DNA of 64,000 nt from an uncultured bacterium (GTDB taxonomy: Bacteria > Desulfobacterota_D > UBA1144 > Nemesobacterales > UBA2774): assembly GCA_963825135.1 (NCBI GenBank), contig CAWGRW010000009.1:640001-704000 (forward strand). Direction: 5' to 3'. The translations under genes and the position numbers were made by a program. Of this stretch, positions 1 through 64,000 are shown piece by piece. Below the pieces are notes generated by a model, which saw only the letters and a program-made list of their open reading frames with translations, did not search any database and had not been told where the DNA came from. Position 1 is the stretch's first letter, and the number at the start of each line of letters is the position of its first letter.

Positions 1-301
1 CGCCTGAGTCGAGCATAAAATCCTCGAAGCCCGCCTGGTCGCCCTCCGCGAACTGGCAGTTGAGGAATTGCTTGGCCCTGGTGTCGAGTATCTGGAGAAC
101 TCTATCCGTCCCCGTATCCACACGGGGATCTATCGCCACCTGTATGCCGTAAAAAGGCGTCGTCAGGTTGTAATCCTGCGAGTCCATCACTCCCTCGTCT
201 ATGAGCGGGTCCACCGGCCCGGCGACAATATCCGTTACCTGATCACACGAAACGAGTGAAACGGAAATCATTGCGGCGAAGATAAGAACGAAGCGTATCA
301 T
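1..301 (-). CDS. hypothetical lipoprotein, runs off window start
   Basis: Manual translation from ATG at 301: MIRFVLIFAAMISVSLVSCDQVTDIVAGPVD..., open to position 1; lipobox LVSC; AGGAAGG RBS upstream. Confidence 0.7.
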   Translation of the reverse strand, partial: MIRFVLIFAAMISVSLVSCDQVTDIVAGPVDPLIDEGVMDSQDYNLTTPFYGIQVAIDPRVDTGTDRVLQILDTRAKQFLNCQFAEGDQAGFEDFMLDSG

Positions 302-449
302 GCCGATCCTTCCTTTATTTAAGATTTGATACAATACTACATAATGATAACCGACGGATTTTGCGTATGCTATCGGAGATATATTTATGTCATAGCACAA
401 ATTATTGAGTAAAGTTTAAACAGAAAATCGAAAAACGGGGGATTTCGAT

Positions 450-944
450 ATGAGACCGAAAGCGGCGGCAATCGCGGGCGTGTTCTTTATACTGATTTCA
501 TTTCCATACAGCAGGGCGGACGAGCTCAATAATTCTTTCCCCGAAAAATGCGCCGGGACGGGGTTCGAATACAGGGGCGGCGGCATAGTTCTAAATTCCG
601 ATTCTCAAAATTCCCAGAGCCTATACCTCCTGAACAACATATCCGAAAACGAATACTGGATTACGCACCCGGTTAAGAACCCCGGGGCGAGCGCCGGGTG
701 GACGTCCGACATCAACCCCGGCAGCTGGTCCGCGTTTGCCGTGAACACTCCGGGCTTTGAATTGACATGCGTGAAAGAGGGCCGGAGCTCGAATGAAGCC
801 CTTTCCTGCGAGAAGGTCCTCAGGGTTTGCAGGATATCGAATCCCGTATTCAAGCCGGGCACGGGCGGGAGTTACTGGGTTTCAGAAGACAAGGCTCTCG
901 AAGCGGTGCTCGCTGAGATCAAAAGCCGGGGGATAAGCTTCTGA
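450..944 (+). CDS. hypothetical secreted protein
   Basis: 164 aa ORF, signal peptide-like N-terminus, four Cys, purine-rich RBS. Confidence 0.65.
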   Translation: MRPKAAAIAGVFFILISFPYSRADELNNSFPEKCAGTGFEYRGGGIVLNSDSQNSQSLYLLNNISENEYWITHPVKNPGASAGWTSDINPGSWSAFAVNTPGFELTCVKEGRSSNEALSCEKVLRVCRISNPVFKPGTGGSYWVSEDKALEAVLAEIKSRGISF

Positions 945-957
945 CAATCGAAACAGG

Positions 958-2265
958 TTATTTCGCGATACCCCTGTAAGACAGGTCGAGGAGCTCGACC
1001 GGATGGGCGGTTTTGATGTCGAGCCCGTGCTGCTTTATCCCCTTTCCTATCTGGAGCAGGCATCCGGGGTTTCCCGCCACGAGGTAATCGGCGCCTGTCT
1101 CTTTCAGATGACTCAGCTTCCGCTCCAAAAGTTTGAGCGACATCCCGGGCTCGACCATGTTGTATATGCCGGCGCTCCCGCAGCAGAGCTCCGCCTCGGG
1201 AAGCTCCGTGAAACGAATGCCGGGTATCTGCCTGAGGACTTCCCTCGGCTGGTCTTTTATCCTTTGCGCGTGCCCGAGATGGCAGGCGTCCTGATATGTA
1301 ATTTTTAAATCGAGCTCTTTTAACTCCCCGGCGAGCCCTATGTCCCCGAGGAATTCCATGACGTCCCTGGTCTTGCCGCTCACATTTCGCGCGCGGTCCG
1401 CAAAAACCGGGTCGTCCGCCAAAAGCTCCCCGTATTCCTTCATAGTCGAGCCGCACCCCGCCGAATTTACGATTATTGCGTCGACATCCAGGCCCTCGAA
1501 GCTCCTGATAAGAACCCTCGCGAAGTCCCTCCCCTCGGAGAGCCTCCCCGAGTGCACCGAAAGCGCGCCGCAGCATCCCTGATTCCGGGGAACTAACACC
1601 TCGCACCCGTTCTCCGCCAATACCCTGACGGTCGCCTCGTTAGTCCTCGAAAAGAAAACACTCTGCACGCAGCCCGTGAGGAGAGCGACGCGGTAGCGTC
1701 TCTTGCCCCTGGCGGGGACCGCATCGGGAAGCGCTCCGGGGACGGTCGGGGAATCCACCTCGGGGAGCATCTCCTCCATCTGCGCGAGGCCCGGGGATAT
1801 CGCCCTCAGCACCCCCGAGGACCCGACCAGCTTTCTGATGCCGAGTTTCCGGTATAAATAGAAGAGCGGAAGGAGGAGCCTGAGCCTCCTCGGATACGGG
1901 AACAGGGAGAAGATAATAGAGCGGTGAAGCCTCTCGAAGAACGGTCTCTCGAACCGCCTTTCGATCTGGGACCTCCCCGCCTCGATGAGCCTCCCGTACT
2001 GCACCCCCGACGGACACGCGGGCTCGCACGCTAGGCACCCGAGACACATATCGAGATGCTTTACGAGTGAGCCCCCCATCGGAATCTTCCCCTCCGAAGC
2101 GGACTTCATGAGATAGATCCTCCCCCTCGGGGAGTCGAGCTCGTTTCCGGTCACCCGGTAGGTCGGGCACGCGGAGAGACAGAAGCCGCAGTGAACGCAG
2201 TCCTCTATAAGCCCGGCGTCTGGCCTGTCCACGGAATCGAAAGCGTCGTAGGCCCTTTCCTTCAT
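958..2265 (-). CDS. glcF: glycolate oxidase iron-sulfur subunit
   Basis: Two CxxCxxCxxxCP clusters (CVHCGFCLSACP, CLGCLACEPACP), two CCG domains; clustered with glcD/glcE. Confidence 0.9.
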   Translation of the reverse strand: MKERAYDAFDSVDRPDAGLIEDCVHCGFCLSACPTYRVTGNELDSPRGRIYLMKSASEGKIPMGGSLVKHLDMCLGCLACEPACPSGVQYGRLIEAGRSQIERRFERPFFERLHRSIIFSLFPYPRRLRLLLPLFYLYRKLGIRKLVGSSGVLRAISPGLAQMEEMLPEVDSPTVPGALPDAVPARGKRRYRVALLTGCVQSVFFSRTNEATVRVLAENGCEVLVPRNQGCCGALSVHSGRLSEGRDFARVLIRSFEGLDVDAIIVNSAGCGSTMKEYGELLADDPVFADRARNVSGKTRDVMEFLGDIGLAGELKELDLKITYQDACHLGHAQRIKDQPREVLRQIPGIRFTELPEAELCCGSAGIYNMVEPGMSLKLLERKLSHLKETGADYLVAGNPGCLLQIGKGIKQHGLDIKTAHPVELLDLSYRGIAK

Positions 2266-2274
2266 ACTAAATGT

Positions 2275-3045
2275 TTAGCCTTTTATTATTGTGAAATCAA
2301 GGGTCGTATACGGGGAGAGCTCGAGGCTCCGTCTCAAGTCTTCGTCGTCCGAATAGGATTTCCTCCCGAGCTTCCGCGCCTCGACCTTTAATTCCAATCG
2401 AGGGCCGGAAAAAGGATAAGGAGAAATAGCGTATTTAAATCCGTCTTCGGATTCGAGAGAAAGCCTTAACGTATTGCCCTCATAGTCGAGCGGGACGTCG
2501 GCGATCTCCATGGACTCCCAGCCGTGACAGAGGGCGAGGGATATTATGTCTCCGACCTGAAGCAGCCTGAGATTTATTCGTACGTCCCGGGGAACGCGGC
2601 CGAGCTTCGAGTCCCCGGCGCTTATGCCGAGCCTGTCCGAGATAAAACGAAAGATATCCGGATCGAGCGATTTCGCGTGCGCGTCCGAAGGGTCTCTGGT
2701 CAATAGCTTCCTGTTGAACCTCGCAAAATGAAGCGCGATGAGGGCCGAGGCATACGGATGCTCTTCCCGGTATGATTCAAAAGACCTCCTCCATATACCG
2801 GTCTGGTCAGAGGACTCCATCTCCATAAAATTCGAGGGATAGCCGTTTTCAGGATTTATTTTAGGAGCCCCATCCCAGTCTTTCCACCCGCAGTCGTGTT
2901 CCCTGACCGCGAAAAGCACCTCGTGAAGCGGCGAGGGGCCGGCGAACATTTCGTTGCCCCAATGCTCCATTATCCTCCCCGCAAGGACCGCGTGGTCATA
3001 CTGTGTGATGAGCGTGAACCCGTCGTTGTCGTCTCTTCGAATCAT
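2275..3045 (-). CDS. DUF3891 family protein
   Basis: MIRR...LITQYDHAVLAG...HDCGW pattern of DUF3891. Confidence 0.75.
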   Translation of the reverse strand: MIRRDDNDGFTLITQYDHAVLAGRIMEHWGNEMFAGPSPLHEVLFAVREHDCGWKDWDGAPKINPENGYPSNFMEMESSDQTGIWRRSFESYREEHPYASALIALHFARFNRKLLTRDPSDAHAKSLDPDIFRFISDRLGISAGDSKLGRVPRDVRINLRLLQVGDIISLALCHGWESMEIADVPLDYEGNTLRLSLESEDGFKYAISPYPFSGPRLELKVEARKLGRKSYSDDEDLRRSLELSPYTTLDFTIIKG

Positions 3046-3139
3046 CGACTTCCCAAGGCTTCAGGGAATAAGGTAAAAAAACGGGATTAGCCTAACCAAG
3101 CGGAGGGCGGAGCGCAAGGTATCGCGGCCGGATTTTATT

Positions 3140-4471
3140 TTAGAAGAGCCTGCCCGGATTGAGTATGTTCAAGGGATCGAACCCCGATTTTATCCTTTTC
3201 ATCAGGCCGAGCGAGGAGCCGATGCCGCCCCAGGCGTCCACTTGGGCTTTAACCTCGGGGGACGCCTCCGATACCGCGAGGCTCCCGCCAGCCGATTCGG
3301 AGAATTCCCTCAGCTTTTTCACTGCGTCAACGACGTGCTCCTTATCACCGCTTATCGAAATTATCACGACCCCGTTTGCCGCCCTCGCCGACGCACGAGC
3401 GGCGAGGGCCCCCGCGCGCGATAAATCCTCGAGCGTCAGGAATAAACGCGGGACGTCGGAGATGAGCACGCCCGCCTTTAGGACCGCGCCCGGGGATGCC
3501 GCCCGCCTCCATGGAAATTCCCTTACTTCGTCCCAGAAGGCATCCTCTTTCCCGCCTTCCAGCACCGCGCCCTGCCCTCCGCTCCCGGAAAAAATATCCG
3601 CAACCGTCTTTATCTGGTCCTCCACGGCCCGCGCCACGTTCATTATCCTCACGGCGAGCGTGTAGCCCCTTTGGCTCATGGCGACGCCCGCCCGCCCGGA
3701 TATATCGTCCGCAAGACCCGGGGTCAGGTGCTCGAGAGCCGTAATCACCAGATTGGAGTCGATGAGGGATTTAACCGTATCGTGGGCCTTATCGAGGGAT
3801 TCGAAACCTGCTAAATATGTCCTGGACAGCTCGGGGACGGGGTAGAGCCTGAAAGTCGCTTCCGCGATAATTCCGAGCGTGCCGAGGGACCCGACGAAGA
3901 GCTTGGGCATGTCGTACCCGGCGACGTTTTTTACGACCTTCGAGCCGCCCTTAAATACGCTCCCGTCCGCCCGCACCACCTTCATGCCGATAAGGAGCTC
4001 CCTCGAGGTCCCGTACCTGAGCCTCATGGGGCCGCTGTCGTTTGTGGCGATGATGCCTCCTATCGTGGCTCCGTCGCGCGCATGGGGCGGATCGACCGGC
4101 AGGAACTGATTCTCAAACGCGAGCTGCGTCTGGAATTCGGCGAGTGTAATTCCGCACTCCGCCGTTACCACGAGATCGGCCGAATCGTGCTTGATAACAC
4201 GGTTGAGCCTCTTGGTCGAAACGACGATATCCGCGCGGCCGGGCCTGTTCCCCAGGCCGCTCTTCGTTCCCGAGCCCCGGGGTATTACCGCGAGGCGATC
4301 GCGCGCCGCCGCCTTCATGATTTCAGATATCTGCTCTATGTTTTCAGGGAAGAGTACGATAGCCGGTTTGACGCCGTCCACGGAGGACGGTTCGAGGAGG
4401 CGTGAGTCCTCGATCGCGTTTTCCTTACCGACAATGCTTACCAGATGATTCAATGCGGCGGACTGAGACAT
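3140..4471 (-). CDS. glcE: FAD-binding glycolate oxidase subunit, GlcE-like
   Basis: PRGSGTK, GATIGG, GGSKVVKNVAGYDMPKLFVGSLGTLG, C-terminal FDPLNILNPGR. Confidence 0.85.
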   Translation of the reverse strand: MSQSAALNHLVSIVGKENAIEDSRLLEPSSVDGVKPAIVLFPENIEQISEIMKAAARDRLAVIPRGSGTKSGLGNRPGRADIVVSTKRLNRVIKHDSADLVVTAECGITLAEFQTQLAFENQFLPVDPPHARDGATIGGIIATNDSGPMRLRYGTSRELLIGMKVVRADGSVFKGGSKVVKNVAGYDMPKLFVGSLGTLGIIAEATFRLYPVPELSRTYLAGFESLDKAHDTVKSLIDSNLVITALEHLTPGLADDISGRAGVAMSQRGYTLAVRIMNVARAVEDQIKTVADIFSGSGGQGAVLEGGKEDAFWDEVREFPWRRAASPGAVLKAGVLISDVPRLFLTLEDLSRAGALAARASARAANGVVIISISGDKEHVVDAVKKLREFSESAGGSLAVSEASPEVKAQVDAWGGIGSSLGLMKRIKSGFDPLNILNPGRLF

Positions 4472-4530
4472 GTTTCGTTAGTTACCGTCGGAAAATTTTT
4501 CACTGACACGTTTAACGAATACGGCGGGGC

Positions 4531-6027
4531 CTAATACATCTCGCCCAGACCCGCCTTCTCCAGCGGGTGCTCTTCGTACCGCTTCATCCCCTGCTCGACG
4601 CATGTCCTGGGCGTGGGGAATACCTTGCCGGGGTTGCAGAGCCCTTTGTGATCGAACGCGCACCTGACGAGGTTCATGGTCTCGAGATCGTTTTCATCGA
4701 ACATGAGCGAGAGGAACCTCTTTTTATCCCGTCCCACGCCGTGCTCTCCCGTGATGCTCCCGCCGGAATCCACGCAGACCCCCAGTATCTCGCCCGCAAG
4801 CTCGAGCGCCTTCTCCGACTCGCCCTCTATTTGCGAATTATAGAGCACGAGCGGGTGCAGGTTCCCGTCGCCGGCGTGAAAAACGTTCCCGACCCTGAGT
4901 CCGTACTCCCTGCCGAGCTCCCCTATCCTTCCCAGCACCTCCGCGAGCTTGCTCCTCGGTATGACCCCGTCCTGGACGTAGTAATCCGGGCTCACTCTGC
5001 CCATCGCCGGAAACGCGTTCTTTCTCCCCTTCCAGAAGAGGTCCCTTTCCTTCGTGTCCCTGGCTATCCTTATCTCGAGCGCGTGATTCGATCTCAGCAC
5101 CTCCTCGACGATAGGCATCTGGGCCCCGACCTCGGCCGCGGGCCCGTCGAGCTCGACCAGCAGTATCGAACCCGCGTCCACGGGGTATCCCGCGTGAACG
5201 GCCTCCTCCACCGAGCGGATGCAGAGGTTATCCATTATCTCCATTCCGGCCGGTATCACTCCCCTCGCCGTTATACCCGAAACAGAGGCCCCTGCGTCCT
5301 CTATCCTGTCGAAGGAGGCGAGAAGCGCCTTTACCGTCTCCGGTTTTTTTATTATCCTGAGAGTCACTCTCGTTACGATTCCCAAAAGTCCTTCCGAGCC
5401 GACCATGAGCCCCGTGAGGTCGTAGCCCGGATGGTCGAGGGCTTTCCCCCCTATTTGTATCACCTCTCCGTCCGGAAGAACGACTTCGAGCCCGAGGACG
5501 TGGTTCGTGGTTACTCCGTATTTAAGGCAGTGCACCCCGCCAGAGTTCTCGGCGACGTTCCCGCCTATGGTGCAGGCTATCTGGCTCGAAGGGTCGGGGG
5601 CGTAGTAGTATCCGAAAGCGCTGACCGCGTTCGTAACGGACAGGTTGGTCACGCCGGGCTCGACCACGACCCGCTCGTTCGGTATATCGACCTCGATTAT
5701 CCTGTTCATTCGGGCAAGCGATATTACTATGCCTTCTTCAGTGGGCAGCGCGCCTCCCGAAAGCCCGGTCCCCGCCCCCCGCGGAACAAACGGGACGCCC
5801 TCTTCGTAACACATCCTGATAACACGGGATACTTCCTCCGAAGTCTCCGGCAAGACCACAAAAACAGGAATGATCCTGTATCCGGTCAGGGCGTCCGAGT
5901 CATAGGCTATGAGCTCATCGGCGGCGTAAATGACTCCGCCTCGCCCGAGTATTCCCGAAAGCCTGTCCCCGAAGTCCCTTTTCCATTCGGGCGATCCGTG
6001 TCCCGATCCCTTTATCGATGATTGCAT
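4531..6027 (-). CDS. glcD: glycolate oxidase FAD-linked subunit
   Basis: RGAGTGLSGGA, PDPSSQIACTIGGNVAENSGGVHCLKYG, HAGDGNLHP, GEHGVG. Confidence 0.9.
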   Translation of the reverse strand: MQSSIKGSGHGSPEWKRDFGDRLSGILGRGGVIYAADELIAYDSDALTGYRIIPVFVVLPETSEEVSRVIRMCYEEGVPFVPRGAGTGLSGGALPTEEGIVISLARMNRIIEVDIPNERVVVEPGVTNLSVTNAVSAFGYYYAPDPSSQIACTIGGNVAENSGGVHCLKYGVTTNHVLGLEVVLPDGEVIQIGGKALDHPGYDLTGLMVGSEGLLGIVTRVTLRIIKKPETVKALLASFDRIEDAGASVSGITARGVIPAGMEIMDNLCIRSVEEAVHAGYPVDAGSILLVELDGPAAEVGAQMPIVEEVLRSNHALEIRIARDTKERDLFWKGRKNAFPAMGRVSPDYYVQDGVIPRSKLAEVLGRIGELGREYGLRVGNVFHAGDGNLHPLVLYNSQIEGESEKALELAGEILGVCVDSGGSITGEHGVGRDKKRFLSLMFDENDLETMNLVRCAFDHKGLCNPGKVFPTPRTCVEQGMKRYEEHPLEKAGLGEMY

Positions 6028-6111
6028 ATTGTTATTTGTTCGGGAATCATTATATCATTGTTAGCCGCCTAGACCAATTTCAGACTATTGCCCGGAGAGC
6101 GGGGCGTTTGC

Positions 6112-6139
6112 TTGACATTCCCTCTATAGACGGTAAATT
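6112..6139 (+). promoter_or_regulatory. sigma70-type promoter of rplM
   Basis: TTGACA-16 nt-TAAATT. Confidence 0.6.
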
Positions 6140-6174
6140 GATTTGCTTAACTCTAATAGTTAGAGGCAGATAAA

Positions 6175-6603
6175 ATGAAGACTTTTATGGCGAGAAGCGA
6201 AGACTTCGAGAAGAAGTGGTTTTTAATCGACGGGGAAGGAAAAACTTTGGGGAGAGTGTCTACAAAAATAGCCAGGATACTGAGAGGCAAGGAAAAGGCT
6301 CAATTCACCCCGCACGCCGACATAGGGGATTTTGTAATAGTCATCAACGCCGAGAAGTTGAAATTCACGGGCAAGAAGCTCGAAAACAAGAGATATTACT
6401 GGCATACGGGGCACCCGGGCGGGATCAAGTCTATAGCCGCCGAGGACCTTTCCAAAAGAAAGCCTAGAGAAATATTGAAAAAAGCTGTCTGGGGCATGCT
6501 CCCTAAGAACAGGTGGCAGAAAACACTCATAACGAGATTGAAGATCTACACCGGAAACGAGCATCCGCATTCGCCGCAGAAGCCCGAATCCCTGGAGGTA
6601 TAG
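6175..6603 (+). CDS. rplM: 50S ribosomal protein L13
   Basis: LGRVST...GKEKAQFTPHADIGDFVIVINAEK, VWGMLPKN. Confidence 0.97.
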   Translation: MKTFMARSEDFEKKWFLIDGEGKTLGRVSTKIARILRGKEKAQFTPHADIGDFVIVINAEKLKFTGKKLENKRYYWHTGHPGGIKSIAAEDLSKRKPREILKKAVWGMLPKNRWQKTLITRLKIYTGNEHPHSPQKPESLEV

Positions 6604-6612
6604 TAGATAAAT

Positions 6613-7005
6613 ATGGCTGAAGTTAACTATTACGGAACCGGAAGAAGAAAAACATCGGTCGCCCGGGTTTGGCTCAGGACAGGCGACGGAAAGATAACGA
6701 TAAACGGCCGCGAAGCGGAAGAGTACTTCCCGCGCGAGTACTGGAAGGTACACGCGCTGGGACCGCTGGTCACGACGCAATCCACCGGAAAGTTCAACGT
6801 CATCGTCGACGTCAAGGGCGGAGGCCTTACAGGCCAGGCGGGCGCTGTAAGGCACGGCATCGCGAGGGCCCTTCTCCAGGTGGACGACGCCAACAGAAAG
6901 CCGCTCAAGACGGCGGGCCATCTCAGCAGAGACTCGAGAATGGTCGAAAGGAAGAAGTACGGACTCAAGAAAGCGAGACGCGGACAGCAGTTCTCGAAGA
7001 GGTAA
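6613..7005 (+). CDS. rpsI: 30S ribosomal protein S9
   Basis: [33 protein letters not shown]-terminal QFSKR. Confidence 0.97.
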
Positions 7006-7013
7006 TACTCACC

Positions 7014-8366
7014 TTGCCTGATACCGGGAAAAAGAAGTCGGCTTCAAAAAAACATAGGAAGATAGCTCCGCCCGAAGGCAGGCTGGGGGTTTTGATCCCC
7101 GGCATAGGCGGCGCCGTGAGCACCACGTTCATAGCCGGCGTCGAGGCCATAAAGAGGGGGCTCGGCAAACCTATAGGCTCTCTCACCCAGCTGGGAAGGA
7201 TAAGGCTCGGCAAGAGGACGGAGAAGAAGTCCCCGCTCATCAAAGAATTCATACCGCTCGCGGAGCTCAAGGACATAGTATTCGCGGGATGGGACATATT
7301 CCCGGACAATTGTTACGAGGCCGCCATAAAAGCAGGCGTGCTCGAAAAAAACCTTGTCGACGAATTAAAAGCCCCGCTCCAGAAATTAAAACCGATGCCC
7401 GCGGTATTCAGCAGGAAATACGTCAAGAACCTAAACGGCAAGCACCTGAAAACGGGCAAGACCAAGATGGACCTTGCCGAGAAGCTCATCGAGGACATCA
7501 AGAGGTTCAAAAAGGAAAGCGGGGTATCGCGGCTGGTAATGGTGTGGTGCGGAAGCACGGAGGTCTTTATCAGGCCGACCGCGGTGCACGCCACCATGGC
7601 CTCGCTCGAAAAGGGCATGAGGGAAAACCACCCGGACATCGCGCCCAGCATGCTCTACGCTTACGCGGCGCTCAAGTGCGGAGTGCCCTACGCCAACGGC
7701 GCTCCCAACCTGTCGGTCGATATACCGGCGCTCAACGACCTTGCCAAGAAAAAGAACGTCCCTATAGCGGGAAAGGATTTCAAGACCGGGCAGACCCTGA
7801 TGAAGACTATTCTCGCTCCCGGGCTCAAGAGCAGGATGATCGGTCTCAGCGGCTGGTTCTCGACCAACATACTCGGGAACAGGGACGGCGAAGTGCTCGA
7901 CGACCCGTACTCCTTTAAAACCAAGGAGGAAAGCAAGCTCGGCGTCCTCGAATACATGTTCCAGCCCGAGCTCCACCCGGACCTTTATTCGAACTACTAC
8001 CATAAGGTCAGGATAAATTATTATCCGCCGAGAGGAGACGCCAAGGAAGCCTGGGACAATATCGATATCTTCGGCTGGCTCGGCTACCCGATGCAGATCA
8101 AGGTCAACTTCCTCTGCCGGGACAGCATACTGGCCGCACCCATAGTGCTCGACCTCGTGCTGTTCCTCGACCTCGCGAAGAGGGCCGGTTTCGACGGAAT
8201 TCAGGAATGGCTGTCCTTTTACTTCAAGAGCCCGATGTACGGAAAGGGGCTATACCCCGAGCACGACCTCTTTATCCAGCTCATGAAGTTGAAGAACACG
8301 CTCCGCTACATGAAGGGCGAGGAGCTTATAACGCACCTCGGCCTCGATTATTACAACCTGATGTAA
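7014..8366 (+). CDS. ino1: myo-inositol-1-phosphate synthase
   Basis: GKDFKTGQTLMK, WFSTNILGNRDG, RDSILAAP; start placed at in-frame TTG 7014 after rpsI (the ORF-track start overlaps rpsI). Confidence 0.88.
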   Translation: MPDTGKKKSASKKHRKIAPPEGRLGVLIPGIGGAVSTTFIAGVEAIKRGLGKPIGSLTQLGRIRLGKRTEKKSPLIKEFIPLAELKDIVFAGWDIFPDNCYEAAIKAGVLEKNLVDELKAPLQKLKPMPAVFSRKYVKNLNGKHLKTGKTKMDLAEKLIEDIKRFKKESGVSRLVMVWCGSTEVFIRPTAVHATMASLEKGMRENHPDIAPSMLYAYAALKCGVPYANGAPNLSVDIPALNDLAKKKNVPIAGKDFKTGQTLMKTILAPGLKSRMIGLSGWFSTNILGNRDGEVLDDPYSFKTKEESKLGVLEYMFQPELHPDLYSNYYHKVRINYYPPRGDAKEAWDNIDIFGWLGYPMQIKVNFLCRDSILAAPIVLDLVLFLDLAKRAGFDGIQEWLSFYFKSPMYGKGLYPEHDLFIQLMKLKNTLRYMKGEELITHLGLDYYNLM

Positions 8367-8428
8367 TATCCGTATCCGCTTAAGCAATCACGATTTATCA
8401 GATGGAATATAGACGGTATAGGTTTATG

Positions 8429-9310
8429 TTATGCCTGCGTGCTTATGGCAAGCCATTTGCGCGTTATGTAGAGGTTCCCTTTCTGGTCCCTGTTTCCGTG
8501 CTGCTCGAGCGCCGGCTGGACGGCCTCTTTCATCGCCTCGACGGCCGCGTCGACCGGGTATCCGCGCAAGGCCCCCGCCGCATATTGCTGGAAGGAGCTT
8601 ATGTACTCCCAGGCTTCTCTCCGCATGTCGACCGCGTATTCCTTGACCTCGACGAGCTTGAAGCCCGCTTCCTTCACCAGCTGCTCGTAATACGACCTGG
8701 GGAGGAATTTCGAAGCCTCGGTCCTGGTATCGTCTCTTAGTCTGCTTATGCCGCGGTCCCTGAGATACTGAACCGCGTTCTTGACCTGCGTGCGGTAAAA
8801 ACCCAGCGTTTCCGCGGGCCGCGCCTCTTCGTAGAAAGCCGTGTTGAAGAAGAACAGGCCTCCCGGCTTAAGCGCTTGTTTTATTCTCTTGATGCTGTCG
8901 AGCTGTTCCTGCTCCGAGAGGTAGTGGATACCGTTCCCCCAGACGGCGACATCGATGCTCGCGTCGGGAATCTTCATATCCTCCACGGAGGAATGCACCA
9001 GCTTTAATCTTTCTACGGTTTTCTCGAGTTTCGATTGAGCTAATTTGAGGGCCTCTCCCGACTGGTCGAGGCACATGACCGCGGCTTTCTTCCAGCTTCC
9101 GGGAAGCTGGTCGAATACGAGCTGCACCATCGTACCCGCGCCCGTCGCTACGTCGAGAATCGCCTCTATGCCGCTTAGACCCTTACGGCGCATGATCTCG
9201 ATCCATCCGTGAATACAGGCCTCGTTTACCTCTCTGTACTCCTCCGTATCGGCAAACGGCTCATAGTCGTATTTTTCCTTGATCTCTTCCATTATCAGCC
9301 TCTGTATCAA
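8429..9310 (-). CDS. class I SAM-dependent methyltransferase
   Basis: ILDVATGAG motif I; LKPGGLFFF. Confidence 0.8.
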   Translation of the reverse strand: MIQRLIMEEIKEKYDYEPFADTEEYREVNEACIHGWIEIMRRKGLSGIEAILDVATGAGTMVQLVFDQLPGSWKKAAVMCLDQSGEALKLAQSKLEKTVERLKLVHSSVEDMKIPDASIDVAVWGNGIHYLSEQEQLDSIKRIKQALKPGGLFFFNTAFYEEARPAETLGFYRTQVKNAVQYLRDRGISRLRDDTRTEASKFLPRSYYEQLVKEAGFKLVEVKEYAVDMRREAWEYISSFQQYAAGALRGYPVDAAVEAMKEAVQPALEQHGNRDQKGNLYITRKWLAISTQA

Positions 9311-9406
9311 CTATCACCCCATATTAATTTAGTGTATAAGTCAAAAGCGGAGTATAACATGATTACAGGCAAAAACAAAACGCCCCGGGAGCGGCAAACA
9401 CCTTAA

Positions 9407-10048
9407 TTATACACCCCTCCTGTCGCCCCATATAATCTTGTGGAGCTGGGGAAGCACCCTCACCTGCTTGAGATTTTCATCCAGCACCCTCTCCGTTATC
9501 CAGCCGAGCCCCAGGCCGCCTGCAGGCTGGAAAATTATGTTCGCCGCAATCGAATACTTCGACAGGATTTTCTTTGCGTACTCGTAATCCGCCTCGTCCG
9601 CGATCACGAACTTCAGCTGGTCCCGGGGGCGGAGCTTCTCGAAAAGCCCGAAATCCATCCTCCCCTGCATGCCCGAGCCCGGGCACTTGCAGTCCATGCT
9701 TATTACGCAGTTATCAGTCCAGAATACGGGCGGCGGCATTTTGTGGCCGCTCGTCTCGAGCACTATTCCATATCCGTCCTTAATGAGCTCTCCCGCCAGC
9801 TCCCCGGCTTCGTCCTTCTGGATCAGCGGCTCGCCTCCCGTAATGCATACCCTTTTGCAGCCGAACTCCTCAATCCCGGCGCGGACCTCGCCGACCGTCA
9901 TCTTTTTGAAGTCCCTGCCCTCGACCGCGTACATCGTATCGCACCAGGAGCACCTGAGGTCGCAGGCGAAGAGCCTTACGAACACGGTGGGAAGCCCGAT
10001 TTCCACCCCCTCCCCCTGAATGGAATAGAAGATCTCGCTTATGTTCAT
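9407..10048 (-). CDS. queE: 7-carboxy-7-deazaguanine synthase (radical SAM)
   Basis: EIFYSIQGEG, CDLRCSWCDT, ITGGEPL, PQLHKIIW; overlaps queC. Confidence 0.92.
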   Translation of the reverse strand: MNISEIFYSIQGEGVEIGLPTVFVRLFACDLRCSWCDTMYAVEGRDFKKMTVGEVRAGIEEFGCKRVCITGGEPLIQKDEAGELAGELIKDGYGIVLETSGHKMPPPVFWTDNCVISMDCKCPGSGMQGRMDFGLFEKLRPRDQLKFVIADEADYEYAKKILSKYSIAANIIFQPAGGLGLGWITERVLDENLKQVRVLPQLHKIIWGDRRGV

Positions 10049-10719
10049 CTCTCATACACCGTAGGGTCGGGAACTCCGGCGTCGATAAAGGCCCTCTTTC
10101 TCTCCCTGCAGGAGCTGCACGCCCCGCAGTGCGCGTCCCCTCCCTTGTAACAGCTCCAGGTCTCGCCGAACGGCACTCCCAGCTCCGCGCCCAGCATGAC
10201 GATGTCCGCCTTATCCATGAAGACGAACGGAGCAAGGATGTTGAGATCGGGGTTGGCCGTGGCGAGCCTCTCGGATGTCTGAAATGATTCCACGAACTCC
10301 TCCCTGCAGTCGGGATAGACGCCCCTGTCGGAACTGTGAGCGCCGAAAAACACGTAGTCCGAGCCCGTGCTCACGGCGCGTCCGACGGCGATAGAGAGGA
10401 AAATCGCGTTCCTGTTGGGGACTATGGTGGTCTTGAGCGTATCGTAGTGCTCGGCTGTCTCGGGCACTTCCGGTATGTCGATATTCGCGTCGGTCAGGGC
10501 CGAGCCCGTGAGTATCCCGCCTAACGGGGAGAGGTCGATAACCCTGTGCGGGGCGCCCGCCCCGGCCGCTACCCTGCGCGCGGAATCCACTTCCCTTCCG
10601 TGCTTCTGCCCGTACATAAAGGTAAGGCACTCCGCTTCATATCCTTTTCTCAGGCAATCATAGAGGAGTGTCGAGCTGTCTATACCCCCCGATAATATGA
10701 TAACGGCGTTCTTATTCAT
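10045..10719 (-). CDS. queC: 7-cyano-7-deazaguanine synthase
   Basis: SGGIDS, VPNRNAIF, YPDCR, TWSCY...CGACSSC. Confidence 0.95.
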   Translation of the reverse strand: MNKNAVIILSGGIDSSTLLYDCLRKGYEAECLTFMYGQKHGREVDSARRVAAGAGAPHRVIDLSPLGGILTGSALTDANIDIPEVPETAEHYDTLKTTIVPNRNAIFLSIAVGRAVSTGSDYVFFGAHSSDRGVYPDCREEFVESFQTSERLATANPDLNILAPFVFMDKADIVMLGAELGVPFGETWSCYKGGDAHCGACSSCRERKRAFIDAGVPDPTVYER

Positions 10720-10890
10720 TCTATCAATACTATATATAAATATAACGGGAACAAGAAAGTCCCCGAAATCGGGCTGCGGAGCGCCGCCTGTGCGTCCAGT
10801 TGCATGGAACCGAGTTTAATTTATTATTATTGGGTTAATTCGAGAGCTGCCGAAAAACAAGGTCCCGGATAAAGGCCCCGAATCCGCCAT

Positions 10891-12942
10891 ATGAAAGATA
10901 GAATAAAGCTCACTGAAAATTTATTTGAAGAGTTCCCTGAGATCACGCCGGCCGAGTGGACGGCCGAGATCGTAAAGGACCTGAACGGCGGGGACATAGG
11001 CAAGCTCGGCTGGAGAACTTACGAGGGGTTCACGGTCAGCCCCTTCTATACGGAAGGCGACCTGGATGCGGCCCGGTACATAACGGAGCAAATTCCGGGC
11101 GAATTCCCGTATGCCCGCGGCAACGAGAAAAATAGCAACGACTGGAAGATAAACGAATACATAGCGTCGGGCAGCGTAAAAGAGGCGAACGGCATGGCGC
11201 TCAGGAGCCTGCGGTCAGGGGCGGAGGCCCTCACGTTCGTTTGCGAGGCCGGGCACGGGCGCATATCGGGCATTCCGGTCGAGAGCGTCCGCGATATGTC
11301 CGCCCTCTTAAAAGACATCCCGCTCGACGAGGTCCCCGTGCATTTCAAATGCGGGCTCGCGGCCGGGGCGATACTGTCGATGTTCGTAATCGCAGCCGGA
11401 AAGCGAGGGTTTGAAAAAAACAAACTCGGGGGCTCGGTCGACGCCGACCCTCTGAAAGCGCTCGCGCTTACGGGCTCGCTGCCCGCGGCAGGCGGCGAGC
11501 CTTTTCGGGAAATCGCGGCGATGATTTCATATTTAAGCCGCAACATGCCCTCGTTCGGGGCCCTCTCCGTCTCGGGACACCATTTCCACGATTCGGGCGC
11601 TTGTGCGACCGAGGAGCTCGCCTTCACGCTGGCAGCGGGCGTGGAATACCTGGACCGGCTGACCTCTGCGGGCCTGAGCATCGACCGGATATCGCCGCAC
11701 ATGAGGTTCTCGTTCTCGATTGGCTCCAATTATTTCATGGAGATCTCGAAGCTCCGCGCGGCGAGGCTCCTCTGGGCGCACATCGCCGGGCAGTACGGGG
11801 CACGCGGCGAATCATCGAAAAAAATGAAGATAGACGCGAGGACGTCCTCCTGGAACAAGACCGTCTTCGACCCGTACGTGAACATGCTGAGGGGCACGGC
11901 CGAGGCCATGGCGGCGGCGATAGGAGGGGCCGAGACCCTGTACGTGCAGCCGCTCGACTCGACCTTTAAAAAGCCCGACGAGTTCTCGCGCAGGATGGCG
12001 AGGAATACTCAGCTGATTATAAAGAACGAATCCTACCTCGACCGCGTCATAGACCCGTCGGGGGGCTCCTATTACATAGAGCGGCTCACGGATTCGCTCG
12101 CTGGAGCGGCATGGGAGATGTTTAAGAACGTGGAGGGCATGGGCGGTCTCGTTGAGGCCCTGAAAGCGGGATTCGTCCAGGGCGAGATAGAAAAGACCGG
12201 GAACGAAAAGGATATGGATATCGCGTGCGGGAGCGCGGCGCTCCTGGGCATAAACCGGTACCCGAACCCGGACGAAAAGGGTCCGAAGAAGATAGACAGC
12301 GGGCTCCCCGAAAAGGCGCTCCGCAGATCGGGGAAGAATATAAAAGCCGGGAGCGAGGATTCCCTCGAAGAAATGATCGCCTTCTTTTCGGAGAAAAATT
12401 CCCTCCTGGGAGACGTCCTTCCGGACGAGCCTGAAAAGCCCGAATCCGGGATAAGACGGTTGAGGCCCTACAGGGGGGCGGAACCGTTCGAGGAACTGAG
12501 GCTCGCGGCCTTGAGACACAAAAAGGAGACGGGCTCGGCGCCCGCGGTCTTTTTGCTGCCGGTCGGAAACCCGTCCGCGCGCAACGCGAGGGCCGCGTTC
12601 TCTACCAACTTTTTCGGGTGCGCGGGCTTTAAGATAATAGACGGCCCCGGCTTCGATACGGCTGAGGACGGGGTAAGGGCGGCCCTCAAAAGCGGGGCGG
12701 ACATAGCGGTCATTTGCGCCTCCGACGGCGAATACCCGGAACTGGCTCCCGGAATATGCAAAGCGCTCAGGGAGAAGAACCCGGACGTCCGTATCCTGAT
12801 CGCCGGCAATCCCAAGGGGCACATCGACGCCCTTAAGGCCGCGGGCGTAGACGACTTCATACACTCAGGCTCAAACGCAATACAAATCCTGAGCAAGTAT
12901 CAGGAGATATCCGGCATAAAGAAATACGGAGAGGAAAACTGA
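10891..12942 (+). CDS. mutA: methylmalonyl-CoA mutase small (beta) subunit
   Basis: PGEFPYARG, SIGSNYFMEISKLRAAR, DPYVNMLR, IDPSGGSYYIE; no DxHxxG motif. Confidence 0.9.
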   Translation: MKDRIKLTENLFEEFPEITPAEWTAEIVKDLNGGDIGKLGWRTYEGFTVSPFYTEGDLDAARYITEQIPGEFPYARGNEKNSNDWKINEYIASGSVKEANGMALRSLRSGAEALTFVCEAGHGRISGIPVESVRDMSALLKDIPLDEVPVHFKCGLAAGAILSMFVIAAGKRGFEKNKLGGSVDADPLKALALTGSLPAAGGEPFREIAAMISYLSRNMPSFGALSVSGHHFHDSGACATEELAFTLAAGVEYLDRLTSAGLSIDRISPHMRFSFSIGSNYFMEISKLRAARLLWAHIAGQYGARGESSKKMKIDARTSSWNKTVFDPYVNMLRGTAEAMAAAIGGAETLYVQPLDSTFKKPDEFSRRMARNTQLIIKNESYLDRVIDPSGGSYYIERLTDSLAGAAWEMFKNVEGMGGLVEALKAGFVQGEIEKTGNEKDMDIACGSAALLGINRYPNPDEKGPKKIDSGLPEKALRRSGKNIKAGSEDSLEEMIAFFSEKNSLLGDVLPDEPEKPESGIRRLRPYRGAEPFEELRLAALRHKKETGSAPAVFLLPVGNPSARNARAAFSTNFFGCAGFKIIDGPGFDTAEDGVRAALKSGADIAVICASDGEYPELAPGICKALREKNPDVRILIAGNPKGHIDALKAAGVDDFIHSGSNAIQILSKYQEISGIKKYGEEN

Positions 12943-12943
12943 C

Positions 12944-15101
12944 TTGAGACCCGATTTTTCGAAGACCGATTACAGGGGCGGGAGGCGCGGGAGATCAGGA
13001 GACGGGCTCAGTACCCGGGAGCTCGGAATGGATGACCCCCGAGGATATCCCTGTCATGCCCGTCTACACGAAAGAGGACCTGGGCGGCATCGGGCACCTC
13101 CGTTACGCTGCGGGCCTGCCGCCATACCTCCGGGGCCCGTATCCGTCTATGTACCTGACCCGGCCCTGGACCATACGCCAGTACGCGGGGTTCTCGACCG
13201 CCGAGGAATCAAACGCGTTTTACAGGAGGAACCTGGCGGCCGGGCAGAAGGGGCTCTCGGTGGCTTTCGATCTCCCCACGCACAGGGGCTACGACTCCGA
13301 CCACGAAAGGGTGACGGGCGACGTGGGCAAGGCGGGCGTGGCGATAGATTCGGTGCTCGACATGAAGCTCCTCTTCAACGAAATACCGCTCGACGAGATT
13401 TCCGTTTCAATGACCATGAACGGCGCCGTGCTTCCCGTAATGGCGTTCTACATAGTAACGGCCGAGGAGCAGGGCGTGAGCCCGGACAAGCTCAACGGGA
13501 CGATACAGAACGATATCCTCAAGGAATTCATGGTCAGGAACACCTACATCTACCCGCCCGTGCCCTCGATGAGGATAATCGCGGACATATTTAAATACAC
13601 GGCGGAGCGGATGCCGAAATTCAATTCGATAAGCGTGAGCGGCTACCACATGGAAGAGGCGGGAGCGTCGTCCGATATAGAGCTCGCGTATACGCTCGCG
13701 GACGGCCTCGAATACGTCAGGGCGGGGCTCGGCGCGGGCATGAAGATAGACGACTTCGCCCCCAGGATATCGTTCTTCTGGGGCATAGGGATGAACCATT
13801 TCATGGAGATAGCCAAGATGAGGGCGGCGAGGATGATCTGGGCCAAATTAATAAAGGGGTTCGACCCGGGGAACCCGAAATCGATGGCCCTCAGGACCCA
13901 CTGCCAGACCTCCGGATGGAGTTTGACCGAGCAGGACCCGTTTAATAACGCCGTGAGGACGTGCGTCGAGGCCCTGGCCGCGGTGCTGGGCGGCACGCAG
14001 TCGCTCCATACGAACGCGCTCGACGAGGCCATAGCGCTCCCTACGGACTTCTCGGCGCGGATTGCGCGGAATACCCAGATATACCTCGAGCAGGAGACGA
14101 ATATATGCAGGTCTATTGACCCCTGGGCCGGTTCTTATTATGTTGAATACCTGACGGACAGGATAGCCCGCCGCTCGTGGGCGCTCATCGAGGAAGTGGA
14201 GAAGCTGGGAGGGATGGCGAAGGCCATAGAGACCGGCCTGCCGAAGATGAGGATCGAAGAGGCCGCGGCCAGAAAACAGGCGCGGATCGATTCGGGACAG
14301 GACACGATAGTCGGAGTCAATAAATACAGGGCGGACGAGGAGCAGGAATTCGAGATACTCGAAGTGGACAACACCGCAGTCAGGTCGGCTCAGCTGGAGC
14401 GCCTGAAAAAGCTGAAAAAAGCCCGGAACAACGACGCGGTCCGCGAGGCTCTGGACGCTATAACGAAATGCGCCGGGACGGGCGAGGGGAACCTGCTGGG
14501 GCTTGCAGTGGAGGCGGCGCGCAAGCGCGCGACGCTCGGTGAGATATCCATGGCGTGCGAGCGGGTATTCGGACGCTACAAGGCGGTGATACGCACTATT
14601 TCAGGAGTTTATTCGGGAGAGATGTCGGAGGACGGCGAGTTCAGAAAAGCGAGGGCGCTCGCGGACGAGTTCGCGGGGCTCGAAGGAAGGAGACCGAGGA
14701 TAATGGTCGCCAAGATGGGGCAGGACGGCCACGACAGGGGCGCGAAGGTCATAGCGACGAGCTTCGCTGACATGGGGTTCGACGTCGACATCGGCTCCCT
14801 GTTCCTGACCCCCAGGGAGGCCGCGCGCCAGGCCGTCGAGAACGACGTTCACGTGATAGGCATATCGAGCCTGGCGGCGGGACACAAGACCCTCGTCCCG
14901 GAGCTGATAAAAGAGTTAAGGGATATGGGACGGGGAGACGTGATGGTGGTCGTGGGCGGAGTCATCCCCAGACAGGACTACGGGTTCCTCTACGACGCGG
15001 GGGTCACGGCCGTATTCGGCCCGGGTACGGTGATTTCAAAAGCGGCTCAGGAAATACTGAATGTTCTTATCGGAAAAAGCAGGGATAACGCCCGACCCTG
15101 A
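12944..15101 (+). CDS. scpA: methylmalonyl-CoA mutase large subunit; +1 frameshift near 12975-13028 as given
   Basis: MRPDFSK start in one frame, [10 protein letters not shown]...[11 protein letters not shown]...[10 protein letters not shown] (B12-binding) in the next frame. Confidence 0.9.
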
Positions 15102-15234
15102 CGGAAGGACCTGAAAAAGGACGGACGAGCCCTCCCCTGCCGGCCGGGGGCCGCCCGGATCACATACCCCGGGAAACGGGCCTGAATTCAAGAACGGTGT
15201 GGACATATTATTACAAACCTGAAAAAATAATGAT

Positions 15235-15696
15235 ATGGAAAACGCGCCTAAATTCGAGATGGACAGGATAGCCCCTGAGGACCTCGACGGCATAGTATCC
15301 ATAGAGAACGTGAGCTTCCCGACCCCCTGGCCGAGGCGGGTATTCGAGCGGGAGCTAAAATCCCAGAAGTCGTACAACAGGGTAATCAGGTTCGGCGGCA
15401 TGGTGGTCGGCTACATCGTCACTTGGACGATATACGACGAGGTCCACATACTCAATATCGCGGTGCATCCCGAGTTCAGGAAGATGGGACTGGGGGAGAG
15501 ACTCCTCAGGGACTGCCTCGGGCGCTCGTCGGAGAGCGGCTTGAAATACGCTATCCTGGAAGTGAGGGTATCGAATACGAGGGCCAGGAGCCTCTACGAA
15601 AAGATGGGGTTTAAAACGATCCATACGAGAAGGAAGTACTACTCCGACACCGGGGAAGACGCATACGTCATGATGTTCGAGATCAAGCCCTCCTGA
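15235..15696 (+). CDS. rimI: ribosomal protein S18 alanine N-acetyltransferase
   Basis: SFPTPW, HILNIAVHPEFRKMGLG, LEVRVSN, RRKYY...EDA. Confidence 0.9.
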   Translation: MENAPKFEMDRIAPEDLDGIVSIENVSFPTPWPRRVFERELKSQKSYNRVIRFGGMVVGYIVTWTIYDEVHILNIAVHPEFRKMGLGERLLRDCLGRSSESGLKYAILEVRVSNTRARSLYEKMGFKTIHTRRKYYSDTGEDAYVMMFEIKPS

Positions 15697-15714
15697 CCGG
15701 CCCTTAAATACGTC

Positions 15715-16698
15715 TCAGTGTTTCCTCTCCGCCACGTAATCGGCGAGCAGGAGCAGGGATTCCTTGTAAGAGTTATCAGGAACGGACTCAATCGCGCTCC
15801 TCGCTTTGTAAATAAAATTCCTGGCCGCGTCTTTCGTCTTCTCCACCCCGGAGTGCTTTTCGACAAGCCCCCTTATAAACCCGAGCTCGTCGTCGTTAAA
15901 TCCGTCGCCCTTGAGGAGGATGTCCCTCACCCTGGATTTCTCCTGACCCGAGGCCCCGTCGAGCGAATACAGGAGGGGGAGAGTCATCTTGCCCTCAATC
16001 AGGTCTTGGCCCACGCCCTTGCCGAATTCCTTTTCGGAGGAGGAGTAATCGAGCGCGTCGTCCACGAGCTGAAACGCGATGCCGATATTGTAACCGTACT
16101 GGCCGAACGACCGCTTGACCGCTTCGTCAGCACCCGCGAGTATCGCTCCCACCCTGCCGCAGCTCTCGATGAGCGACGCCGTCTTGTTCTCGATTATGCC
16201 GAAACACACTTCCTCCGACACCTCGAGCATATTCTTCGCGCTCATCACCTCCAGCACCTGTCCCTCCGCGAGCTTCGCCGCCGCGTCCGTGACCGCCTTG
16301 ATAAGCTCCAGGCTCCCGCAGGACTGAATGAGCCCGAGCGCCTTCGCCAGCATAAAATCGCCCACCAGCACCGTCGCCTTATTGCCCCAGACCACGTTCG
16401 AGGCCGTTTTCCCGCGCCTGAGCTTCGCCTCGTCGACCACGTCGTCGTGGAGCAGCGTGGCGGTGTGTATCAGCTCGAGGGCCGCGGCGGAGTATATCCT
16501 TTCTTTCCCGTCCCTGAGCCCGCAAGCCCCGCTCGAAAGCAGGAGCACGGAAGGGCGGAGCCTCTTGCCGCCGCTTCCGAGCAGGTACCTGGAAATCTCG
16601 GAGACGAGCGGAACAGGGGATTTTATACAGTCCTCGAGCTCCCTCTCGACTTCTTCAAGGCCCGGATTTATCTCGGAAAGGATATCGGAAAATTCCAT
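15715..16698 (-). CDS. ispB: polyprenyl (octaprenyl-type) diphosphate synthase
   Basis: GGKRLRP, LLHDDVVD...RRG, FQLVDDALD, GKMTLP. Confidence 0.85.
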   Translation of the reverse strand: MEFSDILSEINPGLEEVERELEDCIKSPVPLVSEISRYLLGSGGKRLRPSVLLLSSGACGLRDGKERIYSAAALELIHTATLLHDDVVDEAKLRRGKTASNVVWGNKATVLVGDFMLAKALGLIQSCGSLELIKAVTDAAAKLAEGQVLEVMSAKNMLEVSEEVCFGIIENKTASLIESCGRVGAILAGADEAVKRSFGQYGYNIGIAFQLVDDALDYSSSEKEFGKGVGQDLIEGKMTLPLLYSLDGASGQEKSRVRDILLKGDGFNDDELGFIRGLVEKHSGVEKTKDAARNFIYKARSAIESVPDNSYKESLLLLADYVAERKH

Positions 16699-16809
16699 CG
16701 CAGTTTAAGTTATCTGAACACCATATAGAAGTCAAAGAGCCTAAAAGATGTGATATTTTGAGTAAATGTTATATTAACTAATATCTTATTCGAGGCACGG
16801 TATTAGCCG

Positions 16810-19800
16810 ATGGTCCCGCTTACGCTGACTGTAAAAAATTTCCTGAGCTACGGGGAGAACATTCCCACCCTTGATTTCAGGGGCTTTACCATCGCCTGTC
16901 TTTCAGGAAAAAACGGGCACGGCAAATCGGCCCTCATAGACGCCGTCACCTGGGCGTTATGGGGAAGGTGCAGGGTCAAGAACAAGGAAGAGGTAATCAA
17001 ACGGGGGGCTTCGGACGCCCGCGTCGAATTCGAATTCGAATCGGATGGAAACGCGTACAGGGTGCTGAGGTCAATTTCCAGAAAAAAAGGGGGCTCCCAG
17101 GGCTCGATAGACCTCCAGGTATTCGACGGAGACTCGGACTCGTACAGGCCGCTCGACCAGGGCGCCAGGGCGCAGAGCACGATCGAGAAGATACTGAAGA
17201 TGGACTACAACTCCTTTATCTGTTCTTCGTTCATACTCCAGGGGATGGCCGACGAATTCACGAAGAGGACGCCCGCGGAGAGGAAGGAGGTATTGTCAAA
17301 GATACTGGAGCTCGACGAATACGAGACGCTGACCAAGAGAGCGCGCGAGCACGCCCAGGCCTCGGGGCTTTCGGCAGGCTCGCTCGAGAGCGAAGCGTCC
17401 CGGATGGAGAACGAGATCTCCGCTAAAGATACGTACGAGAGCAAACTCCTGGAGCTAAGGGGCGAGGAGGAAAAGGTCTCAGGGAGCATCGCCGAATTCG
17501 AATCCATCCGGAGCGCGCTGATCGGAGAATACGAGTCTGTAAAGTCGAGGCTAGAGACGGTGTCGAGACTGAGCGGTGAGAGAGAGAACGCCCTATCCCT
17601 ATACGCCAGGCTCGAGCGCGAGCTCTGCGGATGTCATGGAAAACATCGGGCGGGACCGGGAAATCGTTTCGAGGGAAGACGAGATACGGAAGGCGTTCGC
17701 GGAATACGAAACCGTCCGCGAGCGAGAAAGGGTAATGAGCGGGAAGGAGCTCGCGCAATCGAACCTGGGAAAGGAGATCGAGAGCGTAAGCGGGCTTATA
17801 CAGAACGAACGGGCAAAATTAGAGCAGAAGACGGGTGCGCTCAGAGCCGGCATAGAGGGGTATCGAAAGATTATCCTGGGAACGGAAGAGACCCTCGCGA
17901 GGCGGCGGGAGATAGAAGAAGGGAATACGAAGCTCGGGGACGCCCGCGCCTCGGACGCGGTCATGAACGGGAAGAGGGCCGAGGCGCTGGTGCTGGACGC
18001 CGGGAGCGCCGAGCTCGGCCGCAGGATCGAGCAAAAGAGAACGGAGCTCGAGACGAGGGCAAGGGAGCTCTGAGGCCAAAATAAGAGAGCTCACGGCGAG
18101 GGCCTCTTCGTCGCAGAGGCTCGCAGGTGAGATCGCCGGGCTCAAGACCCGGATCGAGGAATGCGCCGGGATATCGCAAAAGGCCGGGGAGCAGAGGGAT
18201 GAGCTCAGGAGGATCGGCGGGGAGAAAAAAGCCGCCGGAGCCAGGAAGTCCGAGCTCGAGAAAAGAAAAACCGAGGAGGAGCAAAAGCTCCGCGTGCTTA
18301 CCGGCGGGGACAAAGGCGCACACTGCCCGCTCTGCGAGTCGCCGCTCGAAGAGGAGGCGAAAGCCGCGCTCATGGAAAAACTCGGGACGGTTATATCGGA
18401 GTTGGGCGAAGCCGTGCGTGCAAGCGCGGAGGAAATCGCCGCGGTCGAGCGGAGAGAGAAGGCCATCAGGGACGAGCTCGTCCCGGCCGACGCTACGACC
18501 GCGCTCCTGCCCGGACTTTACGAGGGGCTCGGGACGAAGGAACAGAACCTCAGGGAATCGGAAGCGGCCTCGCTCGAGCTCGGGGAGGCTGAAAAAAGTT
18601 ATAATAGCGTCTCCGAAACGATAGCCGGCGGAGAATTCAGGAGAGAGTACGATAAAGAGTTAAATGAGATCGAGCAAAAAAGATCGGCGCTCGGCTACGA
18701 CGCGGCCCTCCATGCCGAGCTCGGAAAGAAGATAGAATCGCTCAGAAAATACGAAACGCAGTACGAGCTCCTTCAGAAGGAAATAACGCGGAAGCGGGAG
18801 GCGGAGCGCGAGATCGCGAAGGCGGAAGGGGAGCTCGAGCCGCTTTCGAGGGACCTCGAAGAAGGGCGTTACGCAGAAAAATTTAAGGAACGCATGACGG
18901 GGCTCCGGGAGGAGCTCGGCAAGCTCGGCTACGATGAAGCGGAGCACGGAGCTATGAGAGAAGCGCTCGAGGCCCTCGAGCGGAGGGCGGGCGAGAAAGA
19001 GACGCTCGAAAGGGCGATGCTCAGCCTCAATATGCGGGAGAACGAGGAGAAAAAATTGAGGGAGCGGATAGGCGAGGAAGAGGTCAGGCTCAAGCGGATC
19101 GAGGAGGAAATCTCCGCGCACAAGGACATCGAGCACCTCGCGAGGGACATAAAGGAAAGGATGTCGGCCGCCGAAAGCAGGGTATCGGCGCTTAACAAAC
19201 AAAAGGACGAGCTCGTCATGGATGTGAGCAGATGCGCGAGCGCTCTTGAGAGAATAGAACAGCTCACGGTCAGAAAAAACGAGATAAACGAAAAAATAGC
19301 GAAGACGAAACACGAGATCACGATATTCCAGGAGCTCGCGAAGGCGTTCGGCAAGAACGGACTCCAGGCGCTCATCATCGAGCACGCGGTCCCGGAGATA
19401 GAGACGGAGGCGAATAAGATACTCAACAAGCTCACGGAAGGCAGCATGGCCCTCAGTCTCGAGATGGTGAAGCCCACGCAGAAGGGAGGGGAGAAGGAAA
19501 CCCTCGAAATCTACATAGGCGACTCATCGGGCACGCGGAGCTACGAGACCTTCTCGGGCGGGGAGGCGTTCCGGATAGATTTCGCGCTCAGGGTCGGCAT
19601 ATCGAAATTCATAGCGAACCGCTCGGGCGCGCAGCTCCGGACCCTCGTAATCGACGAAGGGTTCGGCACGCAGGACAGGGACGGGCTCAACAACTTCGTG
19701 CAGGTAATAAATTCTATAAAGGACGACTTCGACAAGATACTGGCGATAACGCACGTCGATGAGCTCAAGGAGAGGTTCCCGGTCAGGATCGAGGTGACGA

Positions 19801-19844
19801 AGGAGCCGGGTTCGGGTTCGAGCTTCGAGGTGGTATATACCTGA
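16810..19844 (+). CDS. sbcC: SbcC/Rad50-type SMC ATPase; two +1 frameshifts (~17626, ~18071) as given
   Basis: Walker A GKNGHGKS, coiled coil, CPLC zinc hook, FSGGE signature and IDEGFG Walker B spread over three successive frames. Confidence 0.85.
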
Positions 19845-19906
19845 CGGGCGTCCCGCCCCGCGGCCGGAAGGGACGGCCCGCGCACGACAGGCGAACGGAT
19901 AAAATT

Positions 19907-20512
19907 ATGAACTGGCTCGATATTACAATAGTCGCGGTAATCGCGCTCTTTACGCTCGCAGGGTTCTCGAGTGGTCTCGTGAGCCAGATATTCTCTATCG
20001 CGGCCCTCGCGGGTGGGCTCGTAATCGGCTTCATATTCTACGACCTGCTGGGCGGGGTGTTTTTAAAGGAAAGGCTCGTGGAAAACAGGTCCATAGCGGA
20101 CGTCGGCGGCTTTATTGTCCTGACGTTCGCGTCCTACGTGATCATCCAGCTTGCCGGCTGGATGACGACGAAGCTGATCGGCACTCTGCACCTGAGCTGG
20201 CTCAACAGGATATGCGGGGCCGCCCTGGGGGCGGTGACCGGAGCCGTAACCGCGTTCCTGCTCTCGTCGTGCCTGAGCCTCTTTTACCACGGGAACGACC
20301 CCGTGTTCAGAAACTCCGCGCTCCTTCCGTATCTCGACCGGGCGGCGCTCGTCGTGAGGGGGGCCCTCCCCGGGGACTTCGAGAAGAGCTTCAACGACGC
20401 GAGGAATCTCGTGAGGGAAGAGGGCCTGAAAGCCGCGATGAAGATCAAGGACTCGGAAGCCGTGAAGGGAATCCTTAAAGAGAACGATGGCGCGCAGGGA
20501 AAAAAGGACTGA
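19907..20512 (+). CDS. cvpA: CvpA family membrane protein
   Basis: MNWLDITI start, four TM segments, LNRICGAALG. Confidence 0.85.
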   Translation: MNWLDITIVAVIALFTLAGFSSGLVSQIFSIAALAGGLVIGFIFYDLLGGVFLKERLVENRSIADVGGFIVLTFASYVIIQLAGWMTTKLIGTLHLSWLNRICGAALGAVTGAVTAFLLSSCLSLFYHGNDPVFRNSALLPYLDRAALVVRGALPGDFEKSFNDARNLVREEGLKAAMKIKDSEAVKGILKENDGAQGKKD

Positions 20513-20610
20513 CAGGCCGCACGCGCGCGGGCGTGTCCCGCAAGCCACTTATACTCCAAAACGAAACACCGACTTTCTTAATGCCGTTATTTTGGTAATA
20601 TTATCTGACA

Positions 20611-21624
20611 ATGATAGGCATAGAGACGCTCGACGAATTCATTATAAGAAAGCAATCCGAATTACCCTACGCTCACGGAGACCTGTCGAGGCTGCTGAGG
20701 GACATCGGCCTCGCGGCGAAGATCGTCAACAGAGAGGTGAACAAGGCGGGTCTCGTCGACATACTCGGGAGCACGGGAAAGAAGAACGTCCAGGGGGAGG
20801 AGGTAAAGAAGCTCGACGTGTTCGCGAACCGGAGGTTCATCGCGGCTCTCGAGCTGGGCGGACAGTGCTGCGGCATCGCGTCCGAAGAGAACAAGGACTT
20901 CATAACGTTTCACGACGAGATATCCAAGGACGCGAACTACGTCGTGGCGCTCGACCCGCTCGACGGCTCGTCCAACATCGACGTCAACGTATCGGTCGGG
21001 ACCATATTTTCGATATATAGACGGGTCTCCCCTCTGGACGGCGCTGTAACGAAGGAAGACTTTCTTCAGACAGGAAGGAAGCAGGCCGCGGCGGGCTATA
21101 TAATATACGGCTCGTCCACCATGCTCGTTTATACGACGGGATTCGGCGTAAACGGCTTCACGCTCGACCCCTCTATCGGCGAATTCTGCCTTTCCCATCC
21201 GAATATGATCATCCCGAAGACGGCCAAGACGTATTCGGTGAACCAGGGGAACTTCCTGAGCTTTCCCGAAGGCGTAAAACAGTACATCAGGTATTGCAAA
21301 GAACTGGACAAGGCGACGAACCGCCCGTATTCCCTCAGGTACATAGGCTCGATGGTGGCGGATATACACCGGAACCTCATCACCGGAGGGGTATTCCTCT
21401 ATCCCGCCACATCGGACGCGCCCAACGGCAAGCTGAGGCTCCTCTACGAATGCAACCCGATGTCGTTTATCGTCGAGCAGGCTGGAGGCAGGGCGACCGA
21501 CGGATCGAGACACATACTCGACATCAAGCCCGGGGAGCTCCACCAAAGAACGCCTGTATTCATAGGGTCGGAGCAGATGGTTTTAAAGCTGGAGGAATTC
21601 ATAAAAGAGCATCCTGCGGATTGA
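20611..21624 (+). CDS. fbp: class 1 fructose-1,6-bisphosphatase
   Basis: [42 protein letters not shown]. Confidence 0.96.
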
Positions 21625-21770
21625 GCGGAAGGGGAAGTCTCGCCGGGCTCAGCACGACGACGCGCGCTCCCGGAAATAAAAAAACACATATCCCGTAACC
21701 GTTCACAATCCCTTAACATTCTGGTGTTATTTCGCCGAGAATTTGCTTCGTTTTCGGGCGCCGGATTTAC

Positions 21771-21798
21771 TTGACTTTTCAAAGTCAGGGTGTATCGT
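21771..21798 (+). promoter_or_regulatory. putative promoter with overlapping palindrome
   Basis: TTGACT-16-TATCGT; perfect inverted repeat TGACTTT-TC-AAAGTCA over the -35. Confidence 0.45.
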
Positions 21799-21830
21799 TT
21801 CAGATAAATCACCGCTACGGGAGAATTAAC

Positions 21831-22013
21831 ATGGAAATCGAACTTGAACTGCATTTAAAGGACGATGACTGGGAAGATGATGAGGACGAATGGGACGAAG
21901 ACGAGGAAGAATTATGGGACGAGGACGAAGATGAGGAGCTTGACGAAGACGAGGATTGGGACGAAGAAGACGAAGAGGAATGGGAGCAGGAAGAAGAGCA
22001 GTCAATCAACTGA
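21831..22013 (+). CDS. small, extremely acidic protein (60 aa)
   Basis: GGGAG RBS, then MEIELELHLKDDDWEDDEDEW...; D/E-rich with periodic Trp. Confidence 0.65.
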   Translation: MEIELELHLKDDDWEDDEDEWDEDEEELWDEDEDEELDEDEDWDEEDEEEWEQEEEQSIN

Positions 22014-22164
22014 GGGTCAGCTTACACAATAACGAACATCCCAATAAGTTTCCGGGAAAATCAAACAAGCCTTGAACTGAAGAATCCGACACAAGCCGAG
22101 CCGTTTTAATCTCCGGATTGAGACAACGACGGCGCTGTGACAAAAAAAGAAAACCGAATACGGA

Positions 22165-22198
22165 TGATGCCCGGGGCCGGATTCGAACCGGCACGGGC
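22165..22198 (-). repeat. duplicated 3' end of tRNA-Leu(TAA), att-like site
   Basis: TGATGCCCGGGGCCGGATTCGAACCGGCACGGGC matches 27808-27841 at 32/34. Confidence 0.85.
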
Positions 22199-22421
22199 AG
22201 TTTCCGCCCCGACTGCAGATCCGTCCCGTATCCGTAGAATTAGTTATTGCGGGGAAAGGTCCGTTTATTCGCTTTCCCGCCGTCGGGATTAAAAAAAGCC
22301 CCGGCCAAGGTTCAGGAGGAGCTTAGTCCGGGGCTTGCATTTGAACCTCTGTGGAAAGGTCGGTTAATTATATCCCCATTCCGGAAAAGGCGGGCGTCCG
22401 AAATATAAATAAGAGCCCGGC

Positions 22422-22583
22422 TATGAATTCACGGCAGCCTTTCTTATTGGTTTCAGTTACTACTGAGCAGCATGCAACTCACTTCTCTGCCGTCGGCCAA
22501 TCGGGTCCGGTTTATTTTGGGTTCAATGGATCATCCCACGAACACAAGCTTTCGAGTAGTCAGCCCAGGACGTCCGAATTCTC
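22422..22583. repeat. array repeat copy 1 (block B 22422-22509 + block C 22510-22583)
   Basis: Near-identical to 25099-25260. Confidence 0.9.
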
Positions 22584-23081
22584 TTATTCATCGAATTCGT
22601 TGCTCGCTTGTAACCGTTTGCGCACGGCGAAGAACACTCCGACGAGCATAAGTCCCGCAGCGGCCGCGATCATGCCCCATTCGGAAAGCGCGGGGATGTC
22701 ACGGGCGATGGTCGAGTTAAGGTTGCATCCCTGGATCAATCGTTCCCTGCAATTATCGTATTCTTCGTCAGTAAGGCCAATGTTGGCAGAACCTATAGTA
22801 TCTTCAAATATACGACAAGCTTTGCCCTCGCCAATAAATACATCATAACCCAGCTCAAGTTTTTCACCGCCAGGCCTAACAATTTCAACTTGCTCCTCAG
22901 TTACGATTGATTCGTTGCCCGCTGCAAGATTACCGCCGGGACATAGAATATCGACGATTTCGTCGCCGCTATTCCCATTCGACAATTCAGCAGTATCACA
23001 CGGACAAGAAGGTATTTGCGCAAATGCATAAGGAGAAATAAACAGAACTGTCAATAATATAAATAGGTTAAAGCGCCTCAT
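22584..23081 (-). CDS. IPTL-CTERM sorting domain protein 1 (Cys-rich)
   Basis: Signal peptide; IPALSEWGMIAAAAGLMLVGVFFAVRKR tail; RBS favours ATG 23081. Confidence 0.88.
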   Translation of the reverse strand: MRRFNLFILLTVLFISPYAFAQIPSCPCDTAELSNGNSGDEIVDILCPGGNLAAGNESIVTEEQVEIVRPGGEKLELGYDVFIGEGKACRIFEDTIGSANIGLTDEEYDNCRERLIQGCNLNSTIARDIPALSEWGMIAAAAGLMLVGVFFAVRKRLQASNEFDE

Positions 23082-23249
23082 TCTCAACCCCCCTCTATAA
23101 ACAGTTTTATATGCAAATAATAAGCTAAAGCGATTATAGCACTTTGAGGTTCGCGGTGCAATATGTGTATTGCCGACGTTGGAGAGACCAGCGACAAAGC
23201 AGGCGAGGCGGTAGGCGTATCGGGAAAGACTTACGAAAGATTGAGACCG

Positions 23250-23437
23250 TATAAAGGGAAGCCCTGAACTGCTGGAGGATGAGTACAGCAGAACAGGGCT
23301 TCATTTAAGGAGAACCGTACAAGGTTCCCGATCTGTTTATAGCAGAAATTATGAATTCACGGAAGCCTATCTTATTGGTTTCAATGACTTATGAGCAGCA
23401 TGCAACTCACTTCTCTGCCGTCGGCCAATCGGGTCCG
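23250..23437. repeat. array repeat copy 2 (partial block A + block B)
   Basis: Matches 24129-24316 with a few substitutions. Confidence 0.9.
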
Positions 23438-23944
23438 TTACGCGCTCGCTTGTAACCGTTTCCTCACGGCGAAGAAGACTCCGACGAGCATAAGTCCCGC
23501 AGCGGCAGCGATCATGCCCCATTCGGAGAGGGTAGGGATGGGATTGATTGGCTGATTAATAAACGCGACAGCTCCATTTGAAAACCCGGGACCGATACAC
23601 CTAAATTTAATCCCATTTTCGACCCTCTCAACTAGCACGCCGCTGATCGTGAAGTACAATATATCCTCAAACCTCCACCCTTCGGGTACGACCTCTGTGA
23701 TCGTAACAATATCTCCCTTTTTTGCATTAATATTTTCCTGCTCACCAAACGATTGAATAAAAAATGTTGATTCCGCCCCATTCAGATTTAGTGCAAACTC
23801 AAACACCTCACCCACAGGTGCGATTTTTGATATTTGTATGAGGCATTGATCCTCATCCTGCGAAAAACCCGGTACTGCTGATAAGTATATAAAACCGGAT
23901 ACAATAAGAAAGAACAGAAAAGGTTGGAATCCAAGTTTAGTCAT
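23438..23944 (-). CDS. IPTL-CTERM sorting domain protein 2 (beta-sandwich-like)
   Basis: Signal peptide; IPTLSEWG tail; GGAGG RBS before ATG 23944. Confidence 0.88.
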   Translation of the reverse strand: MTKLGFQPFLFFLIVSGFIYLSAVPGFSQDEDQCLIQISKIAPVGEVFEFALNLNGAESTFFIQSFGEQENINAKKGDIVTITEVVPEGWRFEDILYFTISGVLVERVENGIKFRCIGPGFSNGAVAFINQPINPIPTLSEWGMIAAAAGLMLVGVFFAVRKRLQASA

Positions 23945-24071
23945 ATTAATCCTCCGCAAAGAGTTGACTTACGCCCATTATCACACGTTTAATAATTATT
24001 TGCAAATGTACAACAATAATTCTCCGGCAAACCTCTTATTCGCCCCTCAAAATTCAAACTGACCCAATACC

Positions 24072-24316
24072 CTTAATTCGCATAATTCACCTTGTTCGCA
24101 TTCATGGATGGACAGAGAAACAGAGCTATATAAAGGGAAGCCCTGAACTGCTGGAGGATGAGTACAGTAGAACAGGGCTTCATTTAAGGAGAACCGTACA
24201 ATGGTTCCAACTTGTTTATAGCAGAAATTATGAATTCACGACAGCCTTTCTTATTGGTTTCAATGACTTATGAGCAGCATGCAATTTACTTCTCTGCCGT
24301 CGGCCAATCGGGTCCG
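24072..24316. repeat. array repeat copy 3 (block A + block B)
   Basis: 245 bp, near-identical to 24942-25186. Confidence 0.92.
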
Positions 24317-24844
24317 TTACGCGCTCGCTTGTAACCGTTTCCTCACGGCGAAGAAGACTCCGACGAGCATAAGTCCCGCTGCGGCCGCGATCATTCCCCA
24401 TTGGGAAAGCGTGGGGATGTTCGCCACTCCCTGCACATTCGTTATCACGCAAAAAGTATCCAATTGCGGGGTCACGCATTCCTCGATCCACCCACCCTCA
24501 ATCTCGGTAATATCGAGCCCGCCGCCGGGTTCGCATACGATTCCTCCGAACGCCCATCCGGATTGCGGTTTTTCTGTTATAATATGAGATGTCCCCGCCT
24601 CAACAAAACCACTCGAACCCATGGGGTCACCGGCGGTAATGAAAAACGTAAAAGTCTCCCCGGTTTCCACCACTTCGCCGTTGAATTGGAATTCCCTGCC
24701 CTCCGCCCCGGGAGCTACTTTGGTAGTTTCGATAAAGCATTCGGTAGGCTGGGCTGCGCTATTCCCCGCGGTCATGAATAAAACGACTGGGATTATGAAA
24801 ACGAATAATATAAGGCAGTTAAATGATCGAAAGATCCTCGGCAT
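24317..24844 (-). CDS. IPTL-CTERM sorting domain protein 3
   Basis: Signal peptide; ITEKPQSGW...C...C..TN pattern; IPTLSQWG tail. Confidence 0.88.
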   Translation of the reverse strand: MPRIFRSFNCLILFVFIIPVVLFMTAGNSAAQPTECFIETTKVAPGAEGREFQFNGEVVETGETFTFFITAGDPMGSSGFVEAGTSHIITEKPQSGWAFGGIVCEPGGGLDITEIEGGWIEECVTPQLDTFCVITNVQGVANIPTLSQWGMIAAAAGLMLVGVFFAVRKRLQASA

Positions 24845-24941
24845 ATAAACCTCCCCAATTCTTTTTATTCACGATATTACAACATTTGTGAGTATAAATC
24901 CAGCGTAGCAGCAGTACCATCCCCTTCTCGGTGTATCCGGG

Positions 24942-25260
24942 CTTAATTCGCATAATTCACCTTGTTCGCATTCATGGATGGACAGAGAAACAGAGCTATA
25001 TAAAGGGAAGCCCTGAACTGCTGGAGGATGAGTACAGTAGAACAGGGCTTCATTTAAGGAGAACCGTACAATGGTTCCAATTTGTTTATAGCAGAAATTA
25101 TGAATTCACGACAGCCTTTCTTTTTGGTTTCAGTTACTACTGAGCAGCATGCAACTCACTTCTCTGCCGTCGGCCAATCGGGTCCGGTTTATTTTGGGTT
25201 CAATGGATCATCCCACGAACACAAGCTTTCGAGTAGTCAGCCCAGGACGTCCGAATTCTC
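24942..25260. repeat. array repeat copy 4 (blocks A + B + C)
   Basis: A+B match copy 3, B+C match copy 1. Confidence 0.92.
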
Positions 25261-26166
25261 TTATTCATCGAATTCGTTGCTCGCTTGTAACCGTTTCCTC
25301 ACGGCGAAGAACACTCCGACGAGCATAAGTCCCGCAGCGGCCGCTATCATCCCCCATTCGGATAGGGTCGGAATTGGGTTTATTATTGGACCACATGAGC
25401 CCTTCCATGCAAGGCCATCGATTACAGCATCTACACCGTTCGAGCCGACCAGCGTTGCTTCCCCGGTGGTTACATCCACAATAAATAACTGCCCCAACGT
25501 CCCGTCGTTGGCATATAAAATCTGATTGCATTCATCGTATGCTAGCCCAACGTCGAGGCTTGTAGCAGGGATGCCGGTAGCACCTATAAGGGTCGCGGTG
25601 CCTGTTTCGGTCGAGACTGTATAGAGCGACCTTTCATCGGATATAGCATACAGTATGCCGTTCGCGTTATCATAGGCCATACCGGGGCCATGGAAACCTA
25701 CTCCAGAACCTATAGTCGCCACGGAGCCGTCCGGGAACTGTGCAGTAAGTATATCGGAATTATTGAAATCAATAGTGTATAAAACGCCCCCAGCCTCATC
25801 AGACGCCAGACCATGCCAGTTAGCCGAACCGTTTTGATTACTCAGAAACGTTATAATTCCGCCCGTCGAGATCGACCCGATGTCATTACCTCCTGAACCT
25901 CCAGGAAAATCGTACAGGTCCACACCGTAGAGAGTTCCCTGAAGGAATGAGAGGCCCGTTATGCTCGCATTGCCGTCGAGTGTCACAATCGGTGTAGCCG
26001 TGCCGTCGGATGAATCGATAAAATATAATACGGCGGGCGTGTTACTCGACAGACCAATCAACCCGTCAGGAAAAGTTTGCGCGTGGACTAGACCGGCAGT
26101 TAAGAAAAGTGTTAAAGCAATAGCCAAATTTATTCTATGTAAGAAGAATACGATAATTTTCCTCAT
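25261..26166 (-). CDS. IPTL-CTERM sorting domain protein 4 (beta-propeller-like repeats)
   Basis: Repeated GLAYD...LY...LYTV..TG.ATL.G units; IPTLSEWG tail; GGAGG RBS before ATG 26166. Confidence 0.88.
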   Translation of the reverse strand: MRKIIVFFLHRINLAIALTLFLTAGLVHAQTFPDGLIGLSSNTPAVLYFIDSSDGTATPIVTLDGNASITGLSFLQGTLYGVDLYDFPGGSGGNDIGSISTGGIITFLSNQNGSANWHGLASDEAGGVLYTIDFNNSDILTAQFPDGSVATIGSGVGFHGPGMAYDNANGILYAISDERSLYTVSTETGTATLIGATGIPATSLDVGLAYDECNQILYANDGTLGQLFIVDVTTGEATLVGSNGVDAVIDGLAWKGSCGPIINPIPTLSEWGMIAAAAGLMLVGVFFAVRKRLQASNEFDE

Positions 26167-26382
26167 ATTATCCTCCCTAATAATATTAGTCAAATTATAT
26201 TACTATTAATTAAAACTGAATACAATACAACTTATTTTTGTTTCCTGACAGCGGCTTATCCAGTATTCATTTTCATTTCCTTTTCCCACTTTACTTGGCC
26301 ATGATAAGGTCTATGGCTTCTGTGACCCCGTGATGGAATGTTAGTGTGAGCATCCCGAGGTGGAGATGGTTGTGCATTGAGC

Positions 26383-26877
26383 TTAAGCTCTAGCTCTCTT
26401 CAGTCTCAGCACAAAGAACAAACTGACTATACCCAATCCCCCTGCGGCCGCGATCATACCCCATTCGGATAGGGTCGGAATATTCGAAACAGCACCCACG
26501 TTCGTGAACGTGCAGGTGACGTCGCCGCCGCCGTCGCATGTGGCCGTGAAACCGTTATCCGTAATTTCGAACCCTGTCGCGCCCGTACTCTCGCACTCAA
26601 CATCTGAGAGCTCCCATCCCGCTAACGGCAGCTCGGTCACAGTGACTCTCGAATTAAAAGTGCCTCCATCCGAGCCTCCGCCCTCTATATTAACAAAAAA
26701 GGGCTCTTTACCGTCCGATGTGACCTCGAATGGAAATAGGACACCGCTGCCTTCAGGCGCCTCTTTTATGACAACTGCATTACACGCACCCTGCCCAAAG
26801 GCGGCTTCTCCGAAACCCACGAGCATCATAAGACCTGTCAGTACGAAAACTATAGAGAAAACACGGTGATCGAACAT
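26383..26877 (-). CDS. IPTL-CTERM sorting domain protein 5
   Basis: Signal peptide; VTELPLAGWELSDVEC...CTFTN; IPTLSEWG tail with divergent TM/basic end; not followed by the repeat. Confidence 0.88.
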   Translation of the reverse strand: MFDHRVFSIVFVLTGLMMLVGFGEAAFGQGACNAVVIKEAPEGSGVLFPFEVTSDGKEPFFVNIEGGGSDGGTFNSRVTVTELPLAGWELSDVECESTGATGFEITDNGFTATCDGGGDVTCTFTNVGAVSNIPTLSEWGMIAAAGGLGIVSLFFVLRLKRARA

Positions 26878-26971
26878 TTTATAATCCTCCCTCAATTATG
26901 ACTTTAAGCCATCATAATGATATTTCTATTTCTAAGTCAATCGCTTCACTTCCCCTTCCCGCCGTACCCTA

Positions 26972-27051
26972 CACGGCAGCCGTTCTTTTTGGTTTCAGTT
27001 ACTACTGAGCAGCATGCAATTTACTTCTCTGCCGTCGGCCAATCGGGTCCG
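26972..27051. repeat. array repeat copy 5 (block B only)
   Basis: CACGGCAGCC...CTGCCGTCGGCCAATCGGGTCCG. Confidence 0.88.
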
Positions 27052-27052
27052 G

Positions 27053-27565
27053 TTACGCCCTTGTCCGTAACCGTTTCCTCACAGCGAAGAACACTCCGAT
27101 CAGCCCGAGTCCCGCAGCGGCCGCTATCATCCCCCACTCGGAAAGCGTTGGAATCGCGGAAATAAGCGGGAGGTTGCGAATGATACAGGTTGCATCTCCA
27201 TCACTTGCGTCCTCGCACAGAATTGAGAATCCGCCATCGAAATTGGTAATGACAATGCCGGGTCCCGCGTCACATTCTAAACCGGCGAGCCGATATCCGT
27301 TCTGTGGTTCTTCATAAATTGTTACGGACGAACCTTCGGGAATGGTTCCCCCAGTGGGCTCGCCATCCACGAGTGTAAATTCGAACGGTCCGCCCGGGCT
27401 CACCCCTTCAAAAACAAATTCGAGACTGCCCGCTCCCGGCGCAGACTTTGTAGCTTGTACTGCACATTCTCTCTCCTGGGCGTTCGCACCGGATACAAAA
27501 AAACCGCCTACTGAGGCGGCTGCGAATAAAGCAATGCATATGATGTAGCTAAAGACCATTCTCAC
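27053..27565 (-). CDS. IPTL-CTERM sorting domain protein 6
   Basis: Signal peptide; IPTLSEWG tail; GAGGAGG RBS before GTG. Confidence 0.88.
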   Translation of the reverse strand: MRMVFSYIICIALFAAASVGGFFVSGANAQERECAVQATKSAPGAGSLEFVFEGVSPGGPFEFTLVDGEPTGGTIPEGSSVTIYEEPQNGYRLAGLECDAGPGIVITNFDGGFSILCEDASDGDATCIIRNLPLISAIPTLSEWGMIAAAAGLGLIGVFFAVRKRLRTRA

Positions 27566-27807
27566 GAAATATCCTCCTCCTCTAAATAATACGCATATCT
27601 TATTATATTTAATACATTATTGTCAACGTCATCCTTTCTTAGCTCGTAATTCATTCGAGATATCGGCGGAATGGATAATCACTCACTTCCCCCTCACCCT
27701 GCCCTCGGGCACAAAAAACGCGCTGCGCAAAAGATTAAAGGAGCGGAGTCATGGACACCACTTTGGCCACAAGCGTGATCGAGCTGAAAAAGGAAATCGA
27801 ACAAGGA

Positions 27808-27894
27808 TGGTGCCCGGGGCCGGACTCGAACCGGCACGGGCGTGAACCCGAGGGATTTTAAGTCCCTTGCGTCTACCTGTTCCGCCACCCGGGC
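27808..27894 (-). tRNA. tRNA-Leu(TAA)
   Basis: GCCCGGG acceptor, AGGGA-CT-TAA-AA-TCCCT anticodon arm, long variable arm, GTTCGA, encoded CCA. Confidence 0.96.
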
Positions 27895-28015
27895 TTTCTG
27901 ACAATTCCGCCTTCTGAGACTGCCTAGGAATAATAACAGAAAGGAATGTATTTTACAGCCTTTGCCATCTCATTCAATAGCGGGTTTTGGAATGAAGCCG
28001 ACCCCATATGACCGA

Positions 28016-29332
28016 CTATTTCTTTGTTTGCAGAGGTAAACCATAGCTGGCTTCTCTTAAGTCCGTCTCAAATGCCTCATTTGTTTTATTTAAATCAATA
28101 TGTGTTATCACAGCATCATATAAACTCTCAGCTAGACGTTGTGCTTTATAGGATTCAGTATAGGATACTTGCCTACGACCACCGTGTACTAGAGAGGAAC
28201 GATATTCATACGACTCTATGATATCTTTTGCAATATCCCTTCTCCTTTCGGGTCTATCATCGAGAATAGTAGCGGCATTACGAGCAATTGTTTGGATCAC
28301 CGGTGCAGATTTATCTCCACTAGAAACTAATGCTTCTATCGCAGTATAAAAGAAAAGTAAGCGTTCAGATCTGTCTTCGGCATGGCGACCCCTAGTCAAC
28401 CAGCCCATGCCATGGGCGACACGTTCAGCCACAGTATTCTTCTTGTAATTGAAAATGGTATTTGAAAACTTGTCAAAATCGATTTTTTTGAAGTGTTCTA
28501 AAGTATTGTTATCTACGGTATAAAGAACTGGCATCGATCCACCACCTGCATTTACATTCCTATCTTGAGTCCGAATGATAATTCTTGGATTATAAATCAC
28601 CGGAGCAAGGGTAGGATGTGCCTCCTTTTTACCCCACATTGGATAGAACGGATTTTTATGATTTCCTGGGTAAGATAGCCTTATGCAACTAATTGCGATA
28701 TTTATTAGCCAAAAAGCCTCTTCTTCGACATTACTAGGCGAAGTATTTAATCTGACTTCCCAACAAAATGGAGGATAGAAAATATTTAGACCGTTGGAAT
28801 CTAAGCTCGTCGTCGGACTTGAACTTAGTATGAATGACCAATTAATTCGATCTCCTTGCTTAACATAGTCGTTTGGTAATGTTTGGGACATCCGAATTTT
28901 AACAGGTCCAACTTGTAACTCTTTAATATTATCTAGAAGTTCAATCACAAAATTAGGGGCTATAAATATAAATTCGGTTTCACTTTGTTGATCAACTTTG
29001 GCAGTGAAGTCCTTTACTGCTTGATCTATATTATTAGGATCCATTTTCGAAGCTATATCCCATGCCACCCTTTCAATATCAATTTCATGACCAGATTTAG
29101 AACCTAATTTTTTAGTACAGCTTTGGACTAGATTTGTGAGAGATCTGATAACTTCTGGACTCGTAATAAAAAATTTACCGCCATGCATAGCAAAGTTGAA
29201 AGATTGAATTGCTTCGAGGTTTTCTGCTTGGGACTTTGATGATGCATTTGACACATGATTAAAAAATACGGATGCATGTTGTCTTATTGTTGAGTCGCTA
29301 TACAGTTTATTGGTATTACCCTGTTTCCTCAC
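28016..29332 (-). CDS. HEPN domain protein (ApeA-like), possible defence RNase
   Basis: C-terminal AIEAL...YEYRSSLVHGG (Rx4H); markedly AT-rich. Confidence 0.75.
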   Translation of the reverse strand: MRKQGNTNKLYSDSTIRQHASVFFNHVSNASSKSQAENLEAIQSFNFAMHGGKFFITSPEVIRSLTNLVQSCTKKLGSKSGHEIDIERVAWDIASKMDPNNIDQAVKDFTAKVDQQSETEFIFIAPNFVIELLDNIKELQVGPVKIRMSQTLPNDYVKQGDRINWSFILSSSPTTSLDSNGLNIFYPPFCWEVRLNTSPSNVEEEAFWLINIAISCIRLSYPGNHKNPFYPMWGKKEAHPTLAPVIYNPRIIIRTQDRNVNAGGGSMPVLYTVDNNTLEHFKKIDFDKFSNTIFNYKKNTVAERVAHGMGWLTRGRHAEDRSERLLFFYTAIEALVSSGDKSAPVIQTIARNAATILDDRPERRRDIAKDIIESYEYRSSLVHGGRRQVSYTESYKAQRLAESLYDAVITHIDLNKTNEAFETDLREASYGLPLQTKK

Positions 29333-29415
29333 ATACTTAATTTACAATAGAAGGATTTTTAAATCTACATGTTAAATCTATAGAAATCTCTTACCACTGT
29401 ACAATTTTGTAAACC

Positions 29416-29481
29416 TCACCCTCCCCCGTCCCTGAGGTGCCTTAGGTAGCGCACGCGAAGGAGCCGCTTCTGACGGAGGCT
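29416..29481 (-). repeat. diverged copy of the 3' tail of the rep-like gene
   Basis: About 57/66 identical to 30040-30105; encodes SLRQKRLLRVRYLRHLRDGGG*. Confidence 0.85.
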
Positions 29482-29484
29482 CCG

Positions 29485-29924
29485 TCACCGTCCGGGAAGC
29501 CGCGTCTGGATCTCCTGGAGCAGCCAGCCGTTCCCGTCCGGATCCTCGAACGAGGCAAACGAGAAGTAGGAACGGCCTTCCGGGTCGCGCCCGCCGACGC
29601 GTGGGTTCTCCACGGCGTTGTTGAAGGGGCCGCCGGCGTAGTGGAAGACCTCGCTCACGTCGACGCCGCGGGCGATCAAGTCGTCGCGGGCGGCGTCGAC
29701 GTCGTCCACGGCGAGGACCAGGTGGTCAGCCGAGCCGGGCCTGGCGACGTGATCCCCTTGCCGAAGATGATCGAGGCCTCGAGTTGGGCGGCGTCACCTG
29801 CACGCCGCGGAAGTCGCCGACGGCGACGTCGATGTCGAGCCGCCACCCGAGCTTCTCGTAGAACGCTTTCGCGCGATCGACGTCGGAAACGCCGAGCACC
29901 ACGACTTCGAGCTTCATCGTCCAT
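29485..29924 (-). pseudogene. VOC/glyoxalase family gene, frameshifted
   Basis: MKLEVVVLGVSDVDRAKAFY..., ASIIFGKGIT..., SFASFEDPDGNGWLLQEI lie in different frames; high GC. Confidence 0.8.
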
Positions 29925-30039
29925 GATCTCAACTCCTCTCCATATGTCTTGCAGGTAGCCTGCCGACCCGGGTTACCACTATCTCAAATAAAATGCCTCG
30001 AGTCAAGATCGATTTTCCGCATCTTGCATCCTCCCTCAC

Positions 30040-30790
30040 TCACCCTCCCCCGTCCCTGAGCTGCCGGAGGTAGCGCACTCTGAGGAGCCGCCTCTGCCAG
30101 AGGCTTTCCTGCGGGTCGGGCTCGCCGGGCTTCTGCAGCTTAAACGCCTCCCTGTCGAACTCCCTCCGCTCCCGGGGCGTGAGCGCATGCATGTGATCGG
30201 CGGCTTCGAGCAGTGTAACTCTGTCATCGTAATCATCGACTGGAGGAGGCAGAGACGAAGAAGCGTGAGCTTCTTCAGGCGCGCGTATTTTCTTTTTGCG
30301 CGCTTCTTTATTTACTGTGTATTCATTCTCCGTGCTTCCTTTAACTGTGTATTCCTTAGGGTTCATATTTTGAACACCCGGGGGTTCATTATCTGAACAG
30401 GGGTGTTCATATTCTGAACGGGTGGGTGACGAATCCTTCACCCTCCCGCGCGTATCTGACTTTCGCTTCTTCGATAATCCGACAGAGATCCCTTGAGACG
30501 AAGTAGTTATGAGAGCGCCCCGGAACGGGCTCCCTGCGGATGAGGCCGGATTCCACAAGGCTGTTTATTGCCCTGAGTGCGGTGTTTTTCGACCCGAAGC
30601 CGCAGTCCCTGCATATCCTTTCGACCGAAGGGAAAGACCTCCCCGCCCTGTCGGCGCGCCTCATGAAGTAAATGAGGACGAGCTTCTCGTTCGCCGTGAG
30701 CGGCAGATCGAAAACCAGGTCGGGGACCTGAAAATATCCCCCGCTAAACTCAACCGGACCCTCTCCGGGCCCTCTACCGTACTTATTCAA
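30040..30790 (-). pseudogene. phage/plasmid-type HTH replication initiator-like gene; +1 frameshift near 30420-30470
   Basis: LTANEKLVLIYF...SFPSVERICRDCG...LRAINSLVESGLI winged HTH; spacer/C-terminal part continues in the next frame. Confidence 0.7.
30361..30419. repeat. three iteron-like palindromes GTTCA-N5-TGAAC
   Basis: At 30361-30375, 30384-30398 and 30405-30419. Confidence 0.8.
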
Positions 30791-30880
30791 AACAGAAACA
30801 AACCCCGGACGCTCCTCCCGCGCTCCGGGATTAAAACCCCCATCACTCCATATTCTCTCCGCTCCTTAACCCCGGAGGGC

Positions 30881-30950
30881 AAAAAAAAGACGGAGATATA
30901 CGTGCTGCTGCCCGTCAAAGTTCCGGGCCGAGTACGTATATTCCCGTCTT
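30881..30950 (-). terminator. long hairpin plus U-tract between tRNA-Cys and the rep-like gene
   Basis: AAGACGG..ATATACGT..GCCCG / CGGGC..ACGTATAT..CCGTCTT, followed by T8 on the minus strand. Confidence 0.6.
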
Positions 30951-31081
30951 AAAGACTCCGCTCCCGCGAAGGGAGGAGTAAGTGAATAATTTCAGCGCAT
31001 ACCGCAGAAAAAACCCCGCCTGAGTACCTATATATACTAGAGATTAACCCAACGGCCGGATTTGCACAAGATACGAATTTA

Positions 31082-31156
31082 TGGAGGCGGCGCCCGGATT
31101 CGAACCGGGGCGTTGCGGTTTTGCAGACCGCTGCCTTACCACTTGGCTACGCCGCC
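31082..31156 (-). tRNA. tRNA-Cys(GCA)
   Basis: GGCGGCG acceptor, GCGGT-CT-GCA-AA-ACCGC arm, GTTCGAA, encoded CCA. Confidence 0.96.
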
Positions 31157-31274
31157 TTTTATGCATCCACGACGGCCTGATTCCTACGAATAGACCGTCA
31201 TTTTCAGCAAGAAGCCCTAAATTATGAACGACATTTTAAGATTATCAAGCGAAAGGGCGTCCGGGCTCCGTGGA

Positions 31275-32067
31275 TCAGACACACATCTCCCCCTTGAATA
31301 CCGTCACCGCCTTGCCGACGAGCTTTACCCTGTCTCCCATCACGCGGACGCCTATAACTCCCCCGCGCAGGGACGCCTGGTACGCGAGGAATTCGGATTT
31401 GCCGAGCTTCTTCTCCCAATAGGGGCCGAGGCAGCAGTATGCGGAGCCCGTCGCGGGGTCTTCATCGATGCCAGACGCCGGGCCGAAGAAGCGGCATATG
31501 AAATCGTATTCTGGCAGGTCGGAAGCGGCCGTGACCATGACCCCCCTCACCGGGATAGTGCCGAGGAGCGCGAAGTCGGGCCTGAGCGCCCTCACCTCTT
31601 CTGCCGTCCCGGCCTCGACGAGATAATCGAACCTGTTTTTACCTATATATAAGGGCTTCACGCCGAGAGACTCGACCAGTGCCGGAGGAGCGTCCGCCTC
31701 CCGCTCCGGCTCGGACGGGAAGTCGAGCTCGATCATGTCTCCCCGCATTGCGGCGGTGAGCACGCCGCTCAGGGTCTGGAACTCGATCGCTTCGCCGCGT
31801 GAGACGCGCCCTGTTTCCCACAGTATATGCGCGCTCGCGAGCGTCGCGTGGCCGCAAAGCTCCACCTCGACCGTAGGGCGTGAACCAGCGAAGTTGTAAC
31901 CCCTTCTCATCCCTGTACAGAAAAGCTGTCTCGGAGACGTTCATATCCCGCGCAACGTTCTGCATCCACGCGGGCTCGGCCGGGCCGGGCATAATGCAAA
32001 CTGCCGCCGGGTTCCCGCCGAAAGGCTTCTCCGTAAACGCGTCAGCCTGATATATCTCTATTGCCAT
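31275..32067 (-). CDS. PhzF family isomerase; +1 frameshift near 31877 as given
   Basis: DAFTEKPFGGNPAAV...SETAF...RWFTP | TVEVELCGHATLA...EDPATGSA across two frames. Confidence 0.87.
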
Positions 32068-32290
32068 TATCGCTTCGCTCCTTCTTCAATCTCCGGCACC
32101 GGGACAGCATCCTTCGGCCGTTCCGGAGAATCTAAATATATATTGCGGGATTTCCCGTGACAATTTAAACTTATTACAGGATGCGTTCACATAAGGCACG
32201 GGGTGAAACGGGCAATTTGACATTTTTCCACGTTTCTTTATTGTTATACCGCGCTTTATTGAATTTATCCGTTGATTGAACAGTTTTACC

Positions 32291-32428
32291 GCCTGGATCC
32301 CCCCGGGGACCGGGACGGAGGAAGCGTTGAAAAGACAAGAGTGGGACGGAACTCAGGCCGTACCCGGCATAAATTGTGAATGAAACAAGCCAGTAGAGGA
32401 TTATTCCGTCCTCGATCTGGCTTTTTTT
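32291..32428 (+). promoter_or_regulatory. pan-motif-like leader with terminator/antiterminator upstream of panB
   Basis: GCCTG/CAGGC stem, two GGGACGGA repeats complementary to TTCCGTCC inside terminator AGCCAG..CTGGCT-T7. Confidence 0.65.
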
Positions 32429-32446
32429 GTTGGAAAGGCGGACCGA

Positions 32447-33247
32447 ATGAAAAAAATGACAGCCCCCGTAATACGCTCGATGAAGGCTGAGGGCCTGAAG
32501 ATAGTCATGGTGACGGCGTACGACGCGGCCACCGCCCGTATGGTAGACGAGGCGGGAGTGGACATAGTGCTCGTCGGGGACTCGCTCGGAAACGTGGTCC
32601 AGGGGCTCCCGAACACGCTCCCCGTGACTATCGAGGACATGATCTATCACACGAGGATAGTGTCGAGGGGGATAAGCCGCGCTCACCTCGCGGCCGATAT
32701 GCCGTTCATGTCGTACCAGGCGTCTAGAGAGGAGGCGCTCAGGAACGCCGGCAGGCTCGTCAAAGAGGCGGGCGCCGAATCGGTCAAGCTCGAAATAAAC
32801 GAAGACTACGTGGAAACCCTGTACTCGATAAATAAATCCGGCATCCCCGTTATGGGGCATATAGGGCTCTGCCCCCAGTCCGTCCTGGAGATGGGGGGAT
32901 ATAAGGTACAGGGGAGAGGGAGGCAAGAGGCGAGGAGGCTCATCGACCTCGCGAAAATGATAGAAGCCGCGGGGGCGTTTTCAATCGTCCTCGAGAGCAT
33001 ACCGAGGACGCTTGCCCGGGAAATTACGGACTCCATCAAAATTCCGACTATCGGCATCGGGGCCGGACCCGGCTGCGACGGCCAGGTGCTGGTCATCAAC
33101 GACCTCCTGGGACTCTCGCCCGAGCCTACGCCCAGGTTCGTGAAAAAATACGCGGAGCTCAGGGAGCTCGTGGGACAATCCACGAGGGAATTCATCGAAG
33201 AGGTCAGGTCCGGGCAATTCCCCGGACGGGAACATTCGTATGACTGA
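32447..33247 (+). CDS. panB: 3-methyl-2-oxobutanoate hydroxymethyltransferase
   Basis: TAYDA, LVGDSLG, ADMPFMSY, GHIGLCPQ, GIGAGPGCDGQVLV. Confidence 0.96.
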   Translation: MKKMTAPVIRSMKAEGLKIVMVTAYDAATARMVDEAGVDIVLVGDSLGNVVQGLPNTLPVTIEDMIYHTRIVSRGISRAHLAADMPFMSYQASREEALRNAGRLVKEAGAESVKLEINEDYVETLYSINKSGIPVMGHIGLCPQSVLEMGGYKVQGRGRQEARRLIDLAKMIEAAGAFSIVLESIPRTLAREITDSIKIPTIGIGAGPGCDGQVLVINDLLGLSPEPTPRFVKKYAELRELVGQSTREFIEEVRSGQFPGREHSYD

Positions 33248-34097
33248 AGAGACGAAGATCAGGGTCATAGACTCGATTAAAGAGATGCAGGATTTATCGA
33301 ACCTGCTTATAAAAGAGGGGAAGACCATCGCTTTCGTCCCGACCATGGGGGCGCTCCACGAGGGGCATTTAAGCCTCATGAAAGAGGGGAAAAAACACGG
33401 GGACGTGCTCGTCGCGAGCGTCTTTGTAAACCCGGCCCAGTTCGGACGGAACGAGGATTACGGCAGCTACGCGAGGGACAGGGAGGGGGACCTCGAAAAG
33501 ATGACCGCGGCGGGGGTCGATATAGCCTTCTTCCCCCGCACGGACGAGATCTATCCGCAAGGATACGAGACGTACGTCCAGGTGACGGAGCTCGAGAAGC
33601 CGCTCTGCGGGAGGTTCCGCCCCGGTCATTTCAGGGGAGTCGCGACAGTCGTGCTGAAGCTGTTCAATATAGTGAAGCCGCACGCCGCACTTTTCGGGGA
33701 AAAGGACTATCAGCAACTCCGGGTAATAAGAAAAATGGCCGGAGACCTGAACTTGGAAGTGAGCATCATAGGGATGCCCATCGTCAGGGAGGAAAGCGGC
33801 CTCGCCATGAGCTCGAGAAACGCGTACCTCTCCCCGGAAGAGAGAGAAAAAGCCGCATACCTTTCGCTTGCGCTCGGGGAAATAAAGAAGAGCTTCGACG
33901 GCGGGGAAAGAGACGCGTCGAGCCTCGTGAGAGAGGGGTACGGCGTGCTCGGGAGAGGGTCGGTCGGCGATGTGGATTACCTCGAAATCATGGACGGAGA
34001 AACGCTCCGGCATAAGGAGCTCGCGGCGGCGGGAGACGTGGCCGCGCTGGCGGTACGTATCGGGAAAACAAGGCTGATCGATAACACCGTGCTTTAA
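33240..34097 (+). CDS. panC: pantoate--beta-alanine ligase
   Basis: VPTMGALHEGH, RPGHFRGV, FGEKDYQQ, LAMSSRN, RLIDN. Confidence 0.96.
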   Translation: MTEETKIRVIDSIKEMQDLSNLLIKEGKTIAFVPTMGALHEGHLSLMKEGKKHGDVLVASVFVNPAQFGRNEDYGSYARDREGDLEKMTAAGVDIAFFPRTDEIYPQGYETYVQVTELEKPLCGRFRPGHFRGVATVVLKLFNIVKPHAALFGEKDYQQLRVIRKMAGDLNLEVSIIGMPIVREESGLAMSSRNAYLSPEEREKAAYLSLALGEIKKSFDGGERDASSLVREGYGVLGRGSVGDVDYLEIMDGETLRHKELAAAGDVAALAVRIGKTRLIDNTVL

Positions 34098-34125
34098 AGC
34101 ATATAAAACCAGAGGGGGAATTAAG

Positions 34126-34515
34126 ATGCACAGGACACTTCTTAAATCCAAAATACACCGCGTAACGGTGAGCGACGCAAACATCGAATACGAAGGGAGC
34201 ATCACGGTCGACAGGAACCTGATGGACGCCGCCGATTTTCATCACTACGAGCAGGTGCATATATTCAACGTGACCAACGGAAACAGATTCGTTACCTATG
34301 TAATCGAGGGCGAGCGCGGCTCGAACGAAATATGCGTTAACGGGGCGGCCGCACACCTGGCCAAAAAGGGGGACTGTCTCATAGTCGCGAGCTTTGCATC
34401 ATACAATGAGAGCGAATGCGAAGCCCACGTACCCAAGCTGGTATACGTGGACGGGAAGAACCAAATTACCAGAATCGGACCCGCGCAGAGCAAGTTGAAG
34501 GTCGCCGAGAGCTGA
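34126..34515 (+). CDS. panD: aspartate 1-decarboxylase
   Basis: KSKIHR, YEGSIT cleavage site, NGAAAH. Confidence 0.96.
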   Translation: MHRTLLKSKIHRVTVSDANIEYEGSITVDRNLMDAADFHHYEQVHIFNVTNGNRFVTYVIEGERGSNEICVNGAAAHLAKKGDCLIVASFASYNESECEAHVPKLVYVDGKNQITRIGPAQSKLKVAES

Positions 34516-34820
34516 ACGTCCTGAAACGCCCGACAACAGGGCATCGGCGCGCCGGGTTATCTCCTTATACGTATATAAATTTATTTTATTCGTAATTTTT
34601 ATTGCCGCATAAAGCGCTATTTGTACGAATTTTGTTAAATTCGGGAGCTTAACGGTACAAAATGCATCATAAATATTGACAGAAGTGATTCTGGAGGTTA
34701 TAAATGTTAAGCAGTATTAAAGGAGGAGAAAGGATACAGAATTCGTAATTCTGCGGATTCTTCTGTATTACTCCAACAAATATAACGTCATGCATATCCT
34801 TTTGAAGCGGAGAAAATATT

Positions 34821-35594
34821 ATGAAAGCTGTAATACTCGCAGCTGGTAGAGGTAAAAGGCTTTACCCTTATACTAAATATATACCGAAATGCCTACTCGA
34901 TATCGGCGGCGAGACTATTCTTGAGCACCAGATTAACCACCTGCGCGACTGCGGAATAGACGAAGTGGTAATCGTAGTCGGGTTCGGTTTCGAAAAAGTT
35001 GAAAATTTCCTGAGAAACTATGACGGGCTCGGGATGAGGATCAAAACACTCTATAACCCCTTTTACCAGACAACCAACAGCCTTATATCGCTCTGGATCG
35101 CCAGGGGAGAGATGGACGACGATATCGTCGTAATGAACGGGGACGACGTGTTCGAGATAGAAGTGCTCGAGCAGGCCCTCAGGATGAGGGACGAGAAAAT
35201 CTGTCTCCCCATAAAAAGGAAGTCGAGCTACGAAGACGAAGACATGAAAGTCGTGATCAAGGAAACCAAAATCGTCGACATAAGTAAAACACTGACGAAC
35301 AGGGCTTCGGCCGAATCCGTCGGCGTAAGGGTTTTCAGGGACACCGGCGTAGAGCTCATGAAACGGGCGATAGAAGAAGAAATGAGGACCGTCGGGGCTG
35401 AAAACAAATGGTACATATCGGCCATCCACAGGCTGATAAAGAAGGGATACAAAGTAAAATCGCTCGATATAAACGATCTCTTCTGGATGGACGTGGACTA
35501 TCCCAGCGATCTTTTTAAGGCAAGATTCAATTCGAATAAATTCATAAAGAAATCTTATCAGGAAAGGGTCCTAAGAGTTGTAGAAACAAGCTGA
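34821..35594 (+). CDS. nucleotidyltransferase (LicC/IPCT-like cytidylyltransferase)
   Basis: AVILAAGRGKRL...PKCLL, NGDD, WMDVDYPSDL. Confidence 0.8.
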   Translation: MKAVILAAGRGKRLYPYTKYIPKCLLDIGGETILEHQINHLRDCGIDEVVIVVGFGFEKVENFLRNYDGLGMRIKTLYNPFYQTTNSLISLWIARGEMDDDIVVMNGDDVFEIEVLEQALRMRDEKICLPIKRKSSYEDEDMKVVIKETKIVDISKTLTNRASAESVGVRVFRDTGVELMKRAIEEEMRTVGAENKWYISAIHRLIKKGYKVKSLDINDLFWMDVDYPSDLFKARFNSNKFIKKSYQERVLRVVETS

Positions 35595-35598
35595 GAAA

Positions 35599-36921
35599 AT
35601 GGACCATGCAATAGTTGTTGCCGCCGGCACGGGTGTAGAAGAAGAAAGCCTGAGCGCTCACGGAAAGACCGTATTCGGTTCCCTTCCACAAATCAAACGT
35701 CTCGTCATCACCGCCCAAAGAGCCGGCATTAAAAAATTCACGATAGTCACGGAAAAGGGAGACTCTTCTTTAAAGGATCTCCTGTCCGGCGATAAACGCA
35801 TAGAGAGCGATATAAGCTGGCATCCCCTGGGGTCGGAGGTAAGCCTCGGCTCCGATCTCTCCCTGATCATTCAATCCAACCTGATAACGACCCCGCGCGG
35901 GCTCTCTAATTTCATGGAGCACGAATGCGCCCCGGACGAGATAGCGGTGCTTGTGGACTCCGAGGACGACGCCTGGATCAAATCGGGCGGCGATGAAGTC
36001 TCGGACGTCTTTTCAGGCGGAGGAAAGGCCGTAGGCGCCTTCATGGCGTCAGGCAGGCTGCTCGAGAAATCGATCATGGATTCGATGTCGATGAGATCGT
36101 TCGTCCAGGAGCACATAGGGAGAGACAAAGTCAAGCTCAGGAAGTTCTCGGACTCATACTGGATGCGTCTCGATTCGGACAGAAACAACGCCGAGAGGGC
36201 CGAGGACCTGATATTCGCGCACGTCGGCAAGACCGCGACAGGCTGGCTGTCGAGAAACATCAACAGCAAGATATCCCTGCCGACGAGCAGGCTCCTGGTC
36301 AGGACGCCCCTCACCCCGAATATGATCAGCGTGCTCATCAACGTAATCGGAATGCTGTGCGGGGTGTTCTACGCAATAGGTCATCCGGTGTGGGGCGCGC
36401 TCTTCATGCAGGCGGCTACGATTCTCGACCGCTGCGACGGGGAGGTCGCCCGCGTAAAGCTGATGGAGACGCACAAAGGACAATGGGTCGATACGATTTC
36501 CGACCAGGTAACGGTCCTGTCTTTTATATTGGGCGTCCCGATCGGGTATTACGTCGTTTCAAAGAGCCCGCTCGCAATAATATTGGGCGCAATAAACCTG
36601 TCCATTTTCATATTTTTCGTAGTCTGGTCGTTCTACTTCCTCAAGAAATATACGAATTCGGGAAGCCTTGTAACTTACTTCGATGTCGATAAACTAGTTG
36701 AGGGGCAGAAACTGTCGCTCGCGCGAAGGTTCATCACGCTGATCCGGCCCATGGGCAGAAGGAATTTCTATTCCCTCGCATTCCTGGTGCTTGCGATCGT
36801 CGGGGGATACCCTTGGGTACTCGGCATCCTGACTGCAGCATTGGTTGCGTTTCTGATTCATCAGATTGAAGATATGATAAAATTACGGAGAGTCGATCCG
36901 AAAAGCAGTATCTTAAAATAA
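35599..36921 (+). CDS. CDP-alcohol phosphatidyltransferase with degenerate N-terminal NTP-transferase domain
   Basis: TPNMIS, DRCDGEVAR...GQWVDTISD motif, C-terminal TM helices. Confidence 0.85.
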   Translation: MDHAIVVAAGTGVEEESLSAHGKTVFGSLPQIKRLVITAQRAGIKKFTIVTEKGDSSLKDLLSGDKRIESDISWHPLGSEVSLGSDLSLIIQSNLITTPRGLSNFMEHECAPDEIAVLVDSEDDAWIKSGGDEVSDVFSGGGKAVGAFMASGRLLEKSIMDSMSMRSFVQEHIGRDKVKLRKFSDSYWMRLDSDRNNAERAEDLIFAHVGKTATGWLSRNINSKISLPTSRLLVRTPLTPNMISVLINVIGMLCGVFYAIGHPVWGALFMQAATILDRCDGEVARVKLMETHKGQWVDTISDQVTVLSFILGVPIGYYVVSKSPLAIILGAINLSIFIFFVVWSFYFLKKYTNSGSLVTYFDVDKLVEGQKLSLARRFITLIRPMGRRNFYSLAFLVLAIVGGYPWVLGILTAALVAFLIHQIEDMIKLRRVDPKSSILK

Positions 36922-36944
36922 TATCGTGCAGGAAGGGAATTAAC

Positions 36945-37742
36945 ATGGCAGATCCAGCTCAAAAAGATACGAAAGAAACCGGACAGAGCGGAAACGGCAG
37001 TAAGTTTCAGGCGGATTACGAAGTGAAGGAGTACATGCCGGGGCTTATGACGCTGGTCATCAAGTTCGTGGAAAAAACGAACGTCCTGTTCGCAAAACAC
37101 GGGAACCCCTCGATTTACGACAAGAAGACCTTCCCCTGGGTCGCCGAGGTCGAAAAGGAATGGAAGAAAATAAGAGCCGAGCTCGACAAGGTGATGGAAA
37201 GAAAGGAGGACCTCCCCAGTTTTCACGAAATTATGCCGGAGGTAAAAACGATAACTACGGATAACCTCTGGAAAACGTTCTTCCTCGCCGGATACGGGCT
37301 CGAGAGCGACGAGAATGCGAACAGGTGTCCCGAAACGACCCGCATCATAAAAAAGATACCGGGGATGAAAACCGCGTTTTATTCCATCCTCGCCCCGAAG
37401 AAACACATCCCGGCTCACAAGGGGCCCTATAACGGAGTCCTGCGTTATCACCTGGGCCTGATAGTGCCCGAGCCCAAAGAGAAGTGCCGCATCCGGATCG
37501 TGGATAAAGTGACCCACTGGGACGAGGGCGACAGCATCATATTCGACGATACGTTCGAGCACGAGGTCTGGAACGACACTAGCGGCTTCAGGGCCGTGCT
37601 GTTCGTCGACTTCGTCCGTCCCGTGAGATTTCCCTTTAACATGTTAAACGAATTCCTTATTAACGCCGCGTCGTTCGCCCCGCTGATAAAGGAAGCGGAA
37701 GTCCGGCATAAAGACTGGGAAAAGAAATTTTATAAGCAGTAA
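36945..37742 (+). CDS. aspartyl/asparaginyl beta-hydroxylase family (LpxO-like) dioxygenase
   Basis: IPAHKGPYNGVLRYHLGL, FDDTFEHEVWN...RAVLFVD. Confidence 0.85.
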   Translation: MADPAQKDTKETGQSGNGSKFQADYEVKEYMPGLMTLVIKFVEKTNVLFAKHGNPSIYDKKTFPWVAEVEKEWKKIRAELDKVMERKEDLPSFHEIMPEVKTITTDNLWKTFFLAGYGLESDENANRCPETTRIIKKIPGMKTAFYSILAPKKHIPAHKGPYNGVLRYHLGLIVPEPKEKCRIRIVDKVTHWDEGDSIIFDDTFEHEVWNDTSGFRAVLFVDFVRPVRFPFNMLNEFLINAASFAPLIKEAEVRHKDWEKKFYKQ

Positions 37743-38138
37743 CGCCCGCAAGAAACCCCCGGTGGAGTTGGTAATCAATATCGCTCGCGAAAACACCCGA
37801 CCGCTCAACGCGTATGAGGAATTCGCCTCGCATCGATTGGCGCCGCATCCGCCGAAATGCCGGGCAATCCGAATCCATACTCTATTCCCGGATTCGGGAA
37901 TCGGCTCAGACGGCGCGCTCTGAAACCGCAGAGAATTCACTCTTGACAAACCGGTTAATGTACTTATCTTAATAGACCTTCGATTTGATATCGAGGATTG
38001 GACCGAAAGCATTTTTGACATGAACCCGGCGGCAGGGCTTTTTCAAGCGGAGACCGAAAGCCGTTCTGATTATTGATGAGATTACAGGCGGTTAAGTAAT
38101 CCACTAGTGAATAATGAATAAGGAGACCCCTTATCACC

Positions 38139-38537
38139 ATGGCCAAGACCACAAAAAAAGCACCCCCGAAGAAGAAGGTAACGAAAAAACCGAAGAAGGA
38201 CTGGCGGGACGGCATAAAAAAGATGCTCCTGCAAATGAGGAAGGAGCTTCTTCTGGAAGTCACTCAGACTATGAGAGCGGAATCCGACCACCTGAAATTC
38301 GACATAGGGGATTTCTACGACCACGCCTCGACGGACAGGGACAGGGAGCTTGCTCTTATGCTCGCCGACAGGGAGCGGGAGAAGCTCACTCATGTCGATG
38401 ACGCGCTAAAGAGGATAGAGACGGGAACCTACGGCATATGCGAGTCGTGCGAAGAGGAAATCGACAAGGAAAGGCTCGCTGCCATGCCGTTTACGAAACT
38501 ATGCCTTTCCTGCCAGGAAGACCTGGAAAGGCAGTAG
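38139..38537 (+). CDS. TraR/DksA family regulator
   Basis: DFYDHA tip, YGICESC...CLSCQ zinc finger. Confidence 0.88.
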   Translation: MAKTTKKAPPKKKVTKKPKKDWRDGIKKMLLQMRKELLLEVTQTMRAESDHLKFDIGDFYDHASTDRDRELALMLADREREKLTHVDDALKRIETGTYGICESCEEEIDKERLAAMPFTKLCLSCQEDLERQ

Positions 38538-38623
38538 AGCCGTCTAAAACCATATTACATCTTGCGAGGAATTTCCAGGCGCCGGTTTTTGTAATGATAT
38601 GCAGAGCCATAATACGTCGCGGG

Positions 38624-39661
38624 CTAATGCTTATCGACAACCTCGCTAAGGACCGCAAAAGGTTTTTCAACGACGCCCTTCTCGGTAATGATCGCGCTTA
38701 TGTTCTCGTTCGGAGTGATGTCGAACGCGGGATTGAAGACGTTCACCCGGGCCGCTATCCTCGTCCCGTTTATGTGCGTGACCTCCCGGGAATCCCTCTC
38801 CTCTATCGGGATCGAATCCCCGTCCGGACAATCGAAATCAATCGTCGACAACGGGGCCGCGACGTAAAACGGGATATTATGCGTCTTGGCCAGAACGGAT
38901 ATGGTGTAAGTCCCTATCTTATTGGCGACGTCCCCGTTCGCGGCGATCCTGTCGGCCCCAACGACAACCGCGTTCACCATATCCTTACTCATTACGTACC
39001 CGGCCATGTTATCGGTGATTATAGTTACGGGGATGCCGTCCCTGTCGAGCTCCCACGCCGTGAGCCGGGCGCCCTGAAGAAAGGGCCTCGTCTCGGTCGC
39101 GATGACCTTTATATTTTTCCCGCCTTCCACGGCCGCCCTTATCACCCCGAGCGCGGTCCCGTAACCACCGGTGGCCAGCGCGCCGGCGTTGCAGTGCGTC
39201 ATGATCACGGAGTTATCTTTTATAAGCCCGGCCCCGGCTTTCCCGATATTCCTGCAGGTCTCGACGTCCTCTTCGAGAATATCCCGGGCTTCCCTGACGA
39301 GAGTCAGCTTTAATTTCTCGACGCCCCCCTCCCCTTCTTCGAGCACCCTGAGCATCCTCTTCACGGCCCACGACAGATTGACCGCGGTGGGTCTCGTTCC
39401 GAGAATTACCCCGGAGATCCTCTTTACTTCGGATATGAATTCGGCCCTGTCGCTAGTCGGGACATTGACCGCTCCGAGAGCTATGCCCATGCCGGCCGCG
39501 ACCCCGATCGCGGGAGCTCCCCGGATGACCATGCGTTTTATCGCGTCGGCCACGTCCCCGTATGTCTTGCATTCGACGTACGTCTCCTCTCCGGGCAGCC
39601 TGGTCTGGTCTATCATCACGACTCTGTCATCTTTCCACTCTATCGTATTAAAAGAAGCCAT
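38624..39661 (-). CDS. mtnA: S-methyl-5-thioribose-1-phosphate isomerase
   Basis: [50 protein letters not shown]. Confidence 0.95.
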
Positions 39662-39725
39662 ATAACCCGCCTGTCAACATCTGTGATGGTATCGCCAAAC
39701 AAATCTACGGGAGAGCGCGCGTGCG

Positions 39726-40598
39726 TCAATCGAGCCTGAACCTGAACGCGACCCACTCGCCCTCCGCCACTTCCTTGTCGAGCTTAAACCCGGCGTCCAC
39801 AAGGCACCTCAGCGCCTCGTCCCTTATTCTGCCGGGGATTCCGGAAACGATCAGCCTTCCCCCTTCGGCAAGTCTCGACTTAAATTCCTCTCTCATGTGG
39901 TATATGGGCTCAAGATACACATTGGCGACGATAAGGTCGTATACGCCGCGCACGCTTTGAATAAAGCCGCAAAAAAACCTTATCTTGCCGGGCACCGAGT
40001 TCCTCTCAGCGTTCTTTCTCGATTCCGAGAGAGCGATAGGGTCCGTGTCGAAGGCCGTCACGTTTCCGATGCCGAGCTTATAGGCGGAGATCGCGAGAAT
40101 CGCGCTCCCGCAGCCGACGTCGAGCATGCTTCCGACTTTCCCCGTCCCGGCGGCTTCCTCGATGAAAGCGATGCAAAGCCTCGTCGTCTCGTGGTGTCCG
40201 GTCCCGAACGCGAGTGAAGGGTTTATTTCGATTACCACCTCTCCGGCTTCGGGCGCGTGTTTCTCCCAGGGCGGCACGATTACGACCTTTTCGCCGGCCC
40301 TTACCTTCGTCAGAACCGTCTTCCAAACCTCCCAGCTCGTACGGTCTATATGCTCGACGCCTAGAGTGACCAGCGTAGCGCCCGTCACGCTGTCCCGGAC
40401 AAACTCCGCAAAGTCCCCGAGGCTGCTCATTACGGACGACAGATCGGTCTCCATCGGAAAGTATGAGGAGATCTCATAGACCCCGTCCTCCTTCACGTCT
40501 TCCGAGACCCCCAGTGAGCCCAGCCCCAGAAGGAAGTCGGAGAAGAGCGGGGCCGAGCTCTCGGACGTCCTGAATCTGATCTTGGATAGCTTGTACAA
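39726..40598 (-). CDS. prmA: ribosomal protein L11 methyltransferase
   Basis: INPSLAFGTGHHETT, LDVGCGSAIL. Confidence 0.9.
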   Translation of the reverse strand: MYKLSKIRFRTSESSAPLFSDFLLGLGSLGVSEDVKEDGVYEISSYFPMETDLSSVMSSLGDFAEFVRDSVTGATLVTLGVEHIDRTSWEVWKTVLTKVRAGEKVVIVPPWEKHAPEAGEVVIEINPSLAFGTGHHETTRLCIAFIEEAAGTGKVGSMLDVGCGSAILAISAYKLGIGNVTAFDTDPIALSESRKNAERNSVPGKIRFFCGFIQSVRGVYDLIVANVYLEPIYHMREEFKSRLAEGGRLIVSGIPGRIRDEALRCLVDAGFKLDKEVAEGEWVAFRFRLD

Positions 40599-40741
40599 TA
40601 ATCCCCCCTGAGGTCAATCCGTATCGTCCATTATAATAACAGAGAAATGCCGACTATATAATTGGCGCACACGGCGTCCCCGACGGGGATACGACGTGCC
40701 GATGCGTCCGATCCGTCCCCTGACCCGATCCCCGGCCTCGT

Positions 40742-40770
40742 TTTACAGTATTTGCCATAAGTGCTATAAT
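40742..40770 (+). promoter_or_regulatory. extended -10 promoter directly before the dksA ATG
   Basis: TTTACA-17-TATAAT with TGn extension; ATG 6 nt later, no SD. Confidence 0.6.
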
Positions 40771-40776
40771 TTTTTT

Positions 40777-41139
40777 ATGGAAAAGCAAAAGCTCAAGCAC
40801 TTCAAGGAAATCCTCATAAAGAAGATGGCAGGCCTCATGGGCATAGCCGAGGGTACCGTCACAATGATGAGCGAAGGCGACGGTACGTTCCCCGACCCGC
40901 TCGACAGGGCGCTCTCGGAGTCCAGCACGACGATAGAGCTTCGGAAAAGGGACAGGGAAAGGAAGCTGATACAAAAAATACAAAAAGCTATCCAGAAAAC
41001 GGAAGACGGGAGTTACGGCGTATGCGAGATATGCGGGGAAGAAATAGCGGAGCACCGGCTCGAAGTAAGACCGGAAACGACGCTCTGCATAAGCTGTAAG
41101 GAGGAGCAGGAAGAGGTCGAGAGGCAATTCGGCATGTAG
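40777..41139 (+). CDS. dksA: RNA polymerase-binding protein DksA
   Basis: PDPLDRA, RDRERKLIQKI, YGVCEICG...CISCK; start moved to ATG 40777. Confidence 0.9.
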   Translation: MEKQKLKHFKEILIKKMAGLMGIAEGTVTMMSEGDGTFPDPLDRALSESSTTIELRKRDRERKLIQKIQKAIQKTEDGSYGVCEICGEEIAEHRLEVRPETTLCISCKEEQEEVERQFGM

Positions 41140-41154
41140 GGAGCGGGCAAAAAT

Positions 41155-41607
41155 CTAATTCCTGCCGAAAACGTACCCGTAGAAAAAATCCTGCTCCGAT
41201 TCACTCACTATAACCCATTTCCCGTTTTCCTTGGCCAGCAGTATCTTTTCTTTAAGATTGAGCCTGTGTTCGCCCTCGTCGTCCAGAGCGTCCACCTGTG
41301 TCTTCTGAAAAACTTCCGCCTTGCCGCCGTCCATGTAGATGGTCCTGTCCGAATTCGTAATATGAACCGAGTCGAATAATTTCGTATTCACCACGAAATT
41401 CTTTTTTATTTCTTCCACCCCGACGACCTTGCCTTTCTTCTCCTGTTTATAGTCGGGCGCGATCAACGTCATGTAGAGACCGACGTCCCCGGTCTCGAAG
41501 GCATGTTTCCTCGCCGACAACACCTCGTCGATAGCCTTATCCTCGCTATTGCCGCAAGAAACGATCAGGCAGGATAATACAAGAAAGAAAAAGAGCGGAA
41601 TTCTCAT
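41155..41607 (-). CDS. lipoprotein, NTF2/SnoaL-like fold
   Basis: Lipobox IVSC; ...LAKENGKWVIV; overlaps the bamD stop. Confidence 0.7.
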   Translation of the reverse strand: MRIPLFFFLVLSCLIVSCGNSEDKAIDEVLSARKHAFETGDVGLYMTLIAPDYKQEKKGKVVGVEEIKKNFVVNTKLFDSVHITNSDRTIYMDGGKAEVFQKTQVDALDDEGEHRLNLKEKILLAKENGKWVIVSESEQDFFYGYVFGRN

Positions 41608-42536
41608 CCCTGTTTCGGCTGTCCCTGTTCTTCCTTTTTTTCTTCCTGAGGGGCAGGAGAAGGAGAAGGAACGGGGGCGGGAGAAGCGGAGGGAGCGGGA
41701 GAAGCAGAAGGAGCGGGGGAAGCAGAGGGAGGAGGAGAAGGCGGCGGAGGCGTTTTTCCCTGTATATCGTTCAGAAGGGAGGTCGCTTTCCCGGCATACT
41801 TCTGATTGGGAAACTCCTGAACGAGGCGGTTCAGGGTCTGACGGGCGAGATCGTACTGGTCCGACTTTGCGTATGCCTTGCCTAATAGAAAAAGGGCCTC
41901 TTCGTATCTCTTCGTATCGTTATAGTCGTTTACGACAACCTGATAACGGCCGGCGGCGGCTTTGTAATTATCGCGTCTCGAATAGAAATTGCCTATGTAT
42001 ATCTCTCTCCGGGCGAGCCGGTCCCTGCATCTGATCGCCCTCTCGCGCGCATCGGGCACGAGCGGGGAATCGGGGTATTTCTCGACGAAGGTATTGAACC
42101 ACTGAAGCGCGAGCCTCGTATTGAGCGGGTCTCTGTCGGGGCTCCTGATTTCCTTATAATAAGACAGGGCGAGCCTGTAGGTCGCGTACGGAGCCTCCGC
42201 GTGGCCGGGATGACGCTTCAGGAATTCCTCGTACTCGATCGCCGCCTGATTATAGTCTTCCTTTTCAAAATAGGCGTCGCCGGTCCTGAGCTCGGCGAGC
42301 GCAGCATAGGGGCTGTAAGTGAACCTCAGCTGAATTTCCTTCAAGTAGGCGAAGATCATATCGTAATCCCTGCTCTTGAATATCCACGGAAAACCGCCCT
42401 TGTCTTCGGTCAGCTCCTTCATGGCCGCGTCATAGAGCTGCTCGTCGGAGAGATCCTTCGGTACCTTTTTTGAACCGCAATTTATTACAAACAGCAGGGA
42501 GACGGTGAGAATAAAGATGGCGAGAATTTTAGTCAT
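41604..42536 (-). CDS. bamD: outer membrane protein assembly factor BamD with Pro-rich tail
   Basis: Lipobox, TPRs, SPDRDP, REIYIGNFY...AAAGRY. Confidence 0.9.
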   Translation of the reverse strand: MTKILAIFILTVSLLFVINCGSKKVPKDLSDEQLYDAAMKELTEDKGGFPWIFKSRDYDMIFAYLKEIQLRFTYSPYAALAELRTGDAYFEKEDYNQAAIEYEEFLKRHPGHAEAPYATYRLALSYYKEIRSPDRDPLNTRLALQWFNTFVEKYPDSPLVPDARERAIRCRDRLARREIYIGNFYSRRDNYKAAAGRYQVVVNDYNDTKRYEEALFLLGKAYAKSDQYDLARQTLNRLVQEFPNQKYAGKATSLLNDIQGKTPPPPSPPPSASPAPSASPAPSASPAPVPSPSPAPQEEKKEEQGQPKQG

Positions 42537-42833
42537 GAAGTCTTATATTATTTAGATAAAAATATCCGTGTCAAGTTTGGCCGCAAATTGACGGAATCTC
42601 GGCTTGAAACAGCGGAGTCGTAATAAGCAGATAAACAACCGATAACAATATACCGGGATTTTAACGGTTTAATAAGGCCGGGAAAATATTAATCTATAAT
42701 AATCAACCCGGCCGGGTCTTTAGGCGAAGGAATCGAGTATTCGGATACCCCCGATTAACGAGTTCAAGAAACACGGACCCATGCGCAACGATTAAGAATA
42801 CAGGAGCCGCCGTATAACTGCGTCAGTTCGATA

Positions 42834-44501
42834 TTACCGAAAGAAGGTGCTCGACGTTGATTTCTTTATCGTCTGAGTCACCCGGTTCGTGATCTTGCAC
42901 GTTGTCGACGTCTCGACCCTGGACTGAAGGTATATGGTCCTTCCTCCGAAGCTGCTCGACAGCGTTTTGCTTATCGCGGCCTTGCCGGTGGAATCCGCCG
43001 TGACGGAGCCTAAAAGGACAGGGCTTTTCAAACCGAGCGATTTCCCCTTGCAGACGCCCGTAGTAATCGACGTTGTTCCCGTAGACGTGGAATAATAGAA
43101 TCTTACGGTCGAGGATTTTCCAGCGCCGGTTACAGTCAATGTATTTTTAACGCTTGCCTTTCCCGGATTAAAACCCGTGAGCGTGCCGCTGCCTGCCGGC
43201 GGGGGCGTTGGGGCCGGAGAAGGGACAGGTGTGGGCGCGGGGGTCGGCGTTGGCGGCGCGCCTGCCGCAGCCAGATCGACCGCGAAATCGGCGTTTACCC
43301 TGCCGCGTCCGAAAAATGTTGAAGACCCTATGTTTTCAGTAGTGTCCCCTATTATCTGATCCACTTCCGCGTTCGTAAGAGTCGGGTCCACCGACCAGAC
43401 GAGCCCCGCGACGCCGCTGACTATCGGCGCCGAAAAAGATGTCCCGGACCAGTAACCGTAAAAGCTGCCCGGGGTGCCGGACGTCCCGACCGCATTATAG
43501 ATACTCACGCCCGGCGCGGCTACGTCCACGAAGCTCCCGTAACTCGAGAAGCTCGCAAGCGCGTCGCCGCTGGTGGTCGCCGATACGGCAATCACGTGAT
43601 TCGCAGCGGCCGGGCACTGGAGATTGCTGTTCCCCGAATTCCCCGCGGAGGCCACGACCAGAACGCCCGCGCTCCATGCCGCATCTATGGCGTCCTGCTC
43701 GGCCTGCGTAACGCCGGACGCCTGGCAATCCCTGCCGAGACTCATGTTTATAACAATTCTCTTCGCAGGATTATCCAAAGCGTAATTACGTATGAACATT
43801 ATCCCCTCTATGGTGTCCGAGAGCGATCCCGAACCGCTGTCGCCGAGCACCTTGACGGGAAGTATGGGACAATTCCAGCATATCCCCGCTACACCGATAC
43901 CGTTGTTCGTCCTGGCGGCGGCGGTACCCGCAACACCGGTACCGTGTCCGTAATTATCGTCGACATTCGTACCGCAGCTGCTTTCCGTAAAAGCGCCTAT
44001 AACGCTGCAGCCCGGAAGCAATTTGCCGGAGATATCCTCGTGGGTCCCTTCCACCCCGGTATCCAGAACGGCGATCACGATATTGGAATCGCCGGTCTCT
44101 GAGTTCCAGGCCTGCGGGGCGTCAATGACGCTTAAGTAATTCTGCAGATTGTAGCTAGGATCGTTGGGGGTTGCATCCGCATACAAAAAATAGTTCTTTT
44201 CGACGTATTCCACGTCGGGATTATTTTCGAGCGCTTGCTGCGCATCCTCAATCGTATCGCCCGGAGCCACCTGTACCACCGACAGCCGGAGATCCGAATA
44301 AGACTTCGTTATGACCGCGCCTCTCGTGCCGAGCAGCGATTCCGCCCTCGATTGCGCGGCGTCGCTTTTCATCTTCACAATGAGCTCGTCCGGTACATAA
44401 TCTTCTTCGGCGCGGGAAATATATGTGACGGATGACGCCAGGAAGAAAAGAAAGAAGTATGCGAAAAACAATCTTGCCGTTAGCTTCTCTAATTTTGCCA
44501 T
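42834..44501 (-). CDS. S8 subtilisin-like serine protease
   Basis: Signal + prodomain; triad VLDTG, GHGTGVAG, GTSFSAP; PT linker and C-terminal domain. Confidence 0.92.
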   Translation of the reverse strand: MAKLEKLTARLFFAYFFLFFLASSVTYISRAEEDYVPDELIVKMKSDAAQSRAESLLGTRGAVITKSYSDLRLSVVQVAPGDTIEDAQQALENNPDVEYVEKNYFLYADATPNDPSYNLQNYLSVIDAPQAWNSETGDSNIVIAVLDTGVEGTHEDISGKLLPGCSVIGAFTESSCGTNVDDNYGHGTGVAGTAAARTNNGIGVAGICWNCPILPVKVLGDSGSGSLSDTIEGIMFIRNYALDNPAKRIVINMSLGRDCQASGVTQAEQDAIDAAWSAGVLVVASAGNSGNSNLQCPAAANHVIAVSATTSGDALASFSSYGSFVDVAAPGVSIYNAVGTSGTPGSFYGYWSGTSFSAPIVSGVAGLVWSVDPTLTNAEVDQIIGDTTENIGSSTFFGRGRVNADFAVDLAAAGAPPTPTPAPTPVPSPAPTPPPAGSGTLTGFNPGKASVKNTLTVTGAGKSSTVRFYYSTSTGTTSITTGVCKGKSLGLKSPVLLGSVTADSTGKAAISKTLSSSFGGRTIYLQSRVETSTTCKITNRVTQTIKKSTSSTFFR

Positions 44502-44768
44502 TAAGCTGTCCCTCCAGATTTACAGATGCAGGCGAACTATAAGCACTAAACCCCACTCTAAAAAGTTGCAATATGCATGCCACCTGCAAGCCATACAAAT
44601 AATGAATATATAATGATGGTTACGACCAATTAACGGGCTGCCTCGAAACGGCGGCAACTAAAAATTGTCACCATGTGCCGTGATTTGTCACTGTTTTCGT
44701 AACTAATATAAATCTCGAGCTTTATTATACTTGAGTGATGCGTACTCATCGCACCTGCGGCCGGATTA

Positions 44769-45824
44769 TCAATCGAGCTTGATCCTGAGCTCCCCGTTAT
44801 CGACATTTATTCCTTTCAAGAGGGCCTGATTCCGCTCGTAATCGCCCTGCGCGAGCTCTATGACGTATGGGAGTATGGAGTTCGAAAGGGAATTGGTGGA
44901 TGTAACCGAAACCAGGGAAGGCATGTTCGTCACGCAGTAATGCGTGACACCCAGGGTTTTATAAACCGGGGAGTCGTGTGTGGTCGGGATGCTCGTCTCG
45001 GAGCACCCCCCCTGGTCTATAGCCACGTCCACGAACACGCTGCCCTGCTCCATGCCGGCGATCATCTCTTTCGTTATCACTCGCGGGGCCCTGGCCCCGG
45101 TCACGAGCACAGCGCCTACTGCTAGATCGGCAGCGCTCAGCTCCTCCGCGATGACCTCCGGGTATGAGGGGAGCGTTCTGACCCTGCCTTCGAAATGCTC
45201 ATAGTAGAACTCGAGCTTCTGATGCTTGTTGTCTATGACCGTCACCTCCGCGCCGAGACCGAGTGCCGAGAGGACGGCGTTAAGCCCTACCGTCCCGCCG
45301 CCTATCACCGTGACCCTGCCGTTCCTCACCCCGGCCGCGCCCGAGAGCAGGACCCCCTTCCCTCCCTTCGACTTCTGGAGGAAATGTACGCCCACCTGGA
45401 CCGAGAGCCTGCCTGCTATCTTGCTCATGGGGACCAGAAGCGGCAGCGAGCCGTCGGGGAGCTCCACGGTCTCGAAGGCTATCGCCCTGCAGCCGCTCTT
45501 CTTCAAGGCCTGGACGAGCTTGTTGTCGGCCGCGAGATGAAGATAGCAAAAGATCGTGTGATGCTTTTTGATTAACGGGTATTCGGCGGGGAGGGGTTCT
45601 TTTACCTTGACTATGAGGGTCGATTTTTTAAATAGCTCTTCTTCAGTGGCAGCGATACGCGCGCCCGCCTTTTTATATTCGCCGTCCGGTATTCCGGTCC
45701 CCGCGCCCGCTTCTTTTTCTACGAAGACCCTGTGCCCGCGCTCGACGAGAACGCGGACTGCCTGCGGGGTGAGAGCGACCCTGTATTCCTGAATCTTTCT
45801 CTCTTTCGGGATGCCGATGACCAT
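44769..45824 (-). CDS. ald: alanine dehydrogenase
   Basis: IGIPKE..QEYRVALTP, KVKEP, PMSKIAGR, DVAIDQGGC. Confidence 0.95.
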   Translation of the reverse strand: MVIGIPKERKIQEYRVALTPQAVRVLVERGHRVFVEKEAGAGTGIPDGEYKKAGARIAATEEELFKKSTLIVKVKEPLPAEYPLIKKHHTIFCYLHLAADNKLVQALKKSGCRAIAFETVELPDGSLPLLVPMSKIAGRLSVQVGVHFLQKSKGGKGVLLSGAAGVRNGRVTVIGGGTVGLNAVLSALGLGAEVTVIDNKHQKLEFYYEHFEGRVRTLPSYPEVIAEELSAADLAVGAVLVTGARAPRVITKEMIAGMEQGSVFVDVAIDQGGCSETSIPTTHDSPVYKTLGVTHYCVTNMPSLVSVTSTNSLSNSILPYVIELAQGDYERNQALLKGINVDNGELRIKLD

Positions 45825-45923
45825 GTGAGACTAGAGAATAGCACCGGGATCGGGATAAGGGAAGACAGTCAAACGATTCATAATGGAATCAAAACGCACA
45901 GATAATTATTTTTCAAAAAAAAC

Positions 45924-46193
45924 TTAAGACAAATGATTTTTGAGCCAGGATTTGCAGGGGATGGGAAGGTTGAGGCTTTCCCATTCGCGGGAGGGTTTTA
46001 GTATCAGGAGGGAATCGTCGGAGTCTATCTTGTCCTTGAGTATCTCGTGCACCTCCGTTATGGAGAGCCCCGTGTTGACGAGCCAGATCGACCGGAGGCA
46101 GTGAATACACCCCCCCAGGGACTCGATCGCCTCGTGAATCTTCTGATAGTCCTTGTCGTGATGGAGCTCATAAGTAATAAGATATACGGACAT
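45924..46193 (-). CDS. small Cas2/VapD-like ferredoxin-fold hypothetical protein
   Basis: YLITYEL...Y..I...I...G.....L.S.WLV...D.DD.LL pattern; strong RBS. Confidence 0.6.
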   Translation of the reverse strand: MSVYLITYELHHDKDYQKIHEAIESLGGCIHCLRSIWLVNTGLSITEVHEILKDKIDSDDSLLILKPSREWESLNLPIPCKSWLKNHLS

Positions 46194-46374
46194 AGGGACA
46201 CCCCCTCTCGAAGATAAAATAATCCATGTAAAGAGATTACAGGAATTATTTATGTTAGGGAATATCCGGACGCATTATGAGCCGGACGTCTGAAGATGCA
46301 AACAAAGAAGATCTTCGACAATTACATATTGTGCTGAGTTCTTGCGTGAAATTAGCGGTAACTTTCAAAACCCC

Positions 46375-49394
<3,020 letters not shown>

Positions 49395-49499
49395 AAGGTA
49401 TGAAAATCACCGCATAATTAAGCACGCTCGATTTACTCAGCACAATATGAAATTGTCAAAGATCCATGCAAATAAACATTTGCTTTGTTTGCAATGTTT

Positions 49500-49573
49500 T
49501 GGAGGTGAGCGGGATCGAACCGCCGACCTCCTGCTTGCAAGGCAGGCGCTCTCCCAAGCTGAGCTACACCCCC
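49500..49573 (-). tRNA. tRNA-Ala(TGC)
   Basis: G3:U70, CCTGC-CT-TGC-AA-GCAGG arm; in rRNA spacer; CCA not encoded. Confidence 0.96.
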
Positions 49574-49637
49574 GATCTAACTATCAATCCGAGAAACTCA
49601 ATAAAGTAAGAATCAAGTATTAGATCAACTATATCGG

Positions 49638-49714
<77 letters not shown>

Positions 49715-49818
49715 GTCAGTTAATCCAACAGGCGACTCCACTTTACTCCGAGAAAGCACCAAAATTTAATAGCAGATAAAGCGAGCAAAAGAACGAGAAA
49801 GCAATTTTTCTCCGTGAA

Positions 49819-51381
<1,563 letters not shown>

Positions 51382-51483
51382 ATCTTATGAAATGATTGCT
51401 TAGCTCTTCTTTGCCCGCTTATCTGCTATTTAATTTTCAAAGATCTGAAATATCTTTTCAGATATTTTGCCAAAGGGACATAT

Positions 51484-51511
51484 AATATAAATGAACAAAA
51501 AAGGATGTCAA
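51484..51511 (-). promoter_or_regulatory. rRNA operon promoter
   Basis: TTGACA-16-TATATT, followed by boxA-like GATCTTTGAAAATT. Confidence 0.7.
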
Positions 51512-51783
51512 GACAATTTGACGATCTTTTTGAAAAACCCTGCAAATCCGAAAACCCGGGGAGAGATTCAGCATCCGAAAATGTTGAATCCACAAGAGCA
51601 CTAAAAGTATCTAACTTGTTAAAACCGGACTCAGACCTTAAGATATAGTATACATATTTCCAGGATAATCAAGTCGGATTTTTACTTATCGGCATTTGCC
51701 CCATTCCGGGTTGAAAGTATTCGTTTTCTGTATTAATTTTATTCCTCGCTCGGAAACGAAAGAAAGAGGACGGTAATAAAAAA

Positions 51784-52935
51784 ATGGGTCTCACAAACGA
51801 ACAGATAAGACGTTATTCAAGACACCTGATAATGCCTGAGGTCGGCGTCGAGGGACAGGAAAAGCTCGTCAACGCGAGGGTATTGTGCGTCGGCGCCGGG
51901 GGGCTCGGCTCGCCGCTCGCCCTTTACCTGGCGGCCGCGGGCGTGGGGCACATGGGGATACTGGACTTCGATGTAGTCGATTTCAGCAACCTGCAGAGGC
52001 AGATAATTCACAGCGAAGAGACCCTCGGGGTGCTGAAGGTCGAATCCGCCAGGGACAGGATCCTCGGGCTTAACTCCGACATCGACGTCAAGACATACAA
52101 CACCATGCTCACGTCCGAAAACGCCATGGACATAATCAAGGATTACGATATAGTGGTCGACGGGACCGACAACTTCGCCACGAGGTACCTCGTGAACGAC
52201 GCCTGCGTGCTGCTCGGAAAGCCGAACGTGTACGGAAGCATATTCCGCTTCGAGGGCCAGGTCAGCGTGTTCGACGCGAAGAGGGGCCCGTGCTACAGGT
52301 GCCTTTACCCGGAGCCCCCGCCCCCGGGGCTCGTGCCCAGCTGCGCGGAGGGGGGCGTGCTCGGAGTCCTGCCGGGCGTAATAGGAACGATGCAGGCGGC
52401 CGAGACCGTAAAGCTGATAATCGGAAAGGGGACTCCTTTGATAGGGAAGCTCCTTTTTATCGACGTGATGGAGATGAAGATAAGGGAGCTTATACTCCGC
52501 AAGGACCCCGACTGCCCGATATGCGGCGAGCACCCGGTAATAAAGGAGCTCATAGACTATCAGGAATTCTGCGGCATAGGGCGAGGGGAAGAGGTCCCGG
52601 GATTCGCCGAGGACGACAGCCTCGAAATCTCCGTCGATGATTTCAACGAGCTGAGGACGAAAAACGGCAAAGCCGTAGTACTCGACGTCAGAGAGCCGCA
52701 CGAATACGAGATATGCAGCCTCGACGGCTCTACCCTCATACCCCTCGGGGAGCTTCCCGAGAGGGTGAACGAGCTCGACACGGCGGACGATATCGTCGTG
52801 TTCTGCCACAGCGGGGGGAGGAGCCTCCAGGCCACGCGGTTCCTGAGAAACATGGGTTTTAAAAAGGTCAGAAACCTGAAAGGCGGCATAGACGCCTGGG
52901 CCGAGAAGTACGACCCGGATATGCCGAGGTATTAG
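51784..52935 (+). CDS. moeB: molybdopterin-synthase adenylyltransferase with rhodanese domain (MoeB/MoeZ)
   Basis: RYSRHL, GAGGLGS, SNLQRQ, CYRC, CAEGGVLG, FCHSGGRS. Confidence 0.92.
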   Translation: MGLTNEQIRRYSRHLIMPEVGVEGQEKLVNARVLCVGAGGLGSPLALYLAAAGVGHMGILDFDVVDFSNLQRQIIHSEETLGVLKVESARDRILGLNSDIDVKTYNTMLTSENAMDIIKDYDIVVDGTDNFATRYLVNDACVLLGKPNVYGSIFRFEGQVSVFDAKRGPCYRCLYPEPPPPGLVPSCAEGGVLGVLPGVIGTMQAAETVKLIIGKGTPLIGKLLFIDVMEMKIRELILRKDPDCPICGEHPVIKELIDYQEFCGIGRGEEVPGFAEDDSLEISVDDFNELRTKNGKAVVLDVREPHEYEICSLDGSTLIPLGELPERVNELDTADDIVVFCHSGGRSLQATRFLRNMGFKKVRNLKGGIDAWAEKYDPDMPRY

Positions 52936-53311
52936 TTCCATTTTCGTCCCTAAAAACCGGGCTTCACACAAACCATGCTCACCGACGGCAATTCGCTTTC
53001 GGCCCTTATATACCGCCGGCGGCGAATTGCCGGTAGTCATGCAGTCGCGCATCCCGGGATACCCGGGGTGATGTTCGCGGATTTCACCTCCGTTTAAATT
53101 CCTCTATTCCCCGTTAGTCCACAACGAGTTTCATCGATTTCAAAATCCCTCCCCGAACGGTCGGGCGGCGAATCTAAAACCGGTAGAGGCACTGCGACCG
53201 CTCGTCAGGGTGTAAACTTACAAGCCGGGGATGTGTTCTATAAATCATTTGACAACAATTTATCCCATGTGAGAAAATAGGACTGCTGGTACAAAGAGCG
53301 GGAGGAATGGA

Positions 53312-55144
53312 ATGGGAGATGAAAAGTGTTTAAAAGAGACCGGAACAGGATCGTCCGGTCAAAACAGATCCGGCATGAATACCGGGCCCGGGGAAACGGG
53401 ACGGGATAGAGATGCGGACTCGCCCGCCGCCGGATTCGGCAGAAGGGAATTTATAAAAAATGTGGGCAGGATTACCGCCGCGGGGATCGCTGTGAGCGGC
53501 ATCGGGTTGACGCCGCTCCTTGAGGGATGCAACGATACCGCGGACGGGCAGGAGTTTGATTGCGAGATCGGCCCCCAGACAGGCCCGGCGCGTGCGGACA
53601 GCGCATTTCAGGTCAGGGTCAATGCCGCCCGGTCCGAGAGGAACACAGGTGTTCCCGATCACCCCTGTAACGGGGACGAATCGATATACCCGAATAAAAT
53701 CGGCAATTACTCGAAGGGGCTCCCGCACAGCTCCATAGGCGAGGTCGACCTCGACGCTTACGAAGCCCTTATAGCGGCGATCACGACCGGGAAGTTCGAG
53801 GACTTCGAGCTTCTATCGATAAACGGTCACCTCGGATGTCCCGACCCGGCCCGCCGGCGGAGACTGGTTAACCCGCAGGCCGGATACGCTTTCGATCTCG
53901 AAGGGACCGATTCGCACCAGCTTTCGATGCGCGCGGCGCCGGCATTCGACAGCGCCGAGGAAGCGGCGGAGATGGCTGAGCTTTACTGGATGGCGCTCCT
54001 GCGCGACGTAAATTTCCTGAACTTTAACAGCAACCCGCTGGCCCTGGCGGCGGCTGACGATTTATCCGGTTTCTCCGACTTCCGCGGCCCGAAGGATAGC
54101 GGCGTAGTCACGGCCGGCACGCTTTTCAGGGACACATATCCCGGATGCACGGACGGCCCTTATATCTCGCAATTCCTCCTCAAGGACTGCCCCTTCGGGT
54201 CCCAGTTCGTGGACCAGCGTATCCAGACCACGACGGCCGTGGACTTCCTGACCGATTTCGACGCATGGCTCGACGTGCAGAACGGCTGCCAGCCCCTTTC
54301 GGGACAGACGCCGGGCGGTCTCGTCTTTTGCAGGAACGGGAGGGACCTTTCCCAGTACGTCCATATCGACGCCCTCTATCAGGCGTACTTCGTCGCATGC
54401 CTTATCCTGCTCTCAAACGGCGTACCCCTGAACATCGGCAACCCCTACGGGCAAACCCCGGACCCCGGCTCCGGCCGTCCGCTCCCCCCGGGCGTGCCGG
54501 GCGCGCTCGCCCAGGTCGGATTCGGGACGTTCGGCGTGCCGCACATACTCGCGCTTCTGACCGAGGTCTCGGCGCGCGCCTTAAAAGCGGTCTGGTACCA
54601 GAAGTGGCTTGTGCACCGCCGCCTGAGGCCGGAGGAATTCGGAGGGCACGTCGAGGTAATGCGCCTCGGCCTCGCGGATTATCCGGTAAACGGGGAGCTA
54701 TTCGATTCATCCGTGCTGGGCGCGGTGTCGGACAGAACGGGCAACTATTTACTGCCCGTCGCGTTCCCCGAAGGGTCCCCCATGCATACATCGTACGGCT
54801 CGGGACACTCCACGGTGGCCGGCGCCTGCGTTACCATACTGAAGGCATGGTTCGACGAATCGGCCGTTATTCAAGGCCCTCTTGTCCCGAGCGCGGACGG
54901 GACAACGCTAGTCCCGTATGAAGGGCCGCCCCTCACGGTAGGCGGAGAGCTCAACAAGCTCGCATCGAACATATCACAGGGACGAAATATTGCGGGGGTT
55001 CACTGGCGTACGGACGCAACGGAGGCGAATTTGCTCGGGGAGGCCGTAGCCATAAGCATATTGAGAGACCAGAGAGCGCTCTACAGCGAGCCCTTCGGAG
55101 GCTTTACGTTTACAAAGTTCGACGGCACGACCGTGACCGTGTGA
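53312..55144 (+). CDS. vanadium-dependent haloperoxidase
   Basis: KWLVHRRLRPE, HTSYGSGH, GRNIAGVHWRTD; Tat GRREFIK and lipobox LEGC. Confidence 0.88.
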   Translation: MGDEKCLKETGTGSSGQNRSGMNTGPGETGRDRDADSPAAGFGRREFIKNVGRITAAGIAVSGIGLTPLLEGCNDTADGQEFDCEIGPQTGPARADSAFQVRVNAARSERNTGVPDHPCNGDESIYPNKIGNYSKGLPHSSIGEVDLDAYEALIAAITTGKFEDFELLSINGHLGCPDPARRRRLVNPQAGYAFDLEGTDSHQLSMRAAPAFDSAEEAAEMAELYWMALLRDVNFLNFNSNPLALAAADDLSGFSDFRGPKDSGVVTAGTLFRDTYPGCTDGPYISQFLLKDCPFGSQFVDQRIQTTTAVDFLTDFDAWLDVQNGCQPLSGQTPGGLVFCRNGRDLSQYVHIDALYQAYFVACLILLSNGVPLNIGNPYGQTPDPGSGRPLPPGVPGALAQVGFGTFGVPHILALLTEVSARALKAVWYQKWLVHRRLRPEEFGGHVEVMRLGLADYPVNGELFDSSVLGAVSDRTGNYLLPVAFPEGSPMHTSYGSGHSTVAGACVTILKAWFDESAVIQGPLVPSADGTTLVPYEGPPLTVGGELNKLASNISQGRNIAGVHWRTDATEANLLGEAVAISILRDQRALYSEPFGGFTFTKFDGTTVTV

Positions 55145-55204
55145 GACGCGATGAAGACCTGGCCGTTAACCGGAGCGCCCCGCCTATGGCGGCCCGGACG
55201 CGGA

Positions 55205-55516
55205 TTAACTATACTTCTTGACGGCCTTTTCGATGTCTTTCGTCGCTTTTTTCAGGTCATCCGGGATCATCGCCGGGCGAATCTCGACACTGGCGTTGAA
55301 TGCGAGGAACCAGGGCTCAGCCAGCGACGGTATCTGTGAAGCGTCCTTCATGTCGAGGAAAATCAAGCCCGTCCTCTGGCCGTTCATCTCGACAAAATAT
55401 GCCGCTTCAGGCTTTTGTTCGGCGAGAATCGATGCAACCGTTTTACCCAGGCTGCCTTTCTTGGCCGCCTCGTTGCCGGCCTCGACAGGAATAGAAACCT
55501 TCATAAAAAACCGCAT
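55205..55516 (-). CDS. hypothetical protein (DUF3303/GYD-like)
   Basis: KPEAAYF...GQRTG...IPSLAEPWF pattern; GAGG RBS. Confidence 0.65.
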   Translation of the reverse strand: MRFFMKVSIPVEAGNEAAKKGSLGKTVASILAEQKPEAAYFVEMNGQRTGLIFLDMKDASQIPSLAEPWFLAFNASVEIRPAMIPDDLKKATKDIEKAVKKYS

Positions 55517-55636
55517 GGAGCACCTCTTTAAGTTTTATTTGTAGTGATAGTATTCCACTATAGGCAGTCAAGTACAACGAAAATTTTGGTACGGCGCGAA
55601 AGCGCTAACACGCTTGCTTACGCTATTTCGTTTTTA

Positions 55637-55860
55637 TCATTCGTCCGGCTTGGATACCGCGTTCTTAAGGGCGTCTGGTGTTGGGTGCGAATAACGCATG
55701 TTCATCTGGATTGAGGAGTGTCCAAGAAGTTTGGACACGGCCGCCAAATCGACTCCGGAGAGGGCCGGTAGAGGGGCGAATGTGTGTCTAAAGTCATGAG
55801 ATCGAGGATTTTTAATGCCTGCCCGATTACCGGGGTTTTTAAATGCGGTCCGAATAACAT
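55637..55860 (-). pseudogene. tyrosine integrase C-terminal remnant
   Basis: RSHDFRHTFA...VSKLLGHSSIQMNMRYSH directly downstream of tRNA-Leu(CAA); N-terminus missing. Confidence 0.82.
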
Positions 55861-55908
55861 TTGGGAATTTAAACCAAAGAGTAAAAACCTTCGTATTATC
55901 CCAAAGAA

Positions 55909-55992
55909 TGGGCAGGGAGGGAGTCGAACCCTCACGAGCGTGAGCCCAACGACTTTTGAGGCCGTCGCGTCTGCCGGTTCCGCCACCTGCCC
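55909..55992 (-). tRNA. tRNA-Leu(CAA)
   Basis: GGGCAGG/CCTGCCC acceptor, ACGGC-CT-CAA-AA-GTCGT arm, long variable arm; CCA not encoded. Confidence 0.94.
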
Positions 55993-56157
55993 TTTTTAGT
56001 GGGAACATTATTATTCTCTGCAATATAAAAAGAATCAATAGGACGAGAACGGGAACGGGCGCTCGCGGACGAGGGTTGACATCAGATACTCTTCATGTAA
56101 CATAACGTTTTTATTTACTTTTATTTTGCTTTTTAATAAGCGAAGGAGAATTCCACG

Positions 56158-57177
56158 ATGATAGTCGTAATGAAAAGCGGCGCTTCCAAGGAGCAGATTC
56201 AAAAGGCGGTATCCACGCTTGACGAGCTCGGATACAAGGCGCACCTGATAGAAGGGATATTAAGGACCGTCATAGGAGCGGTAGGGGACGAGAGGGGCAA
56301 GCCCCAGGACGTAGAAACGCTCAGCGTTCTCGAAGGGGTCGAAAAAGTCGTCCCCATACTCCAGCCCTATAAGATCGCTAGCCGCGATTTCAAGGCGGAA
56401 GACACGCATTTCACAATCGGCAATACCGTAGTCGGAGATACTAAAATCCCCGTGATCGCGGGGCCGTGCTCGGTGGAGAACGAAGAGCAGATAATGGAAA
56501 TTGCAAAAGCCGTAAAAGCGTCGGGGGCGAGCATGCTGAGGGGCGGCGCTTACAAGCCGAGGACATCGCCGTATGCCTTTCAGGGAATGGGTGTCGAGGG
56601 GCTTAAGCTGCTCGCGAAGGCGAGAGAGCTCACGGGGCTTCCGATAGTCACCGAGATCCTCGACTCGCATGACCTGGACGCTGTAGTAGAATATGCCGAC
56701 GTCCTTCAGATAGGAGCGAGGAACTCCCAGAACTACGCCCTTTTAAAACAGGTGGGGAAATCAAAAAAACCGGTGCTGCTTAAACGGGGAATGGCGACGA
56801 CGATCATGGAATTCCTGATGTGCGCGGAATATATACTCTCGGAGGGCAATGAAAAGGTCATACTATGCGAGAGGGGAATCAGGACGTTCGAGACAGCGAC
56901 CAGGAATACTTTTGACCTGAACGCCATACCGGTGCTGAAAGAAAAGACTCACCTTCCGGTATTCGCAGACCCGAGCCACGGGACCGGCTACTGGCAGTAT
57001 GTGACGCCCATGGCGCTCGCGGCGATAGCCGCCGGGGCGGACGGGCTCATAATCGAGGTGCATAACAACCCGGCTGTCGCCATCAGCGACGGCGGACAGT
57101 CGCTCAAGCCTAAAAAGTTTTCTATTCTGATGGAAAAGGCCGCCCCTGTGGCGCGCGCGGTCGGAAGGGAAATATAA
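56158..57177 (+). CDS. aroF: DAHP synthase, type I-beta with N-terminal regulatory domain
   Basis: [38 protein letters not shown]. Confidence 0.93.
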
Positions 57178-57181
57178 GGGA

Positions 57182-57784
57182 TTAATTTACCGCGAGCACC
57201 CTCCTGCCCTCAATCCTGAATTTACCTGAAGCGATAAGTTTTAAAGCCTCCGGATAGATTCTGTGCTCCTCTTTGTGTATCCGCTCAAGCAGGCTCTCTT
57301 CATCGTCGTCGTCCCGTACGGGCACGACGGCCTGAAGTATAGTCGGGCCGGTATCGACCCCTTCGTCCACGAAATGAACCGTGCATCCCGAGAACTTCAC
57401 GCCGCTCTCGAGCGCCTGCCTCGCAGCGTGCATCCCCGGAAACAAAGGGAGAAGGGCGGGATGGATGTTCAGGATCCTGTTTTTATATGCCTTCACAAAA
57501 TATGGTGAGAGTATCCTCATAAACCCCGCGAGCGCTATCAGATCGACGCCGTACGGTTCGAGCAGCTCGAGGACGCGCTTATCATATTCCTCCCTGCCCG
57601 AATAATCCCTGTGATCCGCGATCTCGAAGGGGATGCCGTGCTTCTTCGCCCGCTCGAGCGCATAGGCGTCGGGATTATTGCTCAGCACGAGCGCAATTTC
57701 GACGTTCGGAATCCCTGCGTCTATGATCGCCTGGAGATTAGTGCCGCTGCCCGAAACGAACACGGCGAGCCTTGTTTTCCTCAC
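57182..57784 (-). CDS. purN: phosphoribosylglycinamide formyltransferase
   Basis: SGSGTNLQA, LAGFMRIL, NIHPALLP, GCTVHFV. Confidence 0.96.
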   Translation of the reverse strand: MRKTRLAVFVSGSGTNLQAIIDAGIPNVEIALVLSNNPDAYALERAKKHGIPFEIADHRDYSGREEYDKRVLELLEPYGVDLIALAGFMRILSPYFVKAYKNRILNIHPALLPLFPGMHAARQALESGVKFSGCTVHFVDEGVDTGPTILQAVVPVRDDDDEESLLERIHKEEHRIYPEALKLIASGKFRIEGRRVLAVN

Positions 57785-57942
57785 GGAATTACCTCACCCG
57801 GACTAGAGAATGAAGACCTGGAAAAATAGTACATAAGAGGCTCGAACAAAACAAACAGAGCCCGGCCCGGCGGCCCGACGATAAAATACCGGCCGCGCAA
57901 TTTTGCTATGTTCGGGGGGATCAAAAAGGGCAAAAAAAAAGA

Positions 57943-58061
57943 ACCAAGGCAGCTTCCTACTTTCCCACTCCCGTACAGGAGCAGTATCATCGGCCTCGAA
58001 GAGCTTAACTTCCGGGTTCGGAATGGGACCGGGTGTGACCTCTTCAGTATTACCACCTAGA
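57943..58061 (-). rRNA. rrf: 5S rRNA, stand-alone
   Basis: CACACCCGGTCCCATTCCGAACCCGGAAGTTAAG...GGGAAAGTAGG; ends approximate. Confidence 0.95.
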
Positions 58062-58072
58062 TTCCGGGATAT

Positions 58073-58100
58073 AATTTACACAAGATTTTATACGTGTCAA
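58073..58100 (-). promoter_or_regulatory. promoter of the stand-alone 5S gene
   Basis: TTGACA-16-TAAATT about 12 nt before the 5S start. Confidence 0.7.
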
Positions 58101-58152
58101 GAACCGGAGTTGAATCACGGCTCTAAAGATGATTTAATTCTAACAGACGGCC

Positions 58153-59010
58153 ATGGATGAGTTATTAAAGGGGTTTATAGCCTCGCTTAACAGAAGGGAG
58201 ACCACCAGGGACACCTACCGAAAGGCCCTCGGCGAGTATTCTAAATGGCTCGGGGGAGCCTCTCCCCTGGCAATCGAATCAAACGACATACAACGGTATA
58301 AGGATTACATCGTCTCAAAAAATTTGTCCCCCGCCTCCATGTCGGCATACCTCACAGCAGTGAGGAGGTTCTACGTATACCTCCTTTCCGCGGGCCGGAT
58401 AAAGGAAAACCCGGCAAGCAGGATAAAGGGCGCCCCCCGGCCCAGAAGGCACCTGACGGACCCGATTTCACGAAGAGAGGTCGAGAGGCTCATTTACGCG
58501 GCCGACGCATCAAGCCCCCTCGGACGGAGGGACGGGGCGATTCTCAACCTGATGGTCAGATCGGGGTTGAGCGAGATAGAGATAGTAAGGTCGAATCTCG
58601 GGGATTTGAAATACAGAGGCGGGAAAAGGGTAATTTATGTCCAGGGAAAGAGCAGGGACAGGAAGGACGAATACGTCGTACTGAGCGGGCCAGTCGAGGA
58701 ATCGCTCAGGGTTTATCTTGAAGAAAGAGGGGCATCGGGCCCGGACGAGCCGCTATTCTGGGGGGTAGGCAACAGGGCGGTGAGAGAGAGGATATCCACG
58801 AGGGGGTTGAGAGCGCGGATAAGCCGCTATTTCGAGATCGCCGGAATCAAGAAGAAAGGGATAACACCCGCGAGTCTCAGGCACACGGCGGCGATGCTCG
58901 CGATAGAAGACGGGGCCACCGTTTCCGAGATACAGCGAATGCTCAGGCTCGGAACCACCGAATCCGCCATACAGTATTTCGAGGAAGCAAGGGAATTGAC
59001 GAGGAAGTAA
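58153..59010 (+). CDS. tyrosine recombinase/integrase family protein with degenerate active site
   Basis: SAM-like N-domain, RDGAILNLM, QGK, SLRHT, QY; catalytic R, H and H are replaced. Confidence 0.85.
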   Translation: MDELLKGFIASLNRRETTRDTYRKALGEYSKWLGGASPLAIESNDIQRYKDYIVSKNLSPASMSAYLTAVRRFYVYLLSAGRIKENPASRIKGAPRPRRHLTDPISRREVERLIYAADASSPLGRRDGAILNLMVRSGLSEIEIVRSNLGDLKYRGGKRVIYVQGKSRDRKDEYVVLSGPVEESLRVYLEERGASGPDEPLFWGVGNRAVRERISTRGLRARISRYFEIAGIKKKGITPASLRHTAAMLAIEDGATVSEIQRMLRLGTTESAIQYFEEARELTRK

Positions 59011-59057
59011 TATGATTTGATCCGACGCCGCGCAGCCCGGGGAAACGCGCTCACGGA

Positions 59058-60648
59058 TTAAGCCTTTTCGAGATAGCTCTTAATAGGATAGACCCTTCCG
59101 GCCCTTTTTAATTTCTTTATCGCTTTCACTTCGATCTGCCTTATCCTCTCGCGCGTCACCTTGAATTCGTGCCCGACCTCTTCGAGCGTATGCTCCTTTT
59201 CATCGTCTATGCCGAAACGGAGCCTCACGATACTTTCCTCCCTCGTATTCAGCACGGAAGAGAGGGCGTTGTTGATTATCTCCTTGAGCTCGCTCATCTC
59301 GAGGACCTTTACAGGCGAAGTCGTATTCGAGTCCTCGATGAGGTCGACGAGCTTGCTGTCCTCCTCGTCCCCTATCGGGGTCTCGAGAGAGATCGGGTCT
59401 TTCGAAATCTTGAGCACGCGCGCGACCTTGTCGGACTGCATGCCCACCTTCTCCGCTATCTCTTCGGGAAGCGGTTCGCGCCCCAGGTCCTGAACCAGGA
59501 GCCTCGAGGTCCTGACTATCCGGTTTATGGTTTCCGTCATATGGACCGGTATCCTGATAATCCTCGACTGGTCGGCAAGGGATCTGGTTATCGCCTGCCG
59601 TATCCACCAGGTCGCATAAGTGGAAAACTTGTATCCCCTGTTGTATTCGAATTTTTCGACTGCCCTCATCAGGCCCATATTGCCTTCCTGGATGAGGTCG
59701 AGGAACGGGAGACCCCGGTTTATGTAACGCCTGGCAATGCTTACTACGAGACGCAGGTTGGACTCTATCAGCTTCCTCCTCGCCCTGTGCGTCATCTGCT
59801 CCCCGAACTCCAATCTCCTGAGCGATTTCTTTAGCAGTCCGGTGTCCGTATCCGAATCGTCAAAGAACTCCTCCATGGTTCCCTTGAGGGCTTTCTTGGC
59901 TTTCGACAACGCGGACTTCTTCTTATGGCTCAGAACCTCCAATTCGCGCCTGAGCTTCTCGATCCTGTCGATATAACCCTTGGCGACGGAGAGTATCCTT
60001 TCCATCTGAGTCCCGTTCAGGTTTATATCTTCAAGGTAGCCCAGCATTTTATCGTTATTCTTCTTTATCCTCTCAAGAGTGACCTTCTTCTTTTCTGATG
60101 GAAGCGGAGACGAGCTCTTTTTTTGCGAGCTCGTTGTCCTCGTTTAATTTATTTATCGCTATCAAAGAATTCCTTATCCCCAGCTGAACCTCTTCCTCGA
60201 CGGCATTGTCCGCGTCATCCAGGGAATTCGTTATGTCCCTTACGTTCAGGCTCCCTTTCTGAAGCTCGTCTCCCAGCCTTATTATCTCTTTTAACATCAA
60301 TGAAGAACCCAGGATAGCTTTGGCGACGATCCTTTTACCCGTCTCGATTTCTTTCGCTATTCTTATTTCCTGCTCCCTCGAAAGCAGGGAATGGTCCGCT
60401 ATTTCGTGGAGGTAAAACCTGATCAGGTCGTATTCGTTCGTATTATCTTTTGCATCATTCAGACCGAATCCGTATTTGACCGTGGTTTCCTGAACTTCCT
60501 CGTCCGTGAACTCCACGTCGTCCTGCTCCTCGGCGAAAATGACGTCGTCCTCGATCTTGTCTTCTTTCGCGGACTCTATAACCGGACCGGGGTCGATGTC
60601 GTCATTGGCGATCCTGATTTGAAAGCCGCTCTTCTTTTTGTTTCTCAT
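59058..60648 (-). CDS. rpoD: RNA polymerase sigma factor RpoD; +1 frameshift near 60090-60112 as given
   Basis: Region 1.2 ([17 protein letters not shown]) in one frame; regions 2-4 ([28 protein letters not shown]) in the next; follows dnaG. Confidence 0.9.
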
Positions 60649-60667
60649 AGGGTCTCCCCTCTTCCGG

Positions 60668-62407
60668 TTATTTTTGTTTCATTAAATCCGTATATTCGGT
60701 CAGCAGACGTTTTTCGAGCTCAAAATTTTTACTTTTGACGGCATCATTCAGCCTGAGCCTCAGCGTCTTTAATTGCTCGTCCACCCTGGCGAGCTTCAAT
60801 TTCCCTAAACAGCTCTCGATCATTTTGACCGCGGTTTCCCTGTCGGAGATTCCCGGAGAAGACATGAGCGCTTCGGAAATGAGGCTCTGCGCCGCACTGC
60901 CCTGAAACAAGAGGAAAAGAGACGACATGTCGTGAACGCCGTTTATTACGATCTCTTCGAGAATCGACCTGACCTCAGGGTTCGTAACATACCCCTCCAG
61001 GTCCTCAGCCGCGATATTCGAGGAGAGATCCGGGAATTTGAGGAAAATATTGAGCAGCAGCTTTTCATGGTTGTTATGGACCTTTACAGCCTTAGTCCCG
61101 CCGGTCTTTCCCCGCCCCCTTCCGAGTCTGACGAGCGACAGCACTTCATTTTCCCCGAGCCCGAGCTTCTCGGCGGTCTTTCTTATAAAGCTGCTCCTGA
61201 GTATCGGGTCATTAACCTTAATCAGCACGTCGGCTATCTCTTTCACGCCGCTGTTTAAAGTGATTTCCCCGCGCCGATAATCTCCTATGGTGTTATCGAT
61301 GTAGAAATCGAGCAGCGAGGGAGATTCGTCCAGCAGTCTCTCGAATTCCCCTCTTCCCCTGACCGCGAGGAACGAGTCGGGGTCATTGCCCTCCGGAAGC
61401 AGCACCACGCTCGGGAGCAGCCCCTCTTCGAGAAAAACATCGAGCGACCTTACGGCGGCTTTTACGCCCGAATCATCGCCGTCGAAAACGACCACTATCC
61501 TGTCGGTATATCTCCTGAGCGTGACCACGTGGTCTCTCGTCAGCGACGTCCCCAGGGTCGCGACAACGTTTTTAACGCCGGCTGAGTAGAGGGACAGGAA
61601 ATCCGTATACCCCTCGACGATTATCGCCCTTTTATTTTTTCTGATGTGGTCCTTCGACCTGTCGAGCCCGTAGAAGTTCTTTCTCTTTTGATAGATCTCC
61701 GATTCGGGGGAATTGATATATTTAGGCTCGTCGCTTTCATTGATCCTTCTTCCGCCGAAGCCTATTATTTTTCCCTCCACGTTGGCGATCGGGAAAATAA
61801 TCCTGTTCCGGAATCTGTCATAGTATCCGTCGCCGCTGTTTTTCTTGACGACGAGGCCGATCTTCTCGGCCAGCGAAAGGGGGATATTATGCTTCGATAA
61901 ATATGTTACTAGATTGTCCCAGCCGTCCGGGGCGTAGCCCAGCTTGAACTCCTCTACAACCTGAGAGGGAATATTCCTTCCTTCCAGATAGAGCCTGGCC
62001 GAGTTGCCCTTACGGCTCTCGAGCAACGACCTGTGATAAAATCCGGACACGGCCGAATTTATTTTTAAAAAATTTCCGGTCTGTGACTTGCCTTTAACGG
62101 CGGGTGTGCTTTTTTCGATAGTGATGTTCGCGCGCTTGGCGAGGTCTGAAACCGCTTCGGGAAATGTAAGACCGTTATACCTCATGTAAAACCCCAGCAT
62201 GTCGCCCCCCGCGCCGCAGCTGAAACAATGGAACAGGCCTTTTTCCTCGTCTACGTGCATCGATGGGTTATGGTCGTCGTGAAAAGGGCAAAGGGCTACA
62301 AAACCCTTCCCCGTCTTTTTAATAGATGTGTAACCTTCAATGAGGTTAATAATGCTCAACCTCCTCTTTATTTCTTTAACGAGGAAATCATTGTTAAAAT
62401 TTACCAT
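60668..62407 (-). CDS. dnaG: DNA primase
   Basis: CPFHDDHNPS..CFSC, RFRNRIIFPI, PKYINSPE, VEGYTD, FDGD. Confidence 0.96.
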   Translation of the reverse strand: MVNFNNDFLVKEIKRRLSIINLIEGYTSIKKTGKGFVALCPFHDDHNPSMHVDEEKGLFHCFSCGAGGDMLGFYMRYNGLTFPEAVSDLAKRANITIEKSTPAVKGKSQTGNFLKINSAVSGFYHRSLLESRKGNSARLYLEGRNIPSQVVEEFKLGYAPDGWDNLVTYLSKHNIPLSLAEKIGLVVKKNSGDGYYDRFRNRIIFPIANVEGKIIGFGGRRINESDEPKYINSPESEIYQKRKNFYGLDRSKDHIRKNKRAIIVEGYTDFLSLYSAGVKNVVATLGTSLTRDHVVTLRRYTDRIVVVFDGDDSGVKAAVRSLDVFLEEGLLPSVVLLPEGNDPDSFLAVRGRGEFERLLDESPSLLDFYIDNTIGDYRRGEITLNSGVKEIADVLIKVNDPILRSSFIRKTAEKLGLGENEVLSLVRLGRGRGKTGGTKAVKVHNNHEKLLLNIFLKFPDLSSNIAAEDLEGYVTNPEVRSILEEIVINGVHDMSSLFLLFQGSAAQSLISEALMSSPGISDRETAVKMIESCLGKLKLARVDEQLKTLRLRLNDAVKSKNFELEKRLLTEYTDLMKQK

Positions 62408-62541
62408 CTATCGACAATTCAAATTTTAAAGTGAACCTAGGATTCTCAAAGGAAAGGGCCCCAGCCCCGAATTCACGGAATATAGAATACAAAGTAGTGT
62501 CCCCCTACCGGTATTTATATATGTATTACTAAATAATAATG

Positions 62542-62733
62542 CTAGTTTTTTCTGATACGTTTTATTACGCGCTTCTTGGCGGCGAAAAGTTTTTTCTTCT
62601 TCCGCTCGCTCGGTTTTTCGTAATGTTCTCTCCTCCTTACTTCGGACAACACCCCTCCCTTCTCGACCTGCTTTTTAAACCTTTTAAGCGCGCTGTCTAT
62701 GCTTTCGTTGTTTCCGACCACAATTCCTGGCAT
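62542..62733 (-). CDS. rpsU: 30S ribosomal protein S21
   Basis: [12 protein letters not shown]...[10 protein letters not shown]. Confidence 0.96.
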
Positions 62734-62825
62734 TAATAAACTCCTCCCGATTTTTTATACGAGCCCTGAATAGAACAAATTAAAGGATTAGCAATAAATT
62801 GTCAAGTACACTGGGTACTTCCAAT

Positions 62826-63011
62826 TCACCGGTCCTTGTTTTTATCCGCTTTATTAAAAAACACCCCAAAATTCCTCATGTTTTCCTTTATCCTCTTTTC
62901 TTCCTCGGCCGGGTCCAGCCCCTCTCGCGCGTTTTCATCCTCCTGCCGATGCTCTTCAAACCTCTTCATCCATGAATCACGCTTTTTACGCACATCATCA
63001 ACGAGTCCCAT
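62826..63011 (-). CDS. small charged hypothetical protein
   Basis: 61 aa ORF with AGGAGAGG RBS, fills the gap on the operon strand. Confidence 0.55.
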   Translation of the reverse strand: MGLVDDVRKKRDSWMKRFEEHRQEDENAREGLDPAEEEKRIKENMRNFGVFFNKADKNKDR

Positions 63012-63054
63012 ACTATATCCTCTCCTTGAAATAGAATAACACAGGTATTAAGAC

Positions 63055-64000
63055 TTATCTCTCGCTTAGCTCCCTTCCTCCGCTCAATACGCTCGAAACG
63101 GAAACTATATCCACGCGATCGCTGATTTTCGGCATCATTTCGGCCAGGGCTTGAACCGTACCGGGGTACGGGTGGCATATGCCTATCGCGTAACCGTTTT
63201 TCTCCGACATCTCAATGAGCTTCTCTATCTGAGACTTCACATACGAAGCCTCTTTGGACGAATTATCCAAAAATACATCCCTTTTGCCCGTTTTCATACC
63301 CATGTTTAAGGCCGTTTTGTATCCTACACTCCCGGACGACGTCAGGCTGTCTACAAAGAAGAGCCCCCGCCCCTTGATCTTTTCGAGGACCATCCGCATC
63401 AGTTCCTCGTTTTCCATGAATTTGGAACCCATATGGTTGTTCACGCCCTTGATGTAAGGTACCGCCGAAAGGTCTTTATCGAGCTGCGCCATGATAGCTT
63501 CCTTGGAAAGCCCCACAAGGAGGGCGCCCTCCCCCGCGTCAGTCCCCGTATATCCCGAGGATTCCATGGGCTCCATCGGGAGGTGGAGCATGATGTCCCA
63601 GCCCTTTTTCCGGGCGGCCTCGGCCGCGTACGCAGAATAGGGGAGATCGGGCAGGATAGAGAACGTGACCGGGTCCGGGAGCCCGACGAGCTTATCGACG
63701 GGCCATTTACTCATCCCGATATCGTCCACTATTATCGCGATCCGGGGCCTGGAAGAGCCGCCTTCCCTGATCTGGGAGCGCTCGACCGCTACGACCGGCT
63801 CCTTGGCCGGTCCGGGTTCCTTTTTAACACCCGGTTTTTCTTCAGCCCCGCCTTCCTTTTCTTTCGCTATTTCGGCCGGGGGCGATTTCCCGGATTCCGG
63901 CTCGAACTTTATCCTGTGAGTTTTAAAGCCGTACGATTTCAATTCCGCCGTTAGCGAATCACCCGAGCCTTCGAACCCCAGCTCATATGATTTTTTAGCG
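63055..64000 (-). CDS. divergent polysaccharide deacetylase family protein, 5' end beyond window
   Basis: IAIIVDDIG, LHLPMEP, GVNNHMGS, FVDSLT, RDVFLD, IGICHP; frame open to the window end. Confidence 0.88.
   Translation of the reverse strand, partial: AKKSYELGFEGSGDSLTAELKSYGFKTHRIKFEPESGKSPPAEIAKEKEGGAEEKPGVKKEPGPAKEPVVAVERSQIREGGSSRPRIAIIVDDIGMSKWPVDKLVGLPDPVTFSILPDLPYSAYAAEAARKKGWDIMLHLPMEPMESSGYTGTDAGEGALLVGLSKEAIMAQLDKDLSAVPYIKGVNNHMGSKFMENEELMRMVLEKIKGRGLFFVDSLTSSGSVGYKTALNMGMKTGKRDVFLDNSSKEASYVKSQIEKLIEMSEKNGYAIGICHPYPGTVQALAEMMPKISDRVDIVSVSSVLSGGRELSER

Follow-up and report, generated by a model that had tools for sequence, protein, structure and literature searches.

The closest known case to the locus described here is that of the Staphylococcus aureus lpl clusters, the tandem lipoprotein cluster of the island nuSa-alpha (Tsuru and Kobayashi, 2008, PMC2568036). 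According to that study, a conserved stretch in each ORF is the site of homologous recombination, the evolving unit extends from that stretch across the intergenic region and into the following gene, the outcome consists of deletions, substitutions and conversions, and recombination between loci was not found by the authors. In the PEP-CTERM/EpsH study (Haft et al., 2006, PMC1569441) the tail is presented as a module appended to unrelated proteins, and PEP-CTERM genes are mostly single-gene operons. The Neisseria NTS, treated in work on the Ssn nuclease (Chenal et al., 2025, PMC11893778), cluster near membrane-protein genes and affect transformation.

The locus considered here is an array of six genes in the window, by which the whole 64,000-nt stretch of DNA analysed is meant. 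Judging from sequence relationships, it is probably a tandem cluster of exosortase-H substrates that evolves by ordinary homologous recombination at a shared 3' arm.

Array composition and the exosortase

The six co-oriented IPTL-CTERM genes of the preliminary description proved to be real: six minus-strand ORFs are present (Table 1), and all six proteins score above the TIGR04174 (IPTL_CTERM) cut-off (21.4-27.1 bits against 20.5), with Pfam PF18203 over its cut-off in one of the six. Inspection by eye bore out a signal peptide and an RBS for each gene, in the form of a hydrophobic N-terminus that ends in an AxA/AQ-like site and a GGAGG-like motif. Of the sigma70 promoters proposed earlier, TTGCAC-17-TATAAT and TTGTAT-17-TAATAT do occur in the sequence, but neither was listed by a promoter scan, which returned 13 sites against 7.5 +/- 2.9 expected. 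Of the passengers described as unrelated or highly diverged, only those of g1 and g4 are unrelated to the rest; those of g2, g3, g5 and g6 are mutually related, with 25-39% identity in five of the six pairs. The g2 passenger region was unmatched over most of its length in nine genomes of the genus, and g4 has paralogues at C9:286919 and C10:44726 (contig:position). The structure model of g1 is confident (mean pLDDT 86.6); its best structural match has a Z score of 5.0 and an rmsd of 3.8 over 70 residues, with no Foldseek match at E<=0.001 and no Atlas hit, and the matches to this predicted fold support neither a known nor a new fold.

Table 1. Features of the array and of the slot that holds it (positions in the window)
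Feature	Position	Strand	Details
Displaced tRNA-Leu(TAA) 3' fragment	22144..22198	-	With about 20 nt of flank; far slot border
Stranded original g1 tail end	22421..22444	-	RKAAVNS-stop; matches the terminus of a paralogue that lacks the insert
Insert in g1 tail	22445..22618	-	174 nt, hairpin-headed; nested 87-nt copy ("block B") at 22515-22601
g1	22584..23081	-	165 aa; signal peptide, six-cysteine domain, IPTL-CTERM tail; end RKRLQASNEFDE
Unique spacer	23148..23250	+	Short helix-turn-helix-like remnant reading
Block C, truncated copy	23250..23351	-	Strong hairpin (z -7.0)
Insert in g2 tail	23373..23460	-	88 nt
g2	23438..23944	-	168 aa IPTL-CTERM protein; passenger related to g3, g5, g6
Block C	24075..24230	-	99% identical to 24945-25100
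Insert in g3 tail	24252..24339	-	88 nt
g3	24317..24844	-	175 aa IPTL-CTERM protein; weak SpaA_4 (prealbumin-like) match under cut-off
Block C copy	24945..25100	-	
Insert in g4 tail	25122..25295	-	174 nt; nested copy at 25192-25278
g4	25261..26166	-	301 aa IPTL-CTERM protein; DUF4394 above cut-off, DUF6923 below
g5	26383..26877	-	164 aa IPTL-CTERM protein; SpaA_4 above cut-off; sole insert-free tail of the array
Insert in g6 tail	26987..27075	-	89 nt
g6	27053..27565	-	170 aa IPTL-CTERM protein
tRNA-Leu(TAA)	27808..27894	-	Near slot border

As the preliminary description had it, no exosortase lies in the window; the single one of the genome is at C9:944.9 kb. A profile search for the IPTL-specific enzyme identified it as exosortase H (XrtH; TIGR04177, 91.8 bits against a cut-off of 86), 280 kb from the array and adjoining an XrtH-associated protein (NF041730). 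XrtH was found in 26 and IPTL in 28 of 41 genomes, both in 26 and neither in 13, counts that come from related genomes in which kin are not independent. The genome of the array holds 77 IPTL-CTERM matches, many in tandem arrays. Between 5 and 77 such proteins per genome occur in 23 of 24 genomes of the family as well as in that of the array, so the expansion is family-wide in an uncultured lineage. In the literature searched, one paper names IPTL-CTERM, none covers Dadabacteria together with exosortase, and nothing was found on the array system. Going by their family, the array proteins are predicted to undergo export, XrtH processing at the tail and display on the envelope.

The insert in the sorting tail and the tRNA-Leu(TAA) slot

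A non-coding block of about 85 bp had been placed behind five of the six genes. Five copies of an 83-nt block (family D4) are indeed present, at 89-98% identity to the reference copy, but the block starts within the coding tail, and the "non-coding repeat" is an 88-nt hairpin-headed insert in the tail's basic cluster rather than as a separate block. The insert brings a new stop codon and leaves the old tail end, RKAAVNS*, stranded behind it; it is tolerated because R-K-R is kept and an in-frame stop is given. Block B is a second copy of the insert, nested in the head-hairpin loop of the first, and the nested copies of the g1 and g4 inserts are 100% identical. Filled and empty alleles of one gene were found. 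Empty forms of the g1 and g6 tails are seen in run X3 as the joints 22445->22619 and 26987->27076, respectively. The insert family has 137 matches genome-wide. Searches further afield gave no filled-tail match in a virus collection, two loci in a metagenome scan for the A body, neither of them the array, and 14 filled-tail matches in an all-species genome scan, of which nine were due to chance; the other five, from records labelled uncultured bacterium, delta proteobacterium or Thermodesulfobacteriota, proved to be true tails.

The array occupies a cargo slot with the traits of a tRNA-targeted island, namely an intact tRNA, a displaced 3' fragment (89% identical to 27787-27841, with a like fragment in five of seven assembled loci of the genus), lower GC (0.479 in the slot against 0.572 and 0.529 in the flanks) and variable cargo. 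Comparison across this tRNA-Leu(TAA) locus confirmed that the slot is variable and that relatives hold other genes in it, IPTL-type array genes occurring in none of 17 assembled orthologous intervals, but no variation of the array itself was seen. Unrelated cargo has accumulated in the slot in relatives, and one such interval contains two tRNA 3' fragments. None of the eight PF00589 integrase matches of the genome falls between 22144 and 27894, and only tRNAs were matched by Rfam in 21600-31300. Part of block C (24945..25100) stands beside tRNA-Leu in genome G007, and its hairpin lies between IPTL genes of that genome. The spacers contain remnants which we take to be of helix-turn-helix and ribbon-helix-helix type, with no intact parent found in the genome or in the loci examined. 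A fixed 5' insertion site was rejected, the unique parts starting at differing places (22421, 23250, 24072/24942 and 26972).

The preliminary description had made the repeat a dedicated part of an integrase-free cassette system. This did not hold up: the repeat is a copy of a dispersed insert family that sits in the tail, and a dedicated system is not supported, since insert-free arrays have similar arms, the 5' junctions differ and no integron integrase was found. None of ten TIGR02249 matches exceeded the integron-integrase cut-off and the Y1 transposase PF01797 was not found, in a genome that is 94% complete; neither a serine resolvase nor a reverse transcriptase was found in it. Genes for RecA and of the ComEC family are present.

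Tail relationships and alternative histories

The claim of nearly identical tails is correct for g1-g4 (88-93% over 75 nt) but not for g6 (80-87% to them) or g5 (71-76%), the g5 tail standing to all others at the between-locus background of 75%. Identity at four-fold sites was 0.574 within against 0.427 between loci for 35 FFAV-type tails from 11 loci, a comparison that leaves out 32 of 67 tails out of FFAV register, small contigs and the end of C10 that overlaps C9. This within-locus excess was matched in none of 5000 label permutations, a count that overstates the case, since paralogues are not independent. The highest scores belong to same-locus pairs with non-homologous passengers (0.641, 27 pairs), and the value is 0.409 for the 153 pairs that have homologous passengers but come from different loci. 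For 21 of 28 genes the closest tail comes from the same locus, and for 11 of 28 the closest passenger does. The g5 passenger is 90% identical to that of a tRNA-Arg(TCT) paralogue and the tail 79%; in 60-nt bins g5 has 85-97% identity to its paralogue through the passenger, falling to 65% and 45% in the tail bins. Of 51 homologues in the g1 family, 49 have a readable tail; none of the 49 is filled and 43 are of another tail subtype. g1 and g5 each bear a tail unlike those of their closest passenger relatives. Each ORF contains a conserved DNA stretch that is more alike than its flanks, and across it relationships are incongruent, as seen in the nearest-neighbour and permutation results and in the g5 and g1 cases.

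Exchanges of passengers or of whole units, with borders in the tails, were seen at two other arrays represented by alternative contigs. Against C9/C10, contig C13 has one passenger replaced, with matching resumed at the start of the motif; 741 nt of C13 are absent in C10, the join lying at the N-I-P codons; and C13 lacks a unit of about 1.3 kb, the join falling within the tail. Because its identity to C9/C10 is only 85-98%, C13 may represent a different strain or contain mis-joins at some repeats. In arrays whose paired tails are insert-free, arms of 184-316 nt with 92-95% identity also occur. The earlier idea that the tail and the stretch behind it act as a homology arm is upheld by the sorting of tails by locus, the tail mismatch of g1 and g5 and the unit swaps elsewhere.

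Under homologous recombination at the shared arm, an IPTL gene with an already filled tail would have come into the slot, its probable source being the lineage of the tRNA-Arg(TCT) arrays, which have passengers, spacers and the same insert variant in common with it. Unequal crossing-over or conversion may then have duplicated and homogenised the arm (tail and insert, in some cases with block C; about 180-290 nt at 85-97% identity), and further passengers, from about 77 paralogues or from related cells, would have joined, anchored by homology in the tail at one end and by little or none at the opposite end. The insert lengthens the arm yet is dispensable. RecA works poorly on arms as short as 75-100 nt with 75-90% identity, and initial contacts between loci must therefore be infrequent.

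Alternatively, the genes may have arrived singly in the tRNA-Leu slot with their own tails, with tail, insert and sometimes block C copied over later by short gene-conversion tracts, in which case crossover at the array neither added nor removed whole units. The unrelated cargo of the slot in relatives, including the interval with two tRNA fragments, would fit such accretion, as would the differences among all six passengers, the absence of a recent whole-gene duplicate from the array and the different tail kept by g5. Against it, a single tRNA fragment bounds the array and none lies between genes, whole units differ among contigs at other arrays, and conversion of the 156 nt of block C requires far-side homology that is missing in the unique promoters; we regard this history as unlikely. 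We give less credence still to an element-driven route, in which the insert's mover triggers the exchange by cutting at the tail hairpin or at the insert; the insert would then act as a hot spot of recombination, and the array would be a genuine cassette platform that needs no integrase. It is favoured by the siting of inserts, which occupy one and the same codon position in the tails of at least six genus genomes, come with two types of head separated by three compensatory changes and are accompanied by several stranded tail ends; by the tendency of empty tails to fold with the site looped (mean -6.0 against -4.7 kcal/mol in passenger windows); by one unit-sized difference of C13 joined at the insert itself, which this route also predicts; and by the share of filled tails, five of six in the array against 8 of 67 by a strict pattern on two large contigs. 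However, four of eight long arms starting at the motif join two insert-free tails, 11 of 25 inserts group together at 70% identity, which a single old insertion distributed by recombination would produce, the tail forms a weak hairpin (mean z -1.2) and no mover is linked, the one GIY-YIG match (PF01541, C9:191943) and the one DUF559 gene being far off. It is similarly doubtful that a tiny mobile element repeatedly targets a hairpin of Phe-Phe plus Lys/Arg codons in an exosortase sorting signal, rewrites the C-terminus without breaking it and makes such tails recombination hot spots; if it did, these tails would give rise, with no integrase involved, to arrays in which surface proteins are interchangeable.

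Repeats and order could in principle stem from mis-joined long reads, as the assembly was made from a metagenome and shows frameshifts and alternative contigs, and no piece in the runs, which consist of short contigs, spans the array, so the gene order is without independent confirmation. No second version of the array was found and no small contig maps to it; the candidate joints 22445->27115, 23536->25575, 23539->27483 and 24252->23496 were rejected for intervening letters or short sides and may be those of paralogues. Nevertheless, the copies differ mutually at 2-11% of sites, filled tails occur in other genomes too, and pieces of the array with 0-2 differences, some crossing borders of unique and repeated sequence, occur in runs X1, X2 and X6 from two studies, because of which the array is not an invention of assembly; an artefact is highly improbable. 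An integron-like array (attC without integrase) or a degenerate CRISPR-like one is suggested by one repeat per gene in the same orientation and by an apparent 67-nt period in the double inserts, but has been largely refuted and has hardly any remaining likelihood: the folding of block A does not exceed that of shuffled sequences (z +0.6 to -2.2), attC-type complementary ends are absent by eye, no IntI exceeds the cut-off, and the period arises from one insert nested in another, with no Rfam CRISPR match.

Comparison with described systems

With integrons and CALINs the array shares co-oriented single genes, each followed by a repeat, but its genes have their own promoter-like sites, the repeat lies within the ORF end and has no attC form, and no IntI was found. 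The cyanobacterial SDR1 (Elhai et al.) reportedly has a short covarying stem and a loop of about 10 nt and is inserted into other repeats; its reported size, 21-27 nt, differs from the 87-89 nt of the array insert. Filled and empty tails offer clean borders and a coding target for studying the movement of the 90-nt insert of the array. Small hairpin-bearing repeats in hundreds of copies are also known from Neisseria NTS and REPINs (PMC11893778, PMC3116915), but in contrast to REPINs no RAYT was found in the genome.

The likeness to lpl lies in tandem surface-protein paralogues in an island that recombine at a conserved stretch within the ORF, and the shuffling mechanism itself is of an already known kind. 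In the array, however, it is the C-terminal sorting signal that is conserved, with the result that entire folds of unrelated kind are swapped, even among distant loci; an insert adds to the length of the arm; and the array is known from one version. With PEP-CTERM the IPTL tails have in common a C-terminal motif, a transmembrane helix and a basic cluster on signal-peptide proteins, and many targets served by one distant sortase; they differ in having 77 matches in a single genome, many of them tandem, with tails homogenised in DNA and some bearing inserts. The attachment of tails was previously shown as protein architecture only (PMC1569441), and the tail as a recombination anchor adds DNA-level evidence for how C-terminal sorting signals are attached to unrelated proteins.

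Sorting system and genomic setting of the array

All six array proteins (g1-g6, minus strand) reached the TIGR04174 IPTL-CTERM cut-off in a profile search, and 77 matches to this model were obtained in the source genome. The dedicated exosortase anticipated in the preliminary description was located: XrtH, the sole exosortase of the genome, lies beside the XrtH-associated membrane protein about 280 kb from the array. XrtH was found in 26 of 41 genomes, all within the 28 having IPTL matches. By all tests that could be run the array belongs to the IPTL-CTERM/XrtH system. In the literature searched, a single paper (PMC8671808) uses the name IPTL-CTERM, for an S-layer protein.

The passengers (the protein parts preceding the sorting tail) had been described as unrelated or highly diverged; g1 and g4 are unrelated to the others, and g2 is akin to g3, g5 and g6. 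The g1 domain of about 100 residues gave a confident structure model with no clear match among solved folds. Six cysteines are invariant in it across 51 aligned homologues; homologues bear the label Thermodesulfobacteriota. The SpaA_4 (prealbumin-like) model matched g3, g5 and g6, exceeding the cut-off for g5 only, and DUF4394 matched g4.

A tRNA-Leu(TAA) and a copy of its 3' end bracket the six genes. The orthologous region was obtained for 20 of 40 relatives and the fbp-to-tRNA-Leu stretch was assembled in 17, in which no IPTL tail was found (0/17) and the other genes present occupy anything from nearly nil to about 10 kb. The interval is thus a cargo slot, and the array lineage-specific. 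The tRNA 3' fragment is present in 5 of 7 assembled loci of the genus, and a profile search found no tyrosine recombinase inside the slot. At tRNA-Arg(TCT), two relatives (G009 and G001) hold homologues of g1, g4 and g5, the pre-g5 spacer and the same insert variant all together, and the source genome holds g1 and g5 paralogues beside a split integrase; we infer that the array would have descended from that locus. Beyond the array, a 438-residue ORF had no match in Pfam or PADLOC; since HEPN_Apea occurs in 15-17% of members of the named Atlas clusters closest to it (scores below 0.9), it is possibly a defence nuclease.

Features of the window and of related loci (C9 and C10, contigs of the source genome, C9 holding the window; L, fetched loci)
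Feature	Position	Observation
60-aa ORF	21831-22013	nearly all Asp, Glu, Trp; DNA kept behind fbp in most relatives fetched
tRNA-Leu(TAA) 3' end copy	22144-22198	89% identical
g1 cysteine domain	22584-23081	
Block C (shared stretch behind insert) hairpin	23250-23351; 24129-24182; 24999-25052	strong, z about -7; possibly a terminator
Block C hairpin homologue	L077:9985-10032	separates two IPTL genes in G007, a relative
Piece ahead of several IPTL promoters	26917-26975; L082:1167-1250; C9:2204937-2205020	short; reads as C-terminus of one small protein (end YGGKGK-stop), broken in every case; possibly one end of a small element that integrates at tRNA genes
tRNA-Leu(TAA)	27808-27894	
438-aa ORF	28016-29332	low GC; between tRNA-Leu and tRNA-Cys
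Second small island remnant	29415-30790	67-nt direct repeat (29415, 30039) and HTH_36 gene (30407-30790); several relatives also have both between tRNA-Leu and tRNA-Cys, where the cargo varies
5S rRNA (region 46375-58060)	57944-58060	about 6.5 kb upstream of 16S gene, not behind 23S; tRNA-Leu(CAA) and integrase matches (55679-55858, 58471-58977) around it
Tandem tRNA 3' ends	C9:368385-369214; 331090-331300; 86262-86800; 2203174-2203400	Arg-CCT, Glu, Arg-ACG, Arg-TCT; a copy of the 90-nt insert is joined to each
Passenger-less orphan IPTL tails with insert	C10:148345-148423; L074 about 10200-10320; L075 about 3320-3470	begin at W-G codons, immediately after C/G-rich hairpin repeat
Contig overlap	C10:222287-224025; C9:10731-12469	C10 end and C9 start region, 98% match, 1.74 kb, inside an IPTL array; assembly thus broke at such an array

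The shared tail as a probable homology arm

Tail statistics were calculated on 35 in-register tails from 11 loci. Silent-site identity was 0.574 within and 0.427 between loci, a difference reached by 0 of 5000 permutations, and it peaks between neighbours whose passengers are unrelated. The nearest tail is local in 21 of 28 genes, the nearest passenger in 11 of 28. Against a distant paralogue, g5 is 90% identical in the passenger and 79% in the tail; g1 is the only filled (insert-bearing) member among the 50 of its family with a readable tail. Comparison of contig C13, which may be another strain, with C9 and C10 revealed differences at other arrays: a passenger is replaced, two units of 741 nt and about 1.3 kb are missing, and all these differences are bordered at or inside a tail. 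These three lines of sequence comparison argue that the shared tail acts as a homology arm, as had been proposed. Among tail pairs at least 85% identical, 50 of 58 start -10 to +15 nt from the motif, a figure that is in part trivial for pairs with unrelated passengers. No second version of the array at tRNA-Leu was seen in run contigs, small contigs or a genus search, so that gains and losses of the array itself are inferred.

An insert within the sorting signal

The repeat had been taken for a non-coding block following the genes. Alignment of filled with insert-free tails places the start of this insert (block A) within the ORF instead, just past F-F-A-V-R-K, and its end is followed by a stranded R-K-A-A-V-N-S-stop. 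The insert measures 88-89 nt in g2, g3 and g6 and 174 nt in g1 and g4, because there an 87-nt second copy (block B) occupies the loop of the first copy's head hairpin. Contigs of one sequencing run leave out exactly 22446-22618 and 26988-27075, but were aligned at 85% likeness and so are perhaps from relatives or paralogues; for two genes at other loci, one contig has the filled form and an alternative contig the empty form.

A profile built from 28 units gave 137 matches in the assembly (65 on C9, 41 on C10), sited in IPTL tails, at tRNA 3' ends and inside the loops of further palindromic repeats. In an alignment of 12 sequences, few and related, the 7-bp stem of the head is paired in 98.7% of cells, and 3 of its 7 pairs have changed on both sides. 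A single cluster takes in 11 of 25 inserts, yet neither the heads nor the junction offsets nor the stranded ends are uniform. A pattern search detected filled tails in 5 of 41 genomes, every one of them from the genus (reversed control, 0), and BLAST did so in G001 too. In empty tails the Phe-Phe codons weakly tend to pair with Lys/Arg codons, the insertion site then lying in the loop; mean folding energy was -6.0 (26 windows) versus -4.7 kcal/mol (243 passenger windows), with a mean z of -1.2.

Mode of exchange and comparison with known systems

One C13 join sits at an insert, and 5 of 6 tails are filled in the array versus 8 of 67 overall, which gives some scope to the less likely reading that the insert element itself promotes exchange. 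Of the eight arms that begin at the motif and are at least 150 nt long, three lie in the array, one joins two filled tails elsewhere and four join insert-free tails, so the insert is not needed. That the genes arrived separately and underwent conversion of the tail only is a less probable reading. The evidence speaks against a dedicated system such as the integrase-free cassettes of the preliminary description: half of the long arms lack the insert, upstream junctions vary between units, and folding of block A gave no attC-like structure. Searches of the genome (94% complete) gave neither an integron integrase over the cut-off nor a serine resolvase, a Y1 transposase or a reverse transcriptase. 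The genome does have RecA, and also a ComEC-family gene. In transformable bacteria, foreign DNA can be joined one-sidedly, anchored by homology, and such joining would suit the ragged upstream ends of the units.

What is new here is DNA-level evidence for tail-anchored exchange among exosortase targets, and a mini-element lodged in a coding sorting signal. In its working the array resembles the S. aureus lpl cluster, for which a conserved stretch within each ORF is proposed as recombination site (PMC2568036); here the sorting signal would fill the role of that stretch.
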